Part shown: piece by piece, positions 1 to 64,000 of the stretch
Position numbering within the stretch: the first letter of the stretch is position 1
Layout of the letters: the number at the start of each line of letters is the position of its first letter
Assembly (NCBI GenBank): GCA_054600435.1
Contig: BAAIJX010000003.1
Span: forward strand, 124,001 to 188,000
From: Neophaeotheca triangularis
Taxonomy: Eukaryota
Direction of reading: 5' to 3'
Length of the DNA: 64,000 bases
Program-made: the position numbers and the translations under genes
The notes under the pieces: model-generated
Databases searched by the model: none
What the model was told of the DNA's origin: nothing
The model's input: the letters and a program-made list of their open reading frames with translations, nothing else

Positions 1-608
1 GCAACTCAACAGCTGGATGAAGGAGAGCAAGATTAGCAAATTGGTGATTGTCATCACGAGCAAGGAGACTGGGGAGAATGTGGAAAGATGGCAGTTTGAT
101 GTGAGTGGAGCTGTACAACGAGGCTAAGATTATGGGGGCACAGAGCGCAAGCTAACGGACGCCCGTCTAGGTCAACATCTTCAACGACTTGTCAAAACGC
201 AAGGCCTCCGGCACAGGCGACAAAGAGAACAGCGCACCGACCGAACAACAACAAGCTCCACCACCGAGCGAGCAGGAAGAAGAAAAGTCCGAAGCCGAGA
301 TCCAAGCAGACATTCAAGCGCTGTTCCGGCAAATCACCGCCTCCGTCACTTTTCTCCCAATGCTCGACGGCAATTGCACTTTCAACGTGCTGGTGTACGC
401 AGACGAGGACAGTGACGTGCCGTTGGAATGGGGCGACAGCGATGCCAAAGAAGTCAAAAATGCCGAGAAGGTGATGCTGAGGAGCTTTTCGACAAACAGC
501 CATCGTATCGATACTGTGGTCAGCTACAGGTGAGTTATGCGTTCGCTGCGTTTGAGGGTTGTGGAAGCCGGACGGAAAACTGACCTTTGCTGCAGGCTCG
601 CCGACTGA
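1..608 (+). CDS. MAD2: Mitotic spindle checkpoint protein Mad2 (HORMA domain), 5'-truncated by the window edge
   Basis: Exons <1..100, 171..529, 596..608. Introns 101-170 and 530-595 are GTGAGT...AG with CTAAC/CTGAC branch points. Translation includes SKLVIVITSKETGENVERWQFD, IQALFRQITASVTFLP, FNVLVY, LRSFSTNSHRIDTVVSYRLAD*, all typical Mad2 motifs. Confidence 0.95.
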
Positions 609-3553
609 GGTTGTGCTTTCATTCTCGTAGCATTTTACTTTCTATTAGGGCTGTTGGGGGCTTTCTGATGGTGTTTGGGAGATTGGCCAAGGCGTGCAAA
701 ATGGCGGGACAACAGGGCAGGCTCACATTTGCAGCCGGTAACGTAGGAATTCTGAATATGGCGCAGTTTGGGGTTTTACAGCGGACGATAGTTGACACCG
801 TATTTTTGGGGTCTCCTTTACAGCAATGCTCGTAACACGTTTGATACCACACGCACTGTCAGTTTCACACACAAGCACTTTTGAACTAGACGGATTAATT
901 TTGTTGTTTTCGCCTGCGGTGTTTGAAGCGATAAGATGAGCTGACCTTGTCCGAGAGCCGTGCCCTCCTCGAGTCTTGCAAATTGCGCCTACATCTTCTG
1001 GACCTCTTCTCGACCTTACCTCATTCTAACATTCGCAGAACACTAAAATTTTCCATCCATCCCGCAGGCCATGGATGGCATCAGAGCACCGTCTCGCTCG
1101 GAGTGAATTCGCCCCGGTCCAAAAACCCGCTCGTATCTACCGTAGGGAAACCACCTTGGACCCCATTCGAGCCCGGCAGGGCATTGGACTCGCGCATTTC
1201 GCAGCGTCGCAGTTGACCCGCGCGGCTTGTTTGCCCTCCACGACAGGTGTAAAGGTGAGCCGGGGTCGTGTCCTTGAAACTGCTAGTGAGTGCCTCCCGT
1301 CCACGGTCTAGTGGAGGCTGTGATTGCGACCATCAATCGGCTGCTGGCTCTCGGCCGTCGCCTGAGATTTCGATGGGTTTCTTCGACGTCGCAGAGCTGG
1401 AATTTGCCTCGAAGGTTGACCAGTCTCGTCCGTTGGAAGCTGGGCTGACCTTTCCTCGAGCTCCTGGATGCGCTCGTCCAAGTCTCGGTCTAGTAAGGAA
1501 CAAGTCGACAGCCGCAGCCCTTTCTTCCTTGGGGCAGCAAGCACAGCACATGATTCCAAGGGCTCGCGATGGTCCGGATACTCAGACCCCGCTGCAGTAT
1601 GAACGATAGCATCGCATTGCTCGAGTCTAGCCAGCGAGATGCTGACCTTTTGCTACTCTCTCTCTCGGCAGTGAAGACTGGCGCTCTTCGCCTAATCTTT
1701 CTGGAACCGCTGACCAGGCCCGGCTTTTTGGAATTTCTTCACGGCATCAGGCGAGCGTTTCCATGGTACGGCAACGAGCGCGGTTCCGTCCGTTTGGATT
1801 TCAGATCGGTTCTTTGGAATTCGTCACTCAAATGCGGGGTGGCAGTGCCTGCCGGGCGCGTCTTGGATTGTTCTTTTTTCCTACCACTACCGATGATCGG
1901 CGAGGATTGTTGTCGAGGGGGAGATGTGGACTGAGTGCAGTTGAAGTGGTGTGCTGTTATTATCATTATGTTTATTATTATTGACACTGGGTTGATAGTT
2001 GAGGTCGAGCCTAGACGTATGTCGCACTTTAGGGTTCCTCGAGTGACGGGATTGAATGCTGAAGACCTCGGCTTGTGATTTTTCTGGGCAGAGTCCTCCG
2101 CCAGCCTTACGCCTTCTATCACTCAATAACTTATCAGCGGATGATTTTGGCTTTTCAACGAGCGGCCGACTTTACTACTGCTCCTTTAGAGGGTGGACGA
2201 CGGAAGCTACCGCATCATTCTGACTGCAAGATTATTACTGTCCACCGAACCGCAGAACGGGAAGATGTAATATGAATGAGAGTCGAACGGCCGAGATTGA
2301 TGGGTAAACCTTACCGGAGCTTTGTTGGCACGAACCTACCTCTACAGTGACAACTGCCTACCTTATCTTAAGTACAGTATCGCGGATCTACTAGGCAAAG
2401 AGGTGTCGATGGTACAGTAGTGACGTCTAGAGAAAGCAGGAGGGGATGTTCAACTCTTTTTAACAATTCGCAGCCATGCCATACTCACCTACACAGTCAA
2501 CACTACTGCTGTGTGTGCATAGCAACAAGAAGACGGACGATTTACGGGCGTCCGAGCATCTACGACATGACACGACCAAAAAAGGGCCTTCGCATGTCTT
2601 GCTCGGGCATGATGCGGTTTGGGCAGACTACCTACCTAGTGACGACCTTCGCCAGAGAGAGAGACGATGCAGCCGTCAAGTTCAAATCTTTACGGCGGTA
2701 GTATTCCGGTACTCTAATACTGCGGTGTTGTGATGTCGATGGCGGCTTGAATGACCAGAATAAAAGGCAACGAACGGTCGAGACATGCTACGCCACGAAA
2801 TCAGGGGTTGAGCCTCTCGTTCGGGAAGTGAGTAGTAAAGTCTGTGAATGAAAGAGTTTCTCGGTGCCAAAGATAGCAGAGAACGGGCACCAGCGGCGGG
2901 AAGCTGCCGGGGGGGACGAACCCAACGAGTCGCCCGTGAACATCTCCCGGACTTCTGACTTCTGAGACTTGGCTCAGTGAATAGTACTAGGTAGGTATGT
3001 AGGTACCTTACCCAACTGAATTTGCGTTTGAACGGCCAGCTCCACATGGCTTCCTCTTTCATCCTCATATCCATGCAACGCCGGGACTCCGAGCACATGC
3101 GCTACCGTGCCAGGTAAGAATTCAAAAACCAAATATCGGATTCGAACCGTGACTAATGTGGAGAATCTGCAGAAGCCTGCAGATTGCGGGTATCCTCGCA
3201 CGTTGCAGAGCTGTCGCTTTCGGCCGGGCATGTACAGTACCTACTACTCTCTACACGAACGAAGCCCGGGGATGGATCATTATTGTTACTGTTATTGTTA
3301 TTCTTGTCATAGCAACAAAGACCCGAGACACGCATACCATCAAGTGCCACTTCTTGTTACGAACATCGTTTCAGCAAGCCGACTGTGGGATATACAGTAT
3401 GGATACAAAACTTGCCGTCGCCCTTCTCGACCCGGCCAGATTCCAATTGTTGTTAACCCTGAAGAAGTTTTGAGACCAGACTTCCCGACTTCCCGCACTC
3501 GGCTTCCGCGGTCAGGGAACATGATTATGATTATTATTGACAATTGTGGCACA

Positions 3554-3554
<1 letters not shown>

Positions 3555-3587
<33 letters not shown>
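3555..3587. repeat. (CA)n microsatellite, followed by a (TCAAGAG)x3 tandem repeat at about 3611-3634
   Basis: Directly visible: cacacaca... run and tcaagagtcaagagtcaagagtcaa. Confidence 0.95.
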
Positions 3588-3590
<3 letters not shown>

Positions 3591-4656
3591 CACGCGGGTT
3601 GGGCAAATCCTCAAGAGTCAAGAGTCAAGAGTCAAAACGATAGATGATGGCCGGTCCCGAGGCCAGCGACCAAGCGTACCACGGAAATGCTCGCAGAACG
3701 GGCACCTGGTAGAGTACATTTTGTATCCCGCGAGCCTTGGTGGACATTAATATTACTTTGACGCTGCTGTGCGGTTACTTTACTAACCCATCGACTGACT
3801 GAATGAGAATCTTGCTGTGTCTTTGGAACATGCAGAGTGCATTCCCTGAGTAGGTGGTCGGCGACTCGGTCAGACTAAATGGTCCATCCCGTTAGCCATG
3901 GCGTTTTAAGACGAACGGCGTTCATTCAATAGCTTCCCGCACAGACGCCAACAACTAAAATACAGGTATAGGTACAGGTACAGTTACAGGCACAGGTACC
4001 GTTTCCTCATCAGGATAGACTTTGGAGCTTATCTTCCTCAAACTCAAAGCCCGACGAGGCCGGCCCACACGACATCACCCACAATTACTAGTACTGTCTC
4101 TTCTTTAGGACGGCTTCAACTCCATGCACCATGCGCCACCAATGACCATTATTCAGTAGACACTAGACACCCTCACACGAACTAGTCCTCCCTCAACACT
4201 GAACAAAGTAAAGGCCCGTGACGATCTATGAAGAACAAGCTCAAGCGGGTGAATGTAGTGAATCCGGTTGCCGTCCAGATCTTGCTCGCTTTGCTGCCAA
4301 ATCCAATCCCTACCTTAAGGTACAGTAATGTTAGTGCTCGCCCTTCTTAGGCACGGTAAATAGTATACCTCTCCACCACTCCTCTCTCTCCTCGTCTTTC
4401 CTTCGGCCACAGCTGTATCAACAGTCAGACCTTTGTGTCTGCATCCTTTCGTTTCACCCTTCGCATCAACAAACTAGACTTGATCAAGGGTTTCTCCATT
4501 CGCTACATTTACTCGCCCCACACACGCCGAACCAATACTAATACACCACCTCCTCGCCGTCCTTGATCCAACTCGCGCGAATCTTACTGCGAATCTTCTT
4601 CGATATACGCGCCAAATCAGACCTACTTAATTCGACTTGAAGTGGAAACTTCCATC

Positions 4657-7386
4657 ATGGGTCTCATCAGTTACTTCGCGCCTCAAAAGGCCAAGGCCAA
4701 GGCTGATGCGAAGAACGCCGTCACGGACAATGGTCCCGCCGGCGCCATGAACGAGAAGCCATTGGAGATGGTCAACTCACAAAGCCCGCACGGCGGCTCA
4801 ATCAACCTATCGCGGCCGGCCTCGTTGTACCCTACAGGTGACTTCCGGAATTCTCAAGCCGGCGAAATCAACGAAATCAAGTGCGATGTCATGGTCAACT
4901 GGCTTTACCAACAACAAATGGAGCGGTTATGGACCGCCGGTGGGCACGACGAGGGTGTCGTTCTCAAGAAGGCTCGTGGCGCCTACACTTGCTGCCCAGC
5001 AGACCTCGTCGGTGAGCCTTTTGGCTTCTTCAAGGCCATTGAGACGCTCAACGTCAAGGTACGTTTAAATTGCGGTCTGTAGTAGAGGCATACAATGCTG
5101 ACCACCTTCTAGTCTGCCATGACCGTCAACACTCGCGTTATCAAGCTCTTCCTTCACAACAACGACAAGCCTTATGTCCCGCTCCAAAACGGTCTCCGTT
5201 TACAAGTGCTTCCCGACATGTCGTATTTGCCGCGCTGCCAAAAGCATCACTTTGCTGCTTTCGTCGCTGACCGTGGCATATTGGTCGTCTGGGATGACGA
5301 GCCCCGCCACCTTCTGGACCGTGCTGCGAAGATCGAACAAGCGCTGATGCAACTAATCTGGGACAAGCCCCTCGGGGAGCAAGAGGACGACGAAAAGAAG
5401 GAGCCTGGCGTCGAGGTTGACGAGGTCGCCGCTGAACAAGCCGACATTGAGGCCGCATACACCCAGGCGCCCCGCAAGCTCGTCCTCTGGCTGCCCATCA
5501 TCTCCGCTTGCACACTATGCTTGTGTATTGTCGCCATTGGATCTGGTTGGCGATCAATTGCCATTGAGATTTGGTATGACAGCTACTATCTGCGTGTGCT
5601 TTTCGTTCTGGCTTTCATCCCCCAGGCATGGCTCTCGCTCTTCTTCTTCCAGGCCCTCACCGGTAACATCGCTCAGCTTATTGGACCTGTCAAGCAAATG
5701 GAGGAAAACACCAAATTCTACTCCGGCATCAAGCCAAAGAGGCTTCGAGCCGATGTCTCCACTCTCCCCCACATCACCATCCAGGCTCCTGTTTACAAGG
5801 AAGGTCTCTACAGCGTTATTGAGCCCACTGTCCGCTCGTTGAAAGCCGCCATCTCCACCTACGAAATGCAAGGAGGCACTGCCAACATCTTTGTCAACGA
5901 CGACGGTATGCAACTCCTTCCTGAAGAGGAGGCCCGCCAGCGCCAGGACTTTTACGACGAGCACAACATTGGATGGGTTGCACGACCAAAGCACAACCCA
6001 AAGCCCGCAGACGGTTCCCCGGGCTTCAACCGTCGTGGAAAGTTCAAGAAGGCCTCGAACATGAACTACTCGATGATGGTCAGCAACCGAGTTGAAGAGA
6101 GGCTCTTGACTGTCGAAAGGCACGAAGGCTGGACGCAAGAAGACGAGGCCGACGCTTACAAGAACGCCCTCACCGAGATTGTCGAAGAAGATGAGGGTCG
6201 CACTTGGGCCGATGGCAACATCCGCATCGGCGACTACATCCTGCTCATTGACTCCGACACCCGTGTCCCCACCGATTGTTTCCTGGATGCCGTTTCCGAG
6301 ATGGAGCAATCCCCCCAGGTCGCAATCATCCAATACTCGTCGGGTGTCATGAACGTCACCAACAGCTTTTTCGAACGGGGAATCACCTTCTTCACCAACC
6401 TCATCTACACGCAAATTCGTTACGCCGTCGCCAACGGTGACGTCGCGCCCTTTGTCGGCCACAATGCCGTGATGCGCTGGGCGGCCATGCAGGAGATTGC
6501 TTACGATTGCGAAGATGACGGCTATGAGAAGTTCTGGTCCGAGGCTACTGTGTCTGAGGACTTTGACATGGCTCTGCGACTCCAGACTTCTGGCTACCTT
6601 GTGCGTCTCGCGGCATACCAAGGCGACGGTTTCAAGGAAGGTGTCTCCCTCACAGTCTACGACGAGTTGGCGCGTTGGGAGAAGTACGCGTACGGTTGCA
6701 ACGAGCTCATCTTCCACCCGCTTCGCTACTGGTTCACCCGCGGCCCCTTCACCAAGCTCTTCCGCAACTTCATCACTTCCTGCATGCCTCTGCCTTCCAA
6801 GTTGACCATTCTCGCTTACATTGGCACCTACTACGCTCTCGGATCCGCTTGGGTTTTGACTCTAGCAAACTACTTTTTGACAGGATGGCTCAACGGGCAT
6901 CTCGACCACTACTACCTGGACAGTTTCAAGGTCTACTTCGCCATCATCATCGTCTTCACAGCCCTGGGCAACATCGCGCTCGCCGTCCTCCGCTACCGCA
7001 TCTCCGAAGGCGGCATCCTGCGGTGCCTGCTAGAAAACTTCACCTGGGTGCCACTCCTGACCATCTTCCTCGGCGGCATCAGTCTACACGTCTCCCAAGC
7101 CCTGCTGTCGCACATGTTCGGCATCGACATGTCCTGGGGCGCGACGAGCAAGGAAGAGACGCAAACGACCTTTTTCAAAGAAGTGCCCAAGGTCATCAAG
7201 TCGTTCAAATTCACCTTCATCTTCTGCATCGCCGCCACCGTCATGATGATCTGCATGGCCACCATTGCGCCCTACTTCTGGAAGATCGACCTCTTCATCT
7301 CCATCTGGCCCCTCGGCACTATCGTCTTCAGCCACTTCTTCCTCCCCATCGCCCTCAACCCGAACCTCATGCTGTTCACCTGGTAG
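4657..7386 (+). CDS. Integral-membrane processive glycosyltransferase family 2 (Glyco_trans_2_3-type) protein, about 890 aa
   Basis: join(4657..5058,5113..7386); intron GTACGT...GCTGAC...TAG joins the 146-aa and 755-aa ORFs in frame. GT2 motifs: PVYKE, NDDG, KKASNMN, IDSD, FVGHN, SED. Two hydrophobic helices precede the catalytic domain and several follow it. Confidence 0.9.
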
Positions 7387-7528
7387 AGAGCACTGGCTTT
7401 GCTTTTGTTTTTTCGCAATTGCGCGGGATAGGAATATTCCCTTAATATATTTCCCTCCCTTTTTATTTCATTTTCATGTTACATGGTGACACGTGGTTTG
7501 CGATACCCGGAGACTTGCCACACGATCG

Positions 7529-8570
7529 TTTTTTTTTTTTTTTGTTTTCATTTTTAATAGCGTACACGACTTGCGAGAATGTCTATATCGGGCAGACAGG
7601 ACAGGACAGGACAGGATAGGATAGGACAGAACAAACCACCATAGATAAGATTTCAACGCTCGCTATTTATCAAAGAACACCACACCCTTTTTCTTCTTTC
7701 AATAACGAGAATAGGAACAGGGAATGAGAACAAGACTACAAAAACTTCTAGCGTCTAGAGTCCACCCAGCTCTGAGCGCGCACTCTCTACTGTCGCGAAG
7801 CTAGCAAGTCTCTACTAGCACTCACTCACTTACTTACTTACTCACGCACTCACTCACTCACTTATAGGAACCCTTTGCCTACAGCAAAGCAGTAAGGTGG
7901 GAGCGTTGAGCTGTAGACCGGGAAGCGCGGGCGCATGTTGTGCTTTTTTTCTTTTTTGTTTTTTGTTTTTTGCTAGAGTAGAGTAGAGGAGAGTAGAGGA
8001 GAATAGAGTAGAGTGATAAAAACGTCCCTGTCACGGCGGGCTTATGAAAAAAGGCGTGAGTAGTGTTCGCGACTTAGCTTACCTAGCCAGGTACCGTACC
8101 TACTGTAGGTGATGGTTTTTTCATCATGTTGGCTTAGGTAGGTAGGTATGTAGTGATAACGCAACAACTTTTGCGACTTCTTGAATCTCAGCCGGTGTGT
8201 TTTTTTTTTTTTTCTTAATTACTAGTAGGTAGGTTTATGTACACACCCACCTATCCACCTGACCTTCGGCCGCAAGCCGCTACGTATTAGCCACGGTCGT
8301 CAGCAATTCACGTCTTTCCGCCGTAGTAAAAAAAAAAAAGGTATACAACAATAGCAGACTTAACTGTTCAGCTCCTACCTACTACTACTTCCCGTCCCAT
8401 CTAATAAAAGTAAGTAACATCTAGGAGGTACAGCTCCCAGCGAGTCCGAGCTTAACCGTCTCAGGATAGACGGGGGACTTCGGGGCAGCGTGGGGGAATT
8501 TCTGGACTTCTAGCGTCGTCGAGGCTGGGGGCGTGACTTTGTTAGCTACATTAGGTATAGTAGGTAAGGT
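7529..8570. repeat. Simple-sequence-rich intergenic tract: poly-T/poly-A runs, (GACAG/GATAG)n, (CACT/TACT)n, (AGAGT/AGAGG)n, (TAGG)n
   Basis: Visible arrays at about 7595-7629, 7820-7862, 7975-8012 and 8135-8150, plus homopolymers at about 7529, 8200 and 8328. Confidence 0.85.
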
Positions 8571-9532
8571 TACGAACTTTGCTGTTCGTGCGAGCCTGTT
8601 GTGTTCCTAAGTTGTTTTGTGAGTCTTGGTTGCTGCCATCGGTTCGAGGAAGGCTGGATAGGGTGCTGCGCGGACGTGTCCGGATTCTGTGCGTGTGTAT
8701 GTATATGTATATGTGTAAGTACACATATATGCGGGAACGTCACGGATAAGGTACGTAAGGTTAAGGCTGCCCTGTCATCGTTTCGTCGTCGCCCTGGGGA
8801 CGATTTGCTTATGGGTGTAATAGTACGAGTCGTACACGCATGCTCTGGCACGGGGTTTGGAGGCGGAGGCGCAGGCAGAGGCTGGGCGAGGGGCGGGCGT
8901 TGACGAAGCTCTCCGAACCGAGCTGATTGACACGGGGGTTTGAGTGTCGCATTCACGGGTGTTCGTCGCTATGCATGCGTGCTACGTTCGTGACGATCGG
9001 GAGAGGCGAGGGCCGTACTCGTGGCCCTTGACGACGGGCGCTTTAGGGGTCGGGGGGTTGGGTTTCGATCGGATATCGCTGCGTTCGATCCAAAGAAATG
9101 GGGGTAAGTCAGAATGATAGGGTCTTTTGGGCTCGTGGATGGGGTAAGGGCATCTTTCATGAGATTGGAGCTGCAGGCGCACCGCATATTCTGCAATGAG
9201 CCGGATCGCCGTTTTGAGAATGAATTCGTGTGATAGCGCCTCGCCTTGGACTACGTTATGACCCATGCAAAGATTGCTTTGGCTGACAAGACATGCAGAG
9301 TTTGTTGCTTGAGCGACTGGGTAAAGGTGACGGATCGGTGAAGACAAGACTTTTCCCCGTACGTTAGTCAAGAGGGAGTGGGGGGGTTCTTGGTTTTGGT
9401 CTTTGACACGAGCTGCGTGAAGGTCTGATGAGCACGACCCACTCAACGACACCGAGGGTTGGCGCAACATTCCGACTTCTCACGCGAAAGCTATGGATAC
9501 ATACCAATATACATACATGGAGCCTAGACTCT

Positions 9533-10297
9533 TCACCATCGATACCGCGTTCGATAGCGATCGCCACGAAGTTCGGGCGGCAAGTCGATGGGAGCAAAAG
9601 GATTGCGCGAACCCACAAAGCCCTCACGCCCACCACTGGGCGGTGGAAAAGGCATTCCCCCCGCCTCCAGATCAAGAACAGGCTGAAAAGTCGCCGTCGG
9701 CTTCTCGAGACCGAAATACTCGCTCGCGGCAATGACGGCAGCGAGGAAACCACAAGCGGTAATGATCCAGCTCGCGATGGAGAAACCTGTGCTGAAATCG
9801 TTCTCCATGACGAACCCATAAGCGAGAGCGATAGCCAAGCTCGAGAGCACTGCTAGCAAGAGACCGATGTAGATTTTGATGCTGTCGAAAGTCTCCTTGA
9901 TCTCGAGGTCGAGGACGCTGCCTTGGAGGATTAGGCTGTCGAGTTTGTTGGCCCAGTGGCTGTTCTTGGCGTTGGGGTGTCGGAGCTGGTACATGAATAT
10001 GCTGCGGGAGTCTGGGTCGTCCAAGGGCGTGATGGGGACGCGGTCGGCGACCATCCACTTGTGCGTCTTGGGTGTGAGGTTCATGGCGCGGTATTGGAGG
10101 ATGTATACAAAGGCGATTGTTTTGAAAGCGATGAGTTTCTGGAGGAAGCTGACTTTTTCCGTTTTGAGGCTGCTATATGAGGGATTTAGGTGTTTGGCGA
10201 AATCGTCGTCGTTCCAGGTGGATTGCTTGTATAGAAATGGCGCACTTTTGAGTCTTTGGCCACGTCGTGTTACTACGAGTCGTATTGTTACGGTCAT
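9533..10297 (-). CDS. Hypothetical membrane protein with two C-terminal TM helices; 5' end uncertain (possible upstream exon to about 10.5-10.8 kb)
   Basis: 254-aa ORF with coding-like composition and two hydrophobic segments (IYIGLLLAVLSSLAIALAYGFVM; GFSIASWIITACGFLAAVIAA). A GCTAAT branch point and AAG acceptor just upstream (about 10313-10327) suggest a further exon. Confidence 0.65.
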   Translation of the reverse strand: MTVTIRLVVTRRGQRLKSAPFLYKQSTWNDDDFAKHLNPSYSSLKTEKVSFLQKLIAFKTIAFVYILQYRAMNLTPKTHKWMVADRVPITPLDDPDSRSIFMYQLRHPNAKNSHWANKLDSLILQGSVLDLEIKETFDSIKIYIGLLLAVLSSLAIALAYGFVMENDFSTGFSIASWIITACGFLAAVIAASEYFGLEKPTATFQPVLDLEAGGMPFPPPSGGREGFVGSRNPFAPIDLPPELRGDRYRTRYRW

Positions 10298-12171
10298 TTG
10301 TTTGTCGCCGTCCTTGTCGTAATTAGCGGCTCGGGACCAAAGATGCTTTGATTTGCTCGCTTCTTTGGGAGACCTTGCGGCTCGTAGCCATAGGTCTTGC
10401 GGAGCGTAGCGACCTGGTCTGCATTGTGCGTGTTGGGAACTCTGGCCATGAAGAGGACGTGGAGGGGCGCCCGATGGAACGGAAGACTGCTGAGCATAGT
10501 CTGCGCCATAGCTTTGCGGCCTCGGTACTCCTTGAATGCCAGCTTCACTCGGCGCCGAAGGAAATGCCGCTGAACTAGGCGCTGCTCCTGTGGGCTGTTG
10601 CTTCCATACTCCTCTGGCGGTGGTAGAGGTGCAGGCACAAAGGAGTAAGTGCGGCCACCGTAATAGTCATCAAGAGCATCGTCAGAGTCCTGGTCTTGGG
10701 TGGTCGGCTTCGAGTCGTTCGCTCTGCCCCTTGAAGCATGTCCGAGGGCCGTCTCTTGTCCGCGATGAATATGAGGTTATCCGAGTTCCTCATTCTCAAA
10801 CACAAACACTCCCACGCGGTCTCGCCTGCGGTGTCTGTGATTGCTGCCTCTTTTGACCCTTACGCTGGGCCTTGGGACAGAAGGTTTAGTTTTCTGCGAC
10901 GGTGAAGAATCGGATCCACTTTTACCTCCCGACATGACTGTGAAGTTTGGAAGTGCTCGACTTTTGACTTTATATCTAGTTGCTGTGGCCTATTTAATCG
11001 AGGTAGTTTCAGTACTTAGTAGGCAGAAAAGACTCAGCTGCAATCGACTGCCTCGCCCTGAACCCCACCAACATGCCCCGATGAGCTCGCTAAAGATTTG
11101 GTGGCGTCTACAGCATGACCTACCCAGCAGAGACAGACATACAATAATGGCCCGGGGGTGCGCTCGTAACTTCCTGCGCCAGCTGATGGATGGCGAAGGA
11201 TCGGGTACCGACCTTTGTTAGTGATTGAATGTCGGCGAAATCCATGTCAGATGCGCCTCAGATTTATAGGTGTATGGGCATATGCGAGCACGGGAGCAGG
11301 TATATAGGTAGGTAGCCCTGTCCTGAATGGGCAAGTTGACAGGGACCAAAGACGTCGGGTGTTGCCTGGATTCTGATGACTTGACAACTTGACTGAGGTG
11401 GCTTTGGGAGTCATCGAGGACCCGTGGACCCGTGGTAGAGCTCTCGGCTACGCATGCTACCTTAAATAAGCTGACAAGATTGATTACGAACTTGCCAAAA
11501 GTCCTAGTCACTTGTAGTCATATCGCGACAGTTCTGGTAAGAGAGAACATTGTGTATTGCTTACAATGGGCTCGTCGTTGGTATGAGTGCTCTGTCGACG
11601 AGGTTGATTGAACGTAAGTGAGAATTCCAATCATCTCTGGTGGGTATACCACTTGGACGATCACGCCGCAAGAGAGGAACGAACCAACAGAATTGTCCGA
11701 GCAAGGGCTGCCTTGGTTGATCCCTCGACTTATGGTCATGACAATACCCAACACAACCCAGGTGCGGTGATTCAAAACGGCTTAGTCCCGTCGTCCTTCG
11801 GTGACCCCCAATGGTCCAGCGGCAGCAACTATAGGTACTTGTACTTGCAGGCCCAGGGCTTGCATGCTGGGTGAGTAAGAGTCAAGGCAGTAATCAGTCT
11901 CAATGCTTGATGCTTGATGCTCCCTCCGCATTTTCTACCCAATAACTCGACCGTCTCATCTTTGTTCGACCTCTCTGCGTGTGGACTACCAAGTTACATC
12001 AAAAAGCTCGATCCGACCAACGTTGGGCAGACAAGACATTACAGCCAGGGCACTGGCAAGAGTCCGTCAAAAGGCGACAGTAAGCAGTGACGCGGTCGTG
12101 AGATCGGGTCAAACAGATCCAATACCATATATCACTTTTCCCAACTCAACTCCCACTTATTCGAGCCCCCA

Positions 12172-14876
12172 ATGGAGATGCCAACTTATTTCCTCTTTCG
12201 CGACATTCCTCCGGGCGAGCCATTCGACCCTACCTCGCCTCCTCAATTCTTCCCACCAAAGGACTCGGACGAACTCTTTGATGCTCTCAGAGCCAAGTAC
12301 CCTCATGTCAAGACTCACTCCGAACGTATGCGGGACGCCATCATAGAATTCCTGCTGGAAGAGAGAGACTCCGAGCTGCGGGCCAAGACACATTCCCCAG
12401 CCATACCGGCAACGACTGCAACTACCTCCCCGTGGCAACAATCGTGGCCATCCATGTCGTCTGCATCTGAACCCTCACTATTCTCGAGCCCCGACCTCTT
12501 CGACCTGGCCACTCCTTCCTTCGATGCTTCTCCGTCCGCCGACATGGTTCCTACCCTGCCTGCGCGCTGTCCCAGTGAAGCAAGCCCTCGAGCTCTAGAA
12601 GACATGACCGGTGTATTCAGCCTCTCATCTGCGCAGCAGCAGCCAAAGCAAAAGACCCGCAGAAAGATGACCGAAGCGGAGAAGGTTGAGTATAGGAAGC
12701 GGAGGATCGTAAAGGCGTGCGACAAGTGTAGCAAGCGGAAGAGAAAAGTAAGTCTACCCTCAGCCCAGTTGAAACTTTCAATGCTAACAGAGACTGCAGT
12801 GTCACCACAATCAACCAGAGATGGAGGGGCTTCCAACCAAAAAGGCTGGCAAGGTGACCAAGCCTCGGTATGTGGAGTCGACTATAGCAGAGTCGAATGG
12901 TATAACTGACAATGTCCAGCACTAACGCGCAGAAACAACCTTCGCCCCCGTCTGCATTCACGAGCATGTCGACAAGCGCAACGCCGATGACCGAGAGTCT
13001 TGATGAAACATGTGACTACGGCTACGTGCTGGGAGAGCCGATGGCGGACTGCGATTTCGATCATTTCATCAACTTCGACGATTCCACTTTCGGACAACAA
13101 CTTTACGAGCCAGAGTTCCCAGAAACCGTACCAGCAGCCAAATCCTGGTACTGCGACAGTGGCAACACATTCATGGCATCTCTCAAGGATTTCCCTCGAG
13201 CCTCGACTCAAAGCGACCAAAGAAGGACAGAGGGTGAGAGTGTATCATGGACGACAATACCGGATCACGCACAGCACACAGCGAACATATCGAATATAGA
13301 TGGGCAAAAAGCTCGCAGTGGCGCTGTACCAAACATAGCTCGGATAGGTCGGTGTGATGGCGAGACCGGTACCCGTGGCCTCGATGTGCCCCCGCCCTTT
13401 CGAAGTGGTACTCACTACTACCGACGTCCATGGCAAGAAGCCAACGGCGGCGGTGATCAAGAGAGTACTCACGCCCGCCCGAAAGAATCGACAAGTCGCC
13501 AAGCAGCCACGCACAACCTCCACGTCCATTGCGCAGAATGCGAAGACTCCTACATCGTTCACAACTCACGCGAAGTCAGCGGTAGAACGCGGCCACCTCC
13601 TACAAAGCTTCTATCGCATATTGTGCTTCGACTCGTCACCACCACGCGAGCTGTTCGTGCGTTTGCCAGGTTACGAAACTCGACTTCTCGGTCATGTGGG
13701 TCTATGGCAAATGTTACCAATGCCATTGGTGTTGCCTCGTTGAATTCGAGACTTCGCGCAACTGGTTCGCTGCCCAACCTTGCCAATCAATGGCAACAGC
13801 GGCAGCAAGGGGACTACTCTCAAGAGCATTACCATACAGACGGTGCACGAGAGAGCGATTGCAGCCGTGCTCGACGAAATGGCAGGCTGCATAGCGCGCA
13901 TCTGGGTGCTTTCGAAGGCTTGGGCCGCGAGAGCGCTAATGCAAATGGTGCTTTGACGAGTCTGTCAGTCTCGAATCGTGCATCGGACTGGTCAGCAAGC
14001 CGACGCAGCGAGCGGGTGTGTACCACCTCACGCAGCACCTGCGAGAATAGCGCACCGACGATTGCTAGGGAAGGAAAACCCCCTCTTTCGTCGAATCGTG
14101 GCATCGACAGTGCCCCAAGCCCTTCAAGCGAGCTTTCAATGCTCAGAAGACGAATCCCTCGCAGACAAAGCCTCGGCGCAAACCGCCACGGCACCATCGG
14201 CATTTTGGACGATACCATCTGGCGAGCGCCAGCAGACGCGACACTAAGAAATGCCCTTAGCGCAACCCTCGCACAGCGACAGCAACACCTCGCCACCCAC
14301 CACACCACCAACAACGACACCTACGAGCGGCCCGACAACTCATCCAGCCCATCGACCGCCCCACCAAACCTCGCCACACGCCTCGACTTCTCCACCCGCC
14401 ACGACGCCGCAGGCAGGAACGCTTCCGGCGCCTCCAGCAACCCGACCACCTCCTCCCAGACAACGAGCCACCTCTACCGCGCGGCACAAACACCCCGTCG
14501 GCGGCCGAGACCCCTCGACAACCAAAACCCCTCACACAACAACACCCTCCCACCACCGAACGAAAGCAAACTCTCGGACCACGTCCGCTACCGCGACCAT
14601 CACGGCCGCGACGCGCACCTGCAGCTACTGAGCGAGGGCACCACGAGCGCCGGGGCCAAAAGCACTCAGCCCCTCGAGGCTTGGCGGTTCGGGCTGGTGG
14701 CGCTGGCATGTTTTCTCGCTGCCGGCAGCTCGCTCGTGTCTGCTCTGCTGGCCGGTTTGGGTTTGGAACTTGTCGCGTCGTCGTCGTCGTCGATGCTGAG
14801 GGAGTGCTGGAAGTTCAACCGGCGAGGGAGGATCCGGGCTGTCGAGGGTTTGGGGAAGAAGATGTTGCTGGGCTGA
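12172..14876 (+). CDS. Putative transcription factor with truncated Zn-cluster-like finger (CxxCx6CxH) and C-terminal hydrophobic segment, about 866 aa
   Basis: join(12172..12747,12800..12867,12920..14876); introns GTAAGT...GCTAAC...CAG and GTATGT...ACTGAC...CAG keep the frame. Spliced motif RRKMTEAEKVEYRKRRIVKACDKCSKRKRK|CHHNQPEM. Confidence 0.75.
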
Positions 14877-17456
14877 GATGGATTGGACGGCTGGGTGGGA
14901 TTGATGATTGGGTTGGGGATTTTGAGGGTCTGATGGATTTTTCCTTCTTTTTTTCCTTCTCGCTTTTACTTGTTGAGTGTTTGCGAGCGGCTGGTGTTTG
15001 GGATTTTTTCGGGCAGTCGAGAACCTGAGATTTGAAGAGTTGGATGTTTTTTGCTTGTTTTGTTTCTTCTAACGCCGCAAGGTCTATGGTCTGCCGGATA
15101 TGGGTTTTGTGAGAGCCGTCATCACGACGAAATGTTATAACATAGCGCCTGCGCTAGACACTGCCTTTGCACCGCAGTCCACCTACCACGTATGCGACTA
15201 TGTACCCCATAGCTCAGCTTACTCCCTTCTCCACCAAAACCACGCATCCTTCCCCTTCATCTCCACAGCCCGCAAGCGCTCTCTGTCCAGGCGAGCGGGA
15301 TTTTCAGAAAACTCTGACATTCCGCCTAACAGGTAGGTACTCAGAGCTATCGAGGAGAAAGAAAATCTACCACTCACTCTCGCCGCGACGCGAAATAGTC
15401 ACAAACACCGGGCCGCCCTTTCCTCGCGCCGAGTGCGAGCACTTGTGCCCTGCTGCGCCGCTTTCCGAGCCCCCACGCGTCCTTCGACACAGCGTCTTTC
15501 TCTAGCCCTGGGCGGGCACGATAGGTGCAAAGATTTTCCACCTGGGAGAAGAGGGGATGTGTTTTGTGGTCGTGCGTCCGTGGCGAGGGACTGGGGTGGT
15601 GTATCGTGCTGGCGATGGGTGTTTCGGGCATGGGTCGCGGGCTTGGAGACCGGCTGGAGAACGTGTATGTGTCGTCTCCTAGGATTCTTTGCTGCGGTCT
15701 CGGTGGAAATGAGGTATGATTGTTGTCTAAGCCGTTAGACGTGGGGAGTCGCTTGTGAGTGTTGGGGTCGTTCCTTTCTCGGCCTCTCACGGGTTCTGAC
15801 AGGCAGCTTCTGGGGGGGAAAGCGGAGTCGGAAGGTTCGGGAGAGGAGGAGAAGCTCTTACAGTGATCAACAAAGGAGCAGGGGCGTCGCATGGAGCTCA
15901 TGGGCATCGTTCACTGGATCTGAAAAGGAGTGTATATCGACTCACCACGCCACTAGACCGCGAGCAACTATAAGCATGGCTTCATCACAGAAAACCACGA
16001 TACTCGCGAAGCGGCCCCGCAACAACACCGCTACCAAACGGACAATGGATGCCAACTCTTCACCAGAGGATACGCCACAGTCACGCACAGGGACTCCTGA
16101 AGCGCTAGAGAAGTCCTGATTGATAAAAAACTGATCAGGGCCCTGGACGCTGGTGGTCTTGAAATAGTCGCTCAAAGTCCAACGACAACGGGAGAATTAA
16201 TACCGTCATAGCGGACTGGATGTCGAGGGGCAAGATAGCGACGGGTGGCCGTAGAGGTAAGAGGTAGTAGGTGACGACTTCGAGCGGTGGGAATTAAACG
16301 TCCTTCTCCGGTACCATCTTCTCTCATTTGGCCTCGAGGCCACCCTCACCTGGGTCCAGTGCGGTGTGAATAAAGTCTATCGTCGAACATCACCCGTCCT
16401 TCCTTGACAGTGTTGGATAGGTTTTACCTCTTCCAGCACAATAAGCGGCAGTAGATGACGAAGAGCTCTGAGAGATACGATCCAAGCGAGCTCGGGAGAT
16501 ACGACAGCAGCACGACACGCGATGCGAGCGCGACCTAAGAGCGTCATTTTGAAGGCGACTTTATCAGCTGTATCTCAGACGTGCGCTGAGTTGCAAGTTG
16601 AAGCACAGCCAACTTGCAGATTTCGACAAAAGTATTCACGTGTCTCGCTCGACTCTGGTTTCCCCCAAGTGCTTCCGAGAAGGAATCTAAACACCTTCTT
16701 GGCCAAGCAGTCCACTCGATCGTGCTGTCTCCTCGTGTCGGGCGGGTTGAAAGACCCGTGGTGCCCCTGGCCAAAGTTGTCCGTAGGCAGTGCTTCACAG
16801 CAATCGTAGTTTTGTAGGCCGGGATGAATAACCATCACTTCATGAAACCATTAGAATTTCGAGGAGAGATCCGTGGAGATCACGTGGTGAGAGAGGAAGA
16901 AAGAAAAATCGTATACCTCCTAGGATTATGAACGAGCATTTCCGAGCAGCTTGCCCTAGGGGAAAATTGCGGACTCGGCGCATGGCGCGGAAGCCTAGGA
17001 GCACTCGGTCGTGCGGGCGGGCGGGTTGAGAACTGGTGGGGCAGACAGATTGGGTGTTTTTTCTTTTTCTTTTTACTTTTTCTCATGGCCTAGTCTTATG
17101 AGTAGCGCTGATTTTGTTGGGAGGGCGCGACGTGGAAGATTGATGGAATAAGCGGTCGTGTAGCATGGGGTTAGGGTTGGAGTGTCAGACGGAGGCGCCT
17201 TTCGGAAGAAATGCAGATGACAAATCGTTGAAGTAGAAGGACAGAGCGAGAGGAGATTCAATCATTCGGCATCGCGGTCACTGTAAATGCATATTGGATA
17301 TGTGAAATGAAAAACGCTCTTGTGCCGTTCAACGGCAACCTCAACCCAATCCAGCGTCGCACAGCGAGTCTCAATCTGGTTGCAATCCTTCGCCCTGTTA
17401 ATGCCCACAACTCCAAAACCCCATCGAACAGATACGGAATATGCCTTGTTGCGCCC

Positions 17457-19124
17457 CTAGTTGTTGCAAAGACCGCTGCCACTCAGCGAGCTAGTCGGGT
17501 AGTAGATCCTCGGCGCTCCACGCCTCATTGGAACCCGAAGGCTACCGCCGCTCCCCGCGGTGAGAGTGCTGCAAGTCAGCAGCTCGGTCATCTCATCGCC
17601 GTTGCTGACGCCGACGTTGCTGCTGACGGTAACAGTCGAAGAGCCGGCATTGATACCACCGTTGGTGAGCACCATGACCATCTTGCCCTTGCGGATTGCG
17701 ATGGCGCTGTTGTCCTGGTAGATGGGCCTGGCGTTGTCGTTGTAGAAACTCGAGCCGTCATCCTGGAATGCCCATTTGCGAATATCGTTGAGCGCGGTTA
17801 CGAGTTGAGCAAGCGGCGCGTTGCTGTTGTAGCCGGAGAGCCAGGTCGCTTCGCGGTTGTAGGGGTCGTTATTTTGCCCGCCTGGGGCGTCGTAGTGCTG
17901 TTCTTGGCCGGCATAGATGATGGGGATACCGTCGGTGAGCATGGTCGCCGTGATCACGTTTCGGGCCCGCGGCAGATCGCCGGTTGCTCCTGCGAAGCGT
18001 GGGCGGTCGTGGTTTTCGGTGAACTGGCCCATAAGCGAAGTGTCGGCGCAGTCGTTGGCAACTTGGTTGAGCATGTTGGCAAAGGCGGACATGGAGCCGC
18101 TGCTCGAAGCGAAAGCGTCGAACATGGTGTAGTACAAGGGAAAGTTCATGGCACCGGGCATGACGTCCTGGAAACCACAGACGTATTGGGAGCTTCCATC
18201 ATAGATTTCGCCGACCTAAAGATGTTTAGTTGTGCTGAACAGGGTTATGGTTCGTTCTCGCAAATAATCTCACCATGTATAAGCCGCCAGCGGCTTGGTT
18301 GAACGGAGGCCAGAAATCTGGGCGAACTTGCTTGGCGACATCAAGGCGAAGACCATCAATTCCATACTCGTTGACAAGGTCTCTGATCCAATCCTGCCAC
18401 GTGCTACGAATGTCGTCATCCTCAGTGCGGATGTCTGGCAGCGAGACGGTAGTGTCACCCTCCCAGCAAATTTGAGTGCTCAACTAGAGAAAAGTTAGCC
18501 CATAAGCTTCAGAGTTACGTTCCGAGTGATTGAGGAGCTTTTACTTACTTCGCTGGTGTAATCAATGGAGCAGTATTCGTGGAAATACCTCTCTTCGTTC
18601 CAAGGGTTGAATACAGAGTAGTCAACCTGGGAAGGACTGCCATTGTATCCGAAATGGTTTGTCACAACGTCGACCATCAGGTACTGTATTGGTCGTTAGT
18701 ATACGTCAACAAATTCGGGTCGCATAATTCATACCATGCCCCTCGCGTGCAGCTCAGCGGACAGATCCTTGAGATCCTGCTCGGTACCAAAATTTTCGTT
18801 GAGACTGTAGATGTCCTGTTGCCAGTAACCATGGTAAGGGTCCCCGTAAGCCGTTACCGTCTGGATTTGCTTGGTGACTGGAGAGATCCAAACAGCGTCG
18901 AAGCCCAGGGCCTGAATGTAGTCCAGCCGGCGAATGATGCCTCTCCAACTCCCGCCGCAAAACCTGCCAATGCCGGGGTTGCAATCAGCCGTGGTGCTTC
19001 CATCGGCACGAGCAAAGCGATCAGTGAGCACCTGATAGATGCTGCGTGACCTCCATTGCTCGGGCGAAGCAGCAAGAGCAGAAGTGGAGAGCGCGAGGCT
19101 CAGAGCGAGATCGTAGAAGCGCAT
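17457..19124 (-). CDS. Secreted alpha-amylase, GH13 (Taka-amylase-like), about 497 aa
   Basis: complement(join(17457..18215,18274..18483,18549..18683,18735..19124)). Signal peptide [18 protein letters not shown]; motifs [34 protein letters not shown] (nucleophile D), MVGEIYDG (acid/base E), FTENHD. No starch-binding domain or GPI tail is apparent. Confidence 0.95.
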
Positions 19125-22100
19125 GCTGTACGGCGTGATGAGCAGGTTGTTGATAGCGAGGTAACAAGATGCCGTTCGAGCAGTGGGGATGATCGAAGTT
19201 GGTCTCAGGGTATCACGGTGAGTCTTTATACCTGTGAAGATTGGATCTTACTGTCTGTAGATCAGCTCACTCACGCAGGGACGATCTTAGTATTTTGTGT
19301 GGTGGGCGAACTATTCCATGAAGACGAGCATACCCGCTGAGTGCCGTTACCGACAAGAAGGAAGCAAAATAGTGGTAAGTAATGGATCTAGTCGACGGGA
19401 TCGAGGCCATATGGGTATCGTAGGAGGGCAGGGAACCATGTCAGACGACAACAGCCGCTGATGAGCCATCACGCCGACTTTCCTACCGCTCAAGATACGC
19501 ACGTCTTCGATGCCGTTCTGAATAGCCAGGTGCACCGCGAATTAGCGCCATCTAGGTTCCATTCAAAAGACCGTGGTCCTAGGCGATCTAACGTACGGAT
19601 GTGCCCTTGGGACCGGAAAGATGCTGTCGTCCAATTGAAGAGCTGCATTGGATTCGGGGTCATGTTTGACCTCGACTTTCAGAATGGGGCGCGGCGGCAT
19701 CCGTCCTTTCTGAAACTGCGAAGATGCCCGTGGTGGACACGATCGCCTCGATAGTATACGGTACTCAAGTCTGGTAGCCTTGCGAGAAACTGTTAGGCTA
19801 AGCAGCTTAGTGAGAAGAACTGGTTCCAATAAAAGTGCGAGTACAACACTGACAGGTGCCTGGTAGCAAACGGGCAGATTGAGACCCACTCAAACGGCGA
19901 AGGGACCATTGCCGACCAGGCATGCTCGCTGTTTTCGGCGGCAAGAAATGCCATGCTCAGTGTAGATAGATGGATCCATTTCACCCACCGAAATTTCCCA
20001 TGGCATGGACATCGGTGGGCTTTGCCTATAGGGCCGGGCGCGGTCCTTTTCCCGACGTGGATCACGGGTAAGGCCCGAGTTCCCTATAAACCATGCCCTT
20101 GGAGGCTGATACCCGTGTGCCAGCAAGAGTGTGGCTGCCTCTTTAACACTAGGTAGACATCGATGAAGCGCCCTGAAAGGAGCTGTTGATCCAGCCAAAG
20201 CAGGCATTGCTTAGATGTTCCATGTCGAGGGCAAATGACGCGACAAAAACGCCTCAAAACCAAAGGTATTCACACCCACATACACCTGCACAGCCCATAG
20301 AGGTCTAGAGGCTCAGTTGGGATCTCCATGTGGCGCTGCAGGTTCCTAACAATGAGCTTCCGGTCCCAAGTGGTTGGGCTGTCAAGAAGGGCCGTCAGAT
20401 GGCTAAATGTTGGCTAGTATCATAGTGTACCATCGCTAGCAATTGATCGTGGGAGGCCGGGTATTGTTGCTATTGCTGCTATCGGGCGATCGGGAAGAAG
20501 TAGGTACAGTACTTGATAGTAGTGTGGTCAGGTAGTTTGGAGTTACATACAGTAGTAGGTAGGTTGGGTTGCTTGGTACGGAGGTAACGTCTGGAGAAGC
20601 ATCTCGGCCCGCCAGCGTTTGCCCCACCGGGAGACCCGAACTCCGAGCCCCCGTGTCCGAGTCTGGACACCACCGCACCAGTCCACCCGCCCACCACGGC
20701 CACCTCATCTCATCATCTCCACCACCACCCCTAACTGGTCTTCCCCCCTCCTCGGGCTCTCCCTCTCCCTCCCCCCTTCCTTGGCTTCACCCTCTCTACT
20801 CCTGCATCATCACCTGCACATCGTCATGAGAAGCGCAAAGTGACGGCGACTGCGTTGCCATGTTGACTTTTGACTCTACTCTACTCCTCCCGTCAAGTAG
20901 GAATGGAGGCGCCGGTGCCGTCAAATTCGAATCTTTCTGCGTACGAGGCTTATCCGCTGTCTTCTTGCCGGAAAGCGACGACGAGCCAATAGAATGCTTT
21001 TCTCTTGAGGAGCGAAATTCTACCTCCGACCCACCTCTGTCCTGTTCAATCTACGTTAGTCGCGTCGAGTGGCAAACCCAACCTTCAGCATCCACTTCGC
21101 GCTCGGCCTACTGGCAGTGTCCATGTCGCTGGATCCGTGTCAAGACAAGAGCAAGGTACACGACTACTATAGACAAGGCAAGTCTTGTCTGAGTACACAA
21201 CAGCTGTCGCGACGCTGCTACCGAGATAAGACCGACTGTCAGACGACCTTCACGAAAGTCTCGCATGGCTGTACCTTTTGTCCACAAGACCGTCTGCCAT
21301 TGGCTGTGAAGTGTCACCCACTTGGACAACGAACTTCCACATCATAGACCGAACTCCTATTCGCTGAGTGAGCTTTCGGCAGCTGCACTCACCACACCTT
21401 TGCGTTGCTGCACTCTTGAACTTTTCGATGCCGAATTTGACTTGGCCGGTCGGCGCCGCAATGGCGACTGTTGAAGCAAGACTAACGAGGCTAGAACCCG
21501 ACCATTAAAAGGCGGAGGGAACTCCTGTGAACGGTTGTTGGCTGGGGCCAGATGCTAGGCTTGACGCTAGTCGATCCGCCGGTCAGGACGCTTCGTGATA
21601 TTATCACCTTTAGCAGGAAATCTCAGCTTCACGCTTCACGCTTCACGCCGACTACATTTTCTTGAATCGTGCAAACAGTGGAGAATCGAGTGAATTTGTA
21701 CTAAAGAAGACCTTCGGGTGGGGGCCATCAAAAGGCTTACGTTGGTCTGTGCTATACAAGACAAGTCTTGGGAAAATAGCAAAGGGACGAGTCCCAATCA
21801 CTTCCTTCCGAACTTGAGACATGTCGGTGCGGCTACTACAATACTTTTTGGCTTAGTCTCTTCTCCATGATCTTGGTCTTCCGGACAACCTCGCACATGC
21901 AATATTCCCCGAAGTGCTCCGCCGGTCAGCTTTGACCAAGTGTTCGCTGTCCAATCCATTTGTCAGGACAAGTCACAAACAAGCTGATTGTCTTAGCATG
22001 TTGTCAGGGACACGTCGCCGTGGCGTTTGCTATTCTCTGAAAGTGTCGGGGGTGTACCCAGTCAGGGCCAGGGGGCCTCATAACATCGAACCAGAGGGCT

Positions 22101-22339
22101 TGCCTTCAATTACGCCCAAAATGCTTGACTGGTAAGCCTTCTAGCCAGTAGATGGGCAGAAGTGACAACATGGCTACAAACGGACAATGCTAATGTACAT
22201 AAGAACCTGGCATGTGACTATGGATATGACCTTAAGATCATCGATGTCGGTCCGCATCTTCCCTTCCTCGCTTTAATACTCTTCGTACCGATCGACTTGG
22301 TTCCGCCTGACCATGATGGTCATATAGCCAAAGACGATT

Positions 22340-22670
22340 AGCGTTCCCGCTGGTATCCAGACAGTACCAACATGATCTTCACGCGCCCGGTGATGGAACG
22401 ATGCGCAACTTCCAACAACCTGTTGTTTGCTAGTCGCCGTCCACTTCGTGCACGCTATTGCATCTATCCAAATTAGAGTACCACAGTTGTTCACCACTCT
22501 CTCCATCTTGCACTATACGCTCCATGGCCGTTGTCTAGGATCACGGGTGAGTACCGACTTGAGCATACCCGTTCACCGACCTAAGAACACATCTCGTGGA
22601 ACCTCACTATGCGCTACCCTTGTCTTGTACCGAAGGACGAGACAACCTGGGAAGATCAAAGCCTCGCCAC
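22340..22670 (-). pseudogene. Probable degenerate HET (heterokaryon incompatibility) domain relic
   Basis: The minus strand gives, in HET order but broken by stops and frameshifts: RL(L)IFPG, CS*VGE (for LSYxWG), PVILDNG, IWIDAI-(C)VHEVDGD*-KQQV, FHHRA...VWI. Confidence 0.45.
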
Positions 22671-25307
22671 CGAGGAACGTGTCAGCGTCCCACTATTCAG
22701 ACACCGCCCGTTGTGCGAGCCAGCGCTCGAGGAACTTTTGGATCCTAGCGAGAAGACACTAAATCCTGCGGTATAGGGACAAGCGAAGCGAGGTAAGGTC
22801 GGATACAGAGTGGTTCGCAGACTCGCAGAGGGTAAAGTGGTCAACAGACAGGGTTCTGGACACATGCCGCACGCTCCCCGAAGGTCCACCATCGCAATCG
22901 TAGCGCTTAAGCCTACCACTCTCTGCGGCAGCAAGGGACGGTTTGTCACGAGAAAGTCACCGTTTGTCGGTTTGCTTGCTTGCTCCACTCGCAATAGGCC
23001 CGTCCCTAGACCAAAGTTCAAGCAAAACGATACTCTTGCTGAACAAGGCTGACCACAACTCAGAAAGCCCCAATTACCCCATCACTACTATTCACGGACA
23101 CTCTCATAACCATACTAAAGAGCAGGTGAGGTTAGAAACCCCAACCGTGCGTCAACACCCTGCGCCCGTTGAAACCGCTTTCCCCGGACCCAAAACCACG
23201 CGACGGAAGCAAAAGCAACCGCGGTACAAGACTGGGGAACGCGAGATCCTTTGCCTGCATGGTCGAGGGCTCTCCCGTCGCAGCAGGCTAGAGTGCCTAG
23301 ATGCGCCAGGCATGCCGAACCGGTCTTTGGCCAACGTCCGCGTCGAGATCGCTGTCACAATGCGGCGCGGATACCGGATCTTCCACACCTCTGGCGCTGC
23401 GATCACGCTTCTACGCTCCGTGCGGTCAATTCTGCTCTCGCCGTCCCGCCCGCTTTCGGTGTAAGTACGACTGTACGAGGCCCCCTGTAACGTTCCGGCC
23501 GCTGGCATGCGAACACTGGGAGGGATGGCAGATCTCCAGTCCCGATGCTCGGGTGTTGGGTGTTTCATCTGCTTCCGCCATCTTGGAATGTTGCGGCACG
23601 TTGGTCGTTGAAAACCAGAAGCCGGTGGTACAGTCGCTCGTGCGGATTGACCGGGACAAGCGCTGATATGCTTTCGGATCTCAACTTTCGAATCGAGCCG
23701 CTTCTACGGAGCTTCTGCTCTTATTTAGCGGCGCGGTGAAGTGCAGAGTGGAAGAGCGAGCTAGACGAGAAGGTAGGGAAGCTCGACCATTGTGCTCCGA
23801 TGTTGCTCTCCAGTTGATGCTGTTAGGGCTTGAGTCGCTGCTCTCCCCCCTCTTTTCTGCCAGCTTATTTATCTCAAATCCCTTGTTCCTCCAGATATGC
23901 TTCCTTTACAAGATCTCTCAACTCTCAAAGGCTATCGTTAACATTCTGCTTTCCGCCCTATCCAGCTCAGCCGTGAAGCCAGCCGCGCCTCTCCTGCGAA
24001 CAGACCAGCCAGACAGCACGATGCCAATCCACCTGCGGTGTTTGAAAGCCAAGTAGCAGGATGGACTTGTTCAACCCGGACAAACAGGCACCATGCGGCC
24101 AAAAGCTCCGCCCCATACTATTTCGCATCACAGCTTACACCGATTTGATATTCCTTCTTTCGGCGACTTGGTAGGCCACACTACACCAAGTACCTTAAGT
24201 CTCATCCACAAACTCTCTTCTTCCAAAGCTACGCTCGCTACTTTATGCCTTCCATTTCATATTTCTTTCGTTCCCACCCTGGCACTCGATGCCAAAGACC
24301 ACAGAAAGCCAAATTCTCTCGGCCAGCAGGATACCAAAGATCATCGCCTTCTTCATCAATACAACAATCTTCTCCAAACCTTTCAAAGTTACTCAAAACG
24401 ACCGGCTTAAGAGATCGAGTACACCCCGATTGACCTGCTCTAATAAAAGTCACTGATGATGAAAGCGCCACCATAACCGCAAGGTCCGGTCGTCCACTCT
24501 AAAGTAGTACCATCTACAACAATAACTCTCGCCCGAAGCCTCCGGAAAGTCTGCTACTCAACCATAATAACTTTTCCAAACCCTTTCCATCGCACAATCA
24601 CAGCTCCGGCCCACCATCCCAACTTCTATTGAAACCCCTTCTCCCATTCCCGCTTCTACTGTCACCCACTCCAGCTATACCACACGCTACTCTCAACCTC
24701 ACTTTTCTCTCGCTTCCTCCTATTCCCTGATTCCTAGATATCCCGGCTCCTTACCAATATACCCCCTTTGACACCAATTCCCACCAAGGAAATTAAGAAA
24801 AATGAGACAGAAAAGAAAACAAAGAAACCAAAGACCGGCGACACGGGCTCAAAACTCGAGAAGAGTTGCATAATGATCTTGAAAACGCTATGTAAACCAA
24901 CAAGCACTACTAATACTACCACTACTACTAACTAGCAGCGGGCAGCAGCAGTAGCAGCAACAACCGGATTAAAAAAAAAGCTCTCTTGTTACAGCACCCA
25001 CCGACGACCCGACTGATCTCCCCTCAACTCAACTCAACTCATCGCCAAAGAACGCAGGCAGAATCTTACTCTCCGCTTCCTTCTAGCACTTTTCCGGCGA
25101 ACTCCAAAATTGCGCTTGACCTTCGAGCATGCGCACGCTTGAAACTCCTTTTCTTCCTTTTCTTTCCGTTCCTTTTCCTTTACTGTTCCACTCCTCTCCG
25201 CTCCACTCCACCCTTCTCTATTTGCAACGTTTTCTCCTGTCCCCTCTCTTCCACTCCTACCCATTCATCCGTCCAGCCAATTAAGCAGTCGAGCCGAACC
25301 AACGACT

Positions 25308-28300
25308 CTACCTCCTTCCCCCACCAACCGGAATCCCCCTCCCACCCCCAACAACCCCAGCCCCCGCCGCAGGCGGCCTAACCCCACCCGCACCACCCGC
25401 ACCCGCAGGCGCCCCTCCCCCGGCAAACAACAACTTGAAACCATTCTTCAACGCGCGCATGTCAGGGTAAGAGTTGCCAGCCAACTGGAAAGCGTTGGGG
25501 ATGATCTTGACGGGCCAAGCGGCGAGACGGGCTTGCTGACCGGCTTTGAAACACAATAGGAAGTAAGGGACTGCCGAGGGGTGGAAGCAGAAAGCGTACA
25601 TGCTGCGCTTGGGGTTGGCCGTGGTGTAGGTTGTTAGCCAGGTATCTGTGCAAGGAGGTTAGTATGATCCGGGATCCATTTGTTTGAACGCTATGTAGTG
25701 AAAAAGCTTACCAGTCTGCTCCCGACTCCCCTTTTGAAAGCGCTCATCCGCCATCATCTCGTCGACTTTGCGCGCCATGGCTTTGACGTGCAGCACAATC
25801 AACTCGTCCAAGTCTGAGTACGTCCACTTGCCGGCGATCTTCAGAGTCCTGCCGACGCTAAACTCATTCTCCTTGTCCAGCTCCAACACATCAATGTGGT
25901 TGTAAAGTCCATCGTGGACTTTCCAGGTGACGGCCAAATGGTCCAGTCCCTTAGAGCTGGGCCGGATGACGCAGTCGCCACGGGATTGGCCACCGAGGAA
26001 TTCTTCAGCTTGCGTGGAGTTGAAGGGGCGGAACAGGGGGTGTTTGATGACGCGTTGGGCGCGGCCGGTTTTGGCTTCGACGGCTTTGCGGAGCGCCTGG
26101 CGGTCGCGGGCTTCTTGCTCCTCGTCCCATTCGTCCAGGCCGTGGTCGTAGTGTTTGCGGTAAGGGTTGCGCATCTCATTGTCGCGGAGAGTGAGCTGGG
26201 CGGAGAACTTCTTACGGTCGATGAAGGTAAGTTTGGCCTGGATGGTTTGGTGTTGGGCCCAGACTTGGCGGGGCTCGAGGCCGCGCTCGCCGACGTTCTC
26301 GGGATATTCGGTTGACGAGACGCCGCCGTCGATGCCGCAGTCGAGTTTGACTTCGATGTGGTCGGGGAAGGTGCGTTTGACGCTGACGGGAACAATCATG
26401 CCTTCGGTGATGGAATCGCGGGTTTCGCCGGTAAGCATGGTGAAAACTTCGTCGGTGCTGAGGAAATTAAAATTGCGACGCAATTCTTCGTAGGGGACTT
26501 GGAGTTCAGCGCGGATGGTTTCGAGGGTTGCGCGCTTCTTTTGTTGGAATTGTCGCTCGAGTTGTTCGGCATATTGCTCGAGCAAGAGGTCATTGACACG
26601 GTCCTGAGCTTGTTCTTTGACAAGGCGGCGCAGGATAGCATTGGGTCCGTTCTCGTCGACTTCTGCTTTGATGTCTTCTTCATCAAGCTCGAGAGTGTCG
26701 GCGGCCATCTTGCGAGCAATGTCGTAGTCTTCTGGGTGAATACGGGTGTTGTCAAGGTAATCGGCCTCGGGCTCCGTCTCATCAAATTGAATGTAGAGAA
26801 AGCTGGCAGCATTCTCCCAGATTTTCGGACCAAGTGCCTGCTTGCGGCCCGTTTCAGGATCACCGACGAGGGAGTCACGGGTGATAACCTCGCCTCCGCT
26901 GTTGTTGATAACCTTGACCATCTGCTCCGCCTTTCGAGGGCCGAGACCGCAGACGTACGGCAGTAGATTGGCGACTCTCTGATCAGTGAGTGCGTCGTTG
27001 ACCTCGACACCAACCAAGTTGACCATGTCCACCATGGCAGTTTCTAGCTGCTTCATCAGGCGTTCAGCGGGGATCAAATGCTGATGCGGGTTGAATGCGA
27101 TGGAAGCAATGTCTTTGCCGAGACTGGCGTATTGCAAGATGGGGTCTTGCATGTAGTGTGCGAGAGAGATGGCATATCTTGTTAGAGGCGGTGTACCAGG
27201 GTGGTCGACAAGCGAGCGGTCAGAAGTGTGGTAGAGGCGAGCCACTTCATCGTTGACAATGATGACTTCAAGCTCATCCGCCATCTCCTTGTCAGAGCCA
27301 TCCACCTCTTCCTCGTAGGGTGTGCCTTTGAGTTCAAACTTCTCGATAATGTCCTGAACATCACGGTACAGCCTGCGGGTCTCGACCGAGAAACCGGAGA
27401 CAGCGACAACATCCGGCTTCCTGCGCTCGATGAGCTCGACGAAGCCTCGGACATCTTTGCCATCTTCAATGTACTTTTCCGCATTGCCCAAACGAAGGTC
27501 CTCGAATTTGCCATTTTCAAGTGCCTTGCTGTGCTCGTCGACGTAAGCCCAACAGATGGCGTCACCCTTTTGACCAGCACCGTTGGATAGAGCAAGCACT
27601 CTCGGGCTCGTACCCAGCTGCATCCCTTTTGGCTTGTAAGGTGCTTGATCCAGCTTTGCACTATACGCGAGACGACAAGCAGTAGCGATGTTGCGCTCGC
27701 AAATGTCCTTGATGTTCTCCTTCATTTGCCTGCCGAGGATGTGGTGGAGCTTCTTAAGCGCCAGATCCACGACCTCTCTACGGATACTGTTCCAGGCATC
27801 AGCGACCTCGGAAGAGTTGTCGGACTCGATGTGACGCTGCATGTCCTCTCTGATCCTGCGCTCGCTTGAAAGACGCACGCGAACCTCGACAAGACCATCT
27901 TGCTCCGCGCGCAGCATCTTCAAGAAAAGCTCTGGGCGCTGGACAAAGTTGCGAATCTCCTGACCACGAAGGTACTTGAATTCGTAGTAAGGGTGGTCTT
28001 CGTCAATCTGCTTGTTGCCTTTGTCGGTGCGAAAGACATCAAACAGCGCCTTGTCGTAGAAGATCTTGCGCATCACACGTCTCATGCGAGGGCTCATGGC
28101 GATCTCTTCAACCAACATCCTGCGGCCAGCTTCCAAGACATCCTGACCAGTCCTGTATTCGGGGTCCTGGATCAAAGTGTCGGCCATGTCGATTGGACGC
28201 ACGTCGGGGTCCTCGGTGTAGTTCTTGCGACCGGGAACAGACCTCTCAGCGTTTTGGGCAAGCGCGTCTGCAGAAATACCGAAGCTCTTGACCAAATGGT

Positions 28301-29741
28301 ACGCGTTGCCCGAGCGGACCTTGTCCCACAGAGTACGAACACCTCTTGCCCGCTTTTGCATGCCCTTCTCTTCCGCATCAGCGATAGACATGTCCTTGAG
28401 TCTGGCGGAGTATTGGAAGTTGAGGTAGTCCTGGATATCCTGTAGCTCTTCAAGAGTCTCGGCAGAAGGGATGAGATCATCAAAGACGGTGTCCGCAAAG
28501 TCTTCACTGCCGTCTTTAATTGCCTGTACCGACTTTTGAATAGCCTCGCGCTTCTCAATAAACGCCCTGAACTTGAGGTCCATCTCGAAAATCTCCCAAA
28601 GATCATCCTGGTTGAGTAGCTTTTGGGCTTTGGTGTCGTACGCGGGACCGTTCGGGTCACTCGAGGGGATCTGCTCGGAATGGATCAGGTAGTCCTTGCG
28701 GTGTTGGAAGATGAAGGGAACTTCGTAATCGCGGTGGTTCATGAAGTCGAGAACGTTGGCGACAGCATTACGGAATGGGCCGCGGAACTCGCCGTCGAGA
28801 TCCTTCTTCGGCCACATCAGAGCCACGATCCAGTTCGCTTCTTCGCTTGCGCGGTCGGCTTGGTCGTCTTCGGAGAGCTCGTTCAGGTCTTTGTATGGCT
28901 TCCTTGCGAGCTGGAACCGCTCCGGGACGTCGGTAATGCGGATAATGTTGTCCTCGTCCGTCAACATCTTCTCGACGAGCTGACTTGGCTCGAAGACATC
29001 CTTGAGTTCGAGTGGCTTATCCGGGTCTTGCAGATCGTCCCTGTTGGTATCCTCAACCTCCAAAGCCCATTCAAACTCATTGCCATCACCAAACGCAGCG
29101 CGCATATCCTCGAGATCGGCTTCATCGAGCCCGGAGTCTTTGAGATTTTGAATGTCGGCGAATCCAGGACGCGTGGGCCTTCTGACCTCCATCTCATCAC
29201 GGATGCGGTCCTGCTCTTCGTCCGGGAATTCGTCCTCCTCAATGAAGTCATCCATCTCGTTGCCAAAAGCACCACCAGCCCTGCGTCCCATACCCATGCC
29301 ATCTTCCTCATCATCGGAAAAGATGTTTTCGACGCCGCGAGACTCTGAAACAGACCTGTCCTCGCGATGGCCACGCTTGAGCCTCTTGAATTTACTCTCC
29401 TTGACCGGCTCGCGCGCAGGATCCCTAATCCCAATCAAGTCCAGATCTTCCTCATCCAAATCCTCATCTTCCTCACGCTCCTCGCGTCTACGCTTCCGCT
29501 TCTCCTTCCTGCGCGCGCGTCGCTCTTCATCGTCCTCATCCTCATCTACGATGAAACCCTCCTGGACCGCGCGCTGTGCCTCTTCATCGTCGTCTTCGTC
29601 TTCCTCGTCGCTTGAGTCGTCGAAACCGTTCTTACGGGATTTGTGCTGGCGATCAATGGGGTTGCCGTCGTCATCCAGTTCCTCTTCCTCTTCATCACTT
29701 CCGACTTCGGCGGCCATGTCGAACAGGGCTGGGTCTGCCAT
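25308..29741 (-). CDS. SPT6: Transcription elongation factor / histone chaperone Spt6
   Basis: complement(join(25308..25645,25712..29741)); intron GTAAGC...ACTAAC...CAG. Acidic N-terminus, [31 protein letters not shown] (HhH), [12 protein letters not shown]1 region, tandem SH2 (RVIKHPLF...IRPSSKG...[17 protein letters not shown]). Confidence 0.97.
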
Positions 29742-30306
29742 AGTGAAGGGTCGAATTGGTGTAGCAAACAGGTGTCAAGGGGTGGTATTCGGAGGTGCGT
29801 TTTGGCTGGTTGCGCCAGCAGCGGGGTTGGACTAGTGGTGTTTCAGTGGAAATATGCGGTATTGAAGGGAGTGAAAGTGACGTTGATTTTGTCAAGGGTA
29901 AGTAGGTATGGATTCGAGGGTGTGTAAGGTAAGGTACGGTAAGGGACTGTATGTTGCTGGAGAGGTCTTGTTGCTTTGCCAAAGGTAAAGGCAGCTACGA
30001 CAGGAGCCTTGGCGGAGGGCGGCTTTCCCGCAGAGCCGCGATGAGGCTTGGCGTCAATCAGTCACGTGCGTCGCGCATGTACCTACGTTGTACCTTAGTA
30101 GATGCACCCTTTATCAACATTACCTTAATGGCGAGATAAGACTGTCTCAAATGATCAATCTGCAGACATGATACATACCTTAATGTAAGCAAGTCACACT
30201 CACAATCAACTTACAGTACGAGAGTACAGTACCTACCTAGTTGGCGCAACATTGTCTTGGCTCTCCTATTCGCAGCCGCTTTCTAACGGGCCAGTCTCTA
30301 TGAGAA

Positions 30307-30307
<1 letters not shown>

Positions 30308-30340
<33 letters not shown>
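30308..30340. repeat. (AGT)11 microsatellite in the SPT6/STE7 divergent intergenic region
   Basis: Directly visible agtagtagt... run. Confidence 0.95.
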
Positions 30341-30345
<5 letters not shown>

Positions 30346-31235
30346 TAGGCAAGGTAAGTTATTGGTCCACTAGATGGAAGAACGAGACAACAATAATAAT
30401 GCCCAGGCAAGACGAAACAGTCGTCAACTGACTCGAGACATGACAAGCTGCCCTGCCCTGTAACAAGCTGAAGTTTGCGACCCCTGAATTGATACATACA
30501 TATACCTACTAGTAGTACTAGGAGGTATACTGAGTGGTAGATAATAATAACGAGTACTGTCCTCCTAATTTGAATCCCTTCCACCATTCACCACCACCTC
30601 ATTCTCATCGCTGGCCACTCTCATTCGACTCACAATACCAAGCGCCGTCAAGGTATTGTGAACGGGAGAGAAGTGACTATTGAAGCTTGGACAGCCAGTA
30701 CTTCCAGTAACCTACCAGGAGGTATCGCCCCCACCAGCTCAAGTACATACTAGTACTGTTTAACAAGACCCCTCGGCCGCATATATTAGCATCCTCGACC
30801 TCTACTCCTACCTCCCTACCTACCTTACCTACCTACACATATTACATATTATTTTCCCGGCCACAGTCTGCTTCAAAAACACTTCCACTCCTCCCCACGG
30901 AGCCACGACACCAAACACAAACTTGCTGAAGAGGAAGAAGTTGATCCTGACATTCGATTGCTACCCAACGCTTGCGTCACGCTGTTGGTATCCCGGCTAC
31001 ATCGCAACCTCGCACGCGCCCTGATCCTCATCTGGGTGACCGGCTTGATCGACTGGTTGGCCTCATGGCAAAGAATCACTGGTTGTGAACGTGAAAGAGA
31101 CAAAATAGCTAGGCGGCACTGCATGTCTGAACAGAGTGATCGCGACCGCATAGTCATTCTTGCGAGAGAACCAAACAACCTTCTGCTGCATTCCTACCGC
31201 CCTTGATACTACAGCCACCACTCCAAACCGCAACC

Positions 31236-33317
31236 ATGTCGGACGCCTTCAAAACCCGCACCATGAAGCGGAAAAACGTCAAAGGCCTCGCCCTCTCCGC
31301 TCCCGCTCCCAAACCCGTCCCTGCAGCAGGCGATGCCCAACTCCCCGGCGCCCACGGTAGCAGCGAACGCGGTGACACCCTTGAGATAGGGGTCGAGTTT
31401 CGACTAGACTTACGGAGCGAGGACCTTGTACCAATCAAAGAGCTGGGATCAGGCAATGGCGGGACCGTCTCAAAAGTCATGCACACGGCCACCAAGGTGG
31501 TCATGGCGAGAAAAATAATACACGTCGAGGCCAAGAGGGAGGTTCGGAAGCGGATTGTAAGGGAGTTGCAGATTATGTTTGAGTGCAATAGTCCGTATAT
31601 TGTCAGCTTTTACGGGGCGTTTATGAACGACGGAGGGGATGTCATCATGTGCATGGAGTATATGGATACAGGGTGAGTGCAGTGCCCTTTCTCCCCCTTG
31701 TGTCATGGCTATACTGACTGGACTTTTCACACCAGCTCCCTTGACTCCATCTCCAAAACCTTTGGCCCCGTCCGCGTCGACGTCCTAGGCAAAATCGCCG
31801 AAGCCGTCCTCGGCGGCCTAACCTACCTCTACCGCGCCCACAAAATCATGCACCGCGACATCAAACCCTCCAACGTCCTCGTCAATAGCCGCGGACAAAT
31901 CAAACTCTGCGACTTCGGCGTAAGCAGCGAACTCGACAACAGCGTCGCCGACACTTTCGTCGGCACAGGCACTTACATGGCCCCCGAACGCATCCAAGGC
32001 AGCCCCTACACCGTCAAAAGCGATGTCTGGTCTGTCGGCCTCACTTTAATGGAACTCGCCATCGGCCGCTTCCCTTTCCACAACACCTCCCCCGAAGACG
32101 ACGACGACGAGGAAGAAGCCGGCGGCCCACAAGGCATCCTCGACCTGCTCCAACAAATCGTCCTCGAACCCGCCCCCAAACTCCCCAAATCCGACGCTTT
32201 CCCGCAAATCCTCGAAGACGTGATAGCAAAATGCCTGATGAAAGCGCCGGAAGAACGACCCACGCCGCAAGAACTCTACGAAAGCGACGCTTTCCTGCAA
32301 GCCGCGAAGCGCACGCCTGTGGATTTGGAGCAGTGGGCTGTGAGCATGATGGAGAAGCAGAAACGCAAGAGCCACCTGGTGCCGCAGCTCAGTCCGGCGA
32401 CCAAGACTCTTCTCAAAAGCGACGACAACACGCCCAGTACTGCTTCGACTTCTGCGAGCACAGCCCCAGACCGCGCGCCCACGACTGGGGACATCCCGAT
32501 CGCTTCGTCGCAGCACCAACAACCGCAAGTGCAAGTGCAGACGCAAGCCCGGGAGCAGACGGCCAACGGCAGCGTCCACAACATCCCGACCGCAAACTCT
32601 ACCCCCGCAGCCCCCATGTACGACCGCCAACCCTCCCAACAACCGCAACCCCAGTCCCACCCGGCAGCAACCCACTCTCCCTTCCCCCCGCGCACAACAA
32701 GCCATAGCCATCAACGCGCCCCTTCAATCTCAGCTTCCCAATCTCAGCAACCCCAACCCCGGCAAGAACGATCCCACCACCACCATCCTAGTCTTCCGAT
32801 ACGTCCTGCCCCGCCTAAAAGCTCTTATAGTAGTGATAGCACTGGTAGTTTTGGGGGCAGTGGGCCAAGACCTAGTCGGAGGGTTGAAAGGGAGAGGGAG
32901 AGGGAGAGGGATGGGGGTGGGAGGGGATACGAAGGACGTGGTGGGGAGGGGAGGAATTACGAAAACAGAGGAGGGGGCGAAGGGAGGGGTTACGACGGCC
33001 GAAACTACGAAAGCCGAAGCTACGAGAACAGAGGCTTGCCAGATGCCCGGCGGACTCCGGCGGAAGCGAGCAGAGGCTACGATCACTACAGCAACAATAA
33101 TCCCAGAGGCTATGATGAACGAAGACCTTCGGCTGTTGAGAGCTATGGCGGATCCACTGGTGTTTCTTCCGCGGGAGGCAGTGCTCGGAGAGCGCCTCGG
33201 GCTGGCGGGGTGGGGGTGAGTGGATTTGGTGGTGCTGGAGGTGGGGGTGTTAATGGCGGTTCTTCTGGCGGCGTTGGCGGGGTATCCGGTGGTGCTGGTG
33301 GGGACGGGGCGTACTAG
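31236..33317 (+). CDS. STE7: MAP kinase kinase, Ste7/Mst7/Fuz7 type, about 672 aa
   Basis: join(31236..31672,31736..33317). N-terminal docking site MKRKNVKGLAL, GSGNGG loop, MARK, HRDIKPSN, DFG, activation loop SVADTFVGTGTYMAPER, SDVWS. Confidence 0.95.
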
Positions 33318-34447
33318 TGCCCCCGAGTTTGAAGGCTGGGACGGGGGGATTGGATTGGATCAGGTGCAGAGGGTACAGACCATGGTGGGAATGGCGGTTA
33401 TGTAAGTAAAGCGAGAGCCAAAGCATCAGTCAGCGCAATCAGAGCTGCTAAAGCGTTCCAACCCCCATGCCCTTCGTTGGGGGGTTTTTTTTTTTCTTTT
33501 CTGCCTCTTTCCACCTACCATCGTACCGCTTTGCTTCGCTTCACGCCGTCCGTACCTAGGTAACATATCACACAGTCCAGTGCGACCGGGCAGCCGCGCC
33601 ACTGACTTGCCAGCTCACGGTAGTGTAAGTAGGTAGCTTTCTTTCCCTTTGCTCCACGGTTTCGTTTCGAGCTGTACCGTAGGGTGGGGGGTTGGTGCCG
33701 CCGTCGCTGGCAGACGTACAAAACGGCACATGAGAAGCCTTCACCCTTTGCGGGAACAGCTCGACTCGGCACCACGAGCGGCATTGGCGCGTGCTTGATG
33801 ATTTGGAGAACTCTGCTCGCTGGTGTTGACTCTGACCTGGAAAGTCCTGAAGACAGGACCCCGGTTGCCGAGACCTGCGTGAAAGTTGAGGGGTTGGTGT
33901 TTACGTCGAGACTTAAGGATGCTTTCGTAGAAAACGGTGGGGGCGTGGCTACCGCTTCACTGCTTCTCGTTACTTCCTGGTCGTTGTCACCTTCGAGCGC
34001 CGATGGGAAGGAGATAGCTTGAAGGATAGGGTGGCTGTGGGACGCTCTCCGCTGCGACCAGAGCCCTGGGTCCCTAATGACAAAGCTTGGCTGTTCTGTC
34101 AAACGAGCGCGAGATGGCACATGGGCAAGGGATGGCTTCTTATTTGGCGGTCTTCACCAGGGCTCTGCTTCCTTCCAGCTACTACCTTGGAGATCCTGGA
34201 TCATGAAGGGCATCGAGTGGATCACACGATAGGCAGGACGCAGAACCCAAAAATTACGCCAGTTTCTAGTTGTGCCAGGGATGTGGATGAGCGGCGGTTG
34301 TGGTAAGTCATGAACCGCCTCAATTTAACTCCTACCAAAAACATGCACTACGAAACTAAAGCATTACCCCTGGGTATCATACAACCAACCAAGCAGCTCC
34401 AGCAACCAAAATGTCAAAAGCCCAAGCACCAAAAGAAGAAATCCGCA

Positions 34448-37400
34448 TCAAGCCGTGCCCCACACCCGCTTCGCCTTCATCGTCGGCATCCTGGGCCCTC
34501 GAAACTCCTCCGCCGGCCACCCCTGACTCGTACTCCCAGCCTCAACAACATCCCCAGCCATCACGAGCGTATGCTCTAACAAACACGAATCCGCTTCCAT
34601 CTTTGCGCCCGACAACAACCTCGACCCGGACCTCAAAACACTCCTGTCACCCACACTCAACTCGTTCAAATCGAACTTACCCCTAGTATTCACATGTCCG
34701 ACCAGACTGGCATCATCGACTGCCACCCTATCTCCCAGCGTTAACAGGTCCGGCTCCGTGAACATCAGACTCGGCGCGCCGCCGGCAAAGAGCGCGACGT
34801 CGTTGCCCAGACTCGCGCCCAGAGCGCGGAAGTAAGTGGCGATCCACCACGAGCCTGTCAACAGCCCTAGAATCCCGTGCCCACCATAGCAATGCCTGCG
34901 CAAAGTCTCGATCTTGAGGAAGAGCTGCCAGCGTTGACAGTAGGGAGATTTATCCCAGTCGTAGTTGCCCGGTTTGCGACGGCCGAGAAGGAGCCATTTT
35001 GCCGCGACGATGAGGGCGAGGACTAGCACCGACTGCGCGGTCATGAGGATGGAGATTATGGCTCCGAACATTAGGTAGAGGCCTAGGGGTCGGTACCATT
35101 GGGTTTCGAGGAGGTAGGCGTTGGTGTTGGAGTTTTTGTAGACGTTGGCGCAGATTTGCACGGCGCTGATGGAGGGGACGTTCCAGTAGATGGCTATGGT
35201 GGCGATGATGAGGGTGGAGTAGAGGGAGATTGTGGTTTGCGACCAGACGCGGTAGGGGGCTTGGTTTTGGTAGAAGGCGCGGCCGAAGGGGGAAAGAGTT
35301 TCGGTTGGTGGTTCGGGGTTTGAGTGCGTTTCTCGTGGTGCGACGTTCTTGTTCAGAGGCTGGGCGGGATGTTCCGTAAAGCCCTTTTCGAGGAGGTCGC
35401 TGCGGCTGGCGGAGGGTGTGGAGACTTCGGAGTCGTTGGGGGACTTGACGAGCGTCGTGGCGGAAGAGTTCATGCTTAGGAAGTTCGGCTCTGGCGCTTT
35501 CAAATCGTCGTAGTACTTGCTGGCTCTCTTTCCCGGAACGGTGGTATTTGCAAGCGTTCCCGAAGTCAGGCAAATGGCCTCTCCGTTTTTGCTGCCTACC
35601 CATGTCGTCTCGGATGGGTAGTGGGCATTGCGCTTTGTGAGAGCTCCGCTGCCCATGATAGTCTTCTCGCCAAGGCTTGAACCGGGAAGCAGCACCACTC
35701 TATCGGCAACCATGGCACTATCGCCTATGCGCACGCGATCGGTGCCAGTACCATCCGAGGTTACTATGCTTGCGCGAGAGCCAAAGACTACGTCGTCGCC
35801 TACTTCTAGCAAGTCGTGGTTCTGGATCGAGGGACCAGTACCAGGCCAGTAGACACGCTGACCGACTTTGGCACCTAGAGCTCTCATCATCACGGAAGTG
35901 GCCTCGTAATGGCTACCAAACAGCTCAGACAATTTGTGGAAGCGCGGTGCCGGCATGAGATCTTGTATCAGCTGCAGGCGGAATTTTTCGAGGCTGGACC
36001 TTTGAGCAGTGCTACTGGACTTGATTGTCCCCATGAAGAGATCAAAGGCTTTCTTGACGAATAGTACCGCGGCAAAGTAGAATGCTGGACCGAAAGTAGC
36101 GTGAGCGGCGAAAGCAAGATACTACGAAAAATTAGCTCATATTTAAGGCGATGGTGACGGAACTGACAACTTACATGATAGCCTACTCTCTCCGGATAAG
36201 CGAACCAAAGTATGACCGCGCGGACTGCATCGGGTATCCTCTCGTCTGGACGCCTGCGCACTAGAGCTACTAGGCATGCCAGCCAAGGGAGAATACCGAT
36301 GAATTCCACGGCAGCACGTATCGGCAGTCCAAGGAAGAGTTGCAGACTCCAATGAGGCGCGGGGATTCGACTGGCCGCAAGATCCCGATTCGCCTCCTCC
36401 GCACTCTTGATCTCCCAACTCGACGAGTTTGGTCCAATGCAAGCATTTGCTGGTACATTGGTTCCAGCCGCAACGATTGAAGCTAAGCCAATGGAGCTGT
36501 TGGCCCCGAGCGTGATACGTCCAAGATACATGGAAGTGTTGCGTTCAGCCGCAAAGGGACGAACGATGCATCGTTCCAGCACCGCATTGTCCTCTATAGT
36601 AAGAAGGTCATATTCCCCGAGAGTGGCGCCTTTCGCTATAGTAACGCTGTTCCCGATCTTGGCGCCCATCAGCCGGTAGTACCAAACCCGTGAAGTGTCT
36701 GTAAGGTTGAAAGCGCCCTTGCCCGCGATGCCGATGGCTTTTTGGCAGATCCACCAGCGGGTGTGGTAGGATGACCACATCGGGTAGAGGCCTTCGCGGT
36801 AGCGACCGATGATTATCCATTTGAAGGCAATGGCCAGAAAGGGGGTGATGAGTTTCACAGCAGCGTTTGCTACTAGCAAGGAGACGACGAGGTTGACCAG
36901 CCGACCGAGCACGATATCGTTGGTGTACCAGCGTTGGGTGTAGGCGAGAAAGTAGACGAAAAAGGTCCAGGTCAAGGCTCGCTTCGCGGGGAAGAATATC
37001 ACCATAGGTAGCAGTTGTATCGCCAGGATGATAGGGTTGGTGGAGCTGCATGTCTCCTCGCAACCTGGTAGGAGCTCATCTGTTTCGGTTGATGCGCTAG
37101 CGGACCTGGGGTCCTCTTTTGAGCTTCCCATTTTCTCCTCAATCACTACGGCCAGGTCCGCAACTTTGCGGTTGATGAAAAGCGCATCGATTGGCAGCCG
37201 GATCTTGAACTCTTTGCGAAGTGCGGAAAGGAGCTTCCCCGCTCGCATGCTATCGCCGCCGAGCTCGAAGAAGTCGGATTGAGCATTGACAGTAGTGGAA
37301 GGTAGTGCCAGAATCTCGGCGAAGATGCCAGCTACGATTGCCACCGTTGAAGATGCATGCACCTGACTCCCCTTGAGTCTGGGCTCAGCGGTGGGCAAAC

Positions 37401-39678
37401 GGCCGAGACAGCTCTCATCGATGGAACCATTGGACTTCCGCGCGAACGGGGTCTGCAGAGTTTTGATCGTGGATGGGAGATTGTAGCCGTCGAGTTGGCT
37501 CCTCAATGATTGCAGCAAGCTGTGGGCCAATTCCTCAGTGACGCCAGAGGCACTCGTTTCTTTTGGTGCGAGCCAGAGATCTGGATGACATTCTCTGGCC
37601 TGCACTCGAGGCACGCAGACCTCTATTTCTGATCCCAGCAAGCCCGTAGCCGCTTCAAGTAATGTTTCATGGGAAATTAAGACCTTGCGGCTTGCGACCT
37701 TCTGGCTCAAAGGAGTGTTCGGCGGGGGACAAACAGCTTCGAAAAGCCTATCCACTGTTAAAGTAGCGTCCGAAATCGCCGGAAGGTCGAGACGCTCCGC
37801 AAGTTTGATGCGAAGCACTTTGTTATTGTTTGTCGGTAGACCGCCCTCCATGTAGACGATCAGCACCGGCACTTTCACAGAGCTCAGAGAAGATTTGACT
37901 GAATCCTGAACGTCGCGGAGCGAAGGCCGAGGCACATTTTCGGGAACGACTACCGCGATACCGACCACTTCTTGCAGAACGTCGTGGTTGACCGAAAGAG
38001 CCAAGGCCTTGCTGATTCTCCCAGCGGTTGGTGAAGCGGGATCCGACGCGGCAGCAACGACCGCGTCTTCCACCTCGAAAGGGCTGATGAGTTCTCCACC
38101 GCGGTTGATGACCTCCTTGCTCCGACCGGTGATGAACAGGTATCCTTCAGAATCCACATACCCCATGTCACCGGTATCGAAAAAACCATTTGCAGTGAAG
38201 CAAGACTTGTCAATGACGTTGCCAGCCTTGAGATATCCAGCAAAAACAGGAGAGCCCCGAACACTGACGCGGCCAATATCCCGAGTCTCTGCGGGTCGAT
38301 TGCTGCCATCCAGGATTGCTATCTCAGGCCCAACACTGACACCAGATGTGCCCGTCTTTTGAAGTTGATAGTCCAACGGCGGCGTTGAAATGGGCATGCA
38401 TTCAGTCATACCGTAAGAAGGCAAGACAATGCATCTCCGACCGCCACTCGAGAACGCGTCCCTAATCTGACAAGCCAAGCTCGGCAGCAAACCCCCAGCA
38501 GCATTGCAGACAAGCCGTATCTGTGACTTCTCCACACTCTCCGGGCGGTCCGCACCAGCTTCCAAAATACACTGATGCATAGAAGGGCTGGCATAGTACC
38601 ATGTAGGCGCATAGTCTTCGACGCAGTCCCAGAAGGCGTTGGCGTCGAAAGCGCTACAGCAAATGACGGAACCTCCGGAAATGACGGGGGCAAAGAGGTT
38701 GCGAATCAGGCCTCCGACGTGATTGAGAGGCATTTGATTCAGGCAGCGCATTGAAGGTGAAAGACCCCAAGAATCGATGACCATGGCGACGCCGCACACC
38801 ATGGAGTGCACGCTGAGTGGTACCAGCTTTTTCGTTCCAGAAGTTCCACTCGTGAAGAGAAGAATCCCGGTATCATCTGGCGTATTCGGTACAGTCGGGT
38901 TCGAGATGGGAGGGAAAATAGACCCTTCAAGATCTCGGAGCGTTAGCCTCATATCGTTATCCAACTCGGCCAACACGACATTGATTCCAGCGTCGGTAGT
39001 CCAAGAGTCCCGCAGCCCAAGTCTCTGCACATCTCCTGCCTGCGCAATTACCAGACTTGTTCCGGACTGTAGAACATCCGACTTGAACTGCTCAGCGCCA
39101 ACACCAGTGCCATGTGCAACGGGAGCCGCAGTGTAGTATGAAGCTGTTGCCAGGACGGTCATAGCTAGAAGCGGGCCATTGGGCAAGGAAATCGCCACCA
39201 CTGGGCGAGGGAGGTGTTGTTGTATTTGTAGCGGCAAGCCAAAGGTTCGCAAAGACTCGGCCAGACTTGAATGAGAAACGTGACGGCCACTTTCGGGATC
39301 GATGAGAGCAGGAGCGTGAGACATTGGCTGTAAAAGGTCTAGCAGGGATCGGTAAGTGCCCTTGCATTTCTGTAGAACTCGTCTGGCATGCTGGTGGCCC
39401 GCGACAGAGTGGCCGCTCTTGCTGTCTTCCGGCAATTGCTTCCATAGCTGGTTGTACTTCTGTTGTACTTCCAGTATTGGCCAGCGTCCGGGAAGGCCTT
39501 GCAACAAAGCCCCAAGGGTGCTTAGTGGTCCATGAGAGGGAGATTCGAGTGTCGGGATAGCTTCTAAAAGCCTGCGCTTATCATTGTCTGGCGTGACAGT
39601 TTGCAGAAAATGGCTGAAAAGCCTGACTTCGTTCTCGAGCAAATGATCAGTTTCAAGTAAGTCAGAGAGATTCGCCAT
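34448..39678 (-). CDS. Membrane-bound NRPS-like synthetase: adenylation domain, carrier (T) domain and three TM/left-handed beta-helix repeats (Pls/PosA-type terminal region), 1725 aa
   Basis: complement(join(34448..36121,36175..39678)); a 53-nt intron GTAAGT...GCTAAT...TAG fuses the 1236-aa and 528-aa ORFs. A-domain motifs FTSGTSGTKK, YGMTE, FFDTGD, ITGRSKEVINRGGE, PTNNNK. T domain DFFELGGDSM. Repeats YYRLMGAKIG / MRALGAKVG / YFRALGASLG, each followed by hexapeptide-like runs and separated by hydrophobic helices. Confidence 0.9.
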
Positions 39679-41560
39679 GGCGTCTCATCAGGGTCGAAAG
39701 CGTTGAACGAATGTGGTATATTGCTGAAAATAGCGAAGGAACGACAAGAATGACGCTCAGTCAAGAGGTCTACCAAGCAATAGCGACAGTTGGAATTGAG
39801 AAATATTAGTAAATCTAGAAATCGGTGCAAAGCAGACCTACACAGAAGAGTACATTCGGTCGGACAGCTTGAGTTATACATCAGCCCACCGGAGACGTTG
39901 TCCTCGATCTTCTAGAGTTATAAGGGATTCTGCTAGCCATACTGGGAGCATATCCCAATGGAGATGCAGCGTGGGTTCCCTCATAAAATCCGCCTGTTGT
40001 TCCAAATGTGGTCGGGATTTGGCGCCCGTGCGACTTAACTCCTGTGCATTATAATAGTCAAAGGCCATGGCCCATGAAGTCTCGCGAGTCGTAGTTTGCT
40101 GGAGACTGAGTGGACGTGGGTGGGTTTCCCGCAAAGGACTACTGTGGGGGTTCCTGCAGATGTTTCTTTACTTGCGGATGCATTGCTCGGCGTCAGCCGT
40201 CCAAACTTTGTCGAGGTGCGAAAAGGTGAACTTTGATTTTGATGGCCGTAGTAAGCTGTCCGATCTCGGTATCAATGGGAGTTCTCGCTCGATTTATCGA
40301 ATTTTTCCAATTCAATTGTGCGCCACGAGCGAAAGCGTGGCACATGTGGGAAAGAGTGCCCGATGTTTCCGTCGATATCAATTGGAAAGAGATTACGTTG
40401 GAGCAAAAATGCCGGAACCAGGAAGCTGATTAAGGTTTGTTGACCCGTTTAGCTTGACCGCGTTCGGTCCTTCGGTTTATAAACAAGTTTAAACATGCCG
40501 GACCGTTTCCGGGGGGTTAAAAACCACACGGTATTGTTGAACAGGGATAGCTGCTAGACCAACGAATGGTAGGTAGCCGGAGCTTCCAAAAGTCAATCGG
40601 ACTTGGGAGTCACGGTCTCTCGCCGACGCGGTGTGCACGCAAGGCGGAATTGACCTTTCCATGAAGCTGCGATGCGCAAGCCGTGAGAGGCGCCAGGGGA
40701 GAGGGATAGCCGGCGACGTCCAATAAATACCCAATGCGAGGTCCTAATCAGGTGAGATACTGGACGAGGGCAGCGTAAAGATTATTGGCGTCGGACGAGC
40801 CTTGGACTCGGGAGGGAGTGGGCGATGACCTGGGGAGCTGCCACCAAAGACAAAGACAACGAGTATGTGGCGGAGCCTGAAAACAATAGTTTCACCGGCA
40901 GTGGAGTCTGCAGAAACATTGTTTCCAGAAGAATGGGCGAACGTTTTAAAGCATGTTAGGAAGAACTAGTAGTATGTATTATTTGCTGATCACGCCTGAA
41001 GTCAGAATAGGGGAGGCTTGGCGCCATATAAAAGCTCGAGCCTCTAGGTATCCATGGATGTTGAGTTTGAGGTCGTCCGCAGTGGAGGAATATATTGTTA
41101 TTTTTATTACTATTGAACCTCGGTGCGGATTTACACGCTACGCTACCTTAGCTGAGCCTTGATTGTCGTCAACCACTATGTACTCTCAACGTTGCAATCA
41201 ACATCAGGCCCAATGCCTCGATTCTTACCCGTGCTTGGTTGCGTAGAGCCCCGTTGGTGTCCTTCAAGTATTTCCTGTCTTGTCTTGGGGGCTCGACTGG
41301 GACGTTCTTACCTCGTGATTGCTGGAGAAGCAATACTGCCCTGTCAAGTAGGTAGGCGATGTGATTTACCATGGGGAGATGGCAATGATACAGGGCATCG
41401 AGGACGACACGGGTGATCTAATCAGGATATTTCATCGTCAAAGCTGTGCTTATCGCGAGGTGCGCTTTCAGTGAGCATTAGCCGATACTCATCATACAGG
41501 CGGCATTCATCAGACATGCCGGCTTCTGGTCAAGGTCTGGATCCTCAACTAACCAGCACA

Positions 41561-42836
41561 TCAACCTTCTTTCCCAAACGGTGTCAGACCCTTGCGATAT
41601 GGTCTCTCCAACTGCGCCACCCTTTCGGCGTCGAATCTCCAAACACCGCAAGTATTCTCCGGCTCCAGCTTCTCCCCAATCATGCCCAACAGCTTCTCCG
41701 CAACGGGGTTGGTATTTTCCTTGCGGAAGAACAGCGCTTTCCACGCCTCCTCGCTCGTGTCCGAGTGCTTGCGTAGCTCACGTTGCGAATTCTCGAGTTC
41801 GTTTTTGTTGTCCGAGACGGCCTCTGCAGGAGAATCAAAATTAGCAACTTGCTCGGCCTCGAGACGCTCGAGTTCGAGCTCGAAAAGGCAAGCACTCACG
41901 CATATCCCCCTTATGCAAAGCCTGAATGACCCCCTGCCACGCCCGCCTCGACTCCCACGGATCCTGCGTGCTTAACTCGGGCGTAGCAAACTCCGTCGCC
42001 TTCGCGTTAGCAACATCATACTCATCCACTTGCTTCCCGCCAGCATCCTTGAACACGAATTTCTCACTCCAACTCCCCTCGGCCGTAAAAAGCGCCTTCT
42101 CCCTCTTCCGATCCTCAGCCCGATAAACCCCAGCCTGCACATGATTCTTCTCGCCCCCAATCCCCAACATACCCTTCCCCGTAAAATCCACGTGCGCAAC
42201 CAACCCCGACGAACTTACCAGCTCATAACTCCCCTGCAACTCGGGATACGGCTGGCCAGACACGACGCCCTTGACGCGAATATTCGGCAGGGGGACCAGG
42301 TAACTCTCATCCCCCCAAGCCTCGAGCGTCATAACCGCGTGCCCGATCTGCTGGATATTCACACTCCCACTAAACGTAATCTCCTGCCTCGTGTAGCCCT
42401 CGGCTCTAACACCGGCCCGCGAGTTCCACAAATAACACGCCGTGACGGGCGGATGATGGCTGACTTGCTCGGCGACCAGACGCGTCTCATCGCCCTCGCC
42501 ACCTTCACCCTCAATCTCGCCGAGAAACAACTCCCCCAGGAAGGCATTCAGCGGTTTCTTGATGCCCTCGCTCGGCTCGCGGCCCGCGTACTGCTGGCTC
42601 TTGAGCGATGACAGAAACCACTTGAGGACCGCGAGCATGCGTTTCTCGGGGGTCTGCTCGTGGGTCGGTGCGCAGAAGAGGGTCGGGTGCTCGATCCAGT
42701 AGCGGGGGAACTCGGTGGTGGATTTGTCGGCGAGCACGAAGGGCGGCGCGGTGATGTTGCTTAGGTCGCCTTTGAGCGTTGCTATTGAGGCGAGGAATTC
42801 TTTTAGTCCGCTGCGGTGGGATTCGTCGGTCGCCAT
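41561..42836 (-). CDS. Oxysterol-binding protein, short Kes1/Osh4-like, about 399 aa
   Basis: complement(join(41561..41823,41900..42836)). Motifs GDLSNITAPPF, KKPLNAFLGE, the OSBP signature EQVSHHPP, and WESRRAW. Confidence 0.93.
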
Positions 42837-43527
42837 TGTAGGGTTTGGTGGTTTGTTTGGGCTTCTGAGCGTGTAAGGTGGGGGATGTGGGGGTTGCGGG
42901 TGGTGTTGGAGTGGTGGTTGGCGATTTCTTCCGTGAGATTATGTACAAGTAGCCTTCAAACTCCAGACGCCGTCGAATGTCGTGTGCTGTGTTTCTACGT
43001 TGATTGATTCGTACGTAGCAGGTTTCGTCCGTAAGCAAGACAGGAAAGGTTCATGTCCACCTGGGCACCTAGCTCTAAACGACAGTCAAATGTCGTCATT
43101 CCAACCTCTCTTTCACATGCGCCGACTCCACAGTACATCTGCTCAGGGCCAAGATAAGGTAGGATGAAGATCTAATCGCGATATTCGTGACTATCTAGAT
43201 ATGAAGACTACCTAGTACCTTACCTAGGTAGAGAATAATCATCAACGACTACTCGCGCCGGAACAGGACGAGGCAAAAACATGATATCACAATCATGTCG
43301 CAACCGCGTTATTTGAAACTTCTCTGTGTGAGACAAGCGCCATCCGAGAGCGGCAGCCCTTCCCTGAATTACTCAGAACGCTCAAAACATCCTCCAACCC
43401 AGAATCAAACGGTCGACCGACCAACCGAGCCATAACCATCTCAACTGCTCGCTGCCAAAGCCTTTCTCATCAAAAGCAAACCCGCGACCTCCTCGATGCC
43501 CTAAATCGTTAAAGAATTAAAGGCCAC

Positions 43528-46500
43528 CTACTCAAACTTTCCCACTCCCCTCAACCCCCCAGCCATGCCACCCTCCCCCCTCCTTAACCTAGCCATCCGC
43601 TCAGTCTCCTCCCTCCTCCTTCGCGTCCCAGCCTCCAGAATACCTCTCCGCTCCTCAGCCCTCGCGGCATAAGCAAGCGAACTCTTGCCGCCGCCGCTAC
43701 TCTTCTTCACCCCAGAACCACCTCCGTCGGCTGTAGCTTCGCGACGCAAACTGCTGCCGTTGGAAGTGCTGACGCCGCGGTCGTTGATAGCGGTTGAAGA
43801 GGTAGTCGCGCGTCGGAGGAGCGAAGGGACTGCGCGGCTTGTGGTTGGCGTTGAAGCTGCCCAGGCGGAAGCTTTGCCGTGGGAGCTGGAGTTGGAAGAG
43901 TTGGAGCTCGCACCGCGGCGGAGAGAGAGGCGGTCGACGACTGAGGCTCGCGCGGCGGGCGTGCGGCGGGCAGAAGCGGGTGCGCGGGGTGGAGGCATCA
44001 TGGCACGATCGGGCGCGAAGCCGCCGTCGTTGGCGCGGTTGGCTTCGTCGTCGACGGCGGCTGCGTCCTCGGTTTCGAGCACGCTGGTCTCAAGTTCATG
44101 AGCGCCTGCTGCGTTGTAGGCTTTTCCGTCTTCGGATTCGGAGTCGGAGGCTACGTCCGAGGAGGCATCCAGGGCAGTGGGGCCTGCAAGCTCGGCAGGA
44201 TGCGGTTCTTCGAGCAGGAAGCTGAGGGATTCTTGGATCTGATTTAGAGAGGTTGGGCGAGTGAGGCTGTTGGCGGTTTGGTTGCTGCGGCGCTGCTTTG
44301 TGGGAGGCTGGGATTGCGATTGCGAGGCTTCTTCGGTTGAGAGGCGGCGTTTGTTGCCGTTGCTTTCCTGCAGGGGCATCGGGGCGTTTCTCTCCTGAGT
44401 AGGTTGACTCTCGTCCTGGGTCAAAGGCGCAGTACCAGCGTCGTCTTCCACGTCAGACAATCCAATAAGCTCGTCATCACCATCATCGTCGGCGATGGCC
44501 TTGAGGAAAGCGTCTTTGCCCTTGCTCCCCTTGCCTTCAGCCAAACCCGCCAGATTTTCGTCCTGGAGCAAAAGCTTCCTCTTCCGCGCCTCCTCCCTCT
44601 GCCTCATCTGCCTTCTACGAACCGCAATGTCATCCTCATCTTCATCCAGATCAAAAGCATTGGCTTGCTTCCGCCTCAATGCACCCGTAGTCAGGTCCTT
44701 GTACAATCTGCTCGTCTCGGCCTCATCCGCCTGCCGCTGGCGTTCGGCGAAATGTGCAGCAAGAGCATTCTCATCGACGTCGACATGGCCGGAGTCGATC
44801 ATTTCCTTGTCTTGCTCCGTTTCTGGCGCCACAAAGTCGTCGCCACCAAGCCCGGCGTACTCGTCTTCGGACTCCTCGGCTTGTTCTTCGAGCATACCTT
44901 TCATTTCCTTTGCCGCTTCTGCACGCTCGGCGGCTGTCAGGGCTTCTTTTCTGCGACGGGCCATTTCGCGGAACGCATCGGATTGTTTCGCGGCTTGAGG
45001 GGCTTCCTCCTCTTCGTCGCTTTCGTCCGCTGCAATAGCTTTGTGGCGAGAGAGACGGCCGCGCTTGCGCACCTTGTCAGATGCAGGTCGCGGTGACTCG
45101 CTAACACGCAAGGGCACCGTCGATTGGGTTTCGTGCTCCTCTTCTGGAACGGGATCGAGAGTGCTCTCTCTACGAATTTCGAGGGGTGCGGGCCATGGTG
45201 AGTGAATGCCTTGGTCCTGTGTAGGCTCCCAGCCGGGCGTCTCGCTGAGTGCCGATGGGCCTCTGTTGAGCGCGGGAGCAGGAGTTTCGGGAGCTTGAGT
45301 CTGCCAAGTGAGGTCGATACGTTGGGACTCTGGCGCTTGACTGCCAGACACAACACTTCCCTGACTTTCATTTTGAGTGTCCCCAAAAGACTGCTCTGGC
45401 ATTGTTGGCGGCAAAGAAGACGTTGAAGGCGGAGGTAGTTGTCGGTAAAGCGCCATCGAGTCTTCTTGAATGTCTTGAGTCGGAGTCTGCATCGTTGCGT
45501 GGAAAGCTTGGGTCGGACTCATGAGAGCATCATTCGAGCCATTTCCGAAGTTGAACGCTGCGAAAGGGTCTTCATCATCTGCTGCGACAATAGGCGCCTC
45601 TGCAATCTCGGCGTGATCTATCTCGAGATCGTTGTTGTCTTCGTCGTCCTTGACTACGCGGGATGTGCGAGACTTGCGGGGTGCTGGTGTCCTTATTGTG
45701 GCATCCTCTGGTCGCGTCATTGGTCTGATAGTCTCGTCACCAGCAGCTTCGTGCTCCCCGTTTGCAGGCTGAATTTCCTTGGTGAATTCTTCCTCTCGAT
45801 CATCGTCCTCTTCCTCCTCTCCTTCCTCTTCATCGCTTTCCTCAGCGATCTCGTCGACCAAACCCTCCCCATCTTCAGCCCCGCCCATTTCTTCGTCGTC
45901 ATCGCCACTGCCAACATAGTCCTCATCCTCATCTTCGTCACTACTCACAGCAGCCGCGCCCTCGACACCCGCCTCTTTAGCAGCAGCTTTCTCCGCCTTG
46001 CGCAAGTCCGTCGCCTCCCTTCTCGCCTTCTCCAACAAATCTTCATACTCCTCCGCGGCACGCTCCCTTTCTTCAGCAGTCTGCACGACAATACCCTTCG
46101 CCTTCAACTCCTCGAGGCGCTCTTGCTGCTGCTTCCGCGCCTGCTCTTTCGCTTTGCGGCGGAGTTGGGCCTCGAGTACTGAAGCACCGATGCTAGGTTT
46201 GACACCTCGTTTGCTCGGCTTGGAAACGTACGCGCCGATGTGGGAAAGATGCTTGAGGTTATGAATGGCTTTGTTATCTTCGCTAACTTTCGCTGATACT
46301 GGGCGGATGTTGTCGAAAGCACGTAGATGGCGAGGCATTGGCTGAATGATCTCAAGGTCATCATCGTCGCTATCGAGGTGGATGGGCTTTCGAGGCTTTC
46401 TGCCTAGCTTGCCGAGCTTTGGTTCCTTCTTCTCGGGTGCTGCGGCGGGTGCCTCTTCTACCTCTGGTTTCTGCTTTCGCGATGAACTCAGGATCTGGGC

Positions 46501-47643
46501 TAGATCAGGAAGGTCTTCGTCGTCGTCGATAATCGACTTGAGGTTGGACAAGCTGTCTTCTCGCACAGGCTTCATCTTACTCAAGGCTCCATGTTCGACC
46601 AATGCTCTTTGCCTATCGAGAGGAGTCGGCGGGCTTGAAGGCGGTGTGCTCACGGGCTCTTTTGCGGCTGGCTCTGGACCGTCGCTATTCGGAGCGGAAG
46701 AAGCAGTTGCGTTCTCAGACCCCGTCTCGTTTGGCTGTTGCTCAGGCTTCTCGAACCTTTTCGCAAAGTCTCCCAATGTGAACTTCCTCTTCACTTTCAT
46801 CTGATGAGCCAAAGCCATCTGCCTCGACATCCGCTGTGTCTCCCTCTCCATCTCCAGAAGCGCCTTCTTACTAGCCTTCCGTGTGGGTTTGACGGCATCT
46901 GACAGGATTCTCTCGGCGTTTTCATCCGGCACATGTTGAGAAGACTCCATCTCGTCTCCAGGCGCGTCGGATGACGCGTGGGCAGAGGTCGCGCGTTCTT
47001 TTCGCGTCTTCTCTTCAGCCTCTCTAGCCAAACGCTTCTCACGATTCTTTGCGACCAATTCAGCCAGCCTAGAGCCTCTGATGTCGGGTAATTCGTCGTC
47101 GCTCTCGTTATGCGTACTCTTAGCCGGGCTGACAAAGAGGCCACCGCTGCGTACACTACGCCCACTCCCTGGCGGCGAAGAAGGCACTGCCCTCCACGCG
47201 AGTCGCTTCCTGATTGGTGTGGCATTGTACAACTCATCTTGTTCGTCTGCGTTGGTCTCGTGGTGCTGAAGCCTTCGAGTCTTGCCCTGCGAGCTCAGTC
47301 GTCCTGTCGGAGAGCCGTCGTCACGGCCGCCCAGCATCCTCCTTGCAGCTGCACCACGCGGTCTTTGCGCATCCCTGATCGAGTCGTCATCGGAAGAGGC
47401 ACCGTTTTCGCTAGCAACTTTGCTGGAAGGGTGCGATGGTCCGTCGTGGGTTTCGCTTTCAGAGTCCTCTTGAAACGGATCGAGCGTCCTCTTAGTCGGT
47501 TGTTGTGCCTTTTGGGTGGGGCTTTGGTGACGCTTAGGTGTAGGCGTAGGAGCGTTGTCAATGGCTTCGAGTTGCCGTGCGAGTTTGGTACGCGGTGTCA
47601 AGAAGTCAGCCACTGGTGACCCGGACGGCGTGGGAGATGCCAT
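43528..47643 (-). CDS. MRC1: Mediator of replication checkpoint Mrc1 (claspin-like)
   Basis: Long intronless ORF that is open to 47913; MASPTP at 47643 is the likelier start. RKASKKALLEMERETQRMSR block, an SQ/TQ cluster, and the MRC1-like domain MLEEQAEESEDEYAGLGG...LYKDLTTGALRRK. Confidence 0.88.
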   Translation of the reverse strand: MASPTPSGSPVADFLTPRTKLARQLEAIDNAPTPTPKRHQSPTQKAQQPTKRTLDPFQEDSESETHDGPSHPSSKVASENGASSDDDSIRDAQRPRGAAARRMLGGRDDGSPTGRLSSQGKTRRLQHHETNADEQDELYNATPIRKRLAWRAVPSSPPGSGRSVRSGGLFVSPAKSTHNESDDELPDIRGSRLAELVAKNREKRLAREAEEKTRKERATSAHASSDAPGDEMESSQHVPDENAERILSDAVKPTRKASKKALLEMERETQRMSRQMALAHQMKVKRKFTLGDFAKRFEKPEQQPNETGSENATASSAPNSDGPEPAAKEPVSTPPSSPPTPLDRQRALVEHGALSKMKPVREDSLSNLKSIIDDDEDLPDLAQILSSSRKQKPEVEEAPAAAPEKKEPKLGKLGRKPRKPIHLDSDDDDLEIIQPMPRHLRAFDNIRPVSAKVSEDNKAIHNLKHLSHIGAYVSKPSKRGVKPSIGASVLEAQLRRKAKEQARKQQQERLEELKAKGIVVQTAEERERAAEEYEDLLEKARREATDLRKAEKAAAKEAGVEGAAAVSSDEDEDEDYVGSGDDDEEMGGAEDGEGLVDEIAEESDEEEGEEEEDDDREEEFTKEIQPANGEHEAAGDETIRPMTRPEDATIRTPAPRKSRTSRVVKDDEDNNDLEIDHAEIAEAPIVAADDEDPFAAFNFGNGSNDALMSPTQAFHATMQTPTQDIQEDSMALYRQLPPPSTSSLPPTMPEQSFGDTQNESQGSVVSGSQAPESQRIDLTWQTQAPETPAPALNRGPSALSETPGWEPTQDQGIHSPWPAPLEIRRESTLDPVPEEEHETQSTVPLRVSESPRPASDKVRKRGRLSRHKAIAADESDEEEEAPQAAKQSDAFREMARRRKEALTAAERAEAAKEMKGMLEEQAEESEDEYAGLGGDDFVAPETEQDKEMIDSGHVDVDENALAAHFAERQRQADEAETSRLYKDLTTGALRRKQANAFDLDEDEDDIAVRRRQMRQREEARKRKLLLQDENLAGLAEGKGSKGKDAFLKAIADDDGDDELIGLSDVEDDAGTAPLTQDESQPTQERNAPMPLQESNGNKRRLSTEEASQSQSQPPTKQRRSNQTANSLTRPTSLNQIQESLSFLLEEPHPAELAGPTALDASSDVASDSESEDGKAYNAAGAHELETSVLETEDAAAVDDEANRANDGGFAPDRAMMPPPRAPASARRTPAARASVVDRLSLRRGASSNSSNSSSHGKASAWAASTPTTSRAVPSLLRRATTSSTAINDRGVSTSNGSSLRREATADGGGSGVKKSSGGGKSSLAYAARAEERRGILEAGTRRRREETERMARLRRGEGGMAGGLRGVGKFE

Positions 47644-48093
47644 TGTGTTCGGCGGTGGTGTCTGGTCGTCTGGTCTATGGCCGTATTTGGGTATACCCAC
47701 TAGATCATGACGTGATGAGGCACTGATCTGGCAAAATTGTTTGAGAAGTGATATGGTGGATCCGTTGAAGTGATATTGTCGAGGAGAAGCTGAAGTTATG
47801 CTGGTTCTGTCTGTACTGTCGGTAGAAAGTTGGTGGTTGGAGAACGCGTGCTGGACGCGAAAGGCTAACACGCTAGCGGAATTTCCTCGGATGGGACGTA
47901 TGATTGATGGCATTTCACGTTTTAGTTAAAGCCCGCCCTTAGATTTGATGGGAGTCAATCAATTTGCGGAGTTTGAAGACTTCACCTCCGAGCTCTCTGT
48001 GTTTCGTCCCGTCTCTTGTCTCTAGCTAGAACTGAAGCTTTTGACCTTGCATGCTACCAACAACCCGTCGCATGGCGTGAGTGATTATCATAT

Positions 48094-51060
48094 ATGCCCT
48101 CCAATGCCTCCGCCCTCCGACGCATCATATGTCGAATTGGCAACCCTCCTCGACCAAGCGGCGTCCCTCGTAAAACCCTCTCGACGAATCCCGACTTCTC
48201 TGCTCGACAATGGCAGCGCGCCGCCGCAGGGCAAACAGCAGGCTCTGGAGTTCCTCATCACCCATCTCGAGAACTGCGAGGCCCGCCTGGAGGCGAAGAT
48301 GAAGAATCCTCTGCCGGAAGAGGATTGGGAAACGGTGCCGAGCAATCTGCACAGAATGATAGAAGCCACGCGGATCTGCCGGAGCAGAGACAGGCCGACC
48401 CTTACAGTGGTAGCCGCAATAGGGCTGGTCCGCATGGAAAGGAACCTGGACATCCGAATACTCCAGGCGCGAAGCGAAATGCGCCACAGAGAGCGCTGGT
48501 TGAGGATGAAGGCGCGACACCAGATTCGCATGAAACGAGCAGACCGCCAAAGATTAGAATCCTCAAATCGACAGATCGCAAGCCTCAACCGCAAGTGGAT
48601 GCATTCGCAGAAGCCGTCGAGTCCAGTCGAGACAGACAGCGGGATGGTAACGCATTCCGAAAGCTGAAGAGTCAGAAGGATCTGGGACCGAGATATCTAA
48701 CCTCCTACGCCGATGCACAGCGTACACGGAGGTTGAAGCAGGGTGTGCGAGTAAAGCTGATGTGGCACCGGCAGGGCCCGCAGTCAAAGGATTGGCGAAC
48801 GGCACTCAAGATGTTGGAGGAGAATTCACCGACAGGGAGCGAGCATTATGTCAAACATATGGAGACTGTTCGTCTGCCTATGGGCGTGGAAGCCGAGTTC
48901 TTAGGCAACGCTGGCGAACGCGTTCTGGAAGTTATGCAGAGAACTGGATGTCACATTCAGCTACTTGGTGACCGTTCTAAAGTGGCTGTCAAGAAGTTAC
49001 CCACAAACTCGCGATTTGATTCGCTCGCTCTATATGGGACACCCGGACAGAACGCTGCTGCCATAGCTCTCTTGCCCAGTCTCGTTGAGATAGTGGTAGA
49101 GGATGATCTCAATGCCAGTAGGAACTTGACGGACTACCATCTGCATTCCGAAGAGACGAAACAACACCCTCAGTATCCAGGCCACACGGATGATCCAGCT
49201 GACAGCGCTTGGCTTAATAATTCGCTGGACAACGAGCTGGAACGCGCGGTGGAAAGCATTACCAATCCCATTCGCGCAGTTTGGTTTCGGGACCAGGCCA
49301 CTGATGCTGCTCCTGCGCCATCGATCCAGTCCCCTGCGTTGGCTTTGACTGAACGGATAAGGTATCTTACGGCACCAACGCCGCGATTGAAAGACCGCAA
49401 ATTGCACGGCACTCAAGACCCCACGAAAAACAGTCCTCGGCTCCACGCGATACTTGACGAAGTATTATCTCTCATCCGTAACAGCGAAGATGTCACCAAC
49501 GAAGCTTTGACGCTGGCCGTAAACTTCTTTACCGAACACGATGCCTTACCGCAACTGCGAGCACTTCTAGATAGCGCTTCAAATAGCAGTCCCGGCGCTG
49601 TAACAGCGCCAATCTATGACCGCGTGCTTGCCTCCTGCGCTCAAGCCCAAAGCGTGGTTGACTTCCGCCACTCTCTTGCTCTCATGCTCCAGCAGAATTT
49701 TCAGCCCACAGCCGACACTTGGATCCATTTTCATACACTAATTTCACTTCGTTTTGAGAGGGAAGCCGGAACAGTTGCCGACAAAATGCGCGAGAAAGGG
49801 ATCCTGTCCAGCCCGCCCGTCTGTGCAGCAATCGTTCAAAATACCATCGAACGTTCCCTTTCCCAACATTTAGGGGACAACGAAAGCTTCGGCGCCTTTA
49901 TCTCCAAGATTGACTCTCGCTGGCCTGGGATCCGATGGCTTACACGCTCCACAGGCAACCGAATGCTTAAACTTCTGCTCGCACGAGGACAGCGTGATAA
50001 TGCCTTTTTAGTCTTCGACTTGATGCTCTCTCGCCGCGTACTCCCCAAAGCTGACACCCTCAACACCTTCCTTGCCTCTCCCTATCGCGACCAAGACCTC
50101 CCGGGCATTCTCGCCATTCTCGCGCGCTTCGACGAGACTTGCACCAAACCAATTGCCTTCAACCAATACACTTACCGCATGCTCTTCAAAATCGCATGGC
50201 GGAAGCGCTACTGGAACGTCCTACGGGTCGTTTGGCGCTATGCCGTTTGCGCGGGTTTCGTCGACTTCCCAATGCAGGACACGATACAAAAATCGCTGAC
50301 CGCACCTCTTCAACCCACCTTGTCCCCCAAATCCAAAAAAGGAACCACCGGCAGTCGTCAAGAAATCTTCCACGCTTTGGCAGGCAAATTTGCCATCGGC
50401 CTGATCGACGGTCTCAAATCCCAAAGCCAAGAGTCCGACGCCAAACCCGAACCTGAAACTCCTACAGAAACCCCCGCAGAAAACACTTTCACCCTCAAAA
50501 CCCGCAGATCGTCGCTCCTTTCCCTCTCCGCGACCGAAACCTCCACGACCCGCCTCCACTCTTTACGTTCCCTCCTCAAAGCCGAACTTTCCGAAGTCCA
50601 GTCCCTCCGCCCCTGCGTTCCAATACTCGCGAAACTTCAGGAAGCTCTCGAGAAAGACCTTCGCTGGAAAAAGCGTTCATTGGGCTTACCTACCGGTTTG
50701 AAGGCCGGGGAGAGATATGCATCGCTTAACGCTGGCACTCACGGCGAGCAAGGCGTGGGGTTGCTAGTGGAGCTGCTCAAGCACGGTGTTAGTGTTCCTG
50801 TCGCCGTGGGTGATGGCACAAGGGTCGAGAGGAGTTTGCCTGACGGATGGATGTGGTGGGGAAATTCGGTTGGGGGAGAGGAGGGTAGAGAGGCGGCTTG
50901 GAAGGCGCAGAGGGAGGGGGTGGAGTTTTGGCAGGCTGAGGAGTGGGAGGGTTTGGAGGCTGAGCAGGTGGAGGTGGTGGGAGGGAGTGAGTTGGGTGCG
51001 GAAGCCGGGGAAAAGAGCGCGGAGGGTGGTCGAGAGGTAGAAGGCGGATATATGCGCTAG
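48094..51060 (+). CDS. Putative mitochondrial pentatricopeptide-repeat (PPR-like) RNA-binding protein with a KH-like segment, 988 aa
   Basis: Arg-rich, acid-poor N-terminus resembling a presequence; KH-like VLEVMQRTGCHIQL; PPR-like helices (IYDRVLASCA, FQPTADTW, VLPKADTLNTFL, FNQYTYRMLFKIAW). Confidence 0.7.
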   Translation: MPSNASALRRIICRIGNPPRPSGVPRKTLSTNPDFSARQWQRAAAGQTAGSGVPHHPSRELRGPPGGEDEESSAGRGLGNGAEQSAQNDRSHADLPEQRQADPYSGSRNRAGPHGKEPGHPNTPGAKRNAPQRALVEDEGATPDSHETSRPPKIRILKSTDRKPQPQVDAFAEAVESSRDRQRDGNAFRKLKSQKDLGPRYLTSYADAQRTRRLKQGVRVKLMWHRQGPQSKDWRTALKMLEENSPTGSEHYVKHMETVRLPMGVEAEFLGNAGERVLEVMQRTGCHIQLLGDRSKVAVKKLPTNSRFDSLALYGTPGQNAAAIALLPSLVEIVVEDDLNASRNLTDYHLHSEETKQHPQYPGHTDDPADSAWLNNSLDNELERAVESITNPIRAVWFRDQATDAAPAPSIQSPALALTERIRYLTAPTPRLKDRKLHGTQDPTKNSPRLHAILDEVLSLIRNSEDVTNEALTLAVNFFTEHDALPQLRALLDSASNSSPGAVTAPIYDRVLASCAQAQSVVDFRHSLALMLQQNFQPTADTWIHFHTLISLRFEREAGTVADKMREKGILSSPPVCAAIVQNTIERSLSQHLGDNESFGAFISKIDSRWPGIRWLTRSTGNRMLKLLLARGQRDNAFLVFDLMLSRRVLPKADTLNTFLASPYRDQDLPGILAILARFDETCTKPIAFNQYTYRMLFKIAWRKRYWNVLRVVWRYAVCAGFVDFPMQDTIQKSLTAPLQPTLSPKSKKGTTGSRQEIFHALAGKFAIGLIDGLKSQSQESDAKPEPETPTETPAENTFTLKTRRSSLLSLSATETSTTRLHSLRSLLKAELSEVQSLRPCVPILAKLQEALEKDLRWKKRSLGLPTGLKAGERYASLNAGTHGEQGVGLLVELLKHGVSVPVAVGDGTRVERSLPDGWMWWGNSVGGEEGREAAWKAQREGVEFWQAEEWEGLEAEQVEVVGGSELGAEAGEKSAEGGREVEGGYMR

Positions 51061-51483
51061 GCTCGATGTAAGAATATGTAGGAAATTGTACAACCACAAG
51101 CCCATTCATGCCTTGATCCGACCTCATCTTTTCTCAAGAGCATGTTCGACCGCTCGATCGTCTTTGGTTCTCTCTCGACATTTGCTTACTGTTCGTGAAT
51201 TTGCCTTGATCAAGAGAGGGGAAAGGTGAGAGAACGCAGCGATCAGAGATTATGAGGTGGCGGTTCGCAAAGGCGGCGGATGTGTACACGGTAAAAATCG
51301 GCCGAGAAAGCCCCGAGATACATAGACTCGACCTCAGCGCGTCTTCAGGGGGTGTCGCGCCAAGTACTCGAGACAAGTTAAAAGACGCAACTCGCAGCTA
51401 CCTAGGTATTCATACCAAGCAGGCAATAACAATAGGTATACGGGAGTCGCCGCTAGCGACGAAAGGATGGAGTGATATTTGCA

Positions 51484-52287
51484 ATGCCTCTTCTCTCAGC
51501 TCTGAACCTACCCCGGCTCTTTCGCTTGCCAGGCTTTGGACGACGAAGGGCGCGGAGAGCCCGCATGGCGACACTAACGACCGCATTGGTCATTCTCGTC
51601 GTGATCGTTCTGCCGTTCTACACCATCTACAAGCCACCGCGCTTCCTCGTCCAATACTTCCAACAAAAATTCCCCCAAGTCCTCTTCCACGCCTCAACAA
51701 CCCAGAAACTCATAGCCTTAACAATCGACGATGCCCCCTCAGCCTATACGAAAGACATCCTCGACATACTAACCGCCAACGACGCCCACGCCACTTTCTT
51801 CGTCATAGGAAACCAAGTAGTAGGCAGAGAGAACACGCTAGTCGACCTCATCACCGCCGGCAACGAACTCGGAAACCACGCGATGCACGACGAACCCAGC
51901 ATCTCCCTACCCAGCAACGTCCTAGCAGCCGAAATTTCCCAAGTCAACGCACAAATCGACACTGCGTATGCCGCGGCCGAACAGAGCAGGACGAATCACC
52001 TCTTCCGCCCCGGTTCGGGGGTTTTCAGCCGCCGGCTTCTGGACATCGCGGACCAGGGAGGTTACCGGACTATTCTAGGCAGTATCTACCCTCATGATCC
52101 GTTTATTAAATACTGGTGGATCAATGCTAGGCACATCCTTAGCATGCTGAGGCCTGGAGCGGTGGTTATCTGCCATGACCGCCGGAGCTGGACGGTGCCT
52201 ATGCTGAGCAAGGTTGTGCCCGAGATGAAGCGGCGGGGATATGAGGTTGTTACGGTTTCTGAGTTCTTGGAGAGAACGAAGGGCTGA
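51484..52287 (+). CDS. Polysaccharide deacetylase (CE4/NodB domain) with N-terminal membrane anchor
   Basis: Motifs LTIDDAP, ATFFVIG, GNHAMHD, FRPGSG, ICHD, GYEVVTVSE. Hydrophobic segment LTTALVILVVIVLPFY follows a basic stretch. Confidence 0.9.
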   Translation: MPLLSALNLPRLFRLPGFGRRRARRARMATLTTALVILVVIVLPFYTIYKPPRFLVQYFQQKFPQVLFHASTTQKLIALTIDDAPSAYTKDILDILTANDAHATFFVIGNQVVGRENTLVDLITAGNELGNHAMHDEPSISLPSNVLAAEISQVNAQIDTAYAAAEQSRTNHLFRPGSGVFSRRLLDIADQGGYRTILGSIYPHDPFIKYWWINARHILSMLRPGAVVICHDRRSWTVPMLSKVVPEMKRRGYEVVTVSEFLERTKG

Positions 52288-54012
52288 GCTGTAGCCACCA
52301 GGAATCGACCACTCGTGGATTGTTGAGTTCTCACAGTCCCGCTTCGCCCAGGACCATGGCTGCAGGAAGGGGTGATCGAAATCAGCAATCGCCCGTCATC
52401 GCGGCGAACTCGCCCTGAGACAGAAATGCGTCCATTTGCTAGCGCTATACGATCCCGATCTCCAAGTGGACTAGAAGGCTCTTTAAGCTAACGACGTACT
52501 GAACAATGCAATCCCGACGAGCAACGACCGTCCAGCTGATTCTTTTAGGGCGCAGGACGGGAGTTGAGGATTTGTCGCTACTTGTTAAGATGTGGAACTA
52601 CCTTGAGCCCTCGCACGGATCGGACGTTGTGCTGAATCCGCCAAATGCCCCGGTAATGAGATAACTACGGGACTTCACTGATGTCGTTGCGGCTGCTCCC
52701 ATGTCCTCCAGTCACTTTCCGGCTCGAGGCCCTGCATTACAAAGATCCTCTTACCGCTCTCGCCAACTATTCCAGCGCGTCAGACTGCATGCTGTTACAA
52801 CAGAACTCTTGGATGGATAGAAACCAGCCGAAACACAATTCCCAACGTTACACCGGCCACAGAGAATCCCCTCCTCCAACATCGACATGAACGCAATTAC
52901 AGAGCTTCTGCTCATCGCCATGCCCACCTCGCACCCTCTCCTTCCTCGTCAAGACTCCACTCCCTCTTTTACAGCCAATCTCACAGCAACCAGCAATCAG
53001 CAACCCACTCAACCCCTCAACTTCCGCAGCCACTCCACACATCTCCATCTCACGATCCTCATGTTTTTTGAGAGCGCTCCTGAGCCGTGCTCACCACAGC
53101 CCCTCCTCGGCCATGTCGGGCATCAATTTGAGCCCATTACCGTACACCCACGAGTCCAGAAGCCAACTTCTCCGGGCCCCGCGCCTCTGACTGCGGACGT
53201 GCGCGATCTCCCTTGCGCATACCCCTTGTCGCGTTGCGCAGATCGTGTAAGACGTCTTTTTCCATGGTTGGGTGTGTTGGGTGGGGCTTTGGTGTTTAAG
53301 GACAGAAAGTGGTTGTGCAGGCGAACGGGAAAGGCTTTGATGACGATATTTGGGCTACGACTTACGCTCTGCTTGAGGCGCAAGCGCTCTTGACGGTGGA
53401 CCTCTTTTTGGGGTTGCGGATAAAGGCTCTTCGATCGTGTCAGGTATAGGTGGGGGCTGGGGTAATGGCAACTCATCTTTGGCCATGTTGGGGTTCCGGT
53501 GATGGCAGAGTGGCAGCGGCCCGGTGGTATGTGCAAAAAGGTCGCCGCGCCAGCTTCAACGCTTTGACCGTGTGGTGTATGCTGGATAGTTCTCGACCGC
53601 CCGCCTACACGACCTAGCCCTCGCCGTTTTCTGCGCCATGTGTCGATTCTGCCATTCACCCCTGGGGCGTTTTTTAAGGAAATGCTTCGGTGAAATTGTA
53701 CTGATTCGTTTCTCCCACTCTCCTTTCCTAATCTCCGGTGCAATGCTCTCATCAAGAGTTACTTGAAAGCTTGAATAGTTCCATGAAGAAGAACGTCGAT
53801 GATGGCTAATCATGCCTTCTACAAGCGTTATGTCGCATTGCCTGCGCTACGGTAGGAGCAGTACAGCGGTCAACCTCAGGCATGGAGCTCGCGGACGTCG
53901 TGTGGACAGATTCGTGCAAGGTAAGTGTTCCTGACTTATTTACGACGAAGAGAGTCTGGACTGCTTCCGTGACATGCGTGAAATACCAGATGAACCCCTC
54001 GCAGCGTCAGTA

Positions 54013-55497
54013 TCAACCAGACTCACTCCCATGGTAGGTTATGAACTTCTCCTGCAAGAACTCTTCCATCCCCCACCCGGCATTCTGCCTCCCCCACCCA
54101 CTGCCCTTGACACCTCCCTGCGGCCCAGTCGCGCTGGTGAATACCGAGATACTGTTGACATGGCATTGGCCATACTCCAGCTCCCTACCCATCTTCACCG
54201 CTCTCTCCATGTTCGTCGAATGGATCGTGGCGTTCAACCCGTACGCCGAGCGGTTCGCCAACTCGATTGCCTCTATGTCTGTGTCGACGATGTAAAACAA
54301 GGCTGAGGGGCCAAAGGTCTCTTCGTCGATTATACGTAATGACTCCGGTGAGGTCTTGGATTCCATCATGACAATTGAGGGCTTGACGGCATTGAGCCCT
54401 ACCATTTCGGGTCCGCCAACAAGAAACTGCGCTCCGGCATCCTTGGCTTCTTGCAGCATGCCTTGCGCCTTCTCTGCTATGCCCGCGTGTGCGGCAGTGC
54501 CGCCAGACTCCTCGCTGACGGCTTTGCTGAGTAGTTCCTGAAATTCCTTCGCAACGGACGACTGAACGATGATACGTTCGGTGGAGAAACAAATCTGGCC
54601 GTGATGCAGCGTAGCCCCTTTAGCGCACAGAGTGGCGGCTCTTCGCAAGTCCGCGTCGTCGAGCACAATGGCTGGACACTTGCCTCCCAGCTCCATTAAG
54701 ACTGGCTTGAGGTGCTTCGCTGCCGTGGCTCCAATGATACGTCCGACGCTCGCGGAACCGATGAACTCGATTTTGCGGATTGCATTGTGGGCTATCAGTG
54801 CCTCTGTGACGGCTGCAGCGCTGGCACGGTCGGATTGTAGCGAATTGAGGCAGCCGGGGGGTAAGCCGGCTTGGTGGTAAATGTCGACGATAAGACTGTG
54901 CGTCAGGGGCGAGAGCTCGCTGGCCTTGAGCACGACAGTGCAACCCGCGGCAAGCGCGCTCGTGATGCCACGAGTGGCAAGGACGAGTGCGGCATTCCAG
55001 GGAGGGATGCAAAGGACCGGGCCGACAGGTTCCTTGAAGACGAAAGCAAAGGTGTCTGGTTTGTCAATGGTCGGGATCTGGCCGGTGATGCTGCTCACGC
55101 GGCTGGCGATTTCGCGAAGGTAGCTGACTGTGAGGTTAATGTTGATGTTTGCCCAGCTTTCCTGGCAGCTCGTTTCGGCGATCTGGGCCTGAATCAGCTC
55201 GTCACGGCGTGAGAGGAAGAGGTCGGCGGCTTTGTTGATTATGTCTCGGCGAGTGTTGGCTGAGGCTCTTTTCCATCCACTGCGGCCGGTGTCTAGGGTG
55301 TTACCGGCAAAGGCTCGCCAGGACGATTCGCAAGCGGCATTGCAAGTGGCTGTATCCGTGGAAGCGTAGTGATGGACTACTGAATCTCGAGCTGACGAAT
55401 GGACCGGTCTGACTTGATCCCCATCGATAGGCAGCGCCTCGCCGTCTATCAGCAGCGGTACGACACTTTTACCCTGGCTGTCTTTCTCGAGGGGCAT
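54013..55497 (-). CDS. NAD(P)-dependent aldehyde dehydrogenase (salicylaldehyde/vanillin dehydrogenase-like), about 494 aa
   Basis: Start MPLEKD at 55497. Motifs IPPWNA, LKASE, FIGSASVG, MELGGKCP, GQICFS (catalytic Cys), EETFGP, YGL, GGVKGSGWGR. Confidence 0.93.
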   Translation of the reverse strand: MPLEKDSQGKSVVPLLIDGEALPIDGDQVRPVHSSARDSVVHHYASTDTATCNAACESSWRAFAGNTLDTGRSGWKRASANTRRDIINKAADLFLSRRDELIQAQIAETSCQESWANININLTVSYLREIASRVSSITGQIPTIDKPDTFAFVFKEPVGPVLCIPPWNAALVLATRGITSALAAGCTVVLKASELSPLTHSLIVDIYHQAGLPPGCLNSLQSDRASAAAVTEALIAHNAIRKIEFIGSASVGRIIGATAAKHLKPVLMELGGKCPAIVLDDADLRRAATLCAKGATLHHGQICFSTERIIVQSSVAKEFQELLSKAVSEESGGTAAHAGIAEKAQGMLQEAKDAGAQFLVGGPEMVGLNAVKPSIVMMESKTSPESLRIIDEETFGPSALFYIVDTDIEAIELANRSAYGLNATIHSTNMERAVKMGRELEYGQCHVNSISVFTSATGPQGGVKGSGWGRQNAGWGMEEFLQEKFITYHGSESG

Positions 55498-55792
55498 TTT
55501 GGGACAGATAGACAGGAACTTAATAAATGTGAGAGCCCAATGTTGGTAGGACACTTACCCGCTCCGCTATTCATTGAAGTACCAACAGAATACCAGCGCA
55601 GCGTCATGAATCGATGAGGTCGTTTGTTGACAGCGTCCCGGGATGCTCCCCACCACCCCACCGAGCAAGCTCTCTTTCGGCTATTGATGATGAATCGTCC
55701 ATTGTTCAAACACGGCTCGATGAGTGGTAGTCGAAAAAGCTGAAATATTACCATATCTCATTTACTTGGTTGTGAGGCCTATGATATTGGGA

Positions 55793-56932
55793 TTACAACC
55801 TGGCCCCGACTATCCTCGCATTCACCGCCACGGTGAGCGTGGCGATCGTCTTCAACACCGGCACATCCATACCAAACTCCTTCGCCCGCTTCAACGGCGT
55901 CCCTACGATAACGTCCACCTCCAGTGCATTGCCAGCTCTCATGTCGTTCTGCATGGAACTCCCTATCGCTCCCATGGGCTTGATCTTCTCGAAAAGCTCG
56001 TCGATCAGCTCGTACTTGATAGGGACGTCACATCTCCGTGCCACGTCAATGACCTCTTTCATCAACTGTCTGGTGATTGGCACAGCGTCAGGCGAGCTGT
56101 TCATCCAAGTCTCAGTGTCCGTGTTCGTGAGCGTCGTCAACGGGTTCCACGCTGCGTTCCAAACGACCTTCTCCCATCGCTTGATTTGAATGTTGTCCTC
56201 AACCTGAAAGATCGTCTTTCCTTGTGTCAACAGCTCTGCAAACTTGTCCAATCTGCCCTTCTCGACCTTGTTGTCGATCTTTGAGTTGGGGAAGAGCCCC
56301 ATTTGCATGTCTTCGGCTTTTGTGTGTGTGACGGTGCCAGGGGTAGGCTGCTTAGCACCGACCCAGGTTACGCAGCTGATAATGCTGCAGTTCGGGTAGA
56401 GTTCTCGGAAGGGGTCCTCGTTGCCGACGCCATTCTGGATGATGACAAAGGTGGTCGAATCGGAGACGACTGATTTGAAAAGAGGAGGGATGGCGGAGGG
56501 GTTCACTGCTTTGTGCGCGCAGACGATGTAGTCGAAGGTCTCCCCGGCCGCGTCCGAGGGCGACTTGTAGACTGTGATTCAGAGGGGTAAGCCATTATTG
56601 CCAATGAGGATTTCCTCCTGGACCAATCTTACCTCCATCGAAATGGACCTTGTGCGTGCCGTGGTTTTGGCTCTCAATCTTGAGACCATCCTTCTTTACT
56701 GAATCGTAGTTTGACCTCGCAATCACGCTGACGGATACATTTTCAGAGCGGGAGAGAACAAAGGCATAGAAGCCTGTCGCAAGTCAGGATGGGCTCGTTT
56801 GCGAACCGAATCGAATATCGGCCAGGCTTACCTCCTATGCTGGGTCGGTCAGCAGCATCTCTTTCGTTGATGAGCCGGTTAAACTCACGCTCCTAGTCCG
56901 AAAAGCAGAACTTTGGTCTTTGGCTGAGACAT
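55793..56932 (-). CDS. Ketopantoate reductase-like (ApbA/PanE family) 2-keto-acid reductase, about 323 aa
   Basis: complement(join(55793..56571,56633..56773,56832..56839,56889..56932)). Spliced Rossmann motif FGLGAIGG, then ARSNY, FDYIVCAHKA, IQNGVGNE, WEKVVWNAAWN, SSMQND, LEVDVIVG. Ends -ARL. Confidence 0.92.
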
Positions 56933-57086
56933 CTTGATATTCGTGGAATTAAACGTGTCGATAGAGATATGGCAGGGCAAATCAACTGCTGGATCCCTCG
57001 TTCCTCTTAGGTTGTTATATCGAGCAATAGCCGACCTCCCGACGTCAATGGATTGAGATGCCGCTCGCTTAATGCGCCCCCCATAC

Positions 57087-57118
57087 CCCCAACTTCACCC
57101 CAACTTCACCCCAACTTC
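57087..57118. repeat. (CCCCAACTTCA)x3 tandem repeat in the bidirectional promoter between the reductase and flavocytochrome b2 genes
   Basis: Units at 57087-57097, 57098-57108 and 57109-57118. Confidence 0.9.
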
Positions 57119-57283
57119 CCGCGAGTGGATCCTCTACGCTGCATCGCCATGTTGGACGTGATTCACCTTGACATGAATCGGTAGAAGTGTCTCGGTGTGG
57201 CGTGCCCTGGTCTGCCAAGTTCATATCAGTGCTTAATACGACCTGATCTACTGCGTGACCTCGTCCCTATTACACTCCACGCC

Positions 57284-58764
57284 ATGGCAGAAATACCCAT
57301 CCACGGCAACGAGCTAGTAAAGCACAATTCCAGGAACTCTTGTTGGCTAGCAATCAACGGCGCCGTTTGGGATACCACAAACTTCGTTGACCAACATCCT
57401 GGCGGTGCGAGCCTGATCCTCAAAGTCGCCGGACAAGATGCCACCGAATCTTATGAGGAAATTCACGAAGCGGGTCTGGTGGAGGAAACCCTTGGACCGG
57501 AAGCCCGCTTGGGTACAGTCGACATCTCAACAATACCACGGATAGATCCCAAGCCGGCTCCCAAGAGAGACGAGAAAAACAGCCCTCCTCTAAGCAGCAT
57601 GATCAATCTGGCCGATTTCGAGAAAGTTGCCGAGAAAACCATGACCCCGAATGCTTGGGCGTATGTTTCCTCGGGCGCCGACGATGAGATCAGCATGCGA
57701 GGAAACGGTAGCGCTTACCAGCGGATCATGCTCCGGGGTCGAGTGTTGCGGAATGTCAGTACGGTGGATTGCAGCACGACCATTTTGGGTCAACGATCGG
57801 CGCTTCCAATATATACCTCGCCCGTCGGTCTGGCTAAAATGATTCACCCTTCTGGAGAGTGCGCGATCGCAGCGGCAGATGGTAAGGAGGGCGTTATCCA
57901 GGTGGTCAATACCGTCTCCAGTATGCCCATCGAAGCCATCATGGACGCTCGGATGTCGTCTGATCAACCCATTTTCTGGCAGTTGTACGTTGACAAAGAT
58001 TTGACAAAATCGGAAGCTTTTGTTCGGAGAGTGGAGAAGACTGGAGTGAAGGCCATATGGTTGACATGCGACAGTCCGGTCGTGGGTAACCGTGAAAGGG
58101 ATGATCGGCTAAAGTCAGAGAGCGACGTGAGTATCAGTCTCCGGCACCTTCAGTCGTCGTTGGCAAACCACTAACCAAGCTATAGATTGAAGAGAAGATA
58201 GAGGAAGTTGTCGAGACACCACAAGGCGCGGGGATTGCAAAAGCGAACACCGGATTCATCAACGCTGGAATCGATTGGAACATTATCGACTGGCTGCGTG
58301 GCGTTACCAAGCTCCCGATAGTAATCAAGGGCATTCAATCTGTCGAGGACGCCGTCGCAGCTTTCGAGCACAACGTCGACGGCATCGTGCTTTCGAACCA
58401 CGGAGGCCGATCGCAAGATACGGCGCAGCCGCCCATTCTGACACTCCTGGAAATCAATAAATACGCACCTCATATCTTGGGCAAGCACATGCAGGTCTTT
58501 GTCGACGGCGGTATCAGAAGAGGAACGGACGTGATCAAAGCCTTGTGTCTTGGTGCAACGGCCGTTGGCGTTGGTAGGCCTGTACTGTTCTCCATGTCCG
58601 GTGGCTACGGCGAGTATGGGGTGCGTAGGATGTTGCAGATTCTGCGGAATGAGCTGCAGACTAACATGGCTTTCATTGGCGCGAGGAATGTTGGGGAGTT
58701 GAAAGCGGGCATGCTGAATACCAGGCGGCTCGAGAAGATTATGACTTTGAGTCCGAGGCTGTAG
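57284..58764 (+). CDS. Flavocytochrome b2-like FMN-dependent alpha-hydroxy acid dehydrogenase (cytochrome b5 + FMN domain), about 473 aa
   Basis: join(57284..58126,58186..58764). b5 motif HPGG, AWAYVSSGADDE, FWQLY, GNRERD, IKGIQ, SNHGGR, DGGIRRGTD. No mitochondrial presequence; ends -PRL. Confidence 0.94.
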
Positions 58765-58933
58765 ATGCTGTGGAAAAACGACATGATCGATGTTGGAGGA
58801 GGGGCTGGCCTAAGAAGATCTTCGGTATTTTAATCTTCACGTTCAGCGTGATGAAATGGCTTAGAAGACGTCAAGACAGGTCTATTCCCCTAAGTTGCGC
58901 CACAGCTATGCAGATATCAAGGCCTCAAACCTC

Positions 58934-59961
58934 TCAAAGATTTGCCTCCACTTCCATTGCCTCCGCTAACCCTGCCTCGATCTCTGCAATCGACTTGACC
59001 TCCGGTAAGGCAGTAGGCAGTCGCGGCAAACCTCCATAGCCCTTAAATTTCCTCAAACCAACTTTGACAGCGACAAAACCTCCCTTGATGCAAATCCAAT
59101 CAGCTCTGGCAGCGACGGCCTGAAGACGCTTAGCCTCCTTGAGGTTCCCCTCCTGGTACGATTGCATGGTTCGCACACAGAGCTTGGGTACCAAGTTACC
59201 CAATCCACCGATAATACCGTCGCCTCCGGCAACGAGGGTCTGCAGGGTGAAGTCTGCTGAACCGCCCGTGGTCAGGAAACCTTCGGGGGCTGATGCTGCC
59301 ACGCGAGCGAGCTTGCCAGTGTTGCCACATGTCAGTTTGACCTGTTGAGGCATTGTCAATACTAGGCTCGATCGATACGTGACAAGATAGTACCTACGCC
59401 AACGATCTTGGGATGTTGCGAGAGTTCCAGAATTTGATCCGAAGTCAGATCGAGACCGGAACAGGCACCGGGGAAGTTGTAGATCAGGACCGGGATTGGA
59501 GATGCGTCGGCCACGTTTCTGAAGTGATCCAGCATGAGTTTAGATGTGAGAAGCGGCCCGTAGTAGCTCGGGGGCAGGACTAAGGCATAGTTGCCACCGC
59601 TTGCGGCAGCGTCCTTGCAGAGTTTGATGACTTCTCTCGTCGACGGAGCACCGCAACCGACGATCACGGGCATATCAGAGTGGCTGGATTGATCCAGAGC
59701 ATCGCGTGTTGTTTGGGTGATCAGTTTTCGCTCGTCGTGGTCAAGGTGGACTGCTTCGCCATTGCTGCCGTGAGTGACGAGGCCGGATATTCCTGTTGAG
59801 GCGAGATGAGCGGCGTGCTTGAAAGTGGTATCGACGTCGACATCCTCGTTGTCCTTGAAGAAGGCAACCGTGGGAACGTAGATGCCTTGGGTCAAAGGAT
59901 GTGAGCCTTCGGCAACGACTGGTCCGTTGCCTAGATCGTTGGTGGTTGCAGACGGTGCCAT
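58934..59961 (-). CDS. DHDPS/NAL-family class I aldolase (2-keto-3-deoxy sugar-acid aldolase LGA1/GaaC-like or HOGA-like), about 323 aa
   Basis: complement(join(58934..59341,59398..59961)). Motifs GIYVPT, HGSNGEA, LPPSYY, IYNFPG, and the Schiff-base Lys in IVG|VKLTCGNTGKL. Ends -ANL. Confidence 0.92.
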
Positions 59962-60551
59962 TGTGCGTGTGGTATAGATTTAAGCGAGTAAAGTACGTGA
60001 CGAGATTCAGTGAGAGACGTTTGCAATCCAGGAGAGTTGAAGACCTGGCTGTAGGGAGGTATTGTTCCTCAAACGGACGAGGCATACGACGACGGGCGTT
60101 TTACTGTTGTCGAAGTTGGAGTTGTCCAGCCGCCAACCCCCAAACCCCCCACGGCACCACAAAGTCTGTGCACGGCTTCGTAGGAAACTTTGCTGCTGTG
60201 CGCGAGGGTTGCTTGGGGGCATCGTTAACCTTACAGCAAGTGTCAGCAACGAGTACCTTCAAGGTTGCACCCCGGATCGAACATCCATACCCCACAATTT
60301 GGATATCACTCATGTCTCTAGAGCATACACGATGCAGCATCTTTACCCCAAGGCGGAGACCCCTCTGGTTCCCCGGACGGAATCGTGGGACATAGCGACT
60401 GACCCCCAACGCCCTGCTATATCATTTGTTGTTGCGCTCTCCTCTTTTCTAGGCCTCACAACTCTTAGCAACTCTGACTCCACGCCACTGAACAACGAAC
60501 GACTCCGCGCTCCGAACGACAATCATAACAGAAGCACAGAACGATCAAGAC

Positions 60552-62530
60552 ATGGCCGATACCGACAGAAAAACCAGCTTTTCCGGGCACGTTGAAGAGT
60601 ACGATCTTGTCAAGGCCGGCGACAAGAAGCATGATACTCTTTACGACGAGCCAGACCTTCCTCCGCCGTCTCTGGCCGGCATGACAGACCAAGAGATCAA
60701 GGCTCTTGGTCGTAAAGCGACATGGAAGATGGACTGCGTAGTCATGCCAACAATGACCATCCTGTACATCCTTAACTACCTCGACCGACAAAACATTGCT
60801 GCTGCCAAATTGGCCACAATCATGGAGGACCTTTCGCTTTCCGTTCAACAATACAACACCGCGGTGTCCATCCTCTTCGTCGGGTACATTCTCATGCAGG
60901 TCCCTTCGAATTTGGTAGTCAGTAAGATCAAGTGGCCAGCGGCGTACATATGTCTTGCTGTCGCGCTTTGGGGTGCCGTATCAGCAGCGACCGCTGGTGA
61001 GTCGTCTCGATTGCTCCTACGCTGGTGTTTCCAAGCTGACTCGGCATCGCAGCGGTGCAATCTTTCGGCGGACTTCTCGCCTGCCGTTTCGTTTTGGGTG
61101 TGGTAGAGGTGGGTTGAACCGATCATGGTAATAAGCAATGAAGCCATAGCGCTAACGTGCCAATCTACAGGCAGCTTTCTTCCCTGGTGCATTCGTAAGT
61201 CCAAAAGTTGAAGGACTTGAACAGGAAAATTACTGATCTCGACTAGTACTACCTCTCTATGTTCTACAACCGCAAGCAACTAGCATTCAGAACCGCTATC
61301 CTCTACTCCGGCTCGCAATTAGGGAATGCTTTTGGCAACCTCCTGGCTCTTGCGATCATGGAGCTGGAAGGTGCGCACGGGTAAGTGGCCATGCTCTCCG
61401 ACGAGCTATACCGACAATGGATTATGACTGACCATCTTTCTGTATAGCATTGAAGGTTGGCGTTGGCTGTTCATCATTGTCCGACACACCTACGACTGAA
61501 CTAGTGTCCGTGAGGCTAACATCTTACTGTAGGAGGGCGTTGCGACAGTCGGTATCGGCGCGATTTTTGCCGTAATCATGCCAAACGCCCCAAGCAAAAT
61601 CCGCATGTGCTCGCAGCAAGAAATCGACTGGATCAAATGGAACTATGAGAGCGATATGAAGTCCGAAGACAACGCCGCTGAAGTTACCGCCTTGCAAGGG
61701 TTCTTGATGGCCGTCAAGGATCCCAAGACATGGATGCTTTGCGGTATCCTGTACGCCACGTACACTGCTGGAGCAGTCAACAACTTCTTCCCTACGGTCG
61801 TCGACGGGCTGGGCTTCGACAGGAACACCTCCTATGGATTGACTGCCGTAGGTTTTGACAACAAGCTTGCACTCTGTTGCGATCAATAGCTAACTCTCAT
61901 CAGCCACCATTCATCCTTTGCGTTATCTGTATGCTTATCAACGGATGGCACTCGGACAAGGTCAGTTAGAGAAATCCACAGTTTGAGGAGATTCGGAGCA
62001 GCGGCCTGACAAGATGCAAAGACCCAGGAGCGTTTCCTTCATATTGCCCTGCCCCTTGTCGTGACTTTTATCGCCAACGTGATCGCCGTTGCCACGACCA
62101 ACATTGGCGCTCGATGTAAGTTCGCACCTGTTCCAATGAAGGGAATAAAGACGACCATTCTAATCCACCTTTTACAGACTTCGCCATGATGCTTTTGCCA
62201 GCCAGCTTCTACTCCAGCGCAATCGTCCAACTCTCTTGGATCTCCGGCTCTCTATCACAACCTTCTGTAAAAAGAGCAGCTTCGATCGCCTTTATCAACT
62301 CTATGTGCAACACGCCCAACATCTGGACAGCCTACCTTTACTACGACAGCCCACGCTATGTGGTGGCATTCGCTGTAAACCTCGGGGCAGCAATTGTTGC
62401 CATTGGCTTCGCAACTTTTACCTTCTTACACCTCCGTCGCGCCAACCGCAAGCTTGAACAGGGTCTCGACCTTGGGAAACATGGGCCGACTCGAACACAA
62501 CTGAGGTCTGGGTTTAGATATCTCCTGTAA
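60552..62530 (+). CDS. MFS transporter, anion:cation symporter (Dal5/Tna1-like) family
   Basis: Nine exons; introns 60997-61052, 61109-61170, 61195-61246, 61381-61447, 61479-61532, 61848-61903, 61961-62021, 62116-62177 give a continuous frame. Motifs NYLDRQNI, QVPSN, RFVLGVVEAAFFPG, GIEGWRWLFIIEG, GFRYLL. Confidence 0.92.
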
Positions 62531-63412
62531 GAGCTTTGGTGGGCAATGAGTCGTCGAGTCGGCAGATGAAGAGTGTCAAAGCCATCCCTCAATGCAGACA
62601 CGGGGAGTGACAAGCATGAAGAGGTTCTATCTACAATATTGGTGGTTTCTAGCGTCGCTTTGCTAGCATACTCGGGTGTATTCAAACTTCTTTTATTTTC
62701 TTACAGCCTACACCGACTTTTGCGCACCGTCACTACGTCAATGAGTGTATCACTGCTTTAGGAATGCGTCGACAAGACAGGACGTGGTAAGCATTAATGA
62801 TTCTGAAGGAACACTCACTTGGCCGCTCGAGTACGGCCAACGGGTATCAGCAAAACGCGGGGTGCCATCCATGAATACAGTACAAGCGGCCAACTGGTGA
62901 GGCTTGGTCAAATCAAGGCGGGGGAGATGGAAGGCGACGAGATAGGTGAGGCGGAGAGGTAAGAAATAAGGTGGGCACTCGCCCCATTCGATACCACGCC
63001 GCTTCCCTTGCAGCACATAGTCACCACGGCTTGAATCGAGTCCTGGCATGGCTGGCGTGGTCCCTTAGCGGCAGGCTTGGTCGAGCTTAGTCGAGCGTCT
63101 AGAAGTCGATGTCGTCGTGGTGGCTGGCTGGACAGCGCGGCTCCACTGTACTTGGGGTCAGCGTGGGGGCCGTGGAGGATATCTTTGTGGGGCTGCAAGG
63201 GTCGGCTTTGGGGGTCGTCTTGGGGGTCTCGTTCGCCAACCGATACCGTCGCCGATGTCCCCGATATCCGATGCATTCAAAAAGGCAGTGTTTTGCCCTA
63301 CAGGGAAGGCGTTAGATTGCCCTGCACGTTTTCCAATTTTCAGGATATCCAGAGATTGACGCCTCCTACGACAACTCTAACCAATTTTTTTGATCTGATT
63401 TGATCATTCACC

Positions 63413-64000
63413 ATGGCTAAGATCAAGTCCGTTGAACATTTCCGCGTGAAGCCGAGATGGATGTTTGTGAGTCGTTGATGGAATCGATCTATATAGCCGT
63501 TCAGAATATTCATAGTAGGCAGGTCAAAATCACCGACGATGAGGGCAAAGTAGGATGGGGCGAGAGCACACTCGAGGGCCACGACCTGGCTGTCGAAGGG
63601 AGCTTAGACGAGATCATTGTGAGTTCGGACGGGCAAGCCCGTTGAAATACTGATCAGCGTACTGACCGCCAACAGGTTCGAATCGTCGGACTCGAAGCAA
63701 AGTAAGGACATACGCGGAGTTGCCTGGCCTGGATAATCGGACAGTACTGACTCGGCACTAGCAACATCGAGCACATATGGCAACTCATCTGGCGGTTAGG
63801 CTTCTACCGCGGCGGCGCGGTCTTCATGTCTGCCCTCTCGGGTATTGACATAGCTCTGTGGGATCTTAAGGGTAGGTACACCATTTTGAGCCAATGAATA
63901 CATCAGGCTAATCGTCTTCAAGCCCGAAGAATGAACGTTCCGCTGTTCGAGCTCCTCGGCGGCAAGGTCAGAGACAGGTGCCAAGTCTACTGCTGGATAG
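63413..64000 (+). CDS. dgoD: D-galactonate dehydratase-like enzyme (mandelate racemase/enolase superfamily), 3'-truncated by the window edge
   Basis: Exons 63413..63466, 63523..63618, 63676..63701, 63762..63871, 63923..>64000. Translation [32 protein letters not shown]...[42 protein letters not shown] matches the DgoD N-terminal pattern. The ORF track misses it because the exons are short. Confidence 0.92.

Follow-up and report, generated by a model that had tools for sequence, protein, structure and literature searches.

A probable counterpart of the Aureobasidium polymalate synthetase in the black yeast Neophaeotheca triangularis

Results

The gene and its setting

The minus strand of the window (the whole stretch of 64,000 nucleotides analysed here) carries a gene of two exons (39678-36175 and 36121-34451) that are spliced in frame to encode one protein of 1725 aa. 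This reading joins the open frames 35968..39684 and 34448..36121, both on the minus strand. The spliced translation matches letter for letter a Neophaeotheca triangularis 'hypothetical protein' (P0003), and its BLASTP alignment with the Aureobasidium homologue P0125 crosses the exon junction with no gap there. At the sequence level, the two-exon model of an intact gene is confirmed, and the preliminary description was right in taking it for a single spliced protein.

34448..39678, minus strand: whole gene, ATG to stop, for the predicted 1725-aa synthetase; spliced translation identical to P0003
36175..39678, minus strand: exon 1, residues 1-1168, from the sequence read
36122..36174, minus strand: intron of 53 nt (GTAAGT...CTAAT...TAG, GT..AG) in the TM3-TM4 loop after His1168; continuous frame and gapless BLASTP junction against P0125
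34448..36121, minus strand: exon 2, residues 1169-1725 and stop codon, from the sequence read

The neighbouring genes are housekeeping ones, encoding Spt6, a protein kinase, an oxysterol-binding protein, Mrc1 and a PPR protein. No tailoring gene is found among these neighbours, as had been claimed. The host is a halotolerant black yeast.

Domain layout

The protein consists of an adenylating (A) domain, a carrier (T) domain and then three hexapeptide-repeat (left-handed beta-helix, LbH) domains with three pairs of membrane helices between. In the Pfam scan, AMP-binding covers residues 121-483 (E 3.4e-44) and PP-binding residues 782-843 (E 8.8e-13), and the sole further family is a weak Hexapep match of 23.1 bits, under its 27-bit cut-off. 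The same scan finds no C, TE or R domain in the 1725 residues. The core motifs are intact, namely the P-loop TSGTSGTKK, SYGMTEC, TGD, GRSKEVINRGGE, Lys620 and GGDS, and the carrier Ser810 is invariant in 28/28 aligned homologues. Both the layout and the missing domains had been described beforehand, and they stand on Pfam, and for the layout also on hydropathy, hhalign and an AlphaFold model.

37789..39318, minus strand: adenylating (ANL) domain of acyl-CoA-ligase type, residues ~121-630; Pfam AMP-binding, NCBIfam and solved relatives
38707..38736, minus strand: QMPLNHVGGL, residues 315-324, in place of the FDxS of amino-acid A domains; alignments to AtAAE3 and canonical Pls
37150..37335, minus strand: carrier (T) domain, residues 782-843, with GGDS (807-810) and Ser810 at 37249-37251; Pfam PP-binding

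The adenylating domain

The best NCBIfam models for the A domain are FadD7 (199 bits) and malonyl-CoA synthase. Its best solved relatives in the PDB are the oxalyl-CoA synthetases 6qjz (E 6e-53), 5ie0 (1.4e-50) and 8aff (9.3e-42), and the malonyl-CoA synthetases come next at ~1e-26. By its sequence, the domain is of the acyl-CoA-ligase type and belongs to the short-dicarboxylate branch of the ANL enzymes, in agreement with the carboxylic-acid type assigned to it earlier. The QMPLNHVGGL motif aligns with the ...AFDMS stretch of canonical Pls, with NHVG opposite FDMS. The motif had been correctly placed opposite FDxS but one base off, at 38708-38737.

The gate His and catalytic Lys of the closest solved relatives, AtAAE3, LsOCS, yeast Pcs60 and MatB, are retained in the query. 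Alignment to AtAAE3, whose residue roles are taken from PMC8905533, maps His320 as the pantetheine-tunnel gate. The HMMER alignment shows the AtAAE3 oxalate-binding Ser289 replaced by Ala394, His319 by Pro429 and the neighbouring His216 by Gly322. With the oxalate-specific residues replaced, the pocket appears larger and not an oxalate pocket.

Several homologues are named 'Oxalate--CoA ligase' or 'peroxisomal-coenzyme A synthetase' in databases, and oxalyl-CoA synthetases head the solved relatives, so the query might be such an enzyme. However, Ser289 and His319 are both replaced, and the A domain is only one part of a 1725-aa protein that continues into a carrier and a membrane module of 850 aa, whereas AAE3, Pcs60 and LsOCS are soluble enzymes of 514-543 aa without the module. 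The query A domain presumably loads its carrier, while the oxalyl- and malonyl-CoA synthetases load CoA. Hence, an oxalate-CoA ligase or peroxisomal CoA synthetase is highly improbable here, and names such as 'oxalate-CoA ligase' on the family homologues are probably wrong.

The motifs MPLxH(V/A/I)GG, CNAAG and SYGMTECMPI are retained in nearly all of the 12 aligned ANL-type rows from bacteria to fungi, including Aureobasidium. Val321-Gly322, Ala393-Ala394, Gly423-Met424, Pro429 and Lys620 do not differ between the query and the Aureobasidium protein, and across 28 family members they hardly vary. Residue 319 does differ: the query and most of its close relatives have Asn, whereas Aureobasidium and the bacteria have Phe. 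There is no specificity rule for the pocket, so malate cannot be deduced from the sequence.

The membrane half

Six predicted membrane helices, arranged in three pairs, emerge both from a hydropathy scan and from the AlphaFold model.

36808..37041, minus strand: TM1 and TM2, residues ~880-957; hydropathy scan
36349..36807, minus strand: C1, hexapeptide-repeat unit 1, residues 958-1110; TIGR02353 and hhalign
36259..36345, minus strand: TM3, residues ~1112-1140; hydropathy scan
36056..36112, minus strand: TM4, residues ~1172-1190; hydropathy scan and AlphaFold helix at exon-2 residues 2-30
35570..36043, minus strand: C2, hexapeptide-repeat unit 2, residues 1195-1352; weak Pfam Hexapep, TIGR02353, hhalign and model
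35291..35569, minus strand: Ser/Thr/Pro-rich linker, poorly conserved, residues ~1353-1445; pLDDT < 50 (exon-2 residues 191-270)
34988..35239, minus strand: TM5 and TM6, residues ~1463-1546; hydropathy scan and AlphaFold helices at exon-2 residues 295-330 and 344-378
34451..34987, minus strand: C3, hexapeptide-repeat unit 3, residues 1547-1725, with TEPDL (Glu1624) and His1644 (34694-34696); conservation in the family alignment

The units C1, C2 and C3 are mutually homologous with hhalign probabilities of 97.6% (C1-C2), 97.8% (C1-C3) and 90.8%. The AlphaFold model of the C2-C3 part (pLDDT 83.2, pTM 0.78) has C2 as a ladder of short strands with high pLDDT, and Foldseek gives 31 matches to it at E <= 0.001, the best being maltose and galactoside O-acetyltransferases and serine acetyltransferases. 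The C units are thus predicted to adopt the LbH (hexapeptide acyltransferase) fold, C2 and C3 by the model and C1 through hhalign only. The family alignment has no consensus across the Ser/Thr/Pro-rich linker. In C3, His1644, Glu1624, Pro1625 and Glu1684 are invariant in 45/45 aligned rows, and His1644 and Glu1624 are its candidate catalytic residues.

The Pls/PosA-type relationship proposed for the C-terminal half was borne out in a distant form. TIGR02353 scores 92 bits in exon 1, where its profile positions 4-192 align to residues 889-1086 of the C1 region, and 102.3 bits in exon 2, both under the curated cut-off of 423.1 bits. A control, the canonical bacterial Pls L011, scores 860.4 bits with TIGR02353 and 433 bits with the amino-acid adenylation model TIGR01733. 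The epsilon-poly-L-lysine and delta-poly-L-ornithine synthetases of this family share the order A-T, TM1-2, C1, TM3-4, C2, TM5-6 and C3 without C or TE, and canonical Pls also has the C3 pattern TEPDL...H. Sequence comparison suggests a real but distant relative. The membrane modules are ~24-31% identical, and the query is ~400 aa longer.

This same overall layout and the significant TIGR02353 match would also suit a poly-amino-acid synthetase with a product like epsilon-poly-lysine. Against it, the TIGR02353 scores fall far below the canonical one, the query A domain gives no BLASTP alignment to the canonical Pls A domain, and the 25 best families for exon 1 do not include TIGR01733. Moreover, the Pls/PosA A domains are of the amino-acid type with the FDxS Asp, whereas the query has NHVG there. 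A poly-amino-acid product is accordingly hardly to be expected.

Relation to the Aureobasidium gene and the wider family

The query is 52% identical to the A. melanogenum homologue P0125 over 1685 columns from end to end (BLASTP). In an IQ-TREE tree of 38 rows, the query falls inside a Capnodiales clade (100), and the Aureobasidium/Myriangiales clade (100) stands beside it within Dothideomycetes, the order of the fungal classes approximating the species tree. The two genes appear to be orthologues of one Dothideomycete lineage according to the tree. The seven A. melanogenum fragments examined all match P0125 at 96.8-100% identity and thus gave no sign of a second close paralogue.

Among fungi, the same architecture occurs in Mucoromycota, Basidiomycota, chytrids and several ascomycete classes, and it is also present in a streptophyte alga and a protist. 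Full-length bacterial homologues occur in Novosphingobium, Planctomycetota, Myxococcota and Kitasatospora, and the Novosphingobium protein is 32% identical to the query over 1694 columns. Like the query, the bacterial proteins have the ANL-type A domain, the pocket motifs, the T domain and a TIGR02353 module below the cut-off. They differ in being shorter, with 1472-1588 aa, and one of them has an adjoining phosphopantetheinyl transferase gene. By these comparisons, the ANL-type branch of the Pls superfamily looks distinct, old and widespread, with an almost invariant pocket.

Discussion

The polymalate synthetase PMAs of A. melanogenum was published by Wang et al. in 2020. In the available parts of the literature (PMC9210645, PMC11286673, PMC11905612), its 5049-bp gene encodes A-like, T and C-like domains and six membrane helices without TE, and its deletion abolishes polymalate in Aureobasidium. 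As far as the available text of the reviews goes, this evidence is genetic and not enzymatic. According to a supplement legend, antiSMASH classes PMAs as 'NRPS-like' and displays only A and PP-binding. The same legend gives a separate 'NAPAA' cluster in A. pullulans, so that a second Pls-like gene exists there, a point counted against the polymalate reading.

We infer that the Aureobasidium homologue (P0089/P0125) is the published PMAs (QHD40385.1), on the basis of its length (1685-1690 aa against 5049 bp), its domains and the 'NRPS-like' filing. Six homologue clusters are named 'putative NRPS-like protein biosynthetic cluster'. The name PMA synthetase is absent from the 15 of 126 cluster members listed and from 120 homologue rows, and QHD40385.1 is not among them. 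The query and PMAs, as the latter is described in those parts of the literature, are both stand-alone genes for proteins of ~1680-1725 aa with the same domains and helices, and both are NRPS-like to annotation pipelines; they differ in species and order.

The query is hence a probable PMAs orthologue, and the enzyme type would be one already published rather than a new kind of system. The connection to Aureobasidium, raised in the preliminary description, has gained the end-to-end identity and the shared lineage. We put at about 0.6 the probability that the product of the gene is an iterative membrane synthetase working on its own, the Neophaeotheca counterpart of PMAs. Malate as the substrate and polymalate as the product are suggested by homology. 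Many fungi with the family are not known as polymalate makers, which was counted against this reading.

Mechanistically, the ANL domain would adenylate a small dicarboxylic acid with a hydroxyl group, L-malate on the beta-carboxyl being the likeliest choice, and the activated acid would move to the phosphopantetheine arm on Ser810. The three cytoplasmic units of O-acyltransferase fold, joined by three membrane hairpins, could then transfer the acyl to the hydroxyl of free malate or the growing chain. By analogy to the iterative, untethered-chain mechanism proposed for Pls, the polymer would never be covalently bound and TE would be unneeded. The bond made is expected to be an ester, in contrast to the isopeptide of the Pls/PosA products, and the polyester would be exported by its release at or through the membrane.

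A single acyl transfer may instead occur from the carrier to a cell-wall polysaccharide, lipid or protein, as by the stand-alone hexapeptide O-acyltransferases, so that no homopolymer is made. The sugar and serine O-acetyltransferases nearest in fold are one-transfer enzymes, and the broad conservation would fit a cell-surface housekeeping role. According to the accessible part of PMC9210645, fungal polymalate sits within the cell membrane and may be polysaccharide-bound. But the triplicated C1-C3 with six membrane helices is a layout known only from the iterative Pls-type polymerases, C3 has its TEPDL...H in common with a canonical Pls, and the PMAs deletion reportedly removes free polymer. 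We consider the single transfer doubtful.

Alternatively, the same machine and chemistry may use another monomer such as another hydroxy acid, malonate or succinate, and the product would not be polymalate. The substrate does not follow from the sequence, oxalate and malonate are what the closest characterised relatives of the A domain use, residue 319 is unlike that of Aureobasidium, and the family is far wider than the known polymalate production. However, the remaining AtAAE3-mapped pocket positions are shared with Aureobasidium and nearly invariant across the family, and the two genes are orthologous in the tree. We consider another monomer unlikely.

As the acid pocket is almost invariant across the groups of the ANL-type branch, all of these organisms may make the same polymer. 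In that case, polymalate or one related polyester would be a polyanion that is common but has been overlooked, lying at the cell surface or outside the cell in fungi and some bacteria, and it would not be peculiar to Aureobasidium, Physarum and Penicillium. We offer this as a tentative possibility.

Polymalate is a biodegradable polyanion of biomedical interest. To our knowledge, only one polymalate synthetase gene has been named, on genetic evidence, and we know of no report of polymalate from Neophaeotheca. Within the window the gene is an ordinary one, correctly read. The residues of interest are Gly322, Ala393/Ala394 and Pro429 of the candidate pocket, the carrier Ser810 and the candidate catalytic His1644 and Glu1624.

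In summary, the gene adds a clear, probably orthologous counterpart of PMAs from a halotolerant black yeast. The branch to which it belongs also includes bacterial proteins, and its conserved pocket is derived from enzymes like the oxalyl- and malonyl-CoA ligases.

Gene model

Two long open reading frames occur on the minus strand within 34448-39684 and join exactly in frame across a 53-nt intron with a 5′ GTAAGT, a CTAAT box and a 3′ TAG.

35968..39684, minus strand: long open reading frame with exon 1
36174..36122, minus strand: intron
34448..36121, minus strand: long open reading frame with exon 2

The spliced product has 1725 aa (exon 1 encodes 1168 of them, exon 2 the other 557) and is a 100% match to P0003, an annotated Neophaeotheca triangularis protein that the protein search returned as 'hypothetical protein'. 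The Aureobasidium homologue aligns across the exon junction (...RVGYH/YLAF...) free of gaps. Acceptance of the intron rests on the splice signals, the frame and the conservation, and the single spliced 1725-aa protein of the preliminary description is borne out by the in-frame intron, the P0003 identity and the gap-free junction.

This sole intron (36122-36174) sits in the short TM3-TM4 loop, directly after the invariant His1168 of a conserved WFAxPxRVGxH. The conserved loop residues, predicted to be non-cytoplasmic, may line a polymer exit path.

Domain layout and fold

Pfam assigns AMP-binding to residues 121-483 and PP-binding to 782-843; the only further family is a sub-threshold Hexapep, and the same scan finds no condensation, thioesterase or reductase domain. 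Kyte-Doolittle hydrophobic segments at about 880-900, 925-957, 1112-1140, 1172-1190, 1471-1489 and 1522-1540 form three hairpins and delimit three soluble units, C1, C2 and C3. Their profiles, built from a family alignment of 28 sequences picked for spread from the 120 listed exon-1 search matches, match one another with hhalign probabilities of 97.6% (C1-C2), 97.8% (C1-C3) and 90.8% (C2-C3).

An AlphaFold2 model built from a 45-row alignment and covering only the exon-2 part (TM4 to C3) has a mean pLDDT of 83.2 and a pTM of 0.78. It shows three long helices at the expected TM4, TM5 and TM6, ladders of short strands in C2 and C3, and a disordered linker at exon-2 residues 191-270. Foldseek gives 31 PDB matches at E ≤ 0.001, topped by maltose and galactoside O-acetyltransferases; serine acetyltransferases and gamma-carbonic anhydrases come next. 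Because O-acetyltransferases lead these matches, the modelled C2-C3 part is predicted to be a left-handed beta-helix acyltransferase fold. By sequence, exon 2 finds only weak left-handed beta-helix matches among solved structures (best E 0.039; 16 rows at E ≤ 1), with no Pls-type membrane module detected.

Hence the proposed order of adenylating domain, carrier and three membrane-separated repeat units, with no condensation, thioesterase or reductase domain, agrees with Pfam, hydropathy, hhalign and the model, and the six predicted helices fall in three hairpins, of which TM4-TM6 are helical in the model.

The adenylating domain

The preliminary description took this domain to be of carboxylic-acid type, and both its best models and its best solved relatives agree. 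The top NCBIfam model is a FadD7-type fatty-acid-CoA ligase, with 199 bits; other acyl-CoA ligases follow, among them malonyl-CoA synthase at 130 bits, and every one falls far short of its equivalog cut-off. The nearest solved relatives are oxalyl-CoA synthetases, from Lathyrus (6qjz, E 6e-53), Arabidopsis (AAE3, 5ie0, 1.4e-50) and yeast (Pcs60, 8aff, 9.3e-42), with malonyl-CoA synthetases next at about 1e-26. This PDB ranking, in place of a tree, places the domain relative to Pcs60 and AAE3; a search for shorter, stand-alone relatives returned mostly fragments from the query's own family.

In the Arabidopsis enzyme AtAAE3, the oxalate pocket is described as Val215-His216, Cys288-Ser289, Ala313-Met314, His319 and Lys500, with Ser289 and His319 specific to oxalate enzymes and His214 as the tunnel gate (PMC8905533). 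These residues were mapped onto the query through a HMMER alignment.

Table. AtAAE3 residues and their query equivalents
His214 (gate): His320
Val215-His216: Val321-Gly322
Cys288-Ser289: Ala393-Ala394
Ala313-Met314: Gly423-Met424
His319: Pro429
Lys500: Lys620

An oxalate-CoA ligase identity was rejected, since the equivalents of Ser289 and His319 are Ala394 and Pro429. On the solved relatives and the residue mapping, the domain comes from the short-dicarboxylate branch, with both oxalate determinants lost and with smaller pocket residues. The smaller residues would fit a larger acid without naming which.

Public names on ten homologues of 1640-2075 aa are 'Oxalate--CoA ligase' or 'peroxisomal-coenzyme A synthetase' (P0011, P0019, P0022, P0431-P0433, P0443, P0444, P0449, P0450). 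Such names are probably wrong, because the query and the aligned homologues do not have the oxalate-binding residues and the proteins are membrane synthetases.

Relation to Pls and bacterial homologues

QMPLNHVGGL (residues 315-324) stands opposite ...SLAFDMS of a canonical epsilon-poly-L-lysine-type synthetase (Pls/PosA), so the Asp of amino-acid adenylating domains is absent from the query, as the noted replacement of FDxS had implied. The family model TIGR02353 gives 92 bits at residues 889-1086 and 102 bits in exon 2 against a curated cut-off of 423 bits. Thus the expected Pls/PosA-type match is found in both halves, but at scores under the cut-off.

Searching bacterial genomes with the exon-2 alignment gave 11 loci from 96 pattern matches. 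One of them, L011, is a canonical Pls/PosA with 860 bits to TIGR02353 and 433 bits to the amino-acid adenylation model TIGR01733. BLASTP aligns its carrier and membrane part with the query (24% over 680 columns, E 1e-26), and C3 with 31% over 173 columns, whereas the two adenylating domains give no BLASTP alignment. A poly-amino-acid synthetase was therefore rejected on the sub-cut-off TIGR02353 scores, the absent FDxS Asp and the unalignable adenylating domain.

Four other scanned bacterial proteins (Novosphingobium, Planctomycetota, Myxococcota, Kitasatospora) have a make-up like the query's, with a FadD7-type adenylating domain and 166-209 bits to TIGR02353. Over 1694 columns, the Novosphingobium protein and the query share 32% identity, and a phosphopantetheinyl transferase frame directly follows the Novosphingobium gene (L002:3451-8055 and L002:7934-8866). 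Full-length homologues combining an acyl-CoA-ligase-type (ANL-type) adenylating domain with a sub-cut-off Pls module thus occur in bacteria of four phyla (L002, L006, L009, L010); these loci share no common neighbours.

In a 13-row alignment of 12 ANL-type proteins, four of them bacterial, and the canonical Pls, the motifs MPLxH(V/A/I)GG, CNAAG and SYGMTECMPI are kept in nearly all ANL-type rows; the canonical Pls departs from each of them. The TEPDL...H pattern of C3 is common to the query and the canonical Pls. His1644, Glu1624, Pro1625 and Glu1684 of C3 are invariant in the 45-row alignment and are the likeliest candidates for catalytic residues.

Family breadth and phylogeny

The exon-1 search gave 975 matches among 8000 scored candidates. 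Nearly all of the 120 matches listed are 1500-1870 aa with the same three Pfam domains; the taxa represented are Dothideomycetes, Sordariomycetes, Lecanoromycetes, an Orbilia relative and chytrids. An exhaustive phmmer search with exon 2, run over 1.84 billion representatives, returned 1331 proteins at E ≤ 0.001, of which 613 reach E ≤ 1e-10 and 202 reach E ≤ 1e-30. Every one of the 45 new representatives with at least 1300 aa also matches the query's adenylating domain (25.8-53.7% identity). Names obtained for 20 of the 45 include Trametes (Basidiomycota), Halteromyces (Mucoromycota), Aspergillus avenaceus, Verticillium, Epichloe, Lecanicillium, the alga Mesostigma viride, the protist Artemidia motanka and a Myxococcota bacterium.

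Two divergent homologues, P0156 (Epichloe bromicola, 1702 aa) and P0176 (Lecanicillium saksenae, 1365 aa), have no NCBIfam acyl-CoA-ligase match at E ≤ 1e-10, and their adenylating domains share only 32% and 26% identity with that of the query. Neither is the published Epichloe epsilon-poly-lysine synthetase. Possible explanations are decay or alteration of the adenylating domain, or errors in the gene models.

In an IQ-TREE quick search (LG+G4, SH-aLRT) on 38 selected rows, rooted on canonical Pls, the bacterial ANL-type proteins form one clade (98) and the eukaryotic ones another (97). The order Mucoromycota, Basidiomycota, Eurotiomycetes, Sordariomycetes, Lecanoromycetes and Dothideomycetes roughly follows the species tree. 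The query falls inside a 13-row Capnodiales-type clade (100) adjoining an Aureobasidium/Myriangiales clade (100). FastTree on 103 rows (72 named and 31 unnamed of at least 1400 aa) agrees. Thus the phylogeny puts the query beside the Aureobasidium clade within the eukaryotic ANL-type branch.

In both trees, the chytrid proteins P0090, P0093, P0097 and P0115 are misplaced inside or beside the Dothideomycete/Capnodiales clade, and likewise P0026 and P0034 (Xylariales), P0061 (Dactylellina) and P0071 (Kalmusia). Xylariomycetidae FL0641, for instance, clusters with Extremus (99) and Dactylellina does so with Kalmusia (99); the chytrids form one group (100) in a Dothideomycete polytomy. Gene transfer, assembly contamination and uneven evolutionary rates are possible causes.

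Link to polymalate synthetase

The Aureobasidium melanogenum polymalate synthetase PMAs (QHD40385.1) is described as a 5049-bp gene for A-like, T and C-like domains and six membrane helices with no thioesterase; its deletion abolishes polymalate and Crz1 regulates it (PMC9210645, PMC11286673, PMC11905612). In A. pullulans NRRL 62031, the supplement of PMC11905612 gives PMAs as the core of an antiSMASH 'NRPS-like' region with A and PP-binding domains only, and a 'NAPAA' region separately; accession QHD40385.1 is absent from that supplement. For the query family, the antiSMASH class (NAPAA or NRPS-like) is read from database names, where six homologue clusters bear the label 'putative NRPS-like protein biosynthetic cluster'.

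The sole Aureobasidium cluster in the protein searches has 126 members of 1685-1690 aa and shares 50-52% identity with the query over the full length. Seven partial A. melanogenum proteins match P0125, the A. melanogenum homologue, at 96.8-100% identity and therefore represent one and the same gene. Because of the identity, the single-gene partials and the tree placement, the query gene is the predicted orthologue of this Aureobasidium gene, which in turn is very probably (roughly 0.85) the published PMAs. The name PMA synthetase is on none of the 15 members listed of the 126-member cluster and on none of the 120 rows from a search with the Aureobasidium protein; Atlas names are generic only.

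The Crz1 promoter motifs quoted for PMAs are GNGGCKCA and CAGCCAC (PMC11286673). The former has one copy upstream of the query (40319-40326) and 17 in the window against 22.8 expected; the latter has 13 against 10.4 expected and none within about 2 kb upstream. As these counts are at chance level, the motifs were rejected as evidence for the query promoter.

Mechanism and genomic context

In Pls, the monomer is adenylated, loaded on the carrier and passed to a free acceptor, which leaves the chain untethered throughout and makes a thioesterase unnecessary (PMC7179176). By analogy, the query's monomer would be adenylated and carrier-loaded, and the C1-C3 module would hand it to a free acceptor, the untethered chain making a thioesterase superfluous. 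A malyl-S-carrier donor and a hydroxyl nucleophile would yield an ester, which matches the predicted O-acyltransferase fold of the C units. Positive residues after TM2 (KWIIIGRYR), TM4 (VKK) and TM6 (KWLLLGRRK) suggest that all soluble parts are cytoplasmic.

The neighbouring genes are as follows.

25659-29774: Spt6
31140-33317: protein kinase
41841-42938: oxysterol-binding protein
43528-47925: Mrc1
48085-51060: PPR protein

No cluster-typical tailoring, transport or regulatory genes are among the query's neighbours in the window, in line with the earlier remark on tailoring genes. The flanking frames, 33515-34153 (minus, 212 aa) and 40058-40429 (plus, 123 aa), have no Pfam match. Strand composition is strongly skewed in two stretches: GC skew is -0.29 at 24001-26000, and AT skew is about -0.26 to -0.28 at 44001-48000, over the Mrc1-like gene.

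Among openly readable papers, searches on the branch's breadth, bacterial members, adenylating-domain origin and misnaming turned up only the reviews cited here. The comparisons support reading the query as a PMAs-type synthetase, with putative substrate, product and expression. It would thus be a member of the PMAs-type branch of the Pls superfamily, an already known enzyme type. The breadth of this branch, its bacterial members, the origin of its adenylating domain and the probable oxalate-CoA-ligase misnaming are of moderate interest and may be unpublished.
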